A stretch of DNA of 59,399 nucleotides, taken from a virus (lineage: Duplodnaviria; Caudoviricetes). Every line of letters begins with the position of its first letter. Within the stretch, counting starts at the first letter, position 1. The notes under the pieces were generated by a model. That model was not told the DNA's origin, searched no databases, and saw nothing but the letters and a program-made list of their open reading frames with translations. Positions 1 through 59,399 of this stretch are shown piece by piece. Both the position numbers and the translations under genes were made by a program. The stretch spans positions 1 to 59,399 of the IMG/VR virus record IMGVR_UViG_3300043399_001226. One strand, written 5' to 3'.

Positions 1-114
1 CAAAATCAGAACTTCTTAAATCAGTGTTTTTTAGATTTGTTCTTCTTAAATCAGCTCCTCTAAAATCTGCATATCTTAAATCAGCGTTACTTAAATCTAA
101 TTTTTTTAAATTTG
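1..114. repeat. Terminal direct repeat, copy 1 (circular assembly overlap)
   Basis: 1-114 is identical to 59286-59399. Confidence 0.97.
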
Positions 115-223
115 TATAACTAAAATCTGCTCTTTTACCTTTAGCATAATTACTTTCTAACCATATCTTATGCTCTTTTATCATGTGATCGACTTTATCT
201 TGGGTTAGTTTTTGACATGTCAT
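1..223 (-). CDS. Pentapeptide-repeat protein, 5' part (112 aa in total; continues across the junction to 59170)
   Basis: ATG at 223 overlaps the TGA of the upstream ORF; translation MTCQKLTQDKVDHMIKEHKIWLES...RADFSYTNLKKLDLSNADLRYADFRGADLRRTNLKNTDLRSSDF; absent from the ORF track because it spans the ends. Confidence 0.85.
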   Translation of the reverse strand, partial: MTCQKLTQDKVDHMIKEHKIWLESNYAKGKRADFSYTNLKKLDLSNADLRYADFRGADLRRTNLKNTDLRSSDF

Positions 224-429
224 TTTCTTGTCCCATAATATTTTGTTACTAACAACCTAAGGTAATTTATTTTTACTTCTGTTTCGTTACTATTCCAATT
301 ATCCATAATATAATCTACTATCTCGTTTTCGAGTTCTTTTACTTTTGTGTTATTCATTTTGTTACTTCCCAATCTTTTGAGTTTAAATGTTGCAAGCCTT
401 ATTGTCAGCATACCCAGTAAATCTACCAT
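220..429 (-). CDS. Hypothetical protein (true start possibly the downstream Met, MNNTKV)
   Basis: ORF track; part of a tightly packed minus-strand operon. Confidence 0.5.
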   Translation of the reverse strand: MVDLLGMLTIRLATFKLKRLGSNKMNNTKVKELENEIVDYIMDNWNSNETEVKINYLRLLVTKYYGTRK

Positions 430-589
430 GGAAAACTTTAGTATACATAGTTTCTTTTATTGTAAATTTGCTATCGGTATTATCTCTTAACCACTTTGAT
501 AAGGTTAGAATTGATACTTGATCGTTTGTAGTGTTTAACAACTCTTCAATTTTTGCTTTTGTTATAAAAGTACTATTTTTAGCGCTCAT
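383..589 (-). CDS. Hypothetical protein
   Basis: ORF with AAGGA RBS, downstream of a sigma70-like promoter. Confidence 0.55.
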   Translation of the reverse strand: MSAKNSTFITKAKIEELLNTTNDQVSILTLSKWLRDNTDSKFTIKETMYTKVFHGRFTGYADNKACNI

Positions 590-620
590 AATTTTAATCC
601 TTTATTTCTTTTATAATTAC

Positions 621-649
621 ATATTACAATAATTTATGATTATTGTCAA
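621..649 (-). promoter_or_regulatory. Sigma70-like promoter for the minus-strand small-ORF operon
   Basis: TTGACA-17 nt-TAATAT on the minus strand. Confidence 0.55.
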
Positions 650-1012
650 TAATTATTTAATAAAAAAAATTATTTTTAGTTATTTTATTACAAGAAAAGA
701 TAAAGCAATAGGGCCAAACTACCTAGATTTATGGAAGCTAATAACCTACAACCCTATATAAATCAAGATATACAAGAGGTGGCCAAACTAGTAGAATACG
801 TGGACATAAAAAAAGACGGAGAGTAAGTCCTTTTTTAGTTTAAATGTTAATTCTACCAATCAAACGTTTTTTTCAACAATTTAAAATAATTAGGACACAC
901 TCCTTTTATATTTTTATTTGTGGGTGCTTTTTACTTTAACAAGTAATGAACTAAATATGTTATTAAATTTATATATTTAAAAATTTAAAGTTAATTATAT
1001 AAAGGTATTATT

Positions 1013-2284
1013 ATGAAAAAAATGTCACTATTTCTTGGAGCTTTACTTGCAAGTAGTACAGCTTTAGCTGGCGACCCATTGCCTGTGGTATCGGATTTAA
1101 ATATAAAACTTGGAGCATATGCTGCTTTTGAAAGTGGATTTAGCAATCAGGGTAAATTAAAAGGAACAGAAAAAAATATTTCAGCTAATAAAAGAGGTTT
1201 TGCCTTTTATAACGATACGGCTTTATTTGCTGCCATATCAAATACTACTGATGATATTACTTATGGTGCAAAAATTATATTAGTACCAACAACAAAAAGA
1301 AAAGTAAACAATGATTATAATGGTTCTCATGTATTCTTAGAACATGAGTTTGGGAAAATTGAAGCAGGTTCACCTATTCCTGTTGCAAGAAACATGACTG
1401 TAAATGATGGAGCTATACCTGCAAACTACATAAAAACAGGTATAGAGTATTTAAAACAAGGTAAAAAAGCAAATCCATCGTTCTTAACCTCGGAAGAAAC
1501 TATAATCGGTGATTCAATAACTGCCGGTTTAGACTCAGCAACTTATAGCAGCGAACCGCCAAGAACAATAAATTATTATACTCCTAAGTTTGATTTAACC
1601 GATTCTAGTAAAATCAGGCTTGGTATATCTTATACTCCTGATTCTGCTAATACTGGGATAGAAAAACCATCAGATAAATCAGACGGAATAAAAAAGTATG
1701 CCGTAGGAGAGCCTGCCATAGATAGGTTTGAAATTGATAGATCAGTTAAAGATGCTATTACTAGTGGGATAGTATTTGAACAGAAATTAACGGAAGAAGC
1801 AGAATTAAAACTAGCTCTAACTGGTGAATACGGCAAATCTGCTGGTAAAATTAAGAAATTTGCCAATAAGGACGATAAAAATCCACTAGAGTATAAATTA
1901 AGCGACTTAAAAGCTTATAATATTGGTACTGAATTAAAGGTTGGTGATTTTAAGTATAATGCCTGTTATGGTTCTTTTGGTAAAAGTTTTACTTCAAAAG
2001 AGTTACATAAAGGTAACCGTAAGTCTCAATACTATAATGCAGGTATTGCCTATACTTATAATAAAGCTACGACAACTTCATTGTCATATTTTGCCTCAGA
2101 GCAGTTTAAAAATAAGGTGAACTCAGTAAAATTAGCAGTAAGTCACATACTTGCACCAGGACTTAAGCCTTACGCTGAAATCCATGCTTACACCCTTAAA
2201 GGCAAACCTGAATTCTATCCTAATTTAAAGGCAAGAAAAGTAAAAGGTACTGTAGCTCTTGTCGGTGTTAAGTTATCTATTTAA
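1013..2284 (+). CDS. Outer-membrane porin-like beta-barrel protein, copy A
   Basis: Signal peptide (MKKMSLFLGALLASSTALA), FGKIEAG and YYTPKF porin-like motifs, alternating C-terminal strand (VALVGVKLSI). Confidence 0.75.
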   Translation: MKKMSLFLGALLASSTALAGDPLPVVSDLNIKLGAYAAFESGFSNQGKLKGTEKNISANKRGFAFYNDTALFAAISNTTDDITYGAKIILVPTTKRKVNNDYNGSHVFLEHEFGKIEAGSPIPVARNMTVNDGAIPANYIKTGIEYLKQGKKANPSFLTSEETIIGDSITAGLDSATYSSEPPRTINYYTPKFDLTDSSKIRLGISYTPDSANTGIEKPSDKSDGIKKYAVGEPAIDRFEIDRSVKDAITSGIVFEQKLTEEAELKLALTGEYGKSAGKIKKFANKDDKNPLEYKLSDLKAYNIGTELKVGDFKYNACYGSFGKSFTSKELHKGNRKSQYYNAGIAYTYNKATTTSLSYFASEQFKNKVNSVKLAVSHILAPGLKPYAEIHAYTLKGKPEFYPNLKARKVKGTVALVGVKLSI

Positions 2285-2311
2285 CCTTCTTTAACCTATC
2301 CTTGAGGCAAG

Positions 2312-2339
2312 CTTACGGGGATAATTTAATCCCCGTAAG
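2312..2339. terminator. Hairpin between convergent genes, probable bidirectional terminator
   Basis: CTTACGGGGAT-AATTTA-ATCCCCGTAAG, 11-bp perfect stem. Confidence 0.6.
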
Positions 2340-2688
2340 GGTCTAACAGCTCCTTTAATGTTCTTTTAGCTCTTTTTTTAGCCAGCATTTCATAAAACTT
2401 TTCAAGAGCATCTGTCCTTTCTTGATAGATGGAATTATCGACAGATATCTTTTGTGTGTTTTTAATTCGAGCTTGCCGTTTTTCTCTCTCTATTAACTTT
2501 AGTTTTACCTTGCTCATATATACAAGATTATGTTTTTTCATATAATGGTTTAAGACATTATATGACACTCCTAATTCTACGCATATTGCACCTTTTAAAG
2601 TTCTACCGCTATCTAGGAGTTTCTGGATATCGCTTGGTTTGTAATTTTCTTCAAGATACTTCAGGTTATTTGATGTTGGTTCGCTCAT
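2326..2688 (-). CDS. Hypothetical protein, possible HTH DNA-binding
   Basis: KGAICVELGVSYNVLNHYMKKH resembles an HTH. Confidence 0.5.
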   Translation of the reverse strand: MSEPTSNNLKYLEENYKPSDIQKLLDSGRTLKGAICVELGVSYNVLNHYMKKHNLVYMSKVKLKLIEREKRQARIKNTQKISVDNSIYQERTDALEKFYEMLAKKRAKRTLKELLDPYGD

Positions 2689-2861
2689 GATTAGTAGTAG
2701 AGATATTCTAAAACAAAACGCACCAACTTGAAAAAATCACTAACAAGTTGGCACGTTTAGGAAAAATGGTAATTTATGAAAAAAATCAAAACACAAGCCT
2801 CCCAGCTTGCTAGTTGAATGTAATTTAAATAATACCATAGGTCAATAAGGTTTTTATAGTG

Positions 2862-3098
2862 TTAAATTTCCAGAGCGTCCCTATAAAGCTGGATCAGGCT
2901 ATCTTCTTCGGCGAGAGCATCCTTATCCTTTTTCCTAAGTTTAAGTACGTGCTTGATGATTTTAACGTCAAACCCCATAGATTTGGCTTCATTATAAGCA
3001 TCTTTCAACAGATCGGCGGACTCTAAACGTTCCTCTTCTATGGTTTCTATTTTGCTAATAATTTGCTTTAGCTTACCTGCTTCTATAACTTCACTCAT
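2862..3098 (-). CDS. gapR: GapR/DUF2312-family nucleoid-associated protein
   Basis: LKQIISKIETIEEE...AYNEAKSMGFDVKIIKHVLKLRKKD...EEDSLIQLYRDAL matches the GapR pattern. Confidence 0.85.
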   Translation of the reverse strand: MSEVIEAGKLKQIISKIETIEEERLESADLLKDAYNEAKSMGFDVKIIKHVLKLRKKDKDALAEEDSLIQLYRDALEI

Positions 3099-3110
3099 AT
3101 TAAACTATGA

Positions 3111-3389
3111 TTATTTTTTATTAACGGCATCTTTTAACTTCTGTCCAACCTTAAACTTTGGTTGATTATAGGCAGCTATTTTTATCCTTTCCCTACTTTT
3201 TGGATTAATACCATCTCTTGCTTCAACTTTATTGACACTAAAATGACCAAAACCAACGAGGACTATTTCCTTACCCTCTTCCAGAGCATTAATTACCGAG
3301 GAAGTAAATATATCAATAGCTTTTTCTGCTTCTTTTTTTGTGCATCCATGCTGACTTGCAATGTGGTCGATAAATTCGTGTTTATTCAT
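3111..3389 (-). CDS. hup: HU family DNA-binding protein
   Basis: MNKHEFI...GFGHFSVNKVEARDGINPKSRERIKIAAYNQPKFKVGQKLKDAV. Confidence 0.95.
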   Translation of the reverse strand: MNKHEFIDHIASQHGCTKKEAEKAIDIFTSSVINALEEGKEIVLVGFGHFSVNKVEARDGINPKSRERIKIAAYNQPKFKVGQKLKDAVNKK

Positions 3390-3419
3390 TATTGTTACCT
3401 TTAAATTATGATTTTGAGA

Positions 3420-4286
3420 TTATTTTAATTTTTCTATTTGCTGGATGGTTAAACCAGTAAATTCTACTATTTCTTCTATAGGTTTATTTTTTGTTAGCAT
3501 AGCCTTGGCGATTTCTATATCCCTTTCAGCTTTCCCTTCAGCTTTTCCTTTAGCTTCAGCAGATATTATATAATCCCGACCCTTCATAGAATCCATGACG
3601 TAGCTATCGTAAACCTCTCTTTCCTGATTGGTCATTTTTAATATACTTAAACGCTGTGCTACTTTCTGCATGTAAGGAGACTTGAAGTCCTCTTTTACCT
3701 CAGAGTGTTTCATTAAATATAACCACTCGTCGATTTCCTCCTTTATGACATCATCAAATAAAGGAATTGAAACAATAAAATATTCAGGGAATATGTTATG
3801 AGCATCAAACGTATGCATCCCTCTATCTATTAAGTGAACGTCTATCGGATGCTTATGGTCTATCTCATGAAATATTACCTTACCGTGATGTAGCGGGGCT
3901 TTGGTATTTTCAAAAGGGAAGTATAGCAGGTTTATATGGAATACTTTCTTGATTTGCAAGTAATCCTGATTTGCCCCGAGATTATCAACGATTAGCCTTG
4001 AGGTATTAAATACGGCTTTGTTTAGAAACAAATCGGTATAAGCACGATCTATTTCTACTATATAATTGTTACCTTGTTCGTCTTCAACAATAACGTCTGC
4101 TATACTTCTTTTTAGATATCTACTTTCCTTATTGCTTTCGCCGTCAAGTAAGGCTCTAATCTTGACGGGCTTATATCCTTCTGACCCAAGTAGGGCGGAG
4201 ATAAACCCTTCAACTATTTCATAATCGCCTTTATCTTTTAGCAGATACTTGATAGCGTAATCAAAGCTAATTAGCGTTTTTTCCAT
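3420..4286 (-). CDS. Rpn-family recombination-promoting PD-(D/E)XK nuclease / putative transposase
   Basis: FDYAIKYLL, ADVIVED...IVEID, C-terminal AEGKAEGKAE repeat and IAKAML...IEEIVEFTGLT HTH tail. Confidence 0.85.
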   Translation of the reverse strand: MEKTLISFDYAIKYLLKDKGDYEIVEGFISALLGSEGYKPVKIRALLDGESNKESRYLKRSIADVIVEDEQGNNYIVEIDRAYTDLFLNKAVFNTSRLIVDNLGANQDYLQIKKVFHINLLYFPFENTKAPLHHGKVIFHEIDHKHPIDVHLIDRGMHTFDAHNIFPEYFIVSIPLFDDVIKEEIDEWLYLMKHSEVKEDFKSPYMQKVAQRLSILKMTNQEREVYDSYVMDSMKGRDYIISAEAKGKAEGKAERDIEIAKAMLTKNKPIEEIVEFTGLTIQQIEKLK

Positions 4287-4299
4287 ATAGATAAATAAT

Positions 4300-5571
4300 T
4301 TAAATAGATAACTTCATGCCAACTAGAGCTACAGTACCTTTCACCTTTCTTGCTTTTAAATTAGGATAAAACTCAGGCTTACCTTTAAGAGTATAGGCAT
4401 GTATTTCAGCATAAGGTTTTAGCCCTGGTGCAAGTATGTGGCTAATACCTAATTTTATCGAGTTTACTTTATTCTTGAATTTATCAGAAGCAAAATATTG
4501 TGAATAAATTGTTGTATCCTTATTATAAGTATAGGCAATACCTGCGTTGTAATAATAGGATTTATTACCCACCTTATGTAATTCTTTTGAAGTCAGGCTA
4601 CTTCCAAAAGAGCCGTAGCAGGCATTATACTTAAAATCACCTATTTTTAATTCCCCGCCGATATTATAAGCTTTTAAGCCACTTAATTTATATTCTAGCG
4701 GGTTCTTATCGTCTTTATTAGCAAACTTCTTAATTTTACCTGTAGCTTTACCATATTCACCAGTTAGAGCCAGTTTTAATTCCCCTTTTTCCATTATTTT
4801 TTGTTCAAACACTAAACCACCAGTAATAGCATCCTTAACAGACTTATCAATTTCAAATCTGTCTAGCGTTGTTTCTTCAATTGCATATTTTGTTATGCCG
4901 TCTGATTTTACTGATGATTTATCTATGCCTGTATTAGCAGAATCAGGGGTATAGGATATACCAAATTGTAGTTTACTAGAATCGGTTAAATCAAATTTAG
5001 GAGTATAATAATTTATCGTTCTTGGAGGCTCGCTGCTATAAGTTGCTGAGTCTAAGCCAGCAGTTATGGAATCACCAAGGATGGTTTCCTCTGAAGTTAA
5101 GAAAGACGGACTAGCCTTTGTATTTTGTTTGAGGTATTCAGTACTGGTTTTTATATAGTTTACAGGTATAGCTCCATCATTGATGGTCATGTTTCTTGCA
5201 ACTGGGATTGGTGAGCCTGCTTCAATTTTCCCAAACTCATGTTCTAAGAATACATGAGAACCATTATAATCATTGTTTACTTTTCTTTTTGTTGTAGGGA
5301 CTAAGACAATCTTAGCACCATAAGTAATATCATTTGCCGTATTTGATATGTTAGCAACAAAAGCTGAGTTATTAAAAAAAGCCATGCCTTTTTTATTAGC
5401 TGATATATTCTTCTCTGCTCCTTTTAATTTCTCTTGCTTGCTAAACCCGCTTTCAAAGACGGCAAAAGCACCAAGTTTTACATTTAAATCCGATACTACA
5501 GGCACTGGATCGCTACCTAATGCCGTGCTGTTTGTAAGTAAAACGCCAAGTAATAGTGATATTTTTTTCAT
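4300..5571 (-). CDS. Outer-membrane porin-like protein, copy B (inverted paralog of copy A)
   Basis: Same length (423 aa) and colinear, highly similar to 1013..2284. Confidence 0.75.
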   Translation of the reverse strand: MKKISLLLGVLLTNSTALGSDPVPVVSDLNVKLGAFAVFESGFSKQEKLKGAEKNISANKKGMAFFNNSAFVANISNTANDITYGAKIVLVPTTKRKVNNDYNGSHVFLEHEFGKIEAGSPIPVARNMTINDGAIPVNYIKTSTEYLKQNTKASPSFLTSEETILGDSITAGLDSATYSSEPPRTINYYTPKFDLTDSSKLQFGISYTPDSANTGIDKSSVKSDGITKYAIEETTLDRFEIDKSVKDAITGGLVFEQKIMEKGELKLALTGEYGKATGKIKKFANKDDKNPLEYKLSGLKAYNIGGELKIGDFKYNACYGSFGSSLTSKELHKVGNKSYYYNAGIAYTYNKDTTIYSQYFASDKFKNKVNSIKLGISHILAPGLKPYAEIHAYTLKGKPEFYPNLKARKVKGTVALVGMKLSI

Positions 5572-5701
5572 AATATTTTTTCCTTTTTAATTATTTAACT
5601 ACCTATAACATAGACAAGAGGAGCGTTGAACTTAAAAAAGTCTAAGAAAATAAAAATTAAAAAGTAGTGTGTTATTTAGTTTATTTAATATTATGTTAAT
5701 T

Positions 5702-5911
5702 TCATTCATTTTCTGTCGTATTTTTTACTTCTTCCTGGTCATCTATTAGCTTTTCTAAACCTGAAATTCTATCGTGTAAAAGATCGGTTACTTTCGCTAG
5801 TTTTTTTATTAATTGATCCTGAGTACTTATGCAATCAAACACTCCTTTTAGTATCCATAATATCAATATTATAAAACCAATAATTATTGTAATTAATAAA
5901 TTCAGGAGCAT
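5702..5911 (-). CDS. Small membrane-anchored coiled-coil protein
   Basis: Hydrophobic N-terminus followed by a heptad-like tail. Confidence 0.55.
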   Translation of the reverse strand: MLLNLLITIIIGFIILILWILKGVFDCISTQDQLIKKLAKVTDLLHDRISGLEKLIDDQEEVKNTTENE

Positions 5912-6117
5912 AACCTATAACCTCTCTGTCTTCTTCGCTTTTTAATAGTATCTATAATTAGTTCTATATCCTGATTATCCTTGGAAGATACAACTTTGTA
6001 ATTTCCTAAATTACCGCTTACTCTACCTCAACTACATATTACATCTATAGTCCCAAATAATGTGGGTTGGAATATTATTTTGTAGTATCTATTGTTCTTT
6101 ATCCAAAACAGAGACAT
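5902..6117 (-). pseudogene. WGR-domain gene with an in-frame TGA at the Trp of the WGR motif
   Basis: MSLFWIKNNRYYKIIFQPTLFGTIDVICS*GRVSGNLG...TIKKRRRQRGYRLCS; stop at 6028-6030. Confidence 0.75.
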
Positions 6118-6403
6118 AAGTTAATCTTTTTTTAGGAAGTTTTGATACAGGTAATTTACGATGAACTAAATTGTCTCTTGCTATAAAATAATCATATTCA
6201 CTAGTTACGACCCAATCCTTAGTTAAGGCATCTACATCTGACAAAAGACTATAATTTTCATGAATTACCCCACCTGTTTTATTAAAACTTAATCTCCTTA
6301 AACGATCAGTTCTTTTGTTTTTATAAATACAATAATCTTTACCCATCCTCTTAATAACGGCATCTCGTTCGTATACCATTTTTATTGCTTCTATGAAGTC
6401 CAT
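6089..6403 (-). CDS. Hypothetical protein (MDFIEA...DALTKDWVV phage-type small protein)
   Basis: ORF coupled to the par operon. Confidence 0.6.
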   Translation of the reverse strand: MDFIEAIKMVYERDAVIKRMGKDYCIYKNKRTDRLRRLSFNKTGGVIHENYSLLSDVDALTKDWVVTSEYDYFIARDNLVHRKLPVSKLPKKRLTYVSVLDKEQ

Positions 6404-6600
6404 TATTTACTCATATATGCTCGTAAAGACTTATGCACAAGTTCACTAAGAGTGATATCATTCTCTAGTGCATAACGCTTTATTTCCTTGTGAAAGCTCT
6501 TGTCAACTTTGACTACTAAATTAGCATCTTTATTATCTTCTAGTTGTTTAAGTGCTTTCTCTTTATTTATTGATGGACGACCGGTTTTTAGTGAACTCAT
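6403..6600 (-). CDS. ParG-like ribbon-helix-helix partition protein
   Basis: 65 aa, LVVKVDKSFHKEIKRYALENDITLSELV, coupled directly downstream of parA. Confidence 0.75.
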   Translation of the reverse strand: MSSLKTGRPSINKEKALKQLEDNKDANLVVKVDKSFHKEIKRYALENDITLSELVHKSLRAYMSK

Positions 6601-7259
6601 AATATCTCTTTAATCTCATTTACTATATTTGTAATCTCATATATCGCTTCATTGTTAGTAGTGTCAAAAACAGATTGCCCTTCTGCTGCTGACTTGGCAT
6701 AGGCAATTCTTTGAGATGTATAGCTTTTCATTATCGGCATGGAATATCCTTTTAAAGCTTCGGTTACTTCGCTACTTAAAGAAGTTGTTGATATTCTTCG
6801 GCTAATACAGAAATAAGCTTTTGGATTTCCATCAGTAATTTGTTGCCTATGTTTTATTACGTCTACCAGCTCTTCAGATGCCCATATATCGTATGGTGAT
6901 GGTTGGACAGGTATAATGATTAAATCAGAACATTTTATAGCAGATACCGCCATATTGGTTAATTGCGGTGCGCCGTCAATGATAACCCAATCAAAATCAT
7001 TGGCTATTTTCTTTACGTCTCTTTCAAGAGTTGGTCTGTCCATTCCTATAACAGCTATTTCACTATTACCTACTGCATGCCAATCTCTTGCAGAGCCTTG
7101 AGGGTCTGAATCAACAAGTAATACTTTTGAACCATTTAAGTGAAGGTTACTTGCTATATTCGTTGCAAGCGTAGTTTTACCCACACCGCCTTTTTGATTT
7201 AGTATGGAAACTATTTTCATATATATCTTTATAACTTTAGTTAAAGATATATATATCAT
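6597..7259 (-). CDS. parA: ParA/ParF-type partition ATPase (likely start MKIVSIL)
   Basis: Deviant Walker A QKGGVGKTT, DSDPQGS, IIDGAP, IPVQPSPYD. Confidence 0.95.
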   Translation of the reverse strand: MIYISLTKVIKIYMKIVSILNQKGGVGKTTLATNIASNLHLNGSKVLLVDSDPQGSARDWHAVGNSEIAVIGMDRPTLERDVKKIANDFDWVIIDGAPQLTNMAVSAIKCSDLIIIPVQPSPYDIWASEELVDVIKHRQQITDGNPKAYFCISRRISTTSLSSEVTEALKGYSMPIMKSYTSQRIAYAKSAAEGQSVFDTTNNEAIYEITNIVNEIKEIL

Positions 7260-7364
7260 ATTACTTTAATATGTAAAGGTATTTTTATTTAATAAAATAA
7301 AGATATATGTTTTAAATATAATATATATATCATATAATATTAATATAAAGAAATAATTATTATT

Positions 7365-7700
7365 TTATTTTAAGAATAACTGGACTTTGATTGCACGTTC
7401 TACTTCTCGCATATCTTTACTAGAAATTTGACCAATTCTTTTGCCTAATCTCTCTATGCTTACTGTAGCTATTTGATGGGCTAAAGCCTTGCTTGTTTTA
7501 CTATTAAGGTAAACTATAGCCTCGGATGAATAACATTGTGTGCTATTACTAGTTAAAGGAATTACTTGGACACGTTTTAATACTTTATTTGAATTGTCAT
7601 TACTTATAATAACGGCTGGCCTAGTTTTGTTAATTTCTTCTCCAATAGAACTATTAAAACTGGCCCAGTATACTTCACCTCTCTTCGTATGCATCCCCAA
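7365..7700 (-). CDS. PemK/MazF-family toxin
   Basis: KRGEVYWASF..SIGEEINKTRPAVIISND...VIPLTS. Confidence 0.92.
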   Translation of the reverse strand: MGMHTKRGEVYWASFNSSIGEEINKTRPAVIISNDNSNKVLKRVQVIPLTSNSTQCYSSEAIVYLNSKTSKALAHQIATVSIERLGKRIGQISSKDMREVERAIKVQLFLK

Positions 7701-7902
7701 CTACCCACTCAATCCATTCGTAGGCCTCCCTCTCTGCTTCTTTATCTTTAGCCATCTCTATATATTCTTGCTCTAACTCCTTATTAAGAACATATGGTTT
7801 AACTAAATTTTCTATAAATTGGCTAATCTTTCCTCTACCTATTATTGAATGTAATTCATGATATACATTTTCATCTAAAGTAATTGTTAATTTTTTGTGC
7901 AT
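7675..7902 (-). CDS. Cognate antitoxin (RHH-like)
   Basis: KKLTITLDENVY N-terminus, acidic C-terminus, overlaps the toxin gene. Confidence 0.8.
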   Translation of the reverse strand: MHKKLTITLDENVYHELHSIIGRGKISQFIENLVKPYVLNKELEQEYIEMAKDKEAEREAYEWIEWVVGDAYEER

Positions 7903-7924
7903 AATAACCTCCTTAATACATATA

Positions 7925-7952
7925 ATTATACGTATTATTTTACAAAAGTCAA
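7925..7952 (-). promoter_or_regulatory. Promoter of the toxin-antitoxin operon
   Basis: TTGACT-16 nt-TATAAT with an overlapping imperfect palindrome; AGGAGG RBS downstream. Confidence 0.55.
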
Positions 7953-8088
7953 TGAAAATATTTTTTCAATTCTCCTCTTTGGGGTATCAGCAACATCTCT
8001 GTAAAAAACTTGCAAACAATGGGAATGACTATCGTTTTCAGTTATAATGAACATATAAAAAATACTTAAGCTAAATTAAGCAATTCTC

Positions 8089-8583
8089 ATGCTCAAAGTA
8101 GAAGACACCTCTATAATTATGGCTTTAGATCTCGGCACTGTTACGGGATGGGCTATTAGAGAGAGACAAGGCAACATAACTTCTGGAACAGCTAGTTTTA
8201 AAACTGGAAGATTTGAAGGAGGCGGTATGTCATTTTTGCGTTTTAAACAATGGCTTACCGATTTTAAAAATACTTTGGGGGTTATTGATGCGGTTTATTT
8301 TGAAGAGGTAAGAGCACATAAAGGGGTAGATGCTGCACATAAATATGGGGGGTTTGTTGCTCATCTGACTAGCTGGTGCGAACACCACCAAATACCATAT
8401 CAGGGCATACCTGTTGGAACGATAAAGAAACATATTACAGGCAAAGGAAATGCTCCTAAAGAAGCCGTAATAAATGCCGTAAGAAAAAAAGGTTTTAGCC
8501 CCTCTGATGATAACGAAGCTGATAGTCTGGCTTTGCTTGACTTTGTACTCAGTAATCAAAATGAGAAAATAAGTTATGCGTAA
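8089..8583 (+). CDS. Phage RuvC-like Holliday junction resolvase
   Basis: MALDLGTVTGWA, VYFEEV, IKKHITGKGNA, DDNEADSLALL. Confidence 0.85.
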   Translation: MLKVEDTSIIMALDLGTVTGWAIRERQGNITSGTASFKTGRFEGGGMSFLRFKQWLTDFKNTLGVIDAVYFEEVRAHKGVDAAHKYGGFVAHLTSWCEHHQIPYQGIPVGTIKKHITGKGNAPKEAVINAVRKKGFSPSDDNEADSLALLDFVLSNQNEKISYA

Positions 8584-8740
8584 ATTTAAAATGCTTACTG
8601 GTCTTATATTAATAATAATTAGCTTATTAGTGGCTTGTGATGATTTTTTTGCTCCAACTATTGAAATCTTTAACGAGATAATCACAACAACAAACGTAGA
8701 GCAAGAGCAGAAAAAAGAACAAAAAAATAATAATTTTTGA
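8576..8740 (+). CDS. Small lipoprotein (54 aa, not in ORF track)
   Basis: MRKFKMLTGLILIIISLLVAC: basic N-terminus, hydrophobic core, lipobox LVAC. Confidence 0.65.
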   Translation: MRKFKMLTGLILIIISLLVACDDFFAPTIEIFNEIITTTNVEQEQKKEQKNNNF

Positions 8741-8777
8741 TATTTAAAAATAATACTTACAAAGAGGAGTTAGAAAA

Positions 8778-8945
8778 ATGAAACTATTTATAATAAACTT
8801 ATTACTATTTTGTATATTTACAACTATTAATATACTAGTAGTTACTTACAATATAGAGCAACATTCAGTACATCCAAAGTTCGGTATTTATCCACAAAAA
8901 GCTTTTGGATGTGCACCTTGGGATAGTTGTACTTGTAAAAAATGA
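8778..8945 (+). CDS. Small exported/membrane Cys-rich peptide (55 aa, not in ORF track)
   Basis: GAGGAG RBS; MKLFIINLLLFCIFTTINILVVTY...GCAPWDSCTCKK. Confidence 0.55.
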   Translation: MKLFIINLLLFCIFTTINILVVTYNIEQHSVHPKFGIYPQKAFGCAPWDSCTCKK

Positions 8946-8949
8946 TACC

Positions 8950-10080
8950 ATGAAAAAACAATCTCATTCTTTTTCTCATGTAGTGCCAGAAAAAGAAAAT
9001 ATACAAAGATTAAGTTTTGATAATAGATTGCCAGTAAATCCTTCTGAGCAAGCAGAAGAATTACAGCAAGAAATAAATTTAAATATACCTAAAAAAACTT
9101 GCAGTAAAAAATGGTTAATCCTTGGCAGTACAATACTTGGTACTGGTGTTGGTCTTGCCATGATGCCTATCTTTAATGAAGAAGTAGAGCATTTAGAAAA
9201 TTACGGGATTGATGTTCATGGTAATTCTACGTTTTTTACTATTTCAGCAATTAATACTTTAATTGTTGCTGGAGTTTCTACTGGTTTTTACTTTTATAAT
9301 TATATATTTAATTCTAAAAAAGAAGAAGAATCAGAACTTAACAAGATTCAAAAAGGTGCTTTGGCTTTATGTAAAGTTGGTGGTTTTGTAGGTTCTTTAA
9401 TCCCTGTTGGTATGTTGTGGAATATAGAACTAAACGATCAAAAAATAGAGGGAACGCATGGGTTTGATCAATTTATTGCTTGGGCAACATTTACATCCCT
9501 ACCTTTAATATTTTTTAAAACACTTAATAATTTTGAACAAGTCAGTAAATATATTATGGGTAAATCTGATAATACAGATTTACCTAATCTCGGTAGTAAA
9601 ATTACTGTTTATGGTCTATCTGGTATCTCACTAATAAGTAGGGGAATTAGTTTAACTTATATTTTTAATGAGTTTCAAAAACAATTAGGTGCTGATGAAA
9701 GTATCAGTTTACCAATTTCTATTATTACAGGTGGGGTCATAGGAAATATTACACTTGGATTGTCTGAGTATTCAAATTTAAAAAAGTTATTTAAAAATAA
9801 TATAGACGGAAGTAATTATAAACAATTACTCCTTGGAATATCATCAGCATTAGAAGGTGGATGGTTTTCTTTACCTTTAATAACGCAAGGCCTTGAAGCT
9901 ACAAAAGATTGGAACGCTCTTCTTAAAGGAGCTATTTTTGCTCCCTTTTTTCTATCCCATATGAACTCTGAAAGCTCGCATTTATATCATTCTATTTTGC
10001 CAGAGAATAACCATACCGAGCAACATGCAGACAATCAGTTAGCGTTAATGGGCGAAGAACAAGTAGTAGTTATTGAGTAA
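8950..10080 (+). CDS. Multi-pass membrane protein, unknown function
   Basis: Several Gly-rich hydrophobic segments; ATG at 8950 is more likely than the TTG at 8905. Confidence 0.7.
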   Translation: MKKQSHSFSHVVPEKENIQRLSFDNRLPVNPSEQAEELQQEINLNIPKKTCSKKWLILGSTILGTGVGLAMMPIFNEEVEHLENYGIDVHGNSTFFTISAINTLIVAGVSTGFYFYNYIFNSKKEEESELNKIQKGALALCKVGGFVGSLIPVGMLWNIELNDQKIEGTHGFDQFIAWATFTSLPLIFFKTLNNFEQVSKYIMGKSDNTDLPNLGSKITVYGLSGISLISRGISLTYIFNEFQKQLGADESISLPISIITGGVIGNITLGLSEYSNLKKLFKNNIDGSNYKQLLLGISSALEGGWFSLPLITQGLEATKDWNALLKGAIFAPFFLSHMNSESSHLYHSILPENNHTEQHADNQLALMGEEQVVVIE

Positions 10081-10154
10081 AAATATATGCCTGTTTTTTA
10101 GGCAACTACCGCATAACCCGATAAACTCAGTAAATTTATGCTTAATACACGAAG

Positions 10155-10556
10155 TTATTCAGAATTTTTGTGGATAAGGTCAGTGTTAAACAATTTACCT
10201 AATTCTTTACCGATAAGATCTCCTTCCATCATATCTTCTGCAAACATTCTTCCTTCATAGGCGAAATTCCAACCAGCTTGTTTATATAATCTAGGTTCTT
10301 CTTCTTTTGATAATTCGTAATATTCCTTAATATCTTCGTCAGTAACATTTATTATTGCTTTTAATACTATGGATTTTGCAAATCTTTCCTCTCCTATATA
10401 ACTTACAAGTAAAATCAGAGCGTCAATTTGATTCTGATCTAATCTCTCTCTTTGTGTTTCTGGTAAATATTTTTCTAATACTTCTTTTGTTTCAGATAAG
10501 TTTATATTTATTTTAAACCTTTCCTGTAATTCTTTTCCTTTTTCTCCTAAAAACAT
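10155..10556 (-). CDS. Degenerate GH24 lysozyme-like protein lacking the catalytic lobe
   Basis: LDQNQIDALILLVSYIGEERFAKSIVLKAIIN aligns with LTPNQFSALVCFVFNIGVDNFEKSTLLSCIN of the lysozyme at 56909. Confidence 0.55.
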   Translation of the reverse strand: MFLGEKGKELQERFKININLSETKEVLEKYLPETQRERLDQNQIDALILLVSYIGEERFAKSIVLKAIINVTDEDIKEYYELSKEEEPRLYKQAGWNFAYEGRMFAEDMMEGDLIGKELGKLFNTDLIHKNSE

Positions 10557-10580
10557 AATTCTACTCTTGTTTATTTTTAA

Positions 10581-11762
10581 TTAACTTTTAGTATAAAAAT
10601 AACTTAACAAAAAATTCTCGCCGTTGTATACAGCTCTAACTTCTATATTTTTCGGTAATATTTGCTTATACCTATTATTTATTGAGTCATAAGGATAGTA
10701 TAATAATACCCCCTGGCTTATACTTGCATCATCAACTCTAATTTTATATCCTGTTGTAGAACCTAACAAATTATAGTCTGTGTTAGGTATAAAACATACT
10801 TCCATATTCTTTTTTAGCTCAGTAACAGGAAGTCCATAACTTGTTTTTAAATAAATTACCGTGCTAATTGACGATTCTTCAACCTTATTTACATCAAAAA
10901 AGTTACTAGTTTTTATAGTGTTGTTAACGTGGTTACATAGATTAGCAACACTTATCTTTCTATCATTTGATTCCAAATAACCTCCTTGTGGACCTATTCG
11001 TCTTATAGGTAAAAGATCGCTGGAGGTAATTGTGTCGTAATAAACCTCTAATTGAGGTATAATGTTACTAGCTAATTGATAATATTTAATTTTTTTATTA
11101 TTACTCTCATCTTTTTTTCTAATTATTAATAAATCTCCTGCATCAACTATTGTTGAATCATCAAAAAAATTTAAACCTGTAAAAATGTCGGAAATAGAAC
11201 TTATAATAAAGTCTGTACCATTATATATCGTTCTAATTTCTAAATCTTTTTTAAGTTCTTTAGCAACTGATGAATCGTTATATAATAATATTCCTGAGTC
11301 TATACTTATATTGTCTACTCTAATTTTAAATTTCTTATCTGTTAGACGATCCTGATCAGAAATAAAACATATTTCCATATTCTTTTTTAATTCAGTAAGA
11401 GGAAGTCCATAACTTGTTTTTAAAGCAATTAATACACTCACACTAGAATCTGTAAAAGAAACTACGTCAAAAACGTTGCTTGTCTTTATAGTGTCGTTAA
11501 CGCTAGAATATAAGTTTTTGAATTGTACTTTTACTTCCTCTGGACTATAGACATCAGAACTATTAATCCTGCGCATAATAAATGCGTCTGTTGCATTAAT
11601 AGGGTTATAGTCATAGGTTAATTGAGGAAGAATATTTTTAACCAACTTAGAATATCTAATTTTACCATCGCTGTTACTGCCACTTCTTCTAATTAAAAAT
11701 AAGTCATTTGTGTTTGGACTTTCTTCTAGTGATTCTAAGTTAGGTAACTGAATTTTACTCAT
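10581..11762 (-). CDS. Putative tail fibre/receptor-binding protein with an internal duplication
   Basis: Follows the baseplate wedge genes; two ~191-aa repeats. Confidence 0.55.
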   Translation of the reverse strand: MSKIQLPNLESLEESPNTNDLFLIRRSGSNSDGKIRYSKLVKNILPQLTYDYNPINATDAFIMRRINSSDVYSPEEVKVQFKNLYSSVNDTIKTSNVFDVVSFTDSSVSVLIALKTSYGLPLTELKKNMEICFISDQDRLTDKKFKIRVDNISIDSGILLYNDSSVAKELKKDLEIRTIYNGTDFIISSISDIFTGLNFFDDSTIVDAGDLLIIRKKDESNNKKIKYYQLASNIIPQLEVYYDTITSSDLLPIRRIGPQGGYLESNDRKISVANLCNHVNNTIKTSNFFDVNKVEESSISTVIYLKTSYGLPVTELKKNMEVCFIPNTDYNLLGSTTGYKIRVDDASISQGVLLYYPYDSINNRYKQILPKNIEVRAVYNGENFLLSYFYTKS

Positions 11763-11763
11763 T

Positions 11764-12549
11764 TTAATTGCTCCATAATATTAAGACGAATTCCCATTTT
11801 ATACCGATTTTAATAGCTAATTCATCCGTGCCGACACCGTAAATATCTTCTTGTGCAGTTGCAGGATTTGGTAAACTATTTCGATTACTTACCTTTGGAA
11901 ACTTCTTGTTGTAATACATATCGTAATTTATGTATGCACCGTGCTTTAATGTAACTGCCAATGTGTCACCGTTTACATTAACTTGGAGCATATTTTGGGA
12001 TTTCTTATCGACAGTATAATCATAAATCTCACTATATGTTTCGTCGAAAATATTAAGTTGATTCAGTCTAATAACTATAATCCCAAAAGCGACACCTACG
12101 GGTTTTGTTGTTAAAATTATTTCTTTCATAATTTTGATTGTATCAATTCCAATATCGGTTCTAACTTCAATAAAAAAATAACTATAACTAGTTTCTATAA
12201 GACGTATTTGGCTAATATCCTTTACAAAAAATAATACCAGGTTAATAATATCTTCGGGAGTACCACAAGAGTTATTTTGCATAATCTTTCTTAAGATGCC
12301 AAATCGATATTCTGCGTCCATTCTAGACTTTCTTGCTTCGTTTACTATCTCTCCAATTATATCTAGAGTTTTTCCTTCAGCTGTAAATACTCCCATCCGA
12401 TCAAACAAGTAGAATAAAGCATCTTCTATTTCTTGCAGTTTTATTGTCAGAGCAGATAGTAATTTGACGAAATTATAACTTTCTTTATCCTGTTGTACTA
12501 ATCTGCTATTTGCTAGTTCAACATGATTTTTTATATATTGTAAACTCAT
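11764..12549 (-). CDS. Baseplate wedge protein (DUF2612/gp48-like)
   Basis: TAEGKTLDIIGEIV..R...DAEYR...GTPEDI, KPVGV; follows baseplate J. Confidence 0.75.
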   Translation of the reverse strand: MSLQYIKNHVELANSRLVQQDKESYNFVKLLSALTIKLQEIEDALFYLFDRMGVFTAEGKTLDIIGEIVNEARKSRMDAEYRFGILRKIMQNNSCGTPEDIINLVLFFVKDISQIRLIETSYSYFFIEVRTDIGIDTIKIMKEIILTTKPVGVAFGIIVIRLNQLNIFDETYSEIYDYTVDKKSQNMLQVNVNGDTLAVTLKHGAYINYDMYYNKKFPKVSNRNSLPNPATAQEDIYGVGTDELAIKIGIKWEFVLILWSN

Positions 12550-13982
12550 GAAGTAGTTACTTTTATTTTTGATATATCACTAACAATAATCTCATGGCTA
12601 TCTATAGTAATGTTTGCTGCAGTTTTTGTAACAATTGTTGCATCTGGATCATCACTTTTTCCAAGTAGTATGGAGGCAGTTAATATCCCGCTTTGTTTAT
12701 AAATAATACCAAAGAATGTCTGATAAATTAAAGGCTCACCAAGCGTTAATGATAAGATTTCATTTATAATCTCTAACGTTATTATATCAATTGAAGCTAT
12801 AGTAAAGGTGCTATCTGTTGTAAGAATAATATCGATAAAAGCATATATATTTTTAGCTCTATTAAACTTTACTATCTGAGGTTTGTTGGTCGTATCAGTA
12901 ATAGTGAATGGTACCTCACCTACAGAAGCAATACCTATAGGCTTATACATCCATATCGTCTTTGCGATGTCTTCATCACTTCCTCCGTTAACTGTTACTA
13001 AAAAACTATGAGGAGTAAGTATCCCTTGAGTTTGGTCAGTGATATTTTCTTCGACTAATACAGCACTAACGTCCTTAAGGTTTAAAAGTTTTGCTTCAAG
13101 TGATTTCAGTGTACCTCGTCCAGGTAAAGATAATGATATCTTTCTTCGCTCTCGCAAGTCATAATCAGTTTCATCATCTCTACCAGTAACTCCAGCGGCA
13201 TTATTATTAATTGATATCCACCCTGGAACTAGAGTCTTGATTTTATTCAAACTATAAGGAGGAATAGGAATACTACCTTTTGTTTCTGATATAAACTTAC
13301 CGTTAGTAGTAGTATTTATGATGGTTATTCCGCTACTTACATAAGTTGCAAGGCTAGTCACATAAGATGTAGATTTTATATTTAAGTTGCTATCCGTAAC
13401 ATCAACCGTCAGAATTTCTTTTAAAATCGAGTTCTGATCTATTAAAGCTTTTAAAGCGGTTGCTATAGTAACCGTTGTATCTTGCAGTTTCTTTGTATAA
13501 GACAATACTACGGCGTTAATTGTTAAACTATACTCTGACATAGTAGTATCTGTTACACTTAAAAATATACCGACACATGATTCGTTGCTGACAACAATCT
13601 CAGTAGATAGTAAAAAGTTATTGTCCTTATTTTCTATATAAGCAATACTTCCTTCTGGGATAGTAGTATAGTTCTCAGCTGTGATTTGAGCAGTAACATA
13701 ACTATAATTACCTTCAAGGCGCTTTAATCCAATAAATCCTACTTGGTTATCTAAACTAACCCCAGTAGCAGCTGATGGAGACATGCTATCGTATAAGGAG
13801 CTAACAGCTTGCCAAATTAAAGCTTCTCGTTCTGCAAAAATATTAACAATATTTGAGATAACAGTATTATCATCAAAATTAAGCGACCCTAAATTAGATA
13901 TAAGTTCTTCTTGCAGTTCTTTTGTTATTACCTCAAAAGGTTTAGGAGCAAACCCTTGAGACGTTAATCCATAATCGCTCAT
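12546..13982 (-). CDS. Baseplate J/gp47-family protein
   Basis: SATGVSLD, GRDDETDYDLRER, PHSF..TVNGGSDEDIAKTIW..KPIGI. Confidence 0.9.
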   Translation of the reverse strand: MSDYGLTSQGFAPKPFEVITKELQEELISNLGSLNFDDNTVISNIVNIFAEREALIWQAVSSLYDSMSPSAATGVSLDNQVGFIGLKRLEGNYSYVTAQITAENYTTIPEGSIAYIENKDNNFLLSTEIVVSNESCVGIFLSVTDTTMSEYSLTINAVVLSYTKKLQDTTVTIATALKALIDQNSILKEILTVDVTDSNLNIKSTSYVTSLATYVSSGITIINTTTNGKFISETKGSIPIPPYSLNKIKTLVPGWISINNNAAGVTGRDDETDYDLRERRKISLSLPGRGTLKSLEAKLLNLKDVSAVLVEENITDQTQGILTPHSFLVTVNGGSDEDIAKTIWMYKPIGIASVGEVPFTITDTTNKPQIVKFNRAKNIYAFIDIILTTDSTFTIASIDIITLEIINEILSLTLGEPLIYQTFFGIIYKQSGILTASILLGKSDDPDATIVTKTAANITIDSHEIIVSDISKIKVTTS

Positions 13983-14335
13983 ATAGTAATATCTATATCG
14001 TTGTCTAAAGTGTCTTTTATACTCATATTAATTGTAAGCGTTCTGTTTGGATTATCAAAAGCTATATTAAACTCTTTGACATCAGCTACGCCTTTTACTT
14101 CTCTTATAGCATTTATAAAAATAGCCTGAATCGTATCAATGGAATTTTTAGTACCTAGAATATCATTATAATAAGGCATCCCAAGGTCGCTATCAAGGAA
14201 ATACTCCCCTTTAAATAATAGCAAAGCCCTTTTTACCCTTTGGGCTACAACGCTTGTTTCATCAGTTAGTTTTAAGTCAAAATCAATAATTGCTAAATCA
14301 TGACCGCCTGTTAGTAATATATCGTGTTTCATCAT
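13979..14335 (-). CDS. Baseplate/sheath initiator (gp46/gpW-like)
   Basis: VAQRVKRALLLFKGEYFLDSDLGMPY. Confidence 0.8.
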   Translation of the reverse strand: MMKHDILLTGGHDLAIIDFDLKLTDETSVVAQRVKRALLLFKGEYFLDSDLGMPYYNDILGTKNSIDTIQAIFINAIREVKGVADVKEFNIAFDNPNRTLTINMSIKDTLDNDIDITI

Positions 14336-15186
14336 TTTGCAGTTCCTGTTGGTACTGGATTTGGTGCTGGTTCAAGAGCTGGTATATAATCGTGAGTATG
14401 CAGGCTCAAATCTATACCGCTTTTTGTCTTTACGGTATTACCTGTTAAGACTGCAGAGCAAGTAGCATTACCTTTTAATTCTGAAGTTCCAGTTATTTCA
14501 ATATTTCCATCAATTTTCATATTACCTTTTTGAGTAAAAGTAGGAGTTTCTGTGTTGATAGTTCCGCTTGCTTTAATACTGGCATTTTTTGTTTCTATAT
14601 TAGCACTTTCACTGGCCTTAATGCTAGCAACTTTGCACTCGATATTTGTAGCTTCTGTTGTTTTTATATTAGCATTCTTACAGTTAATTATAACATTTTC
14701 AGTCTTGATATTCACCTCTTTAGCATTATGAATGTCAATTATTCCGCCTGGTTTTAGCCTAATCTTTGAATCTGAAAACTGAAGTAGCACGTCCTCGTTA
14801 TTCTCGGCGGCCGAGACTTTGCTAAAAGGATTAAGCCCGATAATTGCCACTGCATCGCTTAAATGATGAACTCGCCTGCTTTGTGGTACTCCTCCAGATG
14901 AACCAAGTAACCAGCTTCTTGCATCTCTATCTAAAAACACAATCAGACATCCATCACCTACTTTTACTGGCATTGTTATTGATGCTCCTCCGCTTCTTGG
15001 AAAGATAACTGGTACTCCTGAAATCATAGGATAATCGCTATAACTTCCGTCAAAATATAATTCCTTAATATCAATTTGCACATCTGCTGCTTGCGTCTTA
15101 AAATCATATTTTTTGATGATAGCAGGCATTGCTACACGTAAATTAGCAGCTATCTTTTTTTGCAATGCTTCTATAATCTCGCTCAT
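14332..15186 (-). CDS. Baseplate spike (Gp138/gpV-like)
   Basis: VPVIFPRSGG..ITMPVKVGDGCLIVF.DR, HHLSDAVAI, beta-helix repeats, C-terminal HTH metal-binding tip. Confidence 0.85.
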   Translation of the reverse strand: MSEIIEALQKKIAANLRVAMPAIIKKYDFKTQAADVQIDIKELYFDGSYSDYPMISGVPVIFPRSGGASITMPVKVGDGCLIVFLDRDARSWLLGSSGGVPQSRRVHHLSDAVAIIGLNPFSKVSAAENNEDVLLQFSDSKIRLKPGGIIDIHNAKEVNIKTENVIINCKNANIKTTEATNIECKVASIKASESANIETKNASIKASGTINTETPTFTQKGNMKIDGNIEITGTSELKGNATCSAVLTGNTVKTKSGIDLSLHTHDYIPALEPAPNPVPTGTAK

Positions 15187-16034
15187 AAGCCGTAAATCTC
15201 CAGACTGGAATACCAGTCATTTCCTCGTATGTCGCCATTGTGGGTTATTTTTTGTACTTCAAATAATCCATTTATATCCTGACTTTGTAGGCGTATTACA
15301 TCGTGAATCTGTAATTTAGGTTGTAGTAAACATTGCACTGATCTGGATTTTTTGCTCATTTTTGTTATTTCTGACTTCTCTAGTTTTTTTGAGACTTTCT
15401 TTACTGATTCAGGATGTAGGATTAATCCTGTTTCAGGTGAAAGTAACAATACTTCTCTTTTGGTAGATGATTTATCACCTTTAATAAAGATAATGCCGTT
15501 CTGCATTGACCAACTAAAATTAAAATTTACTGCCAAGTTATTCATAACATAATCAAGAGAGCCGACGTCGCTATAACCAGTTGTTATTACTTTATTTTCG
15601 TCAATGTCTATGGTTTTAAATTGCTTCCCAGTCTGTTTTGTAATCTCTTGCAGAATTGTAGAGAGTTTTAAATTGGTATCATAGCCGTAGCCAAAGCTTA
15701 CTGGTTTAGTTCTGGTAGTTCTTATACCTTCTGCCAAGTACATTTCAGTTACTACTTCCGTTTTATCTCTATTATGTTTTATCTTTGAAATATCCCCCTG
15801 TCCTATTTCAATTAATCCCTCATTTTTGGAATATCCTGCTAATATCCTACATATTGATTCTTCTTCCGTAATCATTCTCCTAGTATCTGGAGCAAGATTA
15901 TAAATCTCAATTTTTGCCATGTTTTCTTTAGGTTTGGCGGATTTAATAATTTCAAACTTGATCTTGCAGTTTTCAATCGTAATACGTGCCTTATTTTCTA
16001 TTATGATTTTACAAACTCTATCGAAGTAAAACAC
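15183..16034 (-). CDS. Baseplate hub protein
   Basis: AKIEIYNL, LAGY, WSMQNG, LSPETGLI, HNGDIRGNDWYS. Confidence 0.8.
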   Translation of the reverse strand: MFYFDRVCKIIIENKARITIENCKIKFEIIKSAKPKENMAKIEIYNLAPDTRRMITEEESICRILAGYSKNEGLIEIGQGDISKIKHNRDKTEVVTEMYLAEGIRTTRTKPVSFGYGYDTNLKLSTILQEITKQTGKQFKTIDIDENKVITTGYSDVGSLDYVMNNLAVNFNFSWSMQNGIIFIKGDKSSTKREVLLLSPETGLILHPESVKKVSKKLEKSEITKMSKKSRSVQCLLQPKLQIHDVIRLQSQDINGLFEVQKITHNGDIRGNDWYSSLEIYGL

Positions 16035-16039
16035 GGGAA

Positions 16040-16399
16040 TTAACTTTTCAAATTATTAATATCTTCAGGCGTTAGATGGACAAGTTTTACACTTCCACTT
16101 ACCATATTATCATAATTAATTTCCTTGATTATATCTTCATCAGTGATAGGAATTAGCATGCAATCAGGTTTGTTTGCCAAGTAACAGTATTCTAGCACGT
16201 CAAACCCTAGCACCAGCTTTTTATGTTGTACAAGTAACGTATCATCTTCTGTTCTGATGCTTACATACCAGCTATCACTCCGCAGATGGTAGTATGCCTC
16301 TAGTGTATAATATTTTTCAGTAACCCCAAGTACTACCTGCGTTTTAAAGCAATAACCTGCAAACCATTGTATATAATTTAATGAGTTGATTTTTGGCAT
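16040..16399 (-). CDS. Baseplate plug-like protein
   Basis: Position in the baseplate cluster and W..SI...KLVLG pattern. Confidence 0.55.
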   Translation of the reverse strand: MPKINSLNYIQWFAGYCFKTQVVLGVTEKYYTLEAYYHLRSDSWYVSIRTEDDTLLVQHKKLVLGFDVLEYCYLANKPDCMLIPITDEDIIKEINYDNMVSGSVKLVHLTPEDINNLKS

Positions 16400-16412
16400 T
16401 ATTTTACGATAC

Positions 16413-17081
16413 TTAAAAAAAACTTTTTACTTTATCAACGAAACTTGCTGCAACACTAGTACCTTTTTCAGATATACCCTTATCCTGCATAGGACTTGCA
16501 ATAGCACTTACATTTGCATCTTTATAGCTGGTATAAAAAGACTTTCTAACGGTAGCAAACCTTACCTGTACTAGTTCTGCTGAAAATTCTAACCTCTGGC
16601 CAGTATTGACATCATTATTAAAACTAATACTCTCAATAGCCATATCCTTAAAAACATTAAGCTTAGTTACAACATTAAGCAGCGCTCGATTTTCATATAA
16701 ACTGGTTAATAACTGATAAGCCTGCACGCTGGGTTTGGCGGATTTTTGAAAAGGTAAAAACGAATTAATACTATTTATAATCTTATCAACAGAGTTATTC
16801 TGTAGCGGAGTCTCAAGGATACCGAATATTTTAATCGGACTATCTGTAATATACCCTTCTATTTTTACTTTAAGAGGATTTTTAAAAATATGATCACTTA
16901 TAGCTTCCTTAGTCTCAATAGGATGCTCGGTAATGGTAGAACTTAAAGTAATTACTTCGGTTAAGCAGCTATCCAATACTAAATCACCGATCTTTGTCTT
17001 GTTATTATTACCAAAAAATAATGATTCGGCAGTTCCAAGAAGATTAGATGCTCTAAATAAAGATGTAATAATTGATGCCAT
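16413..17081 (-). CDS. Tail tube initiator/Dit-like baseplate protein
   Basis: ITEHPIE....ISDHI..NP motif; immediately after the tape measure gene. Confidence 0.7.
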   Translation of the reverse strand: MASIITSLFRASNLLGTAESLFFGNNNKTKIGDLVLDSCLTEVITLSSTITEHPIETKEAISDHIFKNPLKVKIEGYITDSPIKIFGILETPLQNNSVDKIINSINSFLPFQKSAKPSVQAYQLLTSLYENRALLNVVTKLNVFKDMAIESISFNNDVNTGQRLEFSAELVQVRFATVRKSFYTSYKDANVSAIASPMQDKGISEKGTSVAASFVDKVKSFF

Positions 17082-18554
17082 CTATTGGTACGCTCCAATT
17101 GCTGCGAGTAGCTTTTCCGTTTCAAATTCCTGATGTTTTTCAAGTTCTCTTTTTACTAGATCAGTTATTACTTTGGCTTGCTCTTGCGATGTACCTACTG
17201 GAACAGTTATATTCATATTAAACGAGTTTTTCTGCGTTATGTTATTATGATTGTTTTTTTGATTGGTACTATGCATTATACTAGGGGAAGTAGCTAGCTC
17301 CTCGGGAGAATAAGACGGCATACTAAAGACTTTTGCCGATTTAGGAATATACCCCGCTGGCAAGTCCATGCTTTTGATTCTTTTTTCAATATCAAAGAAG
17401 TCCTTTATATTATCCTTAAGTTCTACACCGAGTTTCCAAGTTTTATTTGGAAGAGATAACAGGCCATCTTTTGCTTTTATTATCCATTCCCACATAAACT
17501 TGAGTGCCTCTACTACTTCATTAATTCGATCTTTACAAAACTCCCAAGCATCGCTTTTTAAAAATCTGTTAATTAAACTATCACCACCTTTAATGGTAAC
17601 ATAAATCTCATCTACAAGCAGAACTAGTACTGCAATAATAGCGGTAATAATTGCTGTTATGGGATTACTTAACATTGCTACAGTAAACGCTCTAAAAGCA
17701 ATTACTGCTGCCCAGATACTACTTGCAACTCCTGCAAACCAAACAGCTATTCCAATTCCAATAACAGCAGTAATTAAGTATTTCCATCCGACAGTAGCCG
17801 ATATAAGCATATCAAATATACCGATGATACGACTGATTATTGGAACAAGTAGTTTAAATACGTCTGTGGCAGTTTCTATAGCTCCTTTAAGTTTACCTTG
17901 TATTAAATCCTTATTTATAACCATCCATCGCTTAAAGGATACCACTACTTCATTAACAGCAGGTAACATATCGATTACAAAAGAATTACGTAAGTTCCTG
18001 CTAATAGCAGCAGTAGTCTTAAGGCTTGCATTAAATTTATCAACTTCAGCAATTTGCCTTGGAGAAAAAGTAGAGCCGTTTTCATTCTCTCCTTTCTTAT
18101 AACTATCAACATCTTTTAGAGTAGACCGAATAGCTAAACCAAAACCTCCTGTGATAGCTGCTCCAGCTAGTGCTACCCTGCGGGAAGCGGTAATTATACC
18201 TGACCTCCAGCTTGCAAAGCGATTTCTAGCCTCTAGCCTCTGCTCTTCTCTTAGCTGCTGTTGCTTTTCTAGATGTTTTTGTCTTTCTTCTCTTCTTGCT
18301 TCATTTATTGCCTGCTTTTCCAGCTTGTTAAGCTCAAGAATCTCGTTTCTTTCTTCTTTAGAGAGATTTGCTAACTCCTCTCTATAGGCTTTCATTTGCG
18401 CAAATTTGATATCTGATACACCGAGCCGTTCTGCTACGTTCTCCCTTAAACCGGTCATCTTGTTTTTGGCATCATCTACAACCTGCGAGAACTTATTTAA
18501 TTTACTCTCGTCAATGTCAAAACCCAGTTTTATCAGTAATTCTCTAGCTATCAT
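17082..18554 (-). CDS. Tape measure protein (short, 490 aa)
   Basis: MIARELLIKLGFDID start, coiled-coil, central hydrophobic LSNPITAII segment, position after the chaperone. Confidence 0.8.
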   Translation of the reverse strand: MIARELLIKLGFDIDESKLNKFSQVVDDAKNKMTGLRENVAERLGVSDIKFAQMKAYREELANLSKEERNEILELNKLEKQAINEARREERQKHLEKQQQLREEQRLEARNRFASWRSGIITASRRVALAGAAITGGFGLAIRSTLKDVDSYKKGENENGSTFSPRQIAEVDKFNASLKTTAAISRNLRNSFVIDMLPAVNEVVVSFKRWMVINKDLIQGKLKGAIETATDVFKLLVPIISRIIGIFDMLISATVGWKYLITAVIGIGIAVWFAGVASSIWAAVIAFRAFTVAMLSNPITAIITAIIAVLVLLVDEIYVTIKGGDSLINRFLKSDAWEFCKDRINEVVEALKFMWEWIIKAKDGLLSLPNKTWKLGVELKDNIKDFFDIEKRIKSMDLPAGYIPKSAKVFSMPSYSPEELATSPSIMHSTNQKNNHNNITQKNSFNMNITVPVGTSQEQAKVITDLVKRELEKHQEFETEKLLAAIGAYQ

Positions 18555-18804
18555 TTTTGTATTTTTTTGTATGCTTCAGCTTCGACGTAAGCCTTCATGT
18601 CAAGAAGGGCATTTGCTTTCATGACATCGTCAAGAGACATTAAGCTACACACTTCTGTATAGGTTACTAACCCCTCTAAGATCGGTCGCCAAATGATTAA
18701 TTCTTCTGCTAAATCTTGATCTAATCGCTCAAAGAAGTTGGAGCTTGAACATCCGCTGTTATTTCCGCTTCTTTGCTTATCTGTTCGCTGGTATCTTTTT
18801 TTTT
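18551..18804 (-). CDS. Tail assembly chaperone -1 frameshift extension (G-T type)
   Basis: The -1 frame opens exactly at the A9 run (18804-18796), reads ...IIWRPILEGLVTYTEVCSLMSLDDVMKANALLD... and ends overlapping the tape measure ATG. Confidence 0.8.
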
Positions 18805-27855: not shown

Positions 27856-28659
27856 TCATATATTAACTATCGCTAGAGGAGTACAACGACACAAAACGTC
27901 TTGCCCTGGGTGAGATAAAGTAGCTCCTATTAGCTTTCTACTATTCCACGAATCATCTAACTTATCTTTGTAAACACTAATATCAATATAACTACAAATC
28001 TTGCCTTCTAAGACTTCGTGCGAAGTGCGCACTCTTTCGTCTTTAGCAGTACTCCATTTATAATTATCAATACCAAGCATTAAATGCCTGTGCCTTGTTA
28101 AATCAGCGTTTAACTTGTTAATCTGATCCCTAGCTATTAGTTTTGCACGTTTTTTTGATATTGTAAACACTTTGCCAAAATCATTAGCTAAATTCGTAAA
28201 TCCAACACCTCTACGCACTCCGTTGTAGATTATTTCTTGTACTTCGCCGAGTAGATCGGAGTTAATAGATTTGATAAGCCTGACATTATCGGAAATAAAA
28301 AATTGCATTGATTCTTCGATAGATTTAGAAACGGGAATCGATATACCTCTTTTTATAGTACTAGCCAAAGACTGCTTTACAGCTCGATTATTAAAAGTAT
28401 TTACGTGTTTTGTTTTCTTAATTATTTTCTTTATAAAATCCTTAATCTTGATTGATATCTGTAATTCACAGATTTTAATAATATTCTGTAATTCATCATC
28501 CACACTATCAAGTCGTATAGCTAAATTATAAGATTGCTTCAGCTCTCTCAAGGTTATGAGTACCATTTTATACGTTTGACTCACATATTGTTCTAACTGC
28601 TTGCCATATTCATTTTCCAATAAATGTGGATATTGAACTTTTAACGCTATTTGATACAC
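27856..28659 (-). CDS. Minor head morphogenesis protein (Mu gpF/SPP1 gp7 family)
   Basis: RAKLIARDQ, YKWSTAKDERVRTSH, HPGQDVLCRC. Confidence 0.92.
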   Translation of the reverse strand: MYQIALKVQYPHLLENEYGKQLEQYVSQTYKMVLITLRELKQSYNLAIRLDSVDDELQNIIKICELQISIKIKDFIKKIIKKTKHVNTFNNRAVKQSLASTIKRGISIPVSKSIEESMQFFISDNVRLIKSINSDLLGEVQEIIYNGVRRGVGFTNLANDFGKVFTISKKRAKLIARDQINKLNADLTRHRHLMLGIDNYKWSTAKDERVRTSHEVLEGKICSYIDISVYKDKLDDSWNSRKLIGATLSHPGQDVLCRCTPLAIVNI

Positions 28660-28789
28660 CTTATTTTAACATTTAATTCAATTTTTTATTGCTTCTGCAT
28701 AAATTTGATCTGCAAACTTGATAGACCCGTAACTGAATCAATAATTTTAGCTTTTAAAAATTGTGACATTGATTTCTTTAAAAGAACTG

Positions 28790-28826
28790 TATTTCAAGTG
28801 ACCACGGATTGTAATCACTTGAAATA
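28790..28826 (-). terminator. Long hairpin downstream of the 28839..29471 gene
   Basis: TATTTCAAGTGA/TCACTTGAAATA 12-bp stem, extended by G-U pairs on the minus strand. Confidence 0.5.
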
Positions 28827-28838
28827 TAAAAGTCTATT

Positions 28839-29471
28839 TTAGCTTAATAAATCATTTAATTTACCAGCAGTTAAAACATATCCTCCTATCTCTATACTGT
28901 GTACTGCTTTAACAATATTAGCGTTAACATCACCAGCGACAGTGGCATTACCACGAGATGTTAAACTTCCAGTATTAATACTGTTATTATTAATATTTTG
29001 AATATCAGGAGTCATTCCTTCAAATATAGCAGGATTAATACCGATATTTACCGCTCCATTTGTAACGGTAACATCAACTTGATGTTCTGTACCAGTTACT
29101 TTTGTTAATTTACTAAGGAACTCTTCATCTCCACTAGGATTAGTAATTTTAAAATCAGCGGTTAATAATGGATCAATAGCTTGTCTCAATGAATAAGTAA
29201 CAGTCCAAACATCATTTAACTTACTAATAACAAGATTATTTAATATACCACCACTAGTAATAGTAAAAGTTTGGTCTGTTTCATACCAAGCTACTTGTGT
29301 ACTAGAATCTAAAGGAGGGATTCCATTAGTAATATCAGTTGCAGAAGCATATACAGATGCATGATTATTTGCACCATTAAACACTAAAAAGCCAAGACCT
29401 TCTATAGCACCACTTGCGACAGAAGTTCCAACATCAAAAGTAAGATTATAAATAGCCATATTTTTTACCAA
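28839..29471 (-). CDS. Hypothetical, possibly virion structural (beta-rich)
   Basis: Thr/Asn/Gly-rich ORF within the head region. Confidence 0.6.
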   Translation of the reverse strand: MVKNMAIYNLTFDVGTSVASGAIEGLGFLVFNGANNHASVYASATDITNGIPPLDSSTQVAWYETDQTFTITSGGILNNLVISKLNDVWTVTYSLRQAIDPLLTADFKITNPSGDEEFLSKLTKVTGTEHQVDVTVTNGAVNIGINPAIFEGMTPDIQNINNNSINTGSLTSRGNATVAGDVNANIVKAVHSIEIGGYVLTAGKLNDLLS

Positions 29472-29900
29472 TTAAATTTAAGATTAACCAAGTTATATTT
29501 TAACTTTTTTATCCCTTATCTAAAAGATTTATCCACTTTCTCTATCTTATATTTAAAGATTTTTTTAAGATTTTTCTATCCACAAAGCTCTATAACTAAA
29601 GCTATTCATACATCAGTTTAGGATAAGGAATAAGTAATTTATTCTAGTCAGTAAAACTGTAGTTAGTTTTGTATTGATATTAAAATAGATTGATAACAAC
29701 CTGTATAACTAAATACACCTAACTCTAGCTTTATAGGGTATACAGTGTTTTCCTTATCCTAAACTGGCGTTAAAAAGAGTTAGAGACCTTACTTTTACAA
29801 GGTAGCAGGTGTTACGTTAATGTACTAGCAAACCTTATAAATTTAAAAACTTCAATAAGTAAATTTGTTAATTTTTTATACTCTTAGCTTCTGTTTTTAG

Positions 29901-30182
29901 TTATTTAGTTTCAGTTTGTACGTTAGTACTATTTTCATTTGGTTGTGGTGTTTTATACAAATCTAATTCTTCTTTGACTTTAGTGATATCATACTCTACT
30001 TCTTTTATAAAATTTTCAAGTACCATAACTAATGATTTAGTATCTTCTGAATCAATATCAACTGCCATACCAAATAATCTATAACCGAAATCCCTTATAT
30101 TTTGTGAATCAGTTGTTAGCCAGGTTATATATTTTAAACCATCGCCGTTAATTTCTTTTCTGTTCATAATAATACTTAACAT
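29901..30182 (-). CDS. Hypothetical protein (possible fibre chaperone)
   Basis: ORF just downstream of the large fibre gene. Confidence 0.55.
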   Translation of the reverse strand: MLSIIMNRKEINGDGLKYITWLTTDSQNIRDFGYRLFGMAVDIDSEDTKSLVMVLENFIKEVEYDITKVKEELDLYKTPQPNENSTNVQTETK

Positions 30183-30207
30183 TAATTTACTAACTAATTA
30201 TAACATA

Positions 30208-33200
30208 CTATCCCGCATAAATAAACAAGTTAAAAAATACGCATGGGTTCATCACATCAACAAAAGTGTTTCCTGTTAAACCTGAAACATCCGTAGTAGA
30301 TGAAGAAACTGTGCCTGTATGATTATGTGTAGAGGAATGAACAGTTTCGCTAGCTGTGCCACTATTACCAGTATAATTGGGAATATTAACAGTATGTGTA
30401 TGACTATCATTAGTCGTTGAACCACGTAATCCCACAGTGTACATAATTTTAAAAGGAGAAGCACCGCCGGAGGCGTCGTAATCCGCAAACCCTAATCCAG
30501 AAGTAGATTGAGTATTATACTGATAGACAACAGTATCTAAAATAGATGTACTGTTCGCTCCATTAATATTAAAAGTTATCAAATCATGATTATGAGTATC
30601 CGAAGAAGTTGTCGCAGTTGGATGAAGATGATTAATACTATGAGAATGTCCTGCCGTTGAATGTGTATGAGTATCGTTGGAAATTGAAACGTTATGTTGA
30701 TGATATATACTATGATTATGAGCAGGGACTGTGGTGATTATTTCACTTCCATCCCTATCCCCCGGTTCTCTAGGAGTTAAAGCTCCCAAAACAACCATGC
30801 CTAATTGCCCGGTTTGCTTGCTAGGTACCCCTAATAATCTTGAGCCTAGACGTCCCATTGCAAAAGTAGTAAATCCGTCTCCATTACTAAATATCCCTTT
30901 GTTTATTAATCCACTAGCTACTACTTCGTTCCAAAGTGCAGGGTATTGAAGACGAGATAAGACACGCCCATCTACCCAAAGAAGCCAACCATTATGATCG
31001 GCAGTTTTTATGGATTGTTTAAAATCACCTACAATTGCTCCACCAGTGTTAATAGGAGAACTCCAAGTTCCATTTCCACTTAAATATTTAGTATTATCAT
31101 CTGGATACCCTGCAAGAGAGCTGGCGGGGATATTCTTAACCAAGGAAGCTGCATATTGTTTTGTACTGGTTTCTTTGGAATCAACATATTTTTTATTTGT
31201 TAAATCAGTAGACAAAGTAGGGTCGGCAGAATTAATAACTTTATAACCGTCTAAATTTATATCTCCTTGAGGGTTTTTTACTCTTAAATCAACATAAGAT
31301 TTATTAGTAAGTTCGATTTGAGTAGATGGAACATAATTAGCCAATATTCGTTTTGTGCCTATATCCAAATCGGTAGTTAAAGGTTTAAAATCACTTAAGC
31401 TTTTATTATTAATAAAATTCCGAGTTACGGTTTCTCGTACATCAACATAATTCTTAGTAGCTACGTCTTGAGGTTGATCCGGTTCTACAGAGTTGTAAAT
31501 TCTATATTTATTCTCCAAGTTTATATTACCCATACCTAATATAAACTTATTATCAACATACTGTTTTGTAGCAAAATCAGTTGGAACTTCTGGCGTAGCA
31601 CCATTAATAATTTTAAAATGATTAGCGTCTATCGGTGCACTGGGTAATGATAATTCATTTAATTTTAATTTCTTTACCCCATCTGTAAAATCAGTAATAC
31701 TGCTTACATTCCATTTTTTGGAATCTACGTATATTTTATTTACTCCGTCTTTGTCTAGTAATGGCTCGCCTACAAAAATCAACCTTTGACTATTTAAGTT
31801 GACCTCTTTATCGGGAGGTAATAAATTACTGATTTTTAATTTTGCTAGTATTTCGGTTAAATACGTAAGATTAACTGCGTCCCAAATATCTATAGGATTG
31901 GATAACATTCTAATCCTATTAAGCTCCATACTTATATCTTTATCAGGTGATAAAAAATCACTTAATCTTTTACCACGTAAAGTATTAGTTACATAATCAG
32001 TAACAAATATTTTAGGTGTTGCATCTCTATCTTCTAGAGGGTAACCCAAATTATTGATTCTCTGCATCGCCAAGTTTAATGACTTAACCGGTGGAGAGAT
32101 TTTATCTAAAGTTATAGAACTTATATCAAAAGTTTTGTTATCGACATAATTTTTGATCACTGCATTTTGAGTGTCAACATATTGCTTTGTTGCAGCGTCG
32201 CTATCTAAAAGCGGTTCTAAAACATCAGTGATGCGGTTGCTATCTAAAGATAAAAGGCCTCTAAAATAACCTTTCGTCCCTCTTTCTTCTGTAATATCTA
32301 TTTGGAATGGTACAATACCTTCCACAGGACAGTCACTATCGTAAGTAGAAAAAATTAATTGGTATTTACCTTGATAAGTCGAGTCTTCAAAAAAATTATG
32401 TCCTAAATCAAAATGTTGTGTAAATGATCTATCACCAGTATTGAGTTTAAAGTTAAACTTATTATGAATATCATTAGCAAAGGGTAATAAGATTTCCAAC
32501 CCCATTTCACTTTCGATAAAATTAGAAAAATCCAGAATTGTATTTTTATCTGGCATTCTCAACGGATTTGCAAACTCAACGTAAACAGTATCTTTTAATG
32601 TTGTTTGACCTTTAACAACTCCGTCAACTTTAAGAGGTAATGAAGTAACGTAAACTTTATTTACGGCATCTTTGTCATTTAAAGGAGCGTTCAAATTAGT
32701 AATACGATAATTTCCCCAATCAACGTCCTTAAAAGGTTTAGCAAAAAAACTAATAGGGTAGTTTTTTATCGAATCATAAGAAAGATAGTCTGTTCCATCT
32801 TGAGCACGAATTAAAACTCCTTTTCCATTGGCAGAAGAAACTTTAAGTATACCACTTGCTATAGTACCTAAACTTTGAGCAAGCGGCACTTTATCACTAG
32901 CTTCTTGAACTATAAAAGAAATATCTTCTCTATTTTTTGATATCTTATCATCAATAATAGAATCTAAAACTTGTGCGGCAGGTACTTTATGATTAGCTTC
33001 GGTTACCACAAAAGGGATATCTTCAAGCACCTCTAAAACTACATTGTCTACATGCATTTTAAATATATTTGAGTTAGGAACGTAATAATCTTGATTGGGA
33101 GTTGCAATATCTAACGTTCCTGTAGTTCCAAACACGGTATTTCTTAATAACCCATCACTAAGATATCCCAAAACGTGGGCATTAGGTAAATCATTATAAG

Positions 33201-34686
33201 GACTACCTAGTACAAAATCTGCATCTCTTGGTGCGTCTTTTCCATCATCACCCTTGTCTCCTTTGTCGCCCTTATCTCCATCATCACCTTTGTCTCCTTT
33301 GTCGCCCTTATCTCCATCACTCCCTTTAGAGCCAGAAGGTCCAGTAGGTCCAGGAAGGCCTGGTGGACCAGGAGGACCAGGGATAAAACTTGGTATTCCA
33401 GGAAGACCCATTGGACCTTGTGGTCCTTCAGGTCCTTCTTTTCCTCTTTCTCCTGGGTCGCCTTTTTCTCCTTTCTCTCCTTGTTTACCCGGATCACCTT
33501 TTTCTCCCGGTAAATTTAAGCTCCAATATAATTGTCCTAATCCGTCGGTAGTTAAAACTTGTGTAGGTAGACCGTCTGAAATGGGTACTTTCCAATCTGC
33601 TCCCAATCCTGACAGATGATGTGTAAATGAATATTTAACGCCTAAAGGATCAATCAAGCTGATTTTTGAACAGGTAAACTCACCTTGTTCATCCGCTGTT
33701 ACAACACTTTCTATAACTTTATTTTCCGAGTCCCCTACAAATAGTTTTTTATGGGTTAAAGTAGCTTTACTTAATGTCCCTTCAGCATCATTTTTCAATA
33801 AACCCTCACCTATATCTTTTAAAGATTGAGCATTGGTAAAAGTAGCGGAAGTTTCTAATCCATAAAGTTTAGCTAGTGCTTCAGGTACAGCACTCATTGC
33901 CGGATTTTCCCAAGAAAATGTAATATTTTTATCCTTTACTATAAATCCTGCGGTATCTAATCTTTTAAAGATTTGAGCTATTTTAACTTGGGCCAAGGCT
34001 AGTGCAGAAGAAGCTATCGTTTCAGAAGAAGTATTAGTGGCATTTACGCTTGCAGCAAAAACTTGAGGTAACCAAGGACCACTCATAGTCCAATCAAACC
34101 AAGACGTAGGATTAAAACTTGGATTGGGAATAGGAATATTTTTAGCTAAATCAGGTAAAAAATCAGGAATAGGAAAAGTAGCTGCCCATAAAGTCGGAAG
34201 ATTAATTGTTTTTATTTGTAATTTTTCAAGTGGAAAATTATCTGGACCACCTACCCACAACCTATCACGGCTAAGTTTATTCAAATTGATAACTCTGCCT
34301 AATTCCCTTTTTAAATCTATTATGTCTTGACGTACATCAATTAAAATAGGTGAAGGGCTTGCAATTTTGTTTTTATTGCCCAGAAGAATATAATTCTGAT
34401 TACAAACAATATTAAAAATTAATTCATTATCCTTAAATTCCCAAAGTTTAATCCAGTCAGTATTTTTTAATTCGTTGAATAAAGCATACATTGAGGAATC
34501 TTCAAAAACGAAAGCCATCATTCCAAGACTCCTACGCAAAAGAGAGATATTATTGCGAAGGACTATAGAATCAACGCTGTGTACTCCTCCCTTGCCAAAA
34601 TTCTCCAAATGTGTCGGGTAAGTATCCAACAAAGAATAAGGCCTGATGTAATCACTAATTTTAACACCACCTAAGATGCTTGACAT
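30208..34686 (-). CDS. Large fibre protein: collagen-like G-X-Y segment, ~9 neck-like repeats, tail-collar domain, HxH-rich tip
   Basis: [13 protein letters not shown]...[10 protein letters not shown]; repeats such as [15 protein letters not shown]; GDFKQS....[20 protein letters not shown]; several HxH motifs. Confidence 0.8.
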
Positions 34687-34690
34687 ACTT

Positions 34691-35734
34691 TTAAGCTGTT
34701 AAATGAGTTAATATACTTCCGATTTTACCGCTCTCTGTAACATAATGTTCATCAACTAAGCTAGCTAATTCAGAAAACCACTCTGCAGTACTGTTATCAA
34801 GCTCGTTAGAAAACGTATTAGGAAATCTAGGTTGGAATTTGTAATAATATACATCTTTAGATAATCTGTTTGAGAGATAATCAAGATAATATCTTATATA
34901 TTCTTCGCCTCCAACCATAGCTACTTGCATCAACCCAAATAATCTAACTGCTGCATAGTCAATTCCAGCCTCGGAACCGCTACCATCAAAACTCATATTT
35001 CCAATCCCGCAACCAACATCAACTATAACAATTCTAGTAGCATGAGTTTTTAGTGTCATACCTATGTTTATAGCCATTAATATTGCATCATTTGCATATA
35101 TTCCTCCATCACTATACTTATGCCCATTAAAATCATGTGTTGGAAGATAAATAGGAGCAGCACTTGAAGCTCTACAAACATTTACGATGGTTTCGGTATT
35201 GCCAACAAAATAAGTAGGGTCATTAAAATTAGAAAACATCACGTATTTTTTTCTATCCTCTTCGTAAGCAGGAATAACAACAGGAACTTTTAAATCAGAA
35301 AGAGTTTTAGTACCAAAATTGTCAACTAAAGTACTATGTAAAATGTTGTGCCCATAATCAGAATCATCATAAGCAGATTTATAGAAAGGATCATTAGTAG
35401 CTATCATAGCTAATTTTTGTGCTACATTTGGTCTATTTGAATCTTCGCTCGCATTATGACTTGAAGCCGCTTTTTCCGTTGCTGTCCTAATAGTAAAGAC
35501 TCTTTTAGCTTTTTCTAAAAAAAAGTTTTCCATATAATCGGGAGTTTTGCCTATTGCATAACCGCAAGCAAGTATAGAACCTATACTTGTCCCACACATA
35601 ACATCTACATATTTCCATAAATCAGCTTGCAGTATTCCCCATTGATGCAGGAACTTCTGCATAAAACGATTAGAAGCATAACCTTTTGCTCCACCTCCAG
35701 GAAAACTGAATATTCTAAGTGTATCCTTATCCAT
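34691..35734 (-). CDS. Patatin-like phospholipase
   Basis: GGGAKG, GTSIG (GxSxG), [11 protein letters not shown]. Confidence 0.93.
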
Positions 35735-37814
35735 TTTTAATACCCATCACAAATTCTTCGTGTATTTCATTTAGAGTGCGATAACAATTATACTTAATAC
35801 TTAAACCATACTCATTTGTAATCGTTATCTTCTGTACCTCATCAAAAACCAGAGCTATATCACTTGAAATTTCATAAAACACATAGTTCTCACCTAGGAT
35901 TTCTGGGTAACAGAACCATTTATAACCTACCCCTTGAAAGTAATACTCACCATAAATGTTATCAATAAGCTCTTTAGCTCTGAGTATACTAAGGGGATTC
36001 GTACTACTATCTGAAACCCAGTCCATTATATCGTCGGTATATTCGCCGTAATATATTTTATACTTAAAACCAAGAGTAATCAGGTTCTGGAAACTAGTAC
36101 CGGTAGTATCATATGCTAAAAGAGTAAAATCAATATTTTGCAGGACGTTATAAGTAACATCTAAGGTCTGAAATTCAAAAGGCGAACCTAAAACTTTTTC
36201 TACAACAATTTCATTATCTTGTAGTAAGGTTATTGAATCTGCCTCTAGCAATAGGTCATTTTCTATTGAATAGACGGCAGATAGCACTTCGGATTTTAAA
36301 TTATAACCGATTTCTACGGTTTTAATAAACTCTCCTCCCCCTTGCTTTTGTATAGAAAAAGTAGAAAAGTAAGGTAATCCAACTCCGTATAATAATTTTG
36401 TCATCAATGTTTTAAAATCGGTATTCTTAAACCTTGTGCCTTTAGGTAATCCACCGAGTTTAAAAGGCATTGGTTTAGAATTAGTATAAGATACACTCTC
36501 TCTACTGCCTCCTCCACCGCCACCATAAAAATTCTTAATACCTACCCGTCCTGCATTAATAATGCGTTCATCCGTAGTAATAATAAGATCGCCAAGCTGG
36601 TCAATTTCTGCCGACTTTATGCCGTTTCCTCTATCCCCCTTATCTCCCTTGATACTATCGCCCTTATCCCCTTTGTCGCCTTTTTTACCCTTTGTTTTCT
36701 CAGCTACGGCAATAAGCTCTGTTACGGCAGAATTAACTTGTTCCTGCAAAGCTTCTGCGGCTTTATCAACTAACGTAGTTACTTTTTGATTAACACTTGC
36801 AACAATGAGGTCAATATTGGCATCCCTGCCATCTTGTCCATCCGCTCCATCTTTCCCGTCCTTTGCTTTTGGTAACTTAGCAAATCCTTGCTTGATAAGA
36901 TTTTGAGTGTACCCTTGCAACTCTTCTTTATAACTAGTAGATAAATCATTGATTAAGCTTTTGATTTTAGCAGTTTCTTCTTGTAGATCAGAAGATAGGG
37001 ATGCGTTTAATTCCTTGCTGGATGCAGCAATTAAGTCTTGAATAGAGACTTGAAGTTTATCGTAGTCCTCGCGAGCGTGCTGTTTTAATTTTTCTTCTAA
37101 AATAGCGGTGATTTGTTGGTGGTCAGCATTCCTGCCGTCTTTCCCATCTTTAACATCTGGAATATTAGCAAGTATATATTCTTGTAATTCCTCCTTTATA
37201 GCATCAAGCGGTATAGCTTCAGCATCTTTGCCGTCTTGTCCGTCTATTCCGTCTCTGACACTGGGAATATTAGCAAGTATATACTGTTGTAACTCTCGAG
37301 TTAAAGCTTCTACGTCAATATCCTTGGCGTCTTGCCCGTCTCTTCCATCTTTTCCGTCCTTTGGAACGGGAATCTTCAATCTGCTAAATTCTTTCTGTAC
37401 CTGTTCTTGCAGGATTTTAAGTAACTTCTCTTCTAGCTCCCTTACAACTTCTTCTTCTCTAATCGCAGTAGCAGTTGGAACATTTCCTATATCCTGTAAT
37501 CTTTCTTCAAGCTTTTTAGTCAAACTCTGCTTAATATTCTCCAGCTCTGTCTTTACTTTCTTACTTGAATTCCGTTGCTTGACTTTTTTATCCAGAATAT
37601 CGATGCGTTTAATTAGCTCTTCATTTACATTGTCATTAAGAATAGCGGGAATGTCTAACGAAAATCTTTGCTTAAAACCATTTCTAAACTCTACTTCTAA
37701 AGCGGAATCCTTATAAACTATATTGGTAATAAATTGTTGCTTATCAAATTTTTGTACTTTCTTAGCTATCTTCCCAAGAGTAGCAACAACAAGAGCGTCA
37801 GACATTTTACTCAT
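35727..37814 (-). CDS. Coiled-coil/collagen-like repeat protein, probably virion-associated
   Basis: Repeated (K/R)DGKDG.DG.DA units and GDKGDKG; coupled to the portal gene. Confidence 0.7.
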   Translation of the reverse strand: MSKMSDALVVATLGKIAKKVQKFDKQQFITNIVYKDSALEVEFRNGFKQRFSLDIPAILNDNVNEELIKRIDILDKKVKQRNSSKKVKTELENIKQSLTKKLEERLQDIGNVPTATAIREEEVVRELEEKLLKILQEQVQKEFSRLKIPVPKDGKDGRDGQDAKDIDVEALTRELQQYILANIPSVRDGIDGQDGKDAEAIPLDAIKEELQEYILANIPDVKDGKDGRNADHQQITAILEEKLKQHAREDYDKLQVSIQDLIAASSKELNASLSSDLQEETAKIKSLINDLSTSYKEELQGYTQNLIKQGFAKLPKAKDGKDGADGQDGRDANIDLIVASVNQKVTTLVDKAAEALQEQVNSAVTELIAVAEKTKGKKGDKGDKGDSIKGDKGDRGNGIKSAEIDQLGDLIITTDERIINAGRVGIKNFYGGGGGGSRESVSYTNSKPMPFKLGGLPKGTRFKNTDFKTLMTKLLYGVGLPYFSTFSIQKQGGGEFIKTVEIGYNLKSEVLSAVYSIENDLLLEADSITLLQDNEIVVEKVLGSPFEFQTLDVTYNVLQNIDFTLLAYDTTGTSFQNLITLGFKYKIYYGEYTDDIMDWVSDSSTNPLSILRAKELIDNIYGEYYFQGVGYKWFCYPEILGENYVFYEISSDIALVFDEVQKITITNEYGLSIKYNCYRTLNEIHEEFVMGIKNG

Positions 37815-39226
37815 AAATTATTGTAGAGTTGTTGGAGTTTATCGTTAACTACCGCTTCCTCCTTTTTAGCCAGTCTTTGTTTTTCTCTGGATTCTGCTTG
37901 CATCATAACTTTATCAAGCATATATACATCGTCATCGGTAAAATTTTCTTTCTGAAGAGGCTTTAGCTTAATATTTTCCTTAAATTCGCCGCTACCAAAC
38001 CGCTCTTGCCAGCATTCCGCAGGGTCAATAGCTCCTCTATCTATATATCCCCAGTCTATTTTTGCATGCTTCTCTTTTAACTCCCCGCGTTCTAAATCCG
38101 TCTGCTCTACAAGTGAGTTAAAACTCCAACTGCTGTCCTTATCTCCTTTATATTCTTTCTGTAAAAGTATAAGATTTATTAACTTGTCTATTACATACTC
38201 CATCTCATCAGTGCGATACGCAGAAACTAAATCGTAGTAGTTTCTCATATCACTAACTCCCGTCGAGTTTAACCCTCCTGGAGATTGCCCGAATAGTCTG
38301 GTCATAGGATACCCAGTTGCACCGCAGATAGCCTGTTCAAATTTAGTCCATAAATCACTTAAACCCGTAACAGTACTAGCTTTTTTCTCGTAATCTTCCT
38401 TATTTGCATCGATTACTATCATATTTGACCCTGATCTTGAGAGGTCTAGCCCTTCAATTCTTTGTCTTATATCACTTTCGCCGTTTTGCCTTATCATCTT
38501 TTGATCAAGGTCATTAAGCTTTATAATCACCTGAATAAAATCCTGTACTATCTCTACAGAGGCTACGCTTGTAAGGTCATAATGCTTTAGAACTTCATAA
38601 CAGGATACAAAGACCGAATCGCCCCACCCTTGGTTAGTTACCCTCCTTAAATTATCAACAATCAAGCCGTCTAAAATAATACAACGGCTATAATGTACTT
38701 TTAAAATTGGCTTCTCGTTGCCTACGTTCGGAGGTTGTATGCTATAGTAAGCAGGCTTCGAGTAATTTGGATGATACGGATCGGTAACTAAATCATCTAC
38801 ATTCCAGAAGACCCAGTGTTTATCGTAAACTTTTAAATTAGCAATTTTATTTATCCTCTTCTCATTTAACGGCTCTTCTAAGCTGAGGCCGTCATCAATG
38901 ATAAGTAAAATTAAAGAACCTCCGTATAGCCTAGAAAAATAACCAGCTTCTTTTAAGACATTATTAACTTTTAGCCTTTTAAACTCTTTTTTAAGATCAT
39001 CATTTGCAGAATTAAAAAATCCGCTACGTACCGCATCATCGACAAGGCACTGCACAATCCTACGTGCTAAGCCGTTACCGCTATATAAACTACTTAGTTC
39101 GCTATAGATTAGTTTTTTATATCCTTTAACTTGAGCTTGTCCTGTGCGGCTTAAACTAGAACCTATATTGGTTAATCTATTCTGCCAGTGGTCCTGTCTA
39201 AAAACTTTATCAAGAAATCTTTTCAT
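37811..39226 (-). CDS. Portal protein (DUF1073 family)
   Basis: SRLYGGS, VHYSR, GWGDSV, ATGYPMTRLFGQSPGGLNSTG.SDMRNYYD. Confidence 0.92.
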   Translation of the reverse strand: MKRFLDKVFRQDHWQNRLTNIGSSLSRTGQAQVKGYKKLIYSELSSLYSGNGLARRIVQCLVDDAVRSGFFNSANDDLKKEFKRLKVNNVLKEAGYFSRLYGGSLILLIIDDGLSLEEPLNEKRINKIANLKVYDKHWVFWNVDDLVTDPYHPNYSKPAYYSIQPPNVGNEKPILKVHYSRCIILDGLIVDNLRRVTNQGWGDSVFVSCYEVLKHYDLTSVASVEIVQDFIQVIIKLNDLDQKMIRQNGESDIRQRIEGLDLSRSGSNMIVIDANKEDYEKKASTVTGLSDLWTKFEQAICGATGYPMTRLFGQSPGGLNSTGVSDMRNYYDLVSAYRTDEMEYVIDKLINLILLQKEYKGDKDSSWSFNSLVEQTDLERGELKEKHAKIDWGYIDRGAIDPAECWQERFGSGEFKENIKLKPLQKENFTDDDVYMLDKVMMQAESREKQRLAKKEEAVVNDKLQQLYNNL

Positions 39227-39336
39227 TTAACGTTCTAAAAAGTTAAAATTTATTATGTTTTGTTCTAACGAAATCAGGAGTAGAAATTGCTGCAATTCAT
39301 ATATATGAATGGTATTTTGATAAATACATCATATAT

Positions 39337-41592
39337 CTAATAGAATAATGCATTGTGTTTCCATTTACCATAATTTGCCATTTTATCCTTCATTAAACGC
39401 TCACAGGCATATCTTGTCGCATCAATACAATTATGTGTAACAATCCCATTTTCAATAGTATAATTATGATCGTTCTCCACTTCTAAATTGTAAACATCTT
39501 GATAACCGCATTTCTTAATTTCGATTACTGTAAGCGAAGGTAGCTCTGCAACTAAAACTGCATGTTTGGATCTGAGCGTATTTATTTGATGTAAATTCTG
39601 CTCTACAAATAACACATTCTTTTTGAACGTTATCCACTCCGCTTTTTCTTCTAAATGCTGATTTACAAGCGTTGCTACAAAACTTTCCTTTATTAACTTT
39701 TCCTTTTTGCAAAGAATATATTTTTTTACAATATCTACATTCGTTATCAATTTTTTGTTCAATTGATGGCAAAAGAGATTTAAACCAATGTTCTTTATGC
39801 CACTTACGCCCCTCTTCAGATTGATGCCAAACCACTGTAAGAGGTCTGATGTTATCAAGGTTAGCTTTAAGTTTTTTTCTTGTGGCCTCGCTAATGTATT
39901 TGCCATGATGTTTGCTATGCTCCGTTGGTGAAATACAAACAAGGTTTGTAATATCATTATTAAGTTTATTATGGTCTTTGTGATGAATATGGTAATTTTC
40001 TGGTATTTCACCTTTATAAAACTTATAAACATATCTATGTAAAAACTCGCCTGTGGCACTGTGTTGATAGTAATTAGTTCTAATATTTTTATTAAATCTC
40101 TCTCCTTGAAAATATACTTGTTTAGACATAAAATTAACTTCCTTTTTTGCTCTATATTGTATCGCAAGGCATCAGATAAAACTATTAATTTATCATCTTT
40201 TTCTATATTGAAAAGAGGTTGCCACCCTTTACGTACTGTTAAAAACATATGATCTTTAGTACAGGTAATAGATCTACCATTTGACAATATACATTTAAAA
40301 ACTTGTGCATCTCGCCTTGTTAAACGTACATTAAAATATTTATTCTTTCTGACCGTTCCGTCATCAGCAACACTCCTTACCATTCCCGTTGTCCCAACTA
40401 AGTCACGTATCTTAAATTGACCATTATCAGTATCAACTAAAGTATCGCCTACTAGACAATGATTGTTAGCATCTACAATATTATTAGTAATATCTCCGCT
40501 TCTCTCATCTACTTTGTAAGAATAATTTGAAAATTCCCTTATAGTATTGATACATCTCTCATGTATTATTATTTTATCAAAACTTTTAAGGTATTCTATA
40601 CCATCTTCAATACTACCTTTTCCTTTTTCAACTGGTTTAATACTATAACCTTGTCTATCAATAAATGATATGGTTTCAGGTCTGGAATTATCTGCATATA
40701 TAGTATATCTCATCAAATCAGGTAAACAATTCTCTAAAAACTTACCCGTCTCGTCAATTTCTAAATGTTTTTTATAAGCTTCGTGAGTAATGTACAAACA
40801 GTTATTATCTATATAACATCTAATACCAGCAGTCGGGTCTTGTGAAAAACCAAAGTCCAAGCCAAAATATTTATGTGTATTTTCAGGTTCTTCAAATTTA
40901 TCAATTATCCAGTGTACATCCTGTTTAAATACTTGAGCTTCCGAGTTCTTTAAACATTCCCCCTCCCAAACATGTCTATACATTCCATAATCCTTAATTT
41001 TTAAAGCTTCCATCTGCTCCTTTAAAACATCAGGAAAGTAAGGGTTGTCCATATAATTGACTTTTACAACATAGGAATTTTTAGGAGATTCATCGCTTAA
41101 AAAAGTTCTATATAATATATCGCTTTCATGTTTAGGGTTGAATGTACACCATATTTCGCTATTTGGTTCGCGAATCGTCGGCACTATCACTTGCCAACTT
41201 TCAAAGCTTAAAGTATCGGCTTCTTCAATCCATAATATACTAACACCTGCCATTGATTTAACGCTATCAATGTTGTGCCTTAATCCTTTAAATATAAATC
41301 TGCTACCCGAATAAGAACTAGTAATTTCATCTTTTGTAATTTCAAAATACTCACTCAGTTCCATAGCTTCTATTCTTTGTTTTAGTAATGAGTGCACACT
41401 TTCTTTAATAGAGTTCTGAAACTCTCTACCACAAAGAATTAAATGTTTGTGGTATAAAGATATGCCAATCAAGCTATCAGCAACTGCATAAGACTTACCG
41501 CTACCACGACCGCCATAAATTATTTTATAACGATAAGGCTTGAATAATTCCTTTTGCCATCTTTGAATGTTAACTACTTTTTTCTTTGTCAT
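39337..41592 (-). CDS. terL: Terminase large subunit (PBSX-type) with a 343-aa intein
   Basis: GGRGSGKS Walker A, WIEEA Walker B, GLDFGFSQDP nuclease motif; predicted spliced product 408 aa with junction NNH-CIDATRY. Confidence 0.95.
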   Translation of the reverse strand: MTKKKVVNIQRWQKELFKPYRYKIIYGGRGSGKSYAVADSLIGISLYHKHLILCGREFQNSIKESVHSLLKQRIEAMELSEYFEITKDEITSSYSGSRFIFKGLRHNIDSVKSMAGVSILWIEEADTLSFESWQVIVPTIREPNSEIWCTFNPKHESDILYRTFLSDESPKNSYVVKVNYMDNPYFPDVLKEQMEALKIKDYGMYRHVWEGECLKNSEAQVFKQDVHWIIDKFEEPENTHKYFGLDFGFSQDPTAGIRCYIDNNCLYITHEAYKKHLEIDETGKFLENCLPDLMRYTIYADNSRPETISFIDRQGYSIKPVEKGKGSIEDGIEYLKSFDKIIIHERCINTIREFSNYSYKVDERSGDITNNIVDANNHCLVGDTLVDTDNGQFKIRDLVGTTGMVRSVADDGTVRKNKYFNVRLTRRDAQVFKCILSNGRSITCTKDHMFLTVRKGWQPLFNIEKDDKLIVLSDALRYNIEQKRKLILCLNKYIFKERDLIKILELITINTVPQASFYIDMFISFIKVKYQKITIFITKTIINLIMILQTLFVFHQRSIANIMANTLARPQEKNLKLTLITSDLLQWFGINLKRGVSGIKNIGLNLFCHQLNKKLITNVDIVKKYILCKKEKLIKESFVATLVNQHLEEKAEWITFKKNVLFVEQNLHQINTLRSKHAVLVAELPSLTVIEIKKCGYQDVYNLEVENDHNYTIENGIVTHNCIDATRYACERLMKDKMANYGKWKHNALFY
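39430..40458 (-). mobile_element. Intein in TerL
   Basis: Block A CLVGDTLV, block B ITCTKDHMF, blocks F/G VYNLEVENDHNYTIENGIVTHN followed by Cys+1. Confidence 0.93.
39515..40129 (-). CDS. HNH homing endonuclease with C-terminal zinc fingers, nested in the intein in the -1 frame
   Basis: LHRYVY...IHHKDHNKLNNDITNL..IS..EHSKHH; CRYC..FCSNAC and CVIC..TCSFSC; AAGGAAG RBS 8 nt upstream of the ATG. Confidence 0.9.
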   Translation of the reverse strand: MSKQVYFQGERFNKNIRTNYYQHSATGEFLHRYVYKFYKGEIPENYHIHHKDHNKLNNDITNLVCISPTEHSKHHGKYISEATRKKLKANLDNIRPLTVVWHQSEEGRKWHKEHWFKSLLPSIEQKIDNECRYCKKIYSLQKGKVNKGKFCSNACKSAFRRKSGVDNVQKECVICRAEFTSNKYAQIQTCSFSCRATFAYSNRN

Positions 41593-41974
41593 CCTGAACT
41601 ACATAAGTAAGAATAGGAGGAGATCCTTTAGTTGTTATTTCATGTTGTTGTTTCTCACTCCATCCAGCTTGCGTCTTTAGATAAAATATTGTTGCTGTTG
41701 TATCGCCTTCCCTCATTTTAGACCAAAGCAATCCAGCAGCTTCTTTTATCCCTGTTGCTTTTCCTTTTTTATAGGCTCGGAAAACTCGGATATTTCTTTT
41801 TTTTAATTCATGAAACGTATCTTCTGAAAAGCCAAAATAATTGGCTATCTGCTCTATAGTCATGTCCTTAGCAAGAGTTTCAAGTTCGGTTATTTGCTTA
41901 TCAGTCAAAACAATAGGATTTCTTCCTCTTTTCTTCTGTTGATTACTATCTAAATTTTTACATTTTCCCTTCAT
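41570..41974 (-). CDS. terS: Terminase small subunit
   Basis: HTH (TIEQIANYFGFSEDTF), AYKKGK, GDTTATIFYLKTQAGW; overlaps the terL start. Confidence 0.8.
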   Translation of the reverse strand: MKGKCKNLDSNQQKKRGRNPIVLTDKQITELETLAKDMTIEQIANYFGFSEDTFHELKKRNIRVFRAYKKGKATGIKEAAGLLWSKMREGDTTATIFYLKTQAGWSEKQQHEITTKGSPPILTYVVQDDKEKSS

Positions 41975-42300
41975 TCCTTTGCTCCTAATCTTTTATTAGA
42001 ATGGTACTTAGTATGCCACTTAGCAAAATTCTCATTCTTGTCTTTCTCTAAAATTATTAGCTGTTTACACTTATTAACTCTGATTTCTAAGTCATCCGCA
42101 GACTCCGATAACTGATTCAAGTGCCTAGTTACCAGTTTTATTAACCTCTCCATATGCGTAAAAGACATATGAAATTCTTCATTATCTTTAAACCAGCTAC
42201 GAGTAGACCAATAATGAATTTCTCTTAAATCTTTACTCGTATAGTATCGGTCAAGTTCGTTGAAAATACCCGTAATATGTCTTTGTATCTCTTGGCTCAT
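41971..42300 (-). CDS. Hypothetical protein
   Basis: Coupled ORF. Confidence 0.6.
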   Translation of the reverse strand: MSQEIQRHITGIFNELDRYYTSKDLREIHYWSTRSWFKDNEEFHMSFTHMERLIKLVTRHLNQLSESADDLEIRVNKCKQLIILEKDKNENFAKWHTKYHSNKRLGAKE

Positions 42301-42303
42301 TTA

Positions 42304-42927
42304 TCACGCCCATGGCAATGTTTCTTCTTCTTCAAAAGTATCATCGGTTTGTTTATCACTGGCCTTCTTATAGTTAATTGGAAACTTTCCGCTCCTCTCA
42401 TCCATATACTCACTATATTTAGCATGATCGGGCGTAATTATAGTCTTGATCTCGTTACGAGGTTGATCGCCTGATGTCTGGATGATAATTTCAGCTACGC
42501 ATATAAGGTTATCAAGGTCAGCAAAGCTTTTAATCTGCCTTTGTTTTTCTGCTTCAGGTGATTTATCTGCTTTGTGTAATCCATGAGCAGAGTTAAGTAT
42601 TGCCTTAATCGTGCTTCTACCGATTTCAGCATATAGTGGTGAATTATCACTATGAAGACCGATCTTGCTCCAGACTTTCCTATTCTCATACTCTCCGCCT
42701 AAAATTACAAACTCACAGGCAAGATATACAGAGGTTCCTGCTTTGCTTTTAGTAGCATACCCGTCTGGCCACTCTTTTGTAGTATGGTTACCTTTTTTAA
42801 GTAATAATCTCACCTTTGCTATGGTTTTATGCGGTATTAGCTCGTAAGACATCTGGTCTTCGGCATCGTTAAAATTGTTCCATTTACTCATTGTTTTGTT
42901 CCTCCTTATTTTTTCTTGCTTCTTCAA
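42304..42927 (-). CDS. Phage single-stranded DNA-binding-like protein (DUF669-like; likely start MSKWNNF)
   Basis: YLACEFVILGGEYENRKVW, acidic/aromatic tail EEETLPWA. Confidence 0.65.
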   Translation of the reverse strand: MKKQEKIRRNKTMSKWNNFNDAEDQMSYELIPHKTIAKVRLLLKKGNHTTKEWPDGYATKSKAGTSVYLACEFVILGGEYENRKVWSKIGLHSDNSPLYAEIGRSTIKAILNSAHGLHKADKSPEAEKQRQIKSFADLDNLICVAEIIIQTSGDQPRNEIKTIITPDHAKYSEYMDERSGKFPINYKKASDKQTDDTFEEEETLPWA

Positions 42928-44350
42928 GTATTTCGCTTAAACCCAGAGGCTCGCAGATTTGTCTAAATTCCTGATCTTTTAGTATCTTCTCAGGACTTAT
43001 AACTATCGGGTCTTTGTGGAAATTCTTATATTCATGATTAGGGTTGGTGCTATGTAGTTCCAAGGTCAAACCTGTTTGAAACACCACTCTTTCTAGTTCG
43101 TCAAAATGTCCTGGAGCCGTTAATCTCTCAATCAGAAAAGGTACAGTTTCTATAATCACCTTGCCTGGTGTTTCAATAATTTTTAGCACTGGGTTGGTTA
43201 GCATGTTGATCAGGTTAGTAATTCTTATCGTGGCTTTTAAATCAAGCCAAGTTGCCTTTTTGTTTTTGCTTATAGGGTAGATTGGAGCTTTTACGTTCTC
43301 GTTAGTAGGAGGCTCCTGTTGCTTGCCTTTAGAGCCAATCTTTATTCCAATAATTTTAACGTTCTGGCCATAAACCGACTTGATAATTTCAGGGATTTTA
43401 TCCTTCTCCATATCGCTTAAACGTATTGATCCCATGTAAATGCCAACCTTATCAGGTTCAAGTTCTCGGAATACCCAGCTATCCTGTATCTCACCTGATC
43501 GCTGTGTTCCTAAAGCCTTCCATAAAGCTTGAGAGAGTAGCATTTTTCTTGTCTGCTCATCAGTATCTTGCATGATATCGTCTTGTTTCATTTCTGGAAT
43601 TTCCTTTGATGGTTGAAGCCCGTCACAATTTGTGACAGACTCAGTTGGTTTATTTTGATTTTCTGACTTAAGAGCAACTTGCTCCAGCTCCGCACGAGAG
43701 CAAGGAGCAAAAGTTGCGTGCTTATCATTTTTTTTCTTTTTTAGTATTTTTTCTTTTTTAGAAGATAATAAACTCTTAGCGTAGCTAGAGTTTTTATCTT
43801 CTTCTATTGAGTTTCTATGTTCCTGCAAACCTTGAGAAGAAGCGGGGTTAGCGATATGTATGGCGGACAAATTTGTCGGGGATACCAGACATTTTTGACT
43901 TGTATGCAAGTCATTTTTGTCAGGGGTTTCAACTAATTTTATTGCACTTTTTCTATAAAATTCTTTTGGATTTTTTAAAATTTCTAATGAATCTTTAGTA
44001 CGTTTTGCAGAGTAAACAAAATGATATTCTTTTTCTTTATAATTATATGAAGTGTGCGATGTTATCTCGTATAAATCAGCTAATTGAGCTAAAAACCTAC
44101 TACGCTGTCTTGTTCCTTGCTTACATTTTGATTGAAGGAATTTACTATTAAAAATAACTTCATCAGGATTCTTTGAAAAAAGAAATTCTATAGCTGCGAT
44201 AAATGTAATAGCTTCATACGCTATTGTCTTTGATGGATCACAAGCTCTTTTTATATCAAGCCATTTATCATAACACGTATTATAAATATCCTTTTCACTA
44301 AGATTCTTCTTCTGGAAATCTACATAGGATACGTTAGCCGCCTTACTCAT
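42884..44350 (-). CDS. Putative replication initiator (N-terminal wHTH, internal iteron-like repeats)
   Basis: N-terminal HTH-like region, low-complexity linker with phased DNA repeats, upstream of the SSB-like gene. Confidence 0.55.
   Translation of the reverse strand: MSKAANVSYVDFQKKNLSEKDIYNTCYDKWLDIKRACDPSKTIAYEAITFIAAIEFLFSKNPDEVIFNSKFLQSKCKQGTRQRSRFLAQLADLYEITSHTSYNYKEKEYHFVYSAKRTKDSLEILKNPKEFYRKSAIKLVETPDKNDLHTSQKCLVSPTNLSAIHIANPASSQGLQEHRNSIEEDKNSSYAKSLLSSKKEKILKKKKNDKHATFAPCSRAELEQVALKSENQNKPTESVTNCDGLQPSKEIPEMKQDDIMQDTDEQTRKMLLSQALWKALGTQRSGEIQDSWVFRELEPDKVGIYMGSIRLSDMEKDKIPEIIKSVYGQNVKIIGIKIGSKGKQQEPPTNENVKAPIYPISKNKKATWLDLKATIRITNLINMLTNPVLKIIETPGKVIIETVPFLIERLTAPGHFDELERVVFQTGLTLELHSTNPNHEYKNFHKDPIVISPEKILKDQEFRQICEPLGLSEILEEARKNKEEQNNE
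43866..43921. repeat. Three 12-bp iteron-like repeats at 22-bp spacing
   Basis: GACAAATTTGTC (43866), GACATTTTTGAC (43888), GTCATTTTTGTC (43910). Confidence 0.6.
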
Positions 44351-44624
44351 CCTTTCCCTCTTCTAAAATTAAATTCAATAATGTATCTATATCATCCCAG
44401 AGAATCCCGTGGATTAATGCCTGGTCTCCTACCTTAAGCATTCTATTTAACCTTTCGGCTATCGTTTTAATGTCCACACTAATATTGACTCCTACCTCTA
44501 GAATTAAGTTAAGCAGAATCTTTAAATCTTCCCAAAATATTGCCTCCATGGGCATCCCTTCAGTTTGCCTTAAAACTATCCTCATTCTTGAAGCTATTAC
44601 CTTGATGTCTTGTGCCTTGTTCAT
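44343..44624 (-). CDS. Hypothetical protein with a tandem ~45-aa duplication
   Basis: DIKVIA...IFWEDLKILLNLILEVG / DIKTIA...ILWDDIDTLLNLILEEG. Confidence 0.65.
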   Translation of the reverse strand: MNKAQDIKVIASRMRIVLRQTEGMPMEAIFWEDLKILLNLILEVGVNISVDIKTIAERLNRMLKVGDQALIHGILWDDIDTLLNLILEEGKDE

Positions 44625-44791
44625 ATACCTTTGTTATTGTGGTTATTTAGGCTAATCCCACGCCTTTGCCCATAACCCCGCAGAGCTTCCTTTATTCCTT
44701 GGATTCTTTTAAACTCTGCTCTTGAGGATAGCCAGTCTTGGATTTTTTGTAGGAAGGAAGAGAAAAGAGAGGTCATTATATTTCTTTTGAA

Positions 44792-45358
44792 TTATATGTT
44801 TAGTTGGTATAAAGGTTGAAATCTTTGATTTATAGACTTTGATAGTTTATTGATATCTTTGTTTTCAGACTCAATAACACACACTTGACTAGAACCTAAA
44901 AGAAAAATTTTATTACCTATAGCTGTATCAAATTCCGTGTAAAATGATACATGAGTCCCACTTGGTAATGATGCTAGGATTTCACAAGGATTTTTTACGA
45001 TCAACTCCTGTTCCAAATTCCATAAACTATAGAGAAACTGTTTTTGATCATTTAATTCTATATTGTGAGTTATAATTCCATAATAAACACCTTTCTTGAC
45101 AACAATCATGGTACTTTGAGTATTATTTTTACCGCTTTTGTTTTGATGTATTAATTTTTCTCTTGTTAAGGAATTAAGTGAATTTGTAAATACTTTATAA
45201 CTTAATCTTTTTGTTTCTTTTAATGCAGAATTATCGAAATAAGATTTATATTGATCATAAATATCTTGATTTGTTGTATATTTGAAATATCTACTGTTGA
45301 TAGAACATAAAAAACACAGAACTGTGTGATCATTAGGCAAAAGCACTAAAAAAGACAT
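44792..45358 (-). CDS. Hypothetical protein
   Basis: 188-aa ORF divergent from the symporter gene. Confidence 0.55.
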   Translation of the reverse strand: MSFLVLLPNDHTVLCFLCSINSRYFKYTTNQDIYDQYKSYFDNSALKETKRLSYKVFTNSLNSLTREKLIHQNKSGKNNTQSTMIVVKKGVYYGIITHNIELNDQKQFLYSLWNLEQELIVKNPCEILASLPSGTHVSFYTEFDTAIGNKIFLLGSSQVCVIESENKDINKLSKSINQRFQPLYQLNI

Positions 45359-45480
45359 AAATTACTATTTTAAATTAGGCTTATCTTCAAGGGTAATATC
45401 ATATCAACTAAGAATTAGGTTGAGTATCGCTAATTTTTTCTAACCTAAATATTAAGATTAGTGTAAAATAGGATTTATTT

Positions 45481-46929
45481 ATGGTTATTTATATGCCTTT
45501 ATTAAATTACTATGATTGGCTTACGATACTTGGTTTTGTTCTTTTTATAACAATTCATGGAATAAGAAAAAGCTCAACAATTAAGAATTTAAACACTTAC
45601 GCTCTTGGTACAGTTTCGTTTTCATTAAAATATTTAGTAGGAACTGTGATGGCTACTTGGATTAGTGGAACTCTGTTTTCTTTAAATCTAGAAAGAGGTT
45701 ACAAAGGAGGTTTTTACGATACCATTCCTGTAATGTTCATGTCTGGAGCTATATTCTTGATTGCTCATGTAGTTATCCCTAGAATAAAGGAATTTTTTAA
45801 AAAACTAACTATAGCAGAAATGTTAGGTAGCCATTACAACTCTAATAAGATAAGAATATTTGTAGCTTCTTTGGGAATTCTTAATTCATGCGCTCCAATT
45901 GCTATACAATTTTATATAATGGGAAAGATAACAGTCTATTTTATTCCTGATATTTTTGGCACTAAAACAGCTGAAATATTGATTATTATATTTGGGGCAG
46001 TTGTAACTTTATATACTTTAGTAGGAGGAGTTAATTCTGTAATACGTACTGACTTGACACAACTTGGTATAGGAATAGTCTCTATAATAGGATTATATTA
46101 TATATTATATAAAATTCAATGGCAAGCTGTAGATTCTTCTCTACCTCAATACAAACATTATGATTTAATTTATGTTTTAACTACCTATGATGACAAATTT
46201 TGGGCAATGATAAGTCTTGTAATATATTTTATCATACCAGCTGTAAACCCAGCTTCTTACCAAAGAATAGTTATTGCTTCTTCCATAAAAGAAGCTCAAA
46301 AAACATGGTATATATCAGCTTTAGGTGTTTTTATTATTAGCTTAATGATAAGTTATGCAGGATATATTCTCTTTTGTATAAAACAAGGCCTAGATACCGA
46401 ATCATTATTGAGTTTTCTTATAAATGAAATAACGCCTAGTGGGATGAAAGGTTTGTTATTAATTGGATTTCTTGCGTTAGCTATGTCTACTGCCGATTCC
46501 TTTTTAAATGTATTGTCTGTGATGTTTGCTAATGATTTATGCATATACTTTAATATTAATAGCAAACAAAAACTAAATATGGCACGTTATGCTACTCTTA
46601 TTGGAGGTGTTATATCAATAATAATTGCTTTACAAACTCAAGGGATGATGAATACATTATTAATTGCAAATAGCTTTTATATGCCAGTAATTACAGTTCT
46701 TTTTTTTGTTACAATATTTAAGTTTAATCTATCCAGTAGATGTGTTTTATTCTCATTATACATTACAACTTTAGCCATACTACTAATGAAGATTTTTTGC
46801 AAAATTAATCCTTTAATTCCTGGATTAATATTTTCTGGATTAATGTTGATATCCTCATACTACATCGTAGAGAAATGGGAGCTTCTTAGATGCTTCGGGA
46901 TTAGAAGTAAGTTGAAGGGAAAAAGTTAA
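45481..46929 (+). CDS. Sodium:solute symporter (SSS family)
   Basis: About 13 hydrophobic segments; ATWISG, YTLVGGVNSVIRTD, YQRI, ALAMSTADSFLN. Confidence 0.9.
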   Translation: MVIYMPLLNYYDWLTILGFVLFITIHGIRKSSTIKNLNTYALGTVSFSLKYLVGTVMATWISGTLFSLNLERGYKGGFYDTIPVMFMSGAIFLIAHVVIPRIKEFFKKLTIAEMLGSHYNSNKIRIFVASLGILNSCAPIAIQFYIMGKITVYFIPDIFGTKTAEILIIIFGAVVTLYTLVGGVNSVIRTDLTQLGIGIVSIIGLYYILYKIQWQAVDSSLPQYKHYDLIYVLTTYDDKFWAMISLVIYFIIPAVNPASYQRIVIASSIKEAQKTWYISALGVFIISLMISYAGYILFCIKQGLDTESLLSFLINEITPSGMKGLLLIGFLALAMSTADSFLNVLSVMFANDLCIYFNINSKQKLNMARYATLIGGVISIIIALQTQGMMNTLLIANSFYMPVITVLFFVTIFKFNLSSRCVLFSLYITTLAILLMKIFCKINPLIPGLIFSGLMLISSYYIVEKWELLRCFGIRSKLKGKS

Positions 46930-47690
46930 TATTCGTCATAGTTTTCTACTATATATTCTATATCCTGCGCGCTAAGTTCTTTCAAGCAATGAGAACAAAG
47001 AGGAATTTTTGTTAGACGTTCTTTACAATGGTTATTGATTGCGATATCTTTTTCTATTTTAGAATAATTATTGTATTTTTCGTCTAATTTTACAATATTG
47101 TTTCTATTTAAGTTAATAACTATATCACCATTATTTTCTTCAGAAAAAGTTATTAAATTTAAATTCTGTAATGATACTAAAGCATGTTTTATATTTTCTT
47201 CTGTTTCATTAAAAAACTCTTGTAATTCAATATAAGAACTTTTTATAACTGGAAATTCTTCTTGATAAGCATTTGTAACAAAAAAGCATAATAAATGTGA
47301 ATTTAAATTAGCTCCTAATCCTATTAATAGTCCTACAAAAATAATATTTTCTGCAAAATCACGACCTAAAATTTTTACTTTATATCCGTTATATATAACA
47401 AAATCCTCTTTATCTGTTTCTCCCATCCAATCCATAAAACATAGAATTTCAATTGTTCTATAATCAGGTTTACCATTATCAGTAACAATATCATGGTAAT
47501 ATTCTTTGTTAGTTCCTATTTCTTCGAATGACTTAAAGCAATTCGAAAAACTTAATCGATTTGTTCTCTGTTCTGTTTTTTCTTCTGAAGATAAAGCTAA
47601 GTATGACTCATAGAAAGCTTTATTTTTTTCATGTAACTCTGTATAAGCTAAAACTGTATGATAATTATTGTTTTTTGATTTTTCTCTCAT
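46926..47690 (-). CDS. Hypothetical protein, C-terminal wHTH-like
   Basis: SYIELQEFFNETEENIKHALVSLQNLNLI. Confidence 0.55.
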   Translation of the reverse strand: MREKSKNNNYHTVLAYTELHEKNKAFYESYLALSSEEKTEQRTNRLSFSNCFKSFEEIGTNKEYYHDIVTDNGKPDYRTIEILCFMDWMGETDKEDFVIYNGYKVKILGRDFAENIIFVGLLIGLGANLNSHLLCFFVTNAYQEEFPVIKSSYIELQEFFNETEENIKHALVSLQNLNLITFSEENNGDIVINLNRNNIVKLDEKYNNYSKIEKDIAINNHCKERLTKIPLCSHCLKELSAQDIEYIVENYDEY

Positions 47691-47692
47691 AA

Positions 47693-47797
47693 CTACCCCA
47701 GTATCAAATAATAAGCCGTAGGCATCCCGATCAATACTCCTATAACATAAATCCTAGTAACCCATTTCACAAATGGATCATCACTGTTCCACTCCAT
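47693..47797 (-). CDS. 34-aa membrane peptide (not in ORF track)
   Basis: GGAGG RBS; MEWNSDDPFVKWVTRIYVIGVLIGMPTAYYLILG. Confidence 0.5.
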   Translation of the reverse strand: MEWNSDDPFVKWVTRIYVIGVLIGMPTAYYLILG

Positions 47798-48077
47798 GCT
47801 CAACCTCCCCAAGTAAATTGCTTAACTGATGAACCTTACTCTCAGTCATCGCTCTACAGAGGTAAATAACCAAGTCATGTACTTGTTTTTCCATTCTCTC
47901 AAAGGAAGTTTGAGTTGACCTAAGCTGTGCATGTAAAAGCTGGCATTCAGCTTTATTTTTAGCTCGAGATAAATACTCTTCTACACTTAAATTTTGGTTT
48001 TTTAGATTTTGTTCTAGATTTTGAAATTGTAACATTAAAGAGGATACGACTACCTCCCATGAATTTGAGTCTTGCAT
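47781..48077 (-). CDS. Hypothetical coiled-coil protein
   Basis: First ORF after the structured leader. Confidence 0.6.
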   Translation of the reverse strand: MQDSNSWEVVVSSLMLQFQNLEQNLKNQNLSVEEYLSRAKNKAECQLLHAQLRSTQTSFERMEKQVHDLVIYLCRAMTESKVHQLSNLLGEVEHGVEQ

Positions 48078-48103
48078 AAATTACTATATTTAATTGATGA
48101 AAG

Positions 48104-48215
48104 TGCCAGGGGCTTTGATACAGTCCTAAGAAAACTAATAATATCCTTCATGCCAGAGGCATTTATAGACATTATAACCCCCAGCATGAGAGGTTGCTCT
48201 TAGGGCGGGTATCAA
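48104..48215 (-). ncRNA. Candidate C4/CI-like antisense regulatory RNA with an upstream complementary target
   Basis: Minus-strand closing stem UGCUGGGGG/CCCCUGGCA; internal 48115-48131 is complementary to 48198-48215. Confidence 0.45.
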
Positions 48216-48365
48216 TCGCCATTAGCTATTTAACGCTAACTAATAGACAAAACCCTGTCAACTCTCAATCTTAAGTAAAATAAATATTTAGGGAATTTAA
48301 TTTGTTTGTGTGGTATCTAAAAATTGCGGGGGGGGGGTAATGAGGATTTTTTGCCACATTATTTT

Positions 48366-48416
48366 TGCTAGCTTAAATAATATTTGTGCTAGCATGACAA
48401 TTTACAAGTGCTAGCA
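48366..48416. promoter_or_regulatory. Three phased TGCTAGC palindromes (operator-like)
   Basis: At 48366, 48387 and 48409, upstream of the small gene at 48504. Confidence 0.55.
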
Positions 48417-48503
48417 CAAGTAGTGCTTAAAAAGCCTATAGAACTAGGCTTGGTTTCGTGTTATAGTGATCATAGATAACCTCTTAAATTAGGATAGTAT
48501 GCT

Positions 48504-48740
48504 ATGTCAGTTCAAACTAAAGAAGCAGGGAATAAGTTAATTCTTGAATTAGATAACGGGGATAAAACAAAAATAGAAGAAGCTTTAAAAAAATGGAATT
48601 TTAAAGATATGCAATCTTTATTAAGATTCTCTGTCAGTGTTTTACTTGAAACAGAAGATAAAGCTCTTTGGATAAAATCAAATGGAGAATCTACCCTTAT
48701 TGCACCTGCTAAGCATTCTATCAGAGGTGATAATGAGTGA
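48504..48740 (+). CDS. Small RHH-like regulator
   Basis: LILELDNGDKTKIEEALKKWNFKDMQSLLRFSV. Confidence 0.5.
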   Translation: MSVQTKEAGNKLILELDNGDKTKIEEALKKWNFKDMQSLLRFSVSVLLETEDKALWIKSNGESTLIAPAKHSIRGDNE

Positions 48741-49554
48741 AAATATAGATAATGAAGTGAAGTTAACTATAAAACTAAATAACAACCAACCTGTTGAATT
48801 AAATCAACTTACTGCTGCTTTAAATGCTCTAGGCAACCAATACGATGCTTTTTTAAAAAGAAGTGAATCATTTGATTATAACAAGAACCAAAGAAAGTTA
48901 TATATATCTAAATTAGAAAGTGGTTCTATATATGCAGAATTAATACCTGTAGTGATGGAGACAATTAACCAAGCAAATTCTATAATAGAATTTAGTTCTT
49001 ATTTAAAAAACTGTTACGACTATTTTCTAGGTACTACAAGAGAAACAAAATATATATTAACTAAAAAGGATATTGTAGAACTATCAGATATAATCAATCC
49101 AACAGCAAATGATTATGGGAGTAATTTAGTAATAGAAGTTAAAGGCAATAATAACACTATTATTAATAGTATAATCACTGTTGATTCTACTAAAGCCAAT
49201 GCAATACAAAATGGTTTAAATAAAAAATCAGGAGATTTAATGGAAGATCAACCAAAACAATACTCTAAGGTTTTAATGTATTGGGCAAGTGCTAATTTTA
49301 ATGAGAAACATGATAGTAATAGCGGTAAAGTTATAATTCCTGAGATTGATAAAAAACCTAAAAAAGTAATTTTTGATAATGAAAATGATCAAATACTTGC
49401 TATGTCATCTAATATAAAATTTCCTAATAAAAACTGGCAAGATTTAGGTTATATAGTAGATGTTCAGGTTTCCTATATTCATGATAATCCAAACTTATAT
49501 AAAATTACTAGGTTGTATGGAGAGGATACATATGATCCACAAGACGAGAATTAA
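48733..49554 (+). CDS. Hypothetical protein (start likely ATG at 48733)
   Basis: GAGGTGA RBS; KLYISKLESGSIYAEL motif. Confidence 0.7.
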   Translation: MSENIDNEVKLTIKLNNNQPVELNQLTAALNALGNQYDAFLKRSESFDYNKNQRKLYISKLESGSIYAELIPVVMETINQANSIIEFSSYLKNCYDYFLGTTRETKYILTKKDIVELSDIINPTANDYGSNLVIEVKGNNNTIINSIITVDSTKANAIQNGLNKKSGDLMEDQPKQYSKVLMYWASANFNEKHDSNSGKVIIPEIDKKPKKVIFDNENDQILAMSSNIKFPNKNWQDLGYIVDVQVSYIHDNPNLYKITRLYGEDTYDPQDEN

Positions 49555-49567
49555 ACGGTAAAACATT

Positions 49568-49858
49568 ATGTACGCAATATCATTCGACATGGAAGTAGCT
49601 AAGTTAAAGGAACACTACGGCGAACCCTACAACAAAGCTTACGATGAAATTAGGGCTATGATGGAAGATTTAGGTTTTATTGGAACACAGGGTAGTCTTT
49701 ATCTTTCAAAAAATGAGAAAAACGATCTTACAACTGTTTATAAAGTAATTAATAAGCTATCTAACGTTCAGTGGTTCTCTGATTCAGTACGAGATATTAG
49801 AGCCTTTAAAGTAGAAGACTGGTCGGATTTTACTGAAATAGTTAGAAATAATAGATAA
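49568..49858 (+). CDS. vapD: VapD (Cas2-like ferredoxin-fold RNase)
   Basis: [42 protein letters not shown]. Confidence 0.92.
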
Positions 49859-50242
49859 TTATTTAATTTCTATAATTTTAACATCTGTAAAATATTCTTT
49901 GACGTTATAATAATCTTCTTGTTCTGCTGACAAATTAATTTTAGCACTAAAAACAACTTTTTCACCTTCTTTTATTTTACCAAAAAATTCTCCAATATTA
50001 CTAATATTACTAAAATAATACTGGCTAATATAAATAAATTTATTTACGTTAAAGAAAGGGTGATCTATAACCTCTGTAGGTGGATAAAATTCTATGCTAC
50101 TTAATACAATATAAACTTTATCCCTCCATGTCTGATAACATTTAAAAGTGCCAACAAAAACATCATTTCCATTCAAATTGGAATAATCAATTTTATCTTC
50201 CTTCCAAAAGTTTTTTAACTTTTTTAAAAATATTTTAAACAT
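49859..50242 (-). CDS. Hypothetical protein
   Basis: ORF track. Confidence 0.55.
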   Translation of the reverse strand: MFKIFLKKLKNFWKEDKIDYSNLNGNDVFVGTFKCYQTWRDKVYIVLSSIEFYPPTEVIDHPFFNVNKFIYISQYYFSNISNIGEFFGKIKEGEKVVFSAKINLSAEQEDYYNVKEYFTDVKIIEIK

Positions 50243-50389
50243 ATATTCTTTTTTATTGATTATAAATTTAGAAAAGATAAAGCTTTAATTGTATTTGTCA
50301 ATGGTTGAAAACCATCAGTATTCCTATTCTCTAGGTCATATGCTATGCGGAAGTTATCTTTTTTCATGTTTTAGGTATTTATCTGAACG

Positions 50390-51391
50390 TTAATTACTAT
50401 TACTATCACCTGATAATATTTTTTCTCTTTCTTGTTTTATCAATTTAATTTTTTGAAAAATATCTAACGATTTAACATCATTAGTACTCTCTATTTTATT
50501 AAATATATTTTTTTCTTTTTCTGTTATCAAAATACTAAGAAACTCTGTTTGCTTTTTTTTATTACCTTCTATGCCTTGTTTTAATAAATTTACAAGTTTT
50601 TCAACTTCTGTATCTTTCTTGATTTTTATGAAAAACATAAATATTAAATATCCGTCTTCATTAGTAAAAATATCATTTATTTTAGTTAAGTTTTTTAAAT
50701 TAAAGTAAGAATTATTTAATATTTTAATAGTTTCTTCTTCAATCCAATCGTTTACTGGTTTACATTGTTTTAGTGTAGGAGAACCCATTAACATACCATC
50801 GCATATACAAAATACCCGATAATGCTGATTACGTTTTAATTTTGCTAGCTCTTCTTTATATTCTGTATAAAAAAAAGCACTTATTGATGAGAATTGATCA
50901 GGCAAAACAAATCTAATATAATATTGCTCTCCTACCCCACGATTAATATCTGCTATAATACCGCTTAAAATAACTTTTTTATTTCTATAGATATCGTCAG
51001 CACTTATTTCATTCTCATGATAGCTCTTAAACAATTCATTTGCTGAAGTTTTTATAATATCTGGTTTATAAACTCTTTCATACAGACTATCTGTATTTTT
51101 CTTAGAAGAATAAAAAGTTAAATCTTCTTTAATTAAAAGATACATAAACTCTTTTTGCTTCTCCGATAGAAAACTATCAATATCCGTTTCTATCGTATCC
51201 TGTCCATAGCTTTTTTGATTAAGTAAAAAGACAAGTATTGTTATTACAATCACAAAACTTTTTTTTATGTTTTTAATAAACCTTTTGTTTATCATAAGAA
51301 TACTTTTTTGGTTTATTTTAATAACTTTCGGATTTAATCCCTGCAAATTCCATTCTAAATTCAACAATAATTTTTCTGAGTGTATCTTCAT
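50390..51391 (-). CDS. Exported OB-fold protein (tRNA_anti-like; start probably MINKRF)
   Basis: Signal/TM segment; SANELFKSYHENEISADDIYRNKKVILSG.I..I motif. Confidence 0.7.
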   Translation of the reverse strand: MKIHSEKLLLNLEWNLQGLNPKVIKINQKSILMINKRFIKNIKKSFVIVITILVFLLNQKSYGQDTIETDIDSFLSEKQKEFMYLLIKEDLTFYSSKKNTDSLYERVYKPDIIKTSANELFKSYHENEISADDIYRNKKVILSGIIADINRGVGEQYYIRFVLPDQFSSISAFFYTEYKEELAKLKRNQHYRVFCICDGMLMGSPTLKQCKPVNDWIEEETIKILNNSYFNLKNLTKINDIFTNEDGYLIFMFFIKIKKDTEVEKLVNLLKQGIEGNKKKQTEFLSILITEKEKNIFNKIESTNDVKSLDIFQKIKLIKQEREKILSGDSNSN

Positions 51392-52250
51392 AGTTACTTT
51401 CTATCCAACTTTTTACGAATGTGCTAGAAGTCTTTAGCTCAATGGTTTTAGTCTGCTCATCAATAACGGGGGTTAGCTTACTAAACCAATTTTTATAAGT
51501 ATATTGATCGTAAACTCTAACTAATTTCTGACATATGTTTCCCCATGTTCCTTCTGGTAATTTTAGAGGTTCATGTAGTTTCTGCTGTTCTTGATATTTT
51601 TTATTGTTTACTAGTATATTATCCTTGAACCTAAAATTGATATTACCTGTTTTAACTGCGTCATGTTTTTCATACTGTAGAGCTTTAGCCATGTAAGCTA
51701 TAAAGCCTTTTAGGTAGTTAAAAGTAGCTGTTATCTTGGGATTTTTGGACATCTTCAAGACTAGCTGGATAATAAAATTATCAGAGAAAGGACGACCTGA
51801 CTTGGAACGTAGTTCATCACAAATAGCAGAGTTAATTGAAGGTAACATTTCTGCTAGGCTTTTTGCTTTAGAATAAGAATTTTTAAAATTAAAAGAAGAT
51901 TCAGATTTCAGATCTATATTCTTATTAAGATTATTATCTTCTATATTAGAAGTCGGAAGTTTTTTAGTTTTTAACTCGGAAGTAGGAAGAGTAAAAATTC
52001 CGACTTGTTTAAATACATAAACGTTTTTCCTTATTATCCCATCAATCTTTGTAGCTTTCCGCCATTTACTAGCAAATATATAGCTTATTCTGTTTCTGAT
52101 AGTTCGTAATTGTCTATCTGTTATTTTAAGTTCTGTACAAAGGAACTCAAGTGGTAAATAAACAGTTTTACTAGGTGATTTTTCTATGTAATAGGAAATA
52201 ATATCTAAAAGTTTTGATTCTGATTTAGTTGATTTTGGTTTTATTGTCAT
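51318..52250 (-). CDS. Plasmid-type replication initiator with a C-terminal DnaA N-terminal-like domain
   Basis: N-terminal HTH-like region; C-terminal WGNICQKL...TYKNWFSKL....IELKTSSTFVKSWIESNY. Confidence 0.8.
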   Translation of the reverse strand: MTIKPKSTKSESKLLDIISYYIEKSPSKTVYLPLEFLCTELKITDRQLRTIRNRISYIFASKWRKATKIDGIIRKNVYVFKQVGIFTLPTSELKTKKLPTSNIEDNNLNKNIDLKSESSFNFKNSYSKAKSLAEMLPSINSAICDELRSKSGRPFSDNFIIQLVLKMSKNPKITATFNYLKGFIAYMAKALQYEKHDAVKTGNINFRFKDNILVNNKKYQEQQKLHEPLKLPEGTWGNICQKLVRVYDQYTYKNWFSKLTPVIDEQTKTIELKTSSTFVKSWIESNYEDTLRKIIVEFRMEFAGIKSESY

Positions 52251-52295
52251 ATTCCTTAAAAATTGTTAGTAATTAAAATTTTTAAAGAAAAACAC

Positions 52296-52324
52296 TTGAC
52301 TATTAGGTAATATTCTCCTATTCT
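52296..52324 (+). promoter_or_regulatory. Sigma70-like promoter antisense to the rep leader
   Basis: TTGACT-17 nt-TATTCT. Confidence 0.55.
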
Positions 52325-52514
52325 CGGGAATGTTCAGATCCCGAGTTTTTGTGAGTGTTTTTCCTTAAAAAACTCTCTTCGTTATAAGAATTGTTCAGAT
52401 TCTAATTTTAAAGCCTCTAATTATTCATATAAATTCTCCATAAAACTTGAAATACTCTTTTAAAGAACTAAATTAATATGTCAAGAAAGTCAATTATTTT
52501 ATGTTGTTTTTATA

Positions 52515-52856
52515 ATGAAAGAATTTGATATCATGAAAAATATAGAAATATGCAAAGAAGCTATAAGCTTTACAGGACTTTTGTCTAAAGGACAAAAAAG
52601 CGTTTTAAAATATATGCTTGCTTTTGATAGCAAAGGAGGCGTTACTGCTGATACAATAAAAAATTCAAGTATTATATCTAGGCAAGCTGCAAATGTACAT
52701 TTAAAACACTTGATGGAGCGTGGTTTTGTAGATCGCTCAAAGAATAGAGTTTTTGTTTATTACCCAAATAAAACAAGGCTACAAGAGATAATAGAAGAAT
52801 ATAAAACAAGTCAAAAACTAAAAAAAAATGTAAAAAAATGCGAATTATATAATTGA
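52515..52856 (+). CDS. Winged-helix (MarR/ArsR-like) transcriptional regulator
   Basis: ISRQAANVHLKHLMERGFVDR. Confidence 0.75.
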   Translation: MKEFDIMKNIEICKEAISFTGLLSKGQKSVLKYMLAFDSKGGVTADTIKNSSIISRQAANVHLKHLMERGFVDRSKNRVFVYYPNKTRLQEIIEEYKTSQKLKKNVKKCELYN

Positions 52857-52881
52857 CAATCTTATTTTTCCCCTCTATACT
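52853..52881 (+). promoter_or_regulatory. Strong sigma70 promoter of the recombination operon
   Basis: TTGACA-17 nt-TATACT. Confidence 0.75.
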
Positions 52882-53018
52882 CACATCATAAGGCATAAAA
52901 AAACGCCCTAAGCGCTAACTTAAGACGTTTTAAGAACCTTATATGTCGTAAGAATTTTTTTATTTTCTAGATACAACAATTCTTACTTTTAATCACTTTA
53001 TCCATCAATGGAGGATAT

Positions 53019-53672
53019 ATGCAAAATATCTCAAGGCTACCATTATGTCAAGGTAGAAATTCTTACGAAAAAAATCGTAAAAACATTAATAATCTAGCAA
53101 GTTATGGTACAATAGAACCAGTAAATTGCGAATTATCTGCTGTGTCACGACTTGAAGAACTAAGCGTTGCCAAGGCTAAGGAAGTTTTAAGAAAAATGCT
53201 ACTACCGACAAGAGAGGCAGTACAAGTATTTTCTAATCTTAAGCAATTAAGGGAAGCGATAAAAATTTCTAATGAGCGTCAAGCAGTAAAATTACCAGCT
53301 AACATAACCGAAGCTCCTAAGTTTCACGAGGCTAAAAGTGAACCTGTAGAATTATCAGCATCTAGCAAGGAAACATTTGCTAGAATTGGCGAGCGAGCAA
53401 GAGAAGCGTTTATAGAAGAGCAGATAGAGAGAGCTATGTTTTATAACATTCCCTATAAAAGTTATGGCGAGAATTATTACCAGTTAATGGTTGATATTGA
53501 TAAATACGAGTATTTACTGGGAAAGGCAAACGACTATTGTGTAGACTGGGATAGTAGCGAATATGACCTTGTAGCTCTAGAGCAGGCAATAGAAGAAGCT
53601 GAGCATAATGCTTACATGGCCGATCAGGAGTTACGCTCTTATTATTCACAATCAAGAGGGTTAGAGGTATAA
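53019..53672 (+). CDS. Hypothetical protein
   Basis: GGAGGA RBS; first gene of the operon. Confidence 0.7.
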   Translation: MQNISRLPLCQGRNSYEKNRKNINNLASYGTIEPVNCELSAVSRLEELSVAKAKEVLRKMLLPTREAVQVFSNLKQLREAIKISNERQAVKLPANITEAPKFHEAKSEPVELSASSKETFARIGERAREAFIEEQIERAMFYNIPYKSYGENYYQLMVDIDKYEYLLGKANDYCVDWDSSEYDLVALEQAIEEAEHNAYMADQELRSYYSQSRGLEV

Positions 53673-53673
53673 A

Positions 53674-53970
53674 ATGTCTGATTTAAAAGCGTTTGAAGAA
53701 TTACAAAGTGAGCAAGAAATATTCATTGGTCATGTGAGTTCAACAGTTAAGGAATACAAGGAGATGAAGGAACCTTTTAATGAGGTTACAATATGGGACA
53801 TTAGGAATAAGCACGGATCAAGGATTAGTCATGCTATTACTATTAGTTATGATGAATACAAAGTTTTAGAACAAAACGGCATGGTAGGAGAAGACGGGGC
53901 GATAACTTTTAGGGCTGATTTGTGTTTTAAGAATATCAAATTTGCACAATATAAAACATTGGAGATTTGA
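53674..53970 (+). CDS. Hypothetical protein
   Basis: Coupled ORF. Confidence 0.6.
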   Translation: MSDLKAFEELQSEQEIFIGHVSSTVKEYKEMKEPFNEVTIWDIRNKHGSRISHAITISYDEYKVLEQNGMVGEDGAITFRADLCFKNIKFAQYKTLEI

Positions 53971-54226
53971 GATGGCTATAAAAGATCGCTTCATTAAGAA
54001 AGAAGAGTTTTTTAGGTTGTTATTTACTAAAATTGATGGTGTGGATACGCATGAATTGTCAATGTGGCTTAAGTCTCAAACTGACGATGAATGGGTGGTA
54101 GTACCAAGGCAGTTTGTCTATCAGACTGTGTTGTTCTTTGAACAAGCCGCACAGGAATATAAGGATATAATACCTAGCTCAAAAGAGATGTTAAAGGACT
54201 TAGTAATTATAAGGAATTATTTATAG
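53942..54226 (+). CDS. Hypothetical protein (start likely MAIKDRF)
   Basis: Coupled ORF. Confidence 0.55.
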   Translation: MHNIKHWRFEMAIKDRFIKKEEFFRLLFTKIDGVDTHELSMWLKSQTDDEWVVVPRQFVYQTVLFFEQAAQEYKDIIPSSKEMLKDLVIIRNYL

Positions 54227-54314
54227 GAATAATGGAATACCAATATACAGCAACCAGTAAATAATAAAATCATTATATACAAATATTATTATATACATAA
54301 ATAAGGATATTAAT

Positions 54315-55223
54315 ATGAAAAATAAACAAGAATGGTTAAGAGAACGCAAGAATTATCTGGGAGGAAGTGATCTAGGTGCTATAGCTGGACTTAATCCATA
54401 CCGCACGGCTCTTGACGTATACTTAGATAAAACCAGCGATGACATAACCGAAGAGACTAATGCTGCAATGCGGTGGGGCAACCTTTTAGAGGAAGCTGTT
54501 GCTGAGGCTTATAGTGAAGATACTGGTAAAATGGTATGGAAGTGGCTTCAACCGATAAAACATAAAGAATATCCATTTTTAGCAGCAAATATTGATAGAT
54601 GGGTAGGTGATAGAGAGTATGTTCTAGAATGTAAAACAGCTGGCTTTAATAAGGGCAAAGAATGGGGAGACTCAGGCACTGACCAAATCCCCGAGTCATA
54701 TCTGATACAAGTAGCATATTACGCAAGTATATGTGATGTTCCTAAAGTTGATATAGCAGTACTCATTGGCGGACAGGATTTTAGAATTTATACTTACAAT
54801 AGAAATAAGGATTTAGAGGATAAAATAATAAAAATAGGCGTTAATTTCTGGCATAACCATATAGAAAAAAGAATACCGCCTAAATGTGTTAATACTAGGG
54901 ATACATTTAATTTATTTCCTCAAAGTAATTATCACGAAATAGTAGCGGAAAGTAACATTTTGGAAAAATGGGAACAACTTAAAACTGCGAAAGAAGAAGA
55001 AAGTAGGATAGCCGATACCATTGAGAAATTAAAGACCGATATACAGGAATTTATGAGAGATTATGACGTGCTAATTGATAATCAGGGGAACGTAATAGCT
55101 ACATGGAAAAATACAGCTCCAAAGTCGTTTTTTGATGTAAAAAAGTTCAAAGATGAGGCAAAAGAGCTGTATTTGAAGTATATTAGTCATGCTAAGCAAT
55201 CGAGAATGTTTTTAATTAAATAA
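54315..55223 (+). CDS. YqaJ-like viral exonuclease
   Basis: WLRERKNYLGGSD, WGNLLE, ANID, LECKTA, YLIQVAYY. Confidence 0.93.
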   Translation: MKNKQEWLRERKNYLGGSDLGAIAGLNPYRTALDVYLDKTSDDITEETNAAMRWGNLLEEAVAEAYSEDTGKMVWKWLQPIKHKEYPFLAANIDRWVGDREYVLECKTAGFNKGKEWGDSGTDQIPESYLIQVAYYASICDVPKVDIAVLIGGQDFRIYTYNRNKDLEDKIIKIGVNFWHNHIEKRIPPKCVNTRDTFNLFPQSNYHEIVAESNILEKWEQLKTAKEEESRIADTIEKLKTDIQEFMRDYDVLIDNQGNVIATWKNTAPKSFFDVKKFKDEAKELYLKYISHAKQSRMFLIK

Positions 55224-55230
55224 GGTAACA

Positions 55231-55356
55231 ATGGTTTGTAATATTCACTTTATGGCATACGCAGTATTAATATTGGCTACTAGTATATGGATAACAGTTT
55301 TGTATAGAGATTTTAACAAGAAAATAGAAGAAGAGGAGGTTGATGAGAATGAGTAA
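55231..55356 (+). CDS. 41-aa membrane peptide (not in ORF track)
   Basis: AAGGT RBS; MVCNIHFMAYAVLILATSIWITVLY. Confidence 0.45.
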   Translation: MVCNIHFMAYAVLILATSIWITVLYRDFNKKIEEEEVDENE

Positions 55357-55576
55357 TACAAGCTATATTCATACAGGAAAAATCAAATTTTATAACGAAG
55401 AAAAAGGCTATGGCTTTATTATTGACGATGACGATCATGATGAAGAATATTTTTTTAATAAAACACAAGCTTTTAATGCAGGTATTGGACCGAAAGATAT
55501 AGGAGCTAGTGTCTCTTATTTACTGGATTACGACAAAGAAAAGCACAGATATAAGGTTATTAATTTAGAAATGTAA
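55340..55576 (+). CDS. Cold-shock domain protein
   Basis: TGKIKFYNEEKGYGFI (RNP1), EYFF (RNP2-like). Confidence 0.85.
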   Translation: MMRMSNTSYIHTGKIKFYNEEKGYGFIIDDDDHDEEYFFNKTQAFNAGIGPKDIGASVSYLLDYDKEKHRYKVINLEM

Positions 55577-55597
55577 TTAAAAGAAAGGATATAGAAA

Positions 55598-56479
55598 ATG
55601 AGTAACATAGCAGCAATAAATACCAGTAATGAAATTGACCAGCATATATGGTCAGCACTAAAAAACAGCTTATATACTGGAGCAAGAGATGAAAGTATAA
55701 AAATGGTTCTTGATTATTGCAAGGCGGCAAAATTAGACCCAATGCAAAAGCCTGTACATATTGTTCCGATGAGTGTAAAAAATGCCGTTACAGGTAAATA
55801 CGAGTACAAGGACGTGGTTATGGCAGGTGTTGGCTTATATAGAATACAGGCGGCACGTAGTAATCAATATGCGGGTGTAAGCGAGCCTGAATTTGGCGAA
55901 GATGTTACATGTAGTTTAGGGAGTGCTGAAATTACCTATCCTAAATGGTGTAAGGTAACAGTTAAAAAGCTTGTAAATAATACTATTGTTGAATTTACTG
56001 CGAAAGAATACTGGTTAGAAAACTATGCTTCTAAAAAAGACGAACTGACACCTAATACTATGTGGCGAAAAAGACCATATGGTCAACTTGCCAAATGTGC
56101 CGAGGCACAAGCCTTGCGTAAGGCTTTTCCTGAGATAGTCAGTCAGCATCCGACAGCTGAGGAAATGGAAGGCAAGCATTTTAATGAGCTTGAAATGGAA
56201 GTTAAAAATATAACACCAAAATCCCAAAGCATAAGTAGCAAACTTGATTCTGTATTATCTCATCAGGAGGAAGAGGTCAAAGTTCAAGAACCAAGCGAAA
56301 CACTTTTAGAGTTGCTAGAACTTATAAAATTGCATAACGTATCAAGCGAGATAATAAACAAGTGGTGTAGCAAAGCTGGAGCTCCGAGTATTGCTGATTT
56401 AGGAGAGGAAAGACAACTTGCCTGTATAGAGTATATAAATAAGCAGTATAATTATTCGCAGGATATGGAGGCGGCTTAA
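55598..56479 (+). CDS. bet: Bet-family single-strand annealing recombinase
   Basis: YCKAAKLDPMQKPVHIVP, YRIQAARS, MWRKRPYGQLAKCAEAQALRKAFP. Confidence 0.92.
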   Translation: MSNIAAINTSNEIDQHIWSALKNSLYTGARDESIKMVLDYCKAAKLDPMQKPVHIVPMSVKNAVTGKYEYKDVVMAGVGLYRIQAARSNQYAGVSEPEFGEDVTCSLGSAEITYPKWCKVTVKKLVNNTIVEFTAKEYWLENYASKKDELTPNTMWRKRPYGQLAKCAEAQALRKAFPEIVSQHPTAEEMEGKHFNELEMEVKNITPKSQSISSKLDSVLSHQEEEVKVQEPSETLLELLELIKLHNVSSEIINKWCSKAGAPSIADLGEERQLACIEYINKQYNYSQDMEAA

Positions 56480-56569
56480 AATTTGTTAATTGACCAAATC
56501 ATATTAATTGTATAAGTTTAAATAAGTCGGTAGTGACTTGCTGATTTTTTTCATATATATACACCTAAG

Positions 56570-56597
56570 AAGCTGGGATTTGCGTCCTGGCTTTTTT
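56570..56597 (+). terminator. Rho-independent terminator
   Basis: AAGCTGGGA-TTTGCG-TCCTGGCTT followed by a T run. Confidence 0.65.
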
Positions 56598-56661
56598 GCT
56601 TTTTTATATTTTTTAACAAGGGAAAATAATATAATTAATCTGAATAAATAAGAGTTTAATT

Positions 56662-56922
56662 ATGTTATCGGATATACTTAACTACATAAAATCTATAATT
56701 CTAAGCAAATCATTTCTGATTTTCTTGATGGGTTTTCTTTTGGCCATTGCGGCATTTTCCCATTATATATTTGGCAATGACAATTTACTTGAACAACTGG
56801 GAGAATACTTTGTTTTTGAACAAACTGGCAAGAAAGTAGATTTTAGCCCTGAAGATGGTAATCAGTCTGTTGTTGATACTATAGAAACTACAGTTGAGGC
56901 GGTAAAAAATGCAAATAAATAA
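56662..56922 (+). CDS. Membrane protein, holin candidate
   Basis: One TM segment; overlaps the lysozyme start. Confidence 0.5.
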   Translation: MLSDILNYIKSIILSKSFLIFLMGFLLAIAAFSHYIFGNDNLLEQLGEYFVFEQTGKKVDFSPEDGNQSVVDTIETTVEAVKNANK

Positions 56923-57376
56923 AAAAGGCTTAGACTTACTTAAAACATGGGAACAAGGACCAAAAGGAGGATTTGCGTCTAGTATTTACTCGTGCAGTGC
57001 TGGTAAGCGTACTATAGGCTATGGTCATGTTATTACAGCTGATGAGAATATTAATGAGCCGATATCCGAGGCTAAGGCAGAAGAGTTACTTAAAAAAGAT
57101 ATTATTTGGTCTGAAGATGCGGTTAATAAGTACGTAAAAGTTGCTTTAACGCCAAATCAATTTAGTGCTTTAGTTTGTTTTGTATTTAATATTGGAGTAG
57201 ATAATTTTGAAAAGTCCACTTTATTGTCTTGCATAAATAAGGGGTTGTTTGATAAAGTACCAGACCAGTTTTTACGTTGGAATAAGATTACTGTTAATGG
57301 TGTTAAGGTGGTTTCAAATGGACTTACCAACAGAAGAAAAGCTGAAGTAGCCTTGTGGAATGATACAGAGAATTAA
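56909..57376 (+). CDS. GH24 phage lysozyme (endolysin)
   Basis: GLDLLKTWE, YSCSAGKRTIGYGH, NQFSALVCFVFNIG, GLTNRRKAE. Confidence 0.93.
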   Translation: MQINKKGLDLLKTWEQGPKGGFASSIYSCSAGKRTIGYGHVITADENINEPISEAKAEELLKKDIIWSEDAVNKYVKVALTPNQFSALVCFVFNIGVDNFEKSTLLSCINKGLFDKVPDQFLRWNKITVNGVKVVSNGLTNRRKAEVALWNDTEN

Positions 57377-57485
57377 TCTTGACTAGCGAGTAATATTTGG
57401 TATGTTAAACGTGCGTGTCATTTTCTTTTTCCTCTCAAATTTTAAAAAAGTTAAGAAAACATCTTAGAAAAAAAGCGTCGAATTT

Positions 57486-57513
57486 TGTATACATAACTTA
57501 GGTTATGACAAAT
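57486..57513 (+). other. dif-like XerC/XerD recombination site
   Basis: TGTATACATAA-CTTAGG-TTATGACAAAT (11-6-11) in the gap between convergent genes. Confidence 0.6.
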
Positions 57514-57607
57514 GTTGCTAATTTACCACGCTAAAAGTTAAGAATAAAAAAGTAAATTAACTGAAATTTTACTACTCATAATTACTACAAATTATTAACA
57601 TTTTTTT

Positions 57608-59399: not shown

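Follow-up and report, generated by a model that had tools for sequence, protein, structure and literature searches.

Comparison of phage loci across IMG/VR establishes that a patatin-like phospholipase and the long fibre encoded directly downstream of it are strictly coupled, that the two occur together in two unrelated backbones (one myovirus, one podovirus), and that they have switched repeatedly between these; all three observations are new here. Such repeated transfer of the two genes among phages of unrelated type suggests that patatin and fibre work together on membranes. We tentatively favour a portable late cassette whose core is a CapV-like patatin in translational coupling with a long, trimeric fibre, the small protein p93 trailing behind, and in which the lipase would be brought to a membrane by an accessory virion fibre.

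The window (the whole stretch of DNA analysed, 59.4 kb) is a complete E217/Pam3-like myophage. It very probably infects an intracellular bacterium of the Rickettsiales, of Megaira/Megaera type, in keeping with the initial annotation, which took it for a phage of an intracellular bacterium. That annotation had also described the portal and gpF (MuF) genes as split by about 9 kb; the measured distance from portal stop to MuF start is ~9.15 kb, with the ORF coordinates unchanged, and the interval is filled, from portal to MuF, by p695, by a patatin gene that is intact, by the 1492-aa fibre with its collagen and HxH parts, and by two smaller proteins of 93 and 210 aa:

37811..39226, minus strand: portal, 471 aa (PF06381 E 1.4e-80; phrog_146 E 3.1e-103), upstream module boundary
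35727..37814, minus strand: p695, fibre-like protein, 695 aa (alignment of relatives, AF2 fold, motif counts)
34691..35734, minus strand: patatin-like phospholipase, 347 aa (PF01734 over aa 10–221 at 82.3 bits, cutoff 27.7)
30208..34686, minus strand: fibre, 1492 aa (collagen PF01391 E 1.5e-15, 57.2 bits, cutoff 27.2)
29901..30182, minus strand: p93, small acidic protein, 93 aa, encoded after the final fibre ORF whichever the backbone
28839..29471, minus strand: p210, 210 aa, likely start ATG at 29459
28790..28826, minus strand: terminator-like hairpin, 16-bp stem with T-rich tail, directly after p210 and before MuF
27856..28659, minus strand: MuF-like minor head protein (gpF), 267 aa (PF04233 E 5.3e-16; phrog_324 E 2.9e-47), downstream module boundary

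In at least one relative, phiEt88, portal adjoining MuF is the ordinary order, the head morphogenesis gene following the portal after a 4-nt gap. In addition, the MuF or the protease of the window phage is hit by several PHROG profiles that bear a portal or minor-head label, which is consistent with fused or adjacent portal/minor-head forms. The p695 ATG and the portal stop share 4 nt, patatin and p695 overlap by 8 nt, and a spacer of 4 nt separates patatin from the fibre start, so that the overlap of an intact patatin with the upstream gene and the start of a 1492-aa fibre 4 nt past the patatin stop, both proposed at the outset, are borne out. The module is real, intact and embedded in the late operon.

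A synteny search, one of the checks the initial annotation had named, placed patatin directly upstream of the fibre domain throughout, in both backbones. Seeding with the fibre domain alone yielded 64 IMG/VR loci, all 64 with patatin directly 5′ of it; seeding with patatin yielded 42 loci, of which three stop inside the patatin gene, and the fibre domain follows in 39/39 of those with downstream sequence. Across loci, gene starts overlap or lie within ~10 nt, and the linkage persists where patatin identity has fallen to 28–41% (L061, L094, L102 and L091). In the myovirus backbone the order is portal–p695–patatin–fibre–p93–MuF; in the podovirus backbone (MAnkyphage type, Megaira) it is TerL–patatin–fibre–p93–...–portal. 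When patatins are compared across backbones (51 distinct pairs), the median identity is 0.77 and the highest value 0.96, and the patatin tree requires at least ten backbone switches, at least five of them forced by well-supported branches. In L016/L017 the major capsid protein (MCP) is 36% identical, the portal 44% and patatin 74%; for L013 the values are 95% (MCP), 96% (portal) and 75% (patatin); judged by these identities, patatin conservation is decoupled from the backbone. The adjacency, kept in every seeded locus, in two backbones and down to 28% patatin identity, supports a functional coupling of patatin and fibre, although part of that coupling is linkage, adjacent genes being co-inherited. 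It might also be argued that the two have no functional link and that one ancestral insertion was simply copied around. The loci do come from one phage group with probably related hosts, so that the switch and adjacency events are not fully independent. The adjacency has nevertheless outlasted the deep divergence of patatin, the recombination that parted patatin from its flanks (L013, L061) and the repeated switches of backbone, and we consider this explanation very improbable.

Among 50,697 phage records the patatin of MAnkyphage_25.80 (OP381185), a Megaira polyxenophila phage, is the only match at E≤1e-5, being 71.5% identical over its full length. As in the window, genes annotated ‘patatin’ and ‘tail Fiber’ are adjacent there, the 1520-aa fibre lies directly downstream of patatin and has the proximal domain in common with the window fibre, and p93 homologues are also found. 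In contrast to the window myophage, MAnkyphage is a T7-like podovirus that carries the pair between TerL and portal, has no p695, and has a fibre without the 75-aa N-terminal extension described below. Homologues of p93, 28–37% identical, follow the fibres in myovirus-type and podovirus-type loci alike; the protein has no family match in Pfam, PHROG, PADLOC or NCBIfam and no TM segment, and it is possibly a fibre assembly factor.

The fibre can be divided into three parts:

34462..34686, minus strand: N-terminal extension, aa 1 to ~75, motif YPTHL..GKGG.HSV (from alignments)
33751..34401, minus strand: conserved proximal domain, aa ~96–312, with a 16-residue helix (invariant alignment columns)
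30208..33750, minus strand: variable distal part with collagen, repeats, a collar-like segment and the HxH tip

Both backbones have the proximal domain in common, and among relatives the distal part is swapped or divided into several ORFs; on sequence, the protein conforms to the phage-fibre pattern of a conserved virion-proximal N-terminus and a variable distal C-terminus. G-X-Y runs occupy aa 394–432 and 437–484. About nine DAATKxYVD-type repeats had been proposed; repeats are indeed present, and the strict motif D-x-x-[TNP]-[KL]-x-[YF]-[VL]-[DT] occurs eight times (aa 673–1169). Similarly, the proposed HxH tip holds up, with eight HxH motifs at aa 1323–1456, while the collar-like segment scores below threshold (PF07484 on aa ~1232–1253, E 0.24; 11.8 bits, cutoff 24). 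The fibre matches 24 PHROG families at E≤0.001, 17 of them in the category ‘tail’ and 13 of these tail fiber protein; phrog_2647, ‘head decoration’, matches the repeat motif (E 6.9e-35). For a head or neck placement of the fibres, which is possible, the pointers are gene position and the phrog_2647 match; the podoviruses carry the same cassette between TerL and portal, and the window phage also has a candidate baseplate fibre of its own, p393.

The N-terminal extension and p695 go together, both being found in 19/19 loci (fibre match from query residue ≤7) and both missing in 45/45. p695 is confined to the myovirus backbone, where it follows the portal in 8/8 portal-seeded loci. Its N-terminal domain of ~55 aa is followed by a variable, helical region that bears KDGxDG motifs; G-X-Y triplets over a short length and a poly-Gly linker then lead to the C-terminal double β-sandwich (aa ~440–695). 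The initial annotation saw in it a coiled-coil/collagen protein overlapping the portal stop; the 4-nt overlap stands, but p695 is only weakly collagen-like, with two runs of four G-X-Y triplets (and four [KR]DGxDG motifs), and Pfam scans matched no family. The C-terminus is its most conserved part (nine relatives), and an AF2 model of aa 430–695 (pLDDT 76.6) is similar to the distal portions of phage proteins that are uncharacterised and in some cases carry a tail-fibre label (best BFVD E 2e-10, TM ~0.5), so that the model predicts a phage distal-fibre-like fold.

The patatin has the motifs GGGxKG, GTSIG and DGG: an oxyanion loop (G13-G14-G15-x-K17-G18), a nucleophile elbow (G48-T-S50-I-G52) and a catalytic Asp (D209-G-G). 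GxSxG and DG[GA] patterns are present in 37/37 related patatins checked, and G13, G14, G15, G18, G48, S50, G52 and D209 are invariant in a 31-row alignment; by sequence, the protein is a predicted phospholipase A with intact catalytic motifs. No TM segment was found, and the patatin fold starts right at the N-terminus. The best PDB matches are CapV-type chains, and the PADLOC CBASS phospholipase profile PDLC00758 matches aa 3–338 at E 4.7e-47; among the PDB, PADLOC and NCBIfam entries compared, the CapV (CBASS) phospholipases appear on sequence as its nearest characterised relatives. VpdC, a large secreted effector, was also considered and set aside as the nearest relative, the NCBIfam match reaching E 0.008 only and the CapV-type enzymes being closer. 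Like CapV, as described in the available text of PMC12480259, the window patatin is a single-domain patatin of similar length with the same Ser–Asp dyad and the same basic oxyanion-loop residue. Unlike CapV, it belongs to the structural operon of a phage, and its C-terminal third is unalignable: the profile search aligns aa 3–84 and 122–256 to CapV chains and leaves unaligned the region equivalent to R279, which belongs with F147, K149, D159 and E207 to the cGAMP-binding residues listed for AbCapV (available text of PMC12480259). A ~35-aa insert is specific to the family, and is missing from L061 and L094.

Considering this kinship, the gene might derive from CapV and serve in defence, exclusion or counter-defence (as an orphan effector of CBASS or as a decoy), merely riding in the late operon, and both the full-length match to PADLOC effector profiles and the 22–25% identity of plasmid-borne genes named CapV by PGAP are in line with this. 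The patatin falls, however, below the NCBIfam CBASS_lipase equivalog cutoff (NF041079; 123.3 bits against 200), and PADLOC scans of 23 further window ORFs matched no defence partner and no cyclase model, the matches in all 24 ORFs being the patatin, one Cas2-like, one marginal and nothing else; Pfam scans of the window ORFs gave no cyclase either. We therefore rejected CBASS CapV proper, for which a CD-NTase cyclase was sought in both scans. The cGAMP-binding C-terminal region of CapV does not align, the gene is co-oriented and start/stop-coupled within a structural operon, and the intact dyad speaks against a pure sponge, so that a defence role of any kind appears improbable.

The window also encodes what look, from sequence, like a separate canonical lysis pair:

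56662..56922, plus strand: holin-like ORF, 86 aa, one TM segment (TM scan)
56909..57376, plus strand: T4-type lysozyme gene, overlapped by the holin-like ORF (PF00959 E 6.6e-37)

With this holin-like gene and lysozyme encoded away from the module, the phage does not lack a lysis enzyme. It is quite possible, if somewhat less likely than the preferred cassette, that the patatin is nevertheless a soluble late lysis or egress enzyme acting outside the virion, with the adjacency to the fibre due to shared late expression and co-transfer. It could then attack the inner membrane from the cytoplasm, as CapV does, or, once holin and lysozyme have done their work, take the part of a spanin by attacking the phospholipid on the inner side of the outer membrane, and subsequently the membranes of the protist host. 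In the available text of PMC12480259, CapV is a soluble cytoplasmic enzyme that disrupts the inner membrane from inside, and this kinship would suit a non-structural role of the patatin equally well, as would its start at the patatin fold without a TM segment. No spanin was recognised in the window. Against such a role, the lysis pair is ~21 kb away, on the opposite strand and not beside patatin, and a lipase produced without regulation alongside the head proteins would risk killing the cell too early; further, the 64/64 adjacency, kept despite at least ten backbone switches and replacements only 28% identical, would go unexplained.

Phage WO of Wolbachia, also a phage of a Rickettsiales endosymbiont, bears on the same question; the idea that phages of this kind have to cope with eukaryotic membranes, the ‘twofold cell challenge’, comes from the available text of PMC5062602. 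A full-length alignment of the WOVitA1 and window patatins gives 22% identity (E 9e-9), and the WO enzyme matches the same PADLOC effector profile at E 5.7e-63. The initial annotation's appeal to the WO patatin is thus sound as to homology, but in the available text of PMC9203015 the WO enzyme is proposed to belong to a lytic cassette, not to the virion, which favours the lysis role: it adjoins holin-like, phospholipase D and ankyrin genes beside the tail module, in a phage described there as without canonical endolysin. In the window, by contrast, patatin has the family-specific insert and is locked to the fibre inside the head block, with a lysozyme present, and no small TM protein or ankyrin gene adjoins it. 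A WO-type lytic cassette was rejected here, the neighbours being p695 and the fibre, p93 having no TM segment, and the lysozyme and holin-like ORF lying at 56662–57376.

We suggest, in terms of the preferred portable cassette, that the fibre may form an accessory side fibre of the virion, that its hypervariable distal part may bind a surface, and that patatin may associate with the proximal domain, perhaps via the 16-residue helix, so that the lipase would be delivered to the bilayer the fibre touches. That bilayer could be a protist-host membrane enclosing or separating Megaira-type bacteria, or it could be phospholipid of a bacterial membrane. Within the myovirus lineage, p695 may serve as a lineage-specific partner or adaptor of the 75-aa extension. 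Virion location, patatin–fibre contact and membrane target are what we infer from this arrangement. Against this reading, tips of such a hypervariable, shuffled kind typify receptor-binding proteins for bacterial surfaces, where the outer leaflet is LPS and not phospholipid. A virion-borne lipase has a functional analogue in the PLA2 of the parvovirus VP1 unique region, which breaches a host lipid membrane during entry. The likeness, which amounts to the model of the initial annotation, is one of function only: parvoviruses are eukaryotic viruses whose enzyme has an unrelated, secretory-PLA2-like fold and is part of the capsid protein itself, and for the window patatin a place in the particle is hypothetical. 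MuF-fused polymorphic toxins of temperate phages are likewise cargo encoded at the portal/MuF position, and are thought to travel in the capsid. The window patatin is an enzyme encoded at that position too, but we rejected a toxin of this class, as the window MuF is a separate 267-aa protein with PF04233 only and no toxin domain; in the podoviruses, moreover, patatin is not adjacent to MuF.

One relative, L113, keeps the portal, a p695 homologue and a fibre with the N-terminal extension, and is the only one without patatin, none being found in its 29-kb record (59% complete). Since it has both fibres and no patatin, the fibre system can exist without the lipase, a point in favour of a lysis role. 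L113 also lacks the helix and most of the conserved proximal domain, which speaks for the preferred cassette and would likewise be expected if patatin were a maturation or assembly factor (acyl-transfer, esterase or chaperone-like) acting on that domain and absent from the particle. The strict upstream position, the translational coupling and the conserved catalytic motifs agree with such a factor; p93, however, is a more conventional chaperone candidate, and we are not aware of any patatin that matures a fibre, so that we regard this as unlikely. In L109, L110 and L112 patatin is present and no fibre domain is recognisable at aa 170–300, which indicates that the partner surface of patatin, if any, is not the whole proximal domain.

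Finally, p210 is specific to the window: it was matched in none of the 42 patatin-seeded loci, has no significant family match (Pfam, PHROG, PADLOC, NCBIfam) and is preceded by ~430 nt of non-coding DNA. Terminator-like sites in the region do not exceed the shuffled expectation in number, but the stem of the hairpin following p210 is by far the longest.

The analyses presented here show that a CapV-like patatin is recurrent in phages of Rickettsiales endosymbionts, namely the Wolbachia phage WO, MAnkyphage (a podovirus of Candidatus Megaira polyxenophila) and the myovirus group of the window, and that in Megaira-type phages this patatin is locked to a giant fibre, the two forming a cassette that is passed between virion types of unrelated architecture. 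A phage whose host is an obligate intracellular bacterium confronts eukaryotic membranes besides bacterial ones; to our knowledge, how phage WO copes with them has been debated for a decade with no tractable system. Phage-borne patatins of endosymbiont phages were already known from WO and from the MAnkyphage record, where the annotations read 'patatin' and 'tail Fiber'. In the literature searched, whose scope leaves the MAnkyphage primary paper outside, we found no description of the patatin–fibre unit as a cassette in two phage architectures, of the CapV affinity of its patatin (shared with WO), or of the pairing of p695, a 695-aa fibre-like protein, with an N-terminal extension of the fibre.

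The window is a complete viral record (59,399 bp, direct terminal repeats) in which a co-oriented minus-strand gene run of 34 kb is that of an E217/Pam3/KPP10-like myovirus. The run begins with TerS, TerL (with an intein), portal, the module, MuF (gpF), a DUF2213 protease, cement protein and major capsid protein (MCP), continues through adaptor and neck proteins, tail terminator, sheath, tube, chaperone, tape measure and a Dit-like protein, and ends with plug, hub, spike, the W-, J- and DUF2612 baseplate proteins and the 393-aa p393. The initial annotation had described a module wedged between portal and gpF, genes that are usually neighbours; its coordinates and overlaps were reproduced exactly, and in phiEt88, which has a related portal, MuF indeed lies directly 3' of the portal.

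37811–39226, minus strand: portal, upstream bound of the module
35727–37814, minus strand: p695, overlapping the portal stop by 4 nt
34691–35734, minus strand: patatin, overlapping p695 by 8 nt
30208–34686, minus strand: 1492-aa fibre, after a 4-nt spacer following the patatin
29901–30182, minus strand: p93 (93-aa protein), 3' of the fibre
28839–29471, minus strand: p210 (210-aa protein)
after p210: terminator-like hairpin of 16 bp
27856–28659, minus strand: MuF, downstream bound of the module

The gap between p93 and p210 (29472–29900), about 430 nt of non-coding DNA, is unusual in an operon packed so tightly and matches no Rfam family; Rfam and tRNA scans over the whole window returned nothing. 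In relatives p210 is absent and about 290 nt lead from p93 to MuF.

The synteny search proposed with the initial annotation found patatin and fibre adjacent on two backbones. Seeding an IMG/VR scan with the patatin yielded 42 loci (12 myovirus-like, 26 MAnkyphage-like podovirus, 4 undetermined), and a fibre gene with the conserved N-terminal region directly follows the patatin in 39/39 of those that reach beyond it; a second, independent scan, for which only the fibre domain served as seed, placed a patatin directly upstream in 64/64 loci, including pairs whose patatins are merely 28–41% identical. The myovirus-like order is TerL-portal-p695-patatin-fibre(s)-p93-MuF-protease-cement-MCP, and the podovirus order TerS-TerL-patatin-fibre(s)-p93-two small genes-portal-MCP. 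We tentatively suggest that so strict and recombination-resistant a coupling reflects a joint function, in which a phospholipase associated with an accessory fibre of the virion would act on the bilayer touched by that fibre. Beside that coupling, a patatin and a fibre with no functional link at all would be very improbable; a patatin that serves as a maturation enzyme for the adjacent fibre we judge improbable.

Across 51 distinct patatin and fibre pairs, patatins are as similar between the two backbones (identity median 0.77, maximum 0.96) as they are within one, and the patatin tree requires at least 10 switches between myovirus and podovirus, at least five of them forced by well-supported branches. 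At loci L016 and L017 the MCP is 36%, the portal 44% and the patatin 74% identical, whereas at L013 the values are 95, 96 and just 75%, respectively. Since patatin conservation is decoupled from the backbone, the cassette must be exchanged among co-occurring phages, and the enzyme is under strong constraint. In the myovirus-type locus L061 (IMGVR_UViG_3300002026_000220, 2967–4001), the portal, the p695 C-terminus and the fibre domain are 54, 51 and 46% identical to those of the window, and the patatin in the same position is only 28% identical, lacks the family insert (~35 aa) and groups with the podovirus patatins L094 and L091. Here an in-situ exchange of the lipase gene has apparently taken place. 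As L061 and L094 lack this insert and yet have a fibre downstream, we rejected it as a universal fibre-docking element.

In a portal-seeded scan (8 loci), a p695 homologue follows the portal in 8/8 and a patatin is present in six of the seven that reach far enough. At the exception, L113, the p695 homologue is followed directly by the fibre, which has kept its N-terminal extension without a 16-residue helix and most of the shared domain; no patatin was found anywhere in its 29-kb record (59% complete). The distant relatives L109, L110 and L112 keep patatin and helix and have no recognisable domain at aa 170–300. The main rival to a joint function, in which the enzyme is a soluble late lipase serving lysis or egress, draws on L113, according to which fibres can do without the patatin, on the lack of a TM segment or leader-like N-terminal extension in the patatin, and on the enzymology of its relatives (PMC12480259). 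Such a lipase would act like CapV from the cytoplasm, or in the manner of a spanin on the inner leaflet of the outer membrane, and then on protist membranes; we regard it as doubtful, though a serious candidate. The argument made for phage WO (PMC9203015), that a patatin stands in for a missing endolysin, does not apply here as such, because the window encodes a T4-type lysozyme, whose gene overlaps a holin-like ORF (56662–57376, plus strand).

The patatin passes Pfam with 82.3 bits and has the GGGxKG loop, GTSIG elbow and DGG aspartate; G-x-S-x-G and D-G-[GA] patterns are present in 37/37 patatins checked. Its best matches in PDB, PADLOC and NCBIfam are CapV-type CBASS phospholipases (PADLOC PDLC00758, E 4.7e-47, full length; best solved structures 9wn1/9kh6/8zr9), its C-terminal third has no alignment to CapV, and it carries the family-specific insert. 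Its full-length alignment with the WOVitA1 patatin shows 22% identity (E 9e-9), and the WOVitA1 protein scores still better against that PADLOC profile. Patatins from Megaera plasmids and genes named CapV by PGAP share 22–25% identity with the window patatin. Considering these profile and structure matches together with the WOVitA1 alignment, CapV-type enzymes are probably the nearest characterised relatives of the WO, MAnkyphage and window patatins, in a comparison that leaves aside Rickettsia Pat1/Pat2 and ExoU. Membership of CBASS was rejected, since the patatin scores 123 against the NCBIfam equivalog (cutoff 200) and no defence-system partner, any cyclase model included, was matched in the PADLOC scan of 23 other window ORFs. 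That the patatin is a defence or exclusion gene derived from CapV is less probable still than fibre maturation. A MuF-toxin fusion was likewise rejected, MuF being a separate protein without a toxin domain.

Within the fibre, the collagen region (PF01391, aa 394–484) and the HxH tip (8 HxH motifs) reported initially are present; the DAATKxYVD-type repeats, put at about nine, are borne out with a count of eight DxxTKxYVD-type motifs, the collar domain amounts to a sub-threshold match only, and p695, described as a coiled-coil/collagen protein, is barely collagen-like. Residues 1–75 are confined to the myovirus backbone, residues ~96–312 are common to both backbones, and beyond residue ~330 relatives have either a different sequence in its place or several separate ORFs. 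The N-terminal extension and p695 occur together in 19/19 loci and are both absent from 45/45, a perfect co-occurrence which suggests that p695 is a lineage-specific partner of the fibre. The C-terminus is the best-conserved part of p695; its model (pLDDT 76.6) consists of two beta-sandwiches and resembles distal parts of uncharacterised phage proteins, some named tail fibre or collagen, with generic Ig-like matches only in Foldseek against PDB (best E 2.7e-4, TM 0.25) and unnamed viral clusters in the ESM Atlas. PDB sequence searches gave no match for p695, p393 or the 580-aa p580. For fibre aa 1–335 all ESM Atlas scores were below 0.9, an Mtd_N cluster at 0.85 being a lead and not a finding, and the AF2 monomer of aa 1–400 (24 sequences) was unusable (mean pLDDT 39.5). 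Complex prediction with three copies of fibre aa 96–312 and the patatin (own alignments) scored 0.21 and 0.19 against a mark of 0.32, which is uninformative on binding either way. Gene order is all that speaks for a head or neck placement of the fibres; podoviruses carry the same cassette between TerL and portal, and long-fibre genes distant from baseplate genes are ordinary, e.g. in T4.

The initial interpretation, a virion apparatus for crossing eukaryotic membranes, is partly supported. Its stronger form, which we consider unlikely, is that the patatin–fibre pair is a plug-in virion organelle whose fibre would dock on a host-derived eukaryotic membrane that the fibre-bound, CapV-derived phospholipase would then open, allowing phages of obligate intracellular bacteria to pass between bacteria enclosed or separated by protist membranes. 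If true, the pair would be the first equivalent in phages of the parvovirus capsid PLA2. It would also meet the 'twofold cell challenge' directly, by an exchangeable device common to myo- and podoviruses that shares descent with the phage WO patatin. The cassette offers a concrete testable unit of two genes, a defined domain (fibre aa ~96–312) and a defined helix, with L113 as a natural patatin-less control and a podovirus member that has a cultured host system. It also ties the CapV defence-effector family to a phage late function, which bears on the exchange of parts between phages and defence systems.

The claim that this is a phage of an intracellular bacterium agrees with the gene matches. 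Of 50,697 phage records, MAnkyphage (71.5% patatin identity) alone matches at E<=1e-5; a search of the genome collection with the patatin hit three loci, on a Candidatus Megaera venefica contig and in two metagenome bins, and one database homologue is labelled a Trichorickettsia plasmid protein. Two porin genes, which look like host-like outer-membrane morons, are present, one of them 51% identical to a gene in the Candidatus Megaera venefica genome.

1013–2284, plus strand: porin, 423 aa, PF13609 (Gram-negative)
4300–5571, minus strand: porin, 423 aa, PF13609 (Gram-negative)

Because of these patatin, porin and Trichorickettsia-labelled matches, a Megaira-type Rickettsiales host is very likely on sequence grounds. 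Near-identical DNA is found in runs from at least 10 studies, mostly freshwater. No RNA run was listed among them, and the contigs of four runs of possible RNA type are probably of DNA origin and carry mostly relatives, so that they are uninformative on co-expression.

Finally, several other genes of the window are of note.

39337–41592, minus strand: TerL
6597–7259, minus strand: ParA
7365–7700, minus strand: MazF-like toxin
3111–3389, minus strand: HU
45481–46929, plus strand: sodium:solute symporter
49568–49858, plus strand: stand-alone Cas2-like protein
19663–21405, minus strand: ORF of 580 aa, no family match
21408–22010, minus strand: ORF of 200 aa, no family match
10581–11762, minus strand: p393
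42304–44350, minus strand: p488 and p207, upstream of TerS

TerL owes its 751 aa (411–429 aa in relatives) to an inserted intein (PF14890, aa ~391–721); in two runs, related phages have contigs from which precisely 39426–40456 (1029 nt) is missing, so their alleles are intein-free. The genes for ParA, the MazF-like toxin, HU, the symporter and the Cas2-like protein, with no integrase recognised in the window, suggest a phage-plasmid lifestyle with several cargo genes. The 580-aa protein, encoded with the 200-aa ORF between the sheath and tube genes, has an Ala, Pro and Gly content unusually high for a genome of 33% GC. The baseplate block ends with p393, an internal tandem duplication of ~190 aa that has no family match and is a candidate short tail fibre or baseplate fibre of this phage. 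No function is known for p488 or for p207, which matches phrog_2300; both proteins are common to myovirus and podovirus loci at 27–91% identity (e.g. L037, L029, L017) and may form a second module swapped between the two phage types.

What the first reader, a model, noticed from the sequence alone, without database searches (positions are those of the whole stretch)
39430..40458. Intein whose homing endonuclease is a separate gene overprinted in another reading frame
Seen: the 343-aa TerL intein has normal splicing blocks, but its in-frame middle has no endonuclease motifs. A complete 204-aa HNH/zinc-finger ORF (40129-39515) with its own RBS and ATG lies in the -1 frame and stops just before block F. 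Both frames stay open for over 200 codons in AT-rich DNA, which implies selection on both. Established: canonical intein endonucleases are in-frame domains. Inference: a free-standing HNH gene invaded a mini-intein and uses protein splicing to remove the nonsense peptide, uncoupling nuclease expression from TerL. Similar non-canonical phage inteins may already be reported, so novelty needs a literature check.
Basis: partly seen in the sequence, partly recalled or inferred. Interest (0 to 1): 0.85.

Follow-up and report, generated by a model that had tools for sequence, protein, structure and literature searches.

The report
Terminase intein with out-of-frame HNH gene
This phage's DNA-packaging gene carries a self-splicing protein insert (intein), and a complete HNH homing-nuclease gene is written inside it in a second reading frame; the layout is real and under selection, but it has been reported before and is common in phages.

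Summary
terL (39337-41592, minus strand, 751 aa) holds a 343-aa class-1 intein (39430-40458). An intact 204-aa HNH_3/zinc-ribbon gene (39515-40129) with a Shine-Dalgarno sequence and ATG fills the endonuclease slot in the -1 frame.

The terL frame stays open across it against odds of 0.5% or less. Contigs from four other studies show no indels. Relatives with 84-86% identical TerL have the empty site NH|CID.

Of the 80 best IMG/VR relatives of the HNH, 49 sit in the same frame relation inside a long host ORF. 41 of 50 host ORFs (the window's own among them) hit Intein_splicing and 37 hit a terminase N-terminal family. None of 28 free-standing relatives has that frame open.

The terL-frame middle has no confident fold. 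Its sequence is barely more conserved than the HNH frame forces.

The kind is in print. Brucella phage terL has an out-of-frame intein HNH (PMC4422536; NC_019446). Actinophage inteins have a frame-3 endonuclease (bioRxiv 10.1101/2025.01.02.630785).

This scan has noted the same layout on other DNA many times. Verdict: a real new member of a known kind, of moderate interest.

The parts
39337..41592 (-). terL precursor ORF, 751 aa (378-aa N-extein + 343-aa intein + 30-aa C-extein; predicted spliced TerL 408 aa)
   Evidence: ORF listed. Pfam Terminase_3 4.4e-48, Terminase_3C 7.5e-18, Intein_splicing 1.8e-12. Intein-less alleles of about 410 aa in relatives.
40459..41592 (-). N-extein (TerL aa 1-378), ending ...VDANNH
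   Evidence: 84-86% identical to the intein-less TerL of L011-L014.
39430..40458 (-). Class-1 intein, 343 aa: Cys1, block B T67-x-x-H70, C-terminal His-Asn, +1 Cys
   Evidence: C1, H70 and N343 are invariant in 40 related inteins; T67 is nearly invariant (at least 90%). The model matches mini-inteins: Ssp DnaB E 5.3e-08, Npu DnaE TMt 0.85-0.86.
40159..40458 (-). N-terminal splicing domain (intein aa 1-100, blocks A and B)
   Evidence: Ten-residue block pLDDT 67-98 over aa 1-100, beta-strand HINT fold. 4 of 4 natural variants here are synonymous in the terL frame.
39515..40129 (-). HNH_3 / double zinc-ribbon homing-endonuclease gene, 204 aa, in the -1 frame of terL. The same bases read in the terL frame give an unstructured linker of about 205 aa.
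   Evidence: Pfam HNH_3 2.4e-15. All 19 family-invariant residues are kept. Model pLDDT 94.9. I-HmuI Z 8.5, rmsd 2.1 A, 72 residues aligned. In the terL frame, ten-residue block pLDDT is 38-52 from about intein aa 131 to 300.
40138..40144 (-). Shine-Dalgarno-like AAGGAAG, ending 8 nt before the HNH ATG
   Evidence: Sequence; SD scan (window row). Function inferred.
40156..40161 (-). -10-like TACAAT, 26 nt before the HNH ATG, written in the intein codons R-Y-N. Candidate internal promoter.
   Evidence: 27 of 50 embedded relatives have such a hexamer within 45 nt of the HNH start, against 5.6 +/- 2.1 in control windows. The generic scan did not list it (no -35 match). Function inferred.
39430..39561 (-). 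C-terminal splicing domain (intein aa 300-343, blocks F and G, ...NGIVTHN). Its first 47 nt overlap the 3' end of the HNH gene.
   Evidence: Ten-residue block pLDDT 78-98 from aa 301. 4 of 4 natural variants here are synonymous in the terL frame.
39337..39429 (-). C-extein (CIDATRYACERLMK..., 30 aa) plus stop codon
   Evidence: Intein-less relatives read NH|CIDALRYALERLMK across the same point.

Best explanation
This is a composite homing element in the nuclease motif of the phage's large terminase gene. It is made of a class-1 mini-intein with a complete, separately translated HNH_3/zinc-ribbon homing-endonuclease gene in its endonuclease slot, in the -1 frame.

Proposed working:
1. terL is translated straight through as a 751-aa precursor. 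The roughly 205 codons that overlap the HNH gene give an unstructured, Ile/Leu-rich linker.
2. The two halves of the HINT domain fold around this linker and splice out all 343 residues. That leaves a 408-aa TerL joined NNH-CID.
3. The HNH protein is made on its own from the internal AAGGAAG-ATG, possibly from an internal -10-like promoter.
4. In a mixed infection the HNH nicks or cuts intein-less terL alleles near the empty site. Repair then copies intein plus HNH into them. The inserted intein interrupts the site and so protects its carrier.

Shown here: both reading frames; an intact intein and an intact HNH by residues and by fold; no indels in independent assemblies; an empty site in close relatives; the same two-frame design in 49 other viral contigs and 4 isolated phages; purging of stops from the host frame.

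Inferred: splicing, separate translation, the cleavage target, and current mobility of this particular copy.
For: Anatomy.

Openness beyond chance: (0.52%, 0 of 20,000, and 0.135%).

HNH intact: all 19 columns invariant in 32 homologues are kept; pLDDT 94.9; aa 6-78 align to the homing endonuclease I-HmuI with Z 8.5, rmsd 2.1 A, 72 residues, above I-PpoI at Z 5.3.

Intein intact: C1, H70 and N343 are invariant and T67 nearly invariant in 40 inteins. The model's two ends form a HINT fold that matches mini-inteins, with 48 PDB matches at E<=0.001. 8 of 8 natural variants in the splicing domains are synonymous in the terL frame.

Not an artefact: no indels in contigs from 4 studies. The stretch is held by runs of 13 studies. 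The record is a complete genome with terminal repeats.

Presence/absence: L011-L013 (86% TerL identity), L014 (84%) and L017 (64%) have intein-less terL reading NH|C/L/G-ID. They have no HNH or intein homologue in the fetched flanks; 12 loci searched gave one hit at E 0.55.

Recurrence:
- The HNH homologue sits at offset 2 inside terL inteins of phages Highwayman, phiCDHM19, TJE1 and LS06-2018-MD07 and of contigs L018 and L020.
- 49 of the 80 best IMG/VR relatives have a long host ORF in frame HNH+1 across the HNH.
- Of 50 host ORFs (the window's own plus those 49), 41 hit Intein_splicing, 20 Terminase_6N and 17 Terminase_3.

Selection on openness: 0 of 28 free-standing relatives have that frame open, with a mean of 8.1 stops and a range of 3-15.

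Mobility in the family: L018 and L020 differ at 5 of 894 intein bases against 62 of 1176 extein bases, Fisher p 9e-11.

Own expression signals: an SD-like motif before the start in 18 of 50. A -10-like hexamer within 45 nt in 27 of 50, against 5.6 +/- 2.1 in controls.
Against: There is no experimental or RNA evidence for this phage: no splicing, no HNH protein, no cleavage.

The nearest HNH relative is only 48-50% identical. No recent transfer of this particular copy can be shown, and it may no longer be mobile.

Only three natural variants fall in the dual-coding stretch, so frame-specific selection within this lineage is untested. Two are synonymous in the HNH frame and one is synonymous in the terL frame. 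All three come from a low-depth contig that may belong to another organism.

The -10-like hexamer has no matching -35. The generic promoter scan found no more sites than shuffles (19 against 14.9 +/- 3.8).

The linker is about 42% Ile+Leu+Val+Phe, which might hinder folding of the precursor.

Foldseek alone gave no PDB match at E<=0.001 for the HNH model.

The low divergence of the L018/L020 intein could partly reflect double coding constraint rather than recent transfer.
Confidence: 0.85

Rival explanations
1. The HNH gene is a relic that no longer acts as a nuclease. Only the terL frame is under selection, because the phage needs spliced terminase, and the HNH frame is open by recent descent.
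For: No close relative of this copy exists: the best identity is 48-50%. So no recent homing is visible. One low-depth contig of run X16 appears to skip 123 bases (40028-40150), which include the HNH start, as expected for decay of the nuclease.
Against: All 19 family-invariant residues, the full length, the ATG and the SD are kept. The model is very confident, pLDDT 94.9. A dead ORF of 204 codons at 33% GC should collect stops: in the window, open alternative-frame runs elsewhere reach at most 102 codons.
Confidence: 0.07
2. The HNH protein has been taken over for DNA packaging alongside terminase, like the HNH proteins encoded next to terminase genes, and does not serve homing.
For: Free-standing relatives lie beside terS/terL or the portal gene in phages BP10 and PAE1. 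The Brucella phage paper raises a functional link between HNH and terminase (PMC4422536, passage read).
Against: The closest terL relatives (84-86% identity) have neither the intein nor any HNH homologue within about 4 kb, so packaging in this lineage does not need it. The catalytic domain is closest to the homing endonuclease I-HmuI. Patchy presence at conserved active-site motifs is the pattern of homing elements.
Confidence: 0.04
3. The nuclease is made as a fusion. A -1 ribosomal slip on the A-run (CAA AAA AGG, just before the HNH ATG) would join the TerL N-extein and N-terminal intein half to the HNH.
For: A run of six A followed by AGG lies in the terL frame 14-22 nt before the ATG. The HNH frame is open for 14 codons upstream of the ATG.
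Against: The A-run is part of a good SD-ATG pair. Relatives have quite different sequences there, many with a -10-like element directly before the start. All homologues found are stand-alone-sized, and no longer fused form was found (weak evidence).
Confidence: 0.02
4. Assembly or sequencing error: two compensating indels hide a normal in-frame HNH intein.
For: The window is a metagenome-assembled record.
Against: There are no inserted or deleted letters in contigs of 4 runs from 4 studies, including contigs that bridge both ends of the HNH ORF. The same frame offset occurs in 4 isolated, separately sequenced phages and in 49 other viral contigs. The ORF has its own SD and ATG.
Confidence: 0.01

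Closest known systems
Brucella phage Tb/Pr (Perisivirus) terL intein with an out-of-frame HNH gene (GenBank NC_019446: terL 'intein present' 2347..4893, HNH 3170..3856; Virol J 2015, PMC4422536)
   Same: A terL intein holds a separate HNH ORF on the same strand in another frame while the terL frame stays open. [quoted passage not shown] TerL hits Intein_splicing at 2.6e-15.
   Different: The frame relation differs: offset 1, not 2. The nuclease family and domain order differ: Pfam HNH PF01844 at the C-terminus after zinc ribbons, and only a 47-residue match to the window's HNH (E 5e-06). The intein sits in the N-terminal ATPase part of TerL, not in the nuclease motif.
[quoted passage not shown]
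   Same: The architecture and the frame relation are the same, and terL is among the host genes. Their model is also the same: a free-standing endonuclease gene invades an intein, and the in-frame middle has no recognisable structure (sections 8, 15 and 28 read).
   Different: Their out-of-frame nuclease is endonuclease VII-like (IPR004211), and their HNH inteins are in frame. Here the nuclease is HNH_3 with two C-terminal zinc ribbons. The phage is AT-rich (33% GC), and its terL resembles Acinetobacter phage terL only weakly. Their supplementary tables could not be opened, so whether an HNH_3 case is listed there is unknown.
Fractured genes: split inteins with a free-standing endonuclease gene between the halves (Dassa et al. 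2009, PMC2677866; abstract seen in the search listing)
   Same: A free-standing homing-endonuclease gene sits in the endonuclease slot of an intein. Vibrio phage 1.238.A carries a relative of this HNH between a terL N-part and a 'hint domain protein'.
   Different: In the window the host frame has no stop and no restart, so one precursor is made and cis-splicing is expected.
ShiLan-type insertions: out-of-frame HNH hidden in phage DNA methylase genes (Arsenault et al. 2025, PMC11855218)
   Same: An HNH gene with flanking zinc fingers lies in the third frame of a host gene whose own frame stays open (abstract and passages read).
   Different: The ShiLan insertion has no splicing domain. Here the nonsense stretch is flanked by a complete intein that can remove it.
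I-HmuI, the HNH homing endonuclease of a phage SPO1 group I intron (PDB 1u3e)
   Same: It is the best structural match of the catalytic domain: Z 8.5, rmsd 2.1 A, 72 residues, 21% identity.
   Different: By its entry title and my recall, I-HmuI is intron-encoded. It lacks the two C-terminal zinc ribbons of this family. Foldseek E was only 0.45.

Membership tests
Class-1 intein (HINT splicing domain) | N-terminal Cys/Ser, block B T-x-x-H, C-terminal His-Asn, and Cys/Ser/Thr as first C-extein residue | tested here: met
   C1; T67 and H70...THN343|C. C1, H70 and N343 are invariant and T67 is at least 90% conserved in 40 related inteins.
Class-1 intein (HINT splicing domain) | HINT fold formed by the N- and C-terminal parts | tested here: met
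   Pfam Intein_splicing 4.4e-15. Model ends with ten-residue block pLDDT 67-98. 48 PDB matches at E<=0.001, the top ones mini-inteins; Npu DnaE TMt 0.85-0.86.
Class-1 intein (HINT splicing domain) | In-frame insertion at a conserved host site, with intein-less alleles that read straight across it | tested here: met
   L011-L014 and L017 read ...NH|(C/L/G)ID..RY.. with no insert.
Class-1 intein (HINT splicing domain) | Protein splicing actually occurs | not testable with these tools
   Inferred only: terL is essential, the genome is complete, and the phage is present in runs of 13 studies.
HNH (His-Me finger) homing endonuclease, Pfam HNH_3 | HNH catalytic motif and metal-binding residues | tested here: met
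   HNH_3 2.4e-15. H49, H50, N58, N62, H71, H75 and eight Cys that are invariant or nearly invariant (at least 90%) in the family are kept. I-HmuI Z 8.5.
HNH (His-Me finger) homing endonuclease, Pfam HNH_3 | Patchy presence among close relatives of the host gene | tested here: met
   Absent from the 5 closest terL relatives. In the pair L018/L020 the intein is far less diverged than the exteins.
HNH (His-Me finger) homing endonuclease, Pfam HNH_3 | Cuts or nicks the empty allele at or near the insertion site | not testable with these tools
   Needs an enzyme assay on the L011-type site.
Non-canonical intein with same-strand out-of-frame endonuclease (Gosselin et al. 2025; Brucella phage Tb) | Complete nuclease ORF between splicing blocks B and F, on the same strand in another frame, with the host frame open | tested here: met
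   The same design occurs in 49 of the 80 best IMG/VR relatives.
Non-canonical intein with same-strand out-of-frame endonuclease (Gosselin et al. 2025; Brucella phage Tb) | Nuclease of the endonuclease VII-like type, as in the actinophage cases | tested here: not met
   Pfam gives HNH_3 only, for the window and for 6 relatives. This lowers 'same sub-type', not 'same kind'.
Fractured gene / split intein (Dassa et al. 2009) | Host gene broken into two ORFs around the endonuclease gene | tested here: not met
   There is one uninterrupted 751-codon terL frame. A split form exists in Vibrio phage 1.238.A.

The most novel reading that the evidence does not exclude
The HNH_3/zinc-ribbon gene, together with its own start signals written in intein codons, is a stable cassette and not a short-lived intermediate. 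It moves among different terL inteins: three or more insertion points in two terminase families were seen here.

It is almost always held in the one frame relation (host = HNH+1) that can be cleared of stops, and it does not seem to resolve into an in-frame fusion. No fused form was found. 49 of 50 embedded cases use that frame. Free-standing genes carry about 8 stops in that frame against about 24 in the other.

This would make dual coding a long-term evolutionary solution that lets the nuclease be expressed apart from late terL expression.
Probability: 0.4. Interest if true: 0.5.

Novelty: new member of a known kind. Interest (0 to 1): 0.35.

Why it matters
Annotation. Such genes are usually labelled simply 'terminase large subunit'. 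That was so for Highwayman, phiCDHM19, TJE1 and LS06. The label hides both an intein and a nuclease gene.

Biology. The case supports the 'splicing first, free-standing endonuclease invades later' view of how mobile inteins arise. It shows that a mini-intein can carry about 200 residues of nonsense peptide. It is also a clean natural example of selection for an open frame without selection on the peptide.

Practical use. The empty site in the 86%-identical relatives gives a ready substrate for testing the nuclease. The intein is a candidate for tolerating large unstructured inserts.

None of this is new in kind. The arrangement is in print, and this scan has met it repeatedly.

Tried and rejected
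I used tblastn on phage records and the search for related loci instead.

A single-protein scan of viral contigs found only one distant locus; the alignment-based scan worked.

Nucleotide search of phage records found no near relative of this terL: 23 records, none covering 80% or more, best about 65% identity over 13% of the query.

Frame-specific dN/dS could not be done. Among 52 embedded HNH genes only two pairs exceed 70% nucleotide identity, one identical and one 99.7%. Only 3 natural variants fall in the window's overlap.

No RNA holder is listed for the stretch, so expression is untested.

The generic promoter scan gave no excess over shuffles, and no terminator was found.

Foldseek gave no PDB match at E<=0.001 for the HNH model; VIA-align on the same candidates gave I-HmuI at Z 8.5.

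The search for fused forms of 358-2000 aa found none among 157 candidates. The tool itself calls this weak evidence.

Earlier notes near this place on the same genome concern other features and did not bear on this one.

A group I intron reading was not pursued, because complete intein blocks flank the insert and the frame is open.

Supplementary files of the papers are closed. The supplementary tables of bioRxiv 10.1101/2025.01.02.630785 may list nuclease types that bear on novelty.

Searches behind 'not in print as a family'.
Full report
WHAT IS THERE. The window is a complete 59,399-base virus record with direct terminal repeats and 32.9% GC. On the minus strand, a terS-like gene (41570-41974) overlaps the start of a 751-codon ORF at 39337-41592, and a 471-aa ORF follows at 37811-39226. 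That ORF matches the region next to terL, where a portal gene would be expected, at 47% identity in related contigs.

Pfam reads the 751-aa protein as Terminase_3 (4.4e-48), Terminase_3C (7.5e-18) and Intein_splicing (1.8e-12). The intein runs from Cys379 to Asn721, which is 39430-40458 and 343 aa. The junctions are NNH|CLVGDTLV and IVTHN|CIDATRY.

Read in the terL frame, the 343 residues hit only Intein_splicing and no nuclease family. A 204-codon ATG ORF at 39515-40129 lies at offset 2 from terL, i.e. the -1 frame or 'frame 3'. It hits HNH_3 at 2.4e-15. AAGGAAG ends 8 nt before its ATG. Its stop lies inside the strand that leads into block F, so its last 15 or so codons overlap structured intein sequence.

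IS IT MORE THAN CHANCE, AND IS IT REAL DNA? The terL frame has no stop across the 205 HNH codons. Shuffling synonymous codons within the HNH ORF reached this in 0.52% of 20,000 trials. Resampling codons from the window's own usage never did (mean 8.35 stops). Shuffling codon order did in 0.135%. In the window's 43 ORFs of at least 150 aa, the next-longest open alternative-frame runs are 102 and 50 codons.

The stretch is held by public runs of 13 studies. I laid the Logan contigs of four runs from four studies. None showed an inserted or deleted letter. One contig matches 39330-40144 exactly, and two bridge the HNH start.

BOTH PRODUCTS LOOK FUNCTIONAL. The HNH protein keeps all 19 columns that are invariant in an alignment of 32 homologues. 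It folds with mean pLDDT 94.9. Residues 6-78 align to the homing endonuclease I-HmuI at Z 8.5, rmsd 2.1 A over 72 residues, above I-PpoI at Z 5.3. Foldseek alone was weak, at E 0.45.

The intein keeps C1, T67-x-x-H70 and the terminal HN with +1 Cys. C1, H70 and N343 are invariant in 40 related inteins. In the model of the in-frame 343 residues, ten-residue block pLDDT is 67-98 over residues 1-100 and 78-98 from 301 onwards. These parts form a HINT fold that matches mini-inteins: Ssp DnaB E 5.3e-08, Npu DnaE TMt 0.85-0.86, and 48 matches at E<=0.001.

Confidence falls through residues 101-130 (blocks 64, 54, 53). From about 131 to 300, block pLDDT is 38-52. The low-confidence stretch lies within the part that overlaps the HNH gene.

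Natural variants agree with this picture. 8 of 8 in the splicing domains are synonymous in the terL frame.

EMPTY SITE IN CLOSE RELATIVES. A scan of viral contigs with the N-extein gave 15 loci. The five closest are L011-L013 at 86%, L014 at 84% and L017 at 64%. All have terL alleles of about 410 aa that read ...NH|CIDALRY..., or L or G in place of C, straight across the predicted junction. None has a relative of the HNH or the intein in the fetched flanks: 12 loci searched gave one hit at E 0.55.

A LARGE FAMILY WITH THE SAME DESIGN. The HNH has 88 other homologues at up to 50% identity, all 178-295 aa, which is the size of stand-alone genes.

In phage records, tblastn found 74 records. In Acinetobacter phage Highwayman, Clostridium phage phiCDHM19, Tetrasphaera phage TJE1 and Rhodobacteraceae phage LS06-2018-MD07, the match lies under a CDS annotated only as terminase large subunit. 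The same holds for phiCD119, which is annotated in pieces. In each, the match is at offset 2, inside an intein.

Free-standing copies lie beside terS or terL in phages BP10 and PAE1. Vibrio phage 1.238.A has the split form: terL N-part, HNH, then a 'hint domain protein'.

An alignment-based scan of IMG/VR found 195 relatives and kept the best 80. In 49 of these a long ORF in frame HNH+1 covers the HNH. In 1 (L103) the other frame does. In 30 no frame does. Of 50 host ORFs (the window's own plus those 49), 41 hit Intein_splicing, 20 Terminase_6N and 17 Terminase_3. 39 of the 49 begin with Cys, end with Asn and are longer than 290 aa.

The insertion points differ: NNH|C here, HYIDA|C in Highwayman, and WGFA|C in L018 and L020.

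WHAT SELECTION ACTS ON. I took 28 free-standing relatives, having dropped L056 and L099 as truncated and L103 as the odd-frame case. Their HNH+1 frame has a mean of 8.1 stops (range 3-15) and is never open. Their HNH+2 frame has a mean of 23.6 stops, with a minimum of 13. So the embedded genes have been cleared of stops. The near-constant frame relation may owe as much to feasibility as to common descent.

Across 50 embedded genes, mean pairwise identity is 0.341 in the HNH frame. It is 0.189 in the host frame, against 0.181 +/- 0.0012 when synonymous HNH codons are shuffled. The host-frame peptide is thus almost free to vary, provided it stays open.

L018 and L020 differ at 5 of 894 intein bases against 62 of 1176 extein bases, p 9e-11. 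This fits recent transfer, though double coding constraint may contribute.

EXPRESSION SIGNALS. An SD-like motif precedes a plausible start in 18 of 50 embedded genes. A -10-like hexamer lies within 45 nt of the start in 27 of 50, against 5.6 +/- 2.1 (maximum 11) in control windows. It lies within 12 nt in 10, against 1.9 +/- 1.3. For 3 of the 50 no start was found.

In the window, TACAAT (40161-40156) is written in the codons R-Y-N, 26 nt before the ATG. It has no -35 match, and the generic scan shows no excess of sites. Separate expression of the nuclease is therefore plausible but not shown.

WHAT IS KNOWN. [quoted passage not shown] The GenBank record NC_019446 annotates terL 'intein present' with an overlapping HNH CDS. 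That HNH is at offset 1, belongs to Pfam HNH rather than HNH_3, has its zinc ribbons first, and shares only the HNH motif with ours.

[quoted passage not shown] It also describes antisense LAGLIDADG and VSR-like cases, and it proposes invasion of inteins by free-standing endonuclease genes.

Related work: out-of-frame HNH genes in methylases without a splicing domain (PMC11855218, abstract and passages), and fractured genes with split inteins (PMC2677866, abstract in listings).

Three full-text searches found no paper that describes the HNH_3/zinc-ribbon family in terL inteins as a family. I could not open supplements.

This scan has noted the same layout on other DNA. 126 earlier notes in at least 111 genomes hold the search words, and several follow-ups reached the same reading. 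I checked two of their leads myself: the Brucella precedent, and the promoter-like element before the HNH start.

VERDICT. The element is a real, probably functional, composite of a class-1 mini-intein and a separately read HNH homing-endonuclease gene. It is a new member of a known, and in fact common, kind. The nuclease family and host range differ from the published cases. Splicing, separate translation and the cleavage target remain to be tested.

Noticed in passing
L031, L063, L065, L081, L082, L093, L094 and others (45 nt before the HNH start); window 40156-40161: Many embedded HNH genes have TGATATAAT-type extended -10 elements 5-8 nt before their ATG, which suggests leaderless transcripts. 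These elements are written in conserved intein codons (…L-R-Y-N/D-D…). The window has the related GATACAAT 26 nt upstream, plus an SD.
   Followed up: partly
window 40028-40150 (run X16): One low-depth contig (depth 2.9, 10 other letters in 90) skips 123 bases, i.e. 41 codons, so the terL frame is kept. The skipped part includes the SD and the first 34 HNH codons. It may be a decaying-nuclease variant, or it may come from another organism.
   Followed up: no
window 39388 and downstream (minus-strand direction), compared with L012: With the intein left out, nucleotide homology to L012 (79.5%) runs across the junction and stops 41 nt after it. The TerL N-extein is 86% identical, but the ORF downstream of terL only 47% and terS 57%. 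The intein thus sits next to a mosaic boundary.
   Followed up: partly
L103:3-1442 and 682-1245: This is the single exception among the 80 loci. It is a terL intein (GNDHA|CLAADT...VVSHN|CDALRY) whose host frame is HNH+2 rather than HNH+1. Its HNH lacks the second zinc ribbon (187 aa) and may be decaying.
   Followed up: partly
L053 (intein end ...ANGMIAAQ|C): One related terL intein ends in Gln instead of Asn before the +1 Cys.
   Followed up: no
L002, L003, L004, L007, L009 (GenBank phage records): Highwayman, phiCDHM19, TJE1 and LS06-2018-MD07 annotate terL as one plain CDS, with neither the intein nor the HNH gene marked. phiCD119 splits the gene into 'ter2' and a 'hypothetical protein'.
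   Followed up: yes
window 40130-40171: The window's intein has an extra S-D-A-L-R-Y-N-I-E segment after the usual '...KDDKLIVL' strand. In Highwayman the similar D-A-L-R-Y-N-D is itself that strand. It might be a footprint of a cassette taken from another intein.
   Followed up: no
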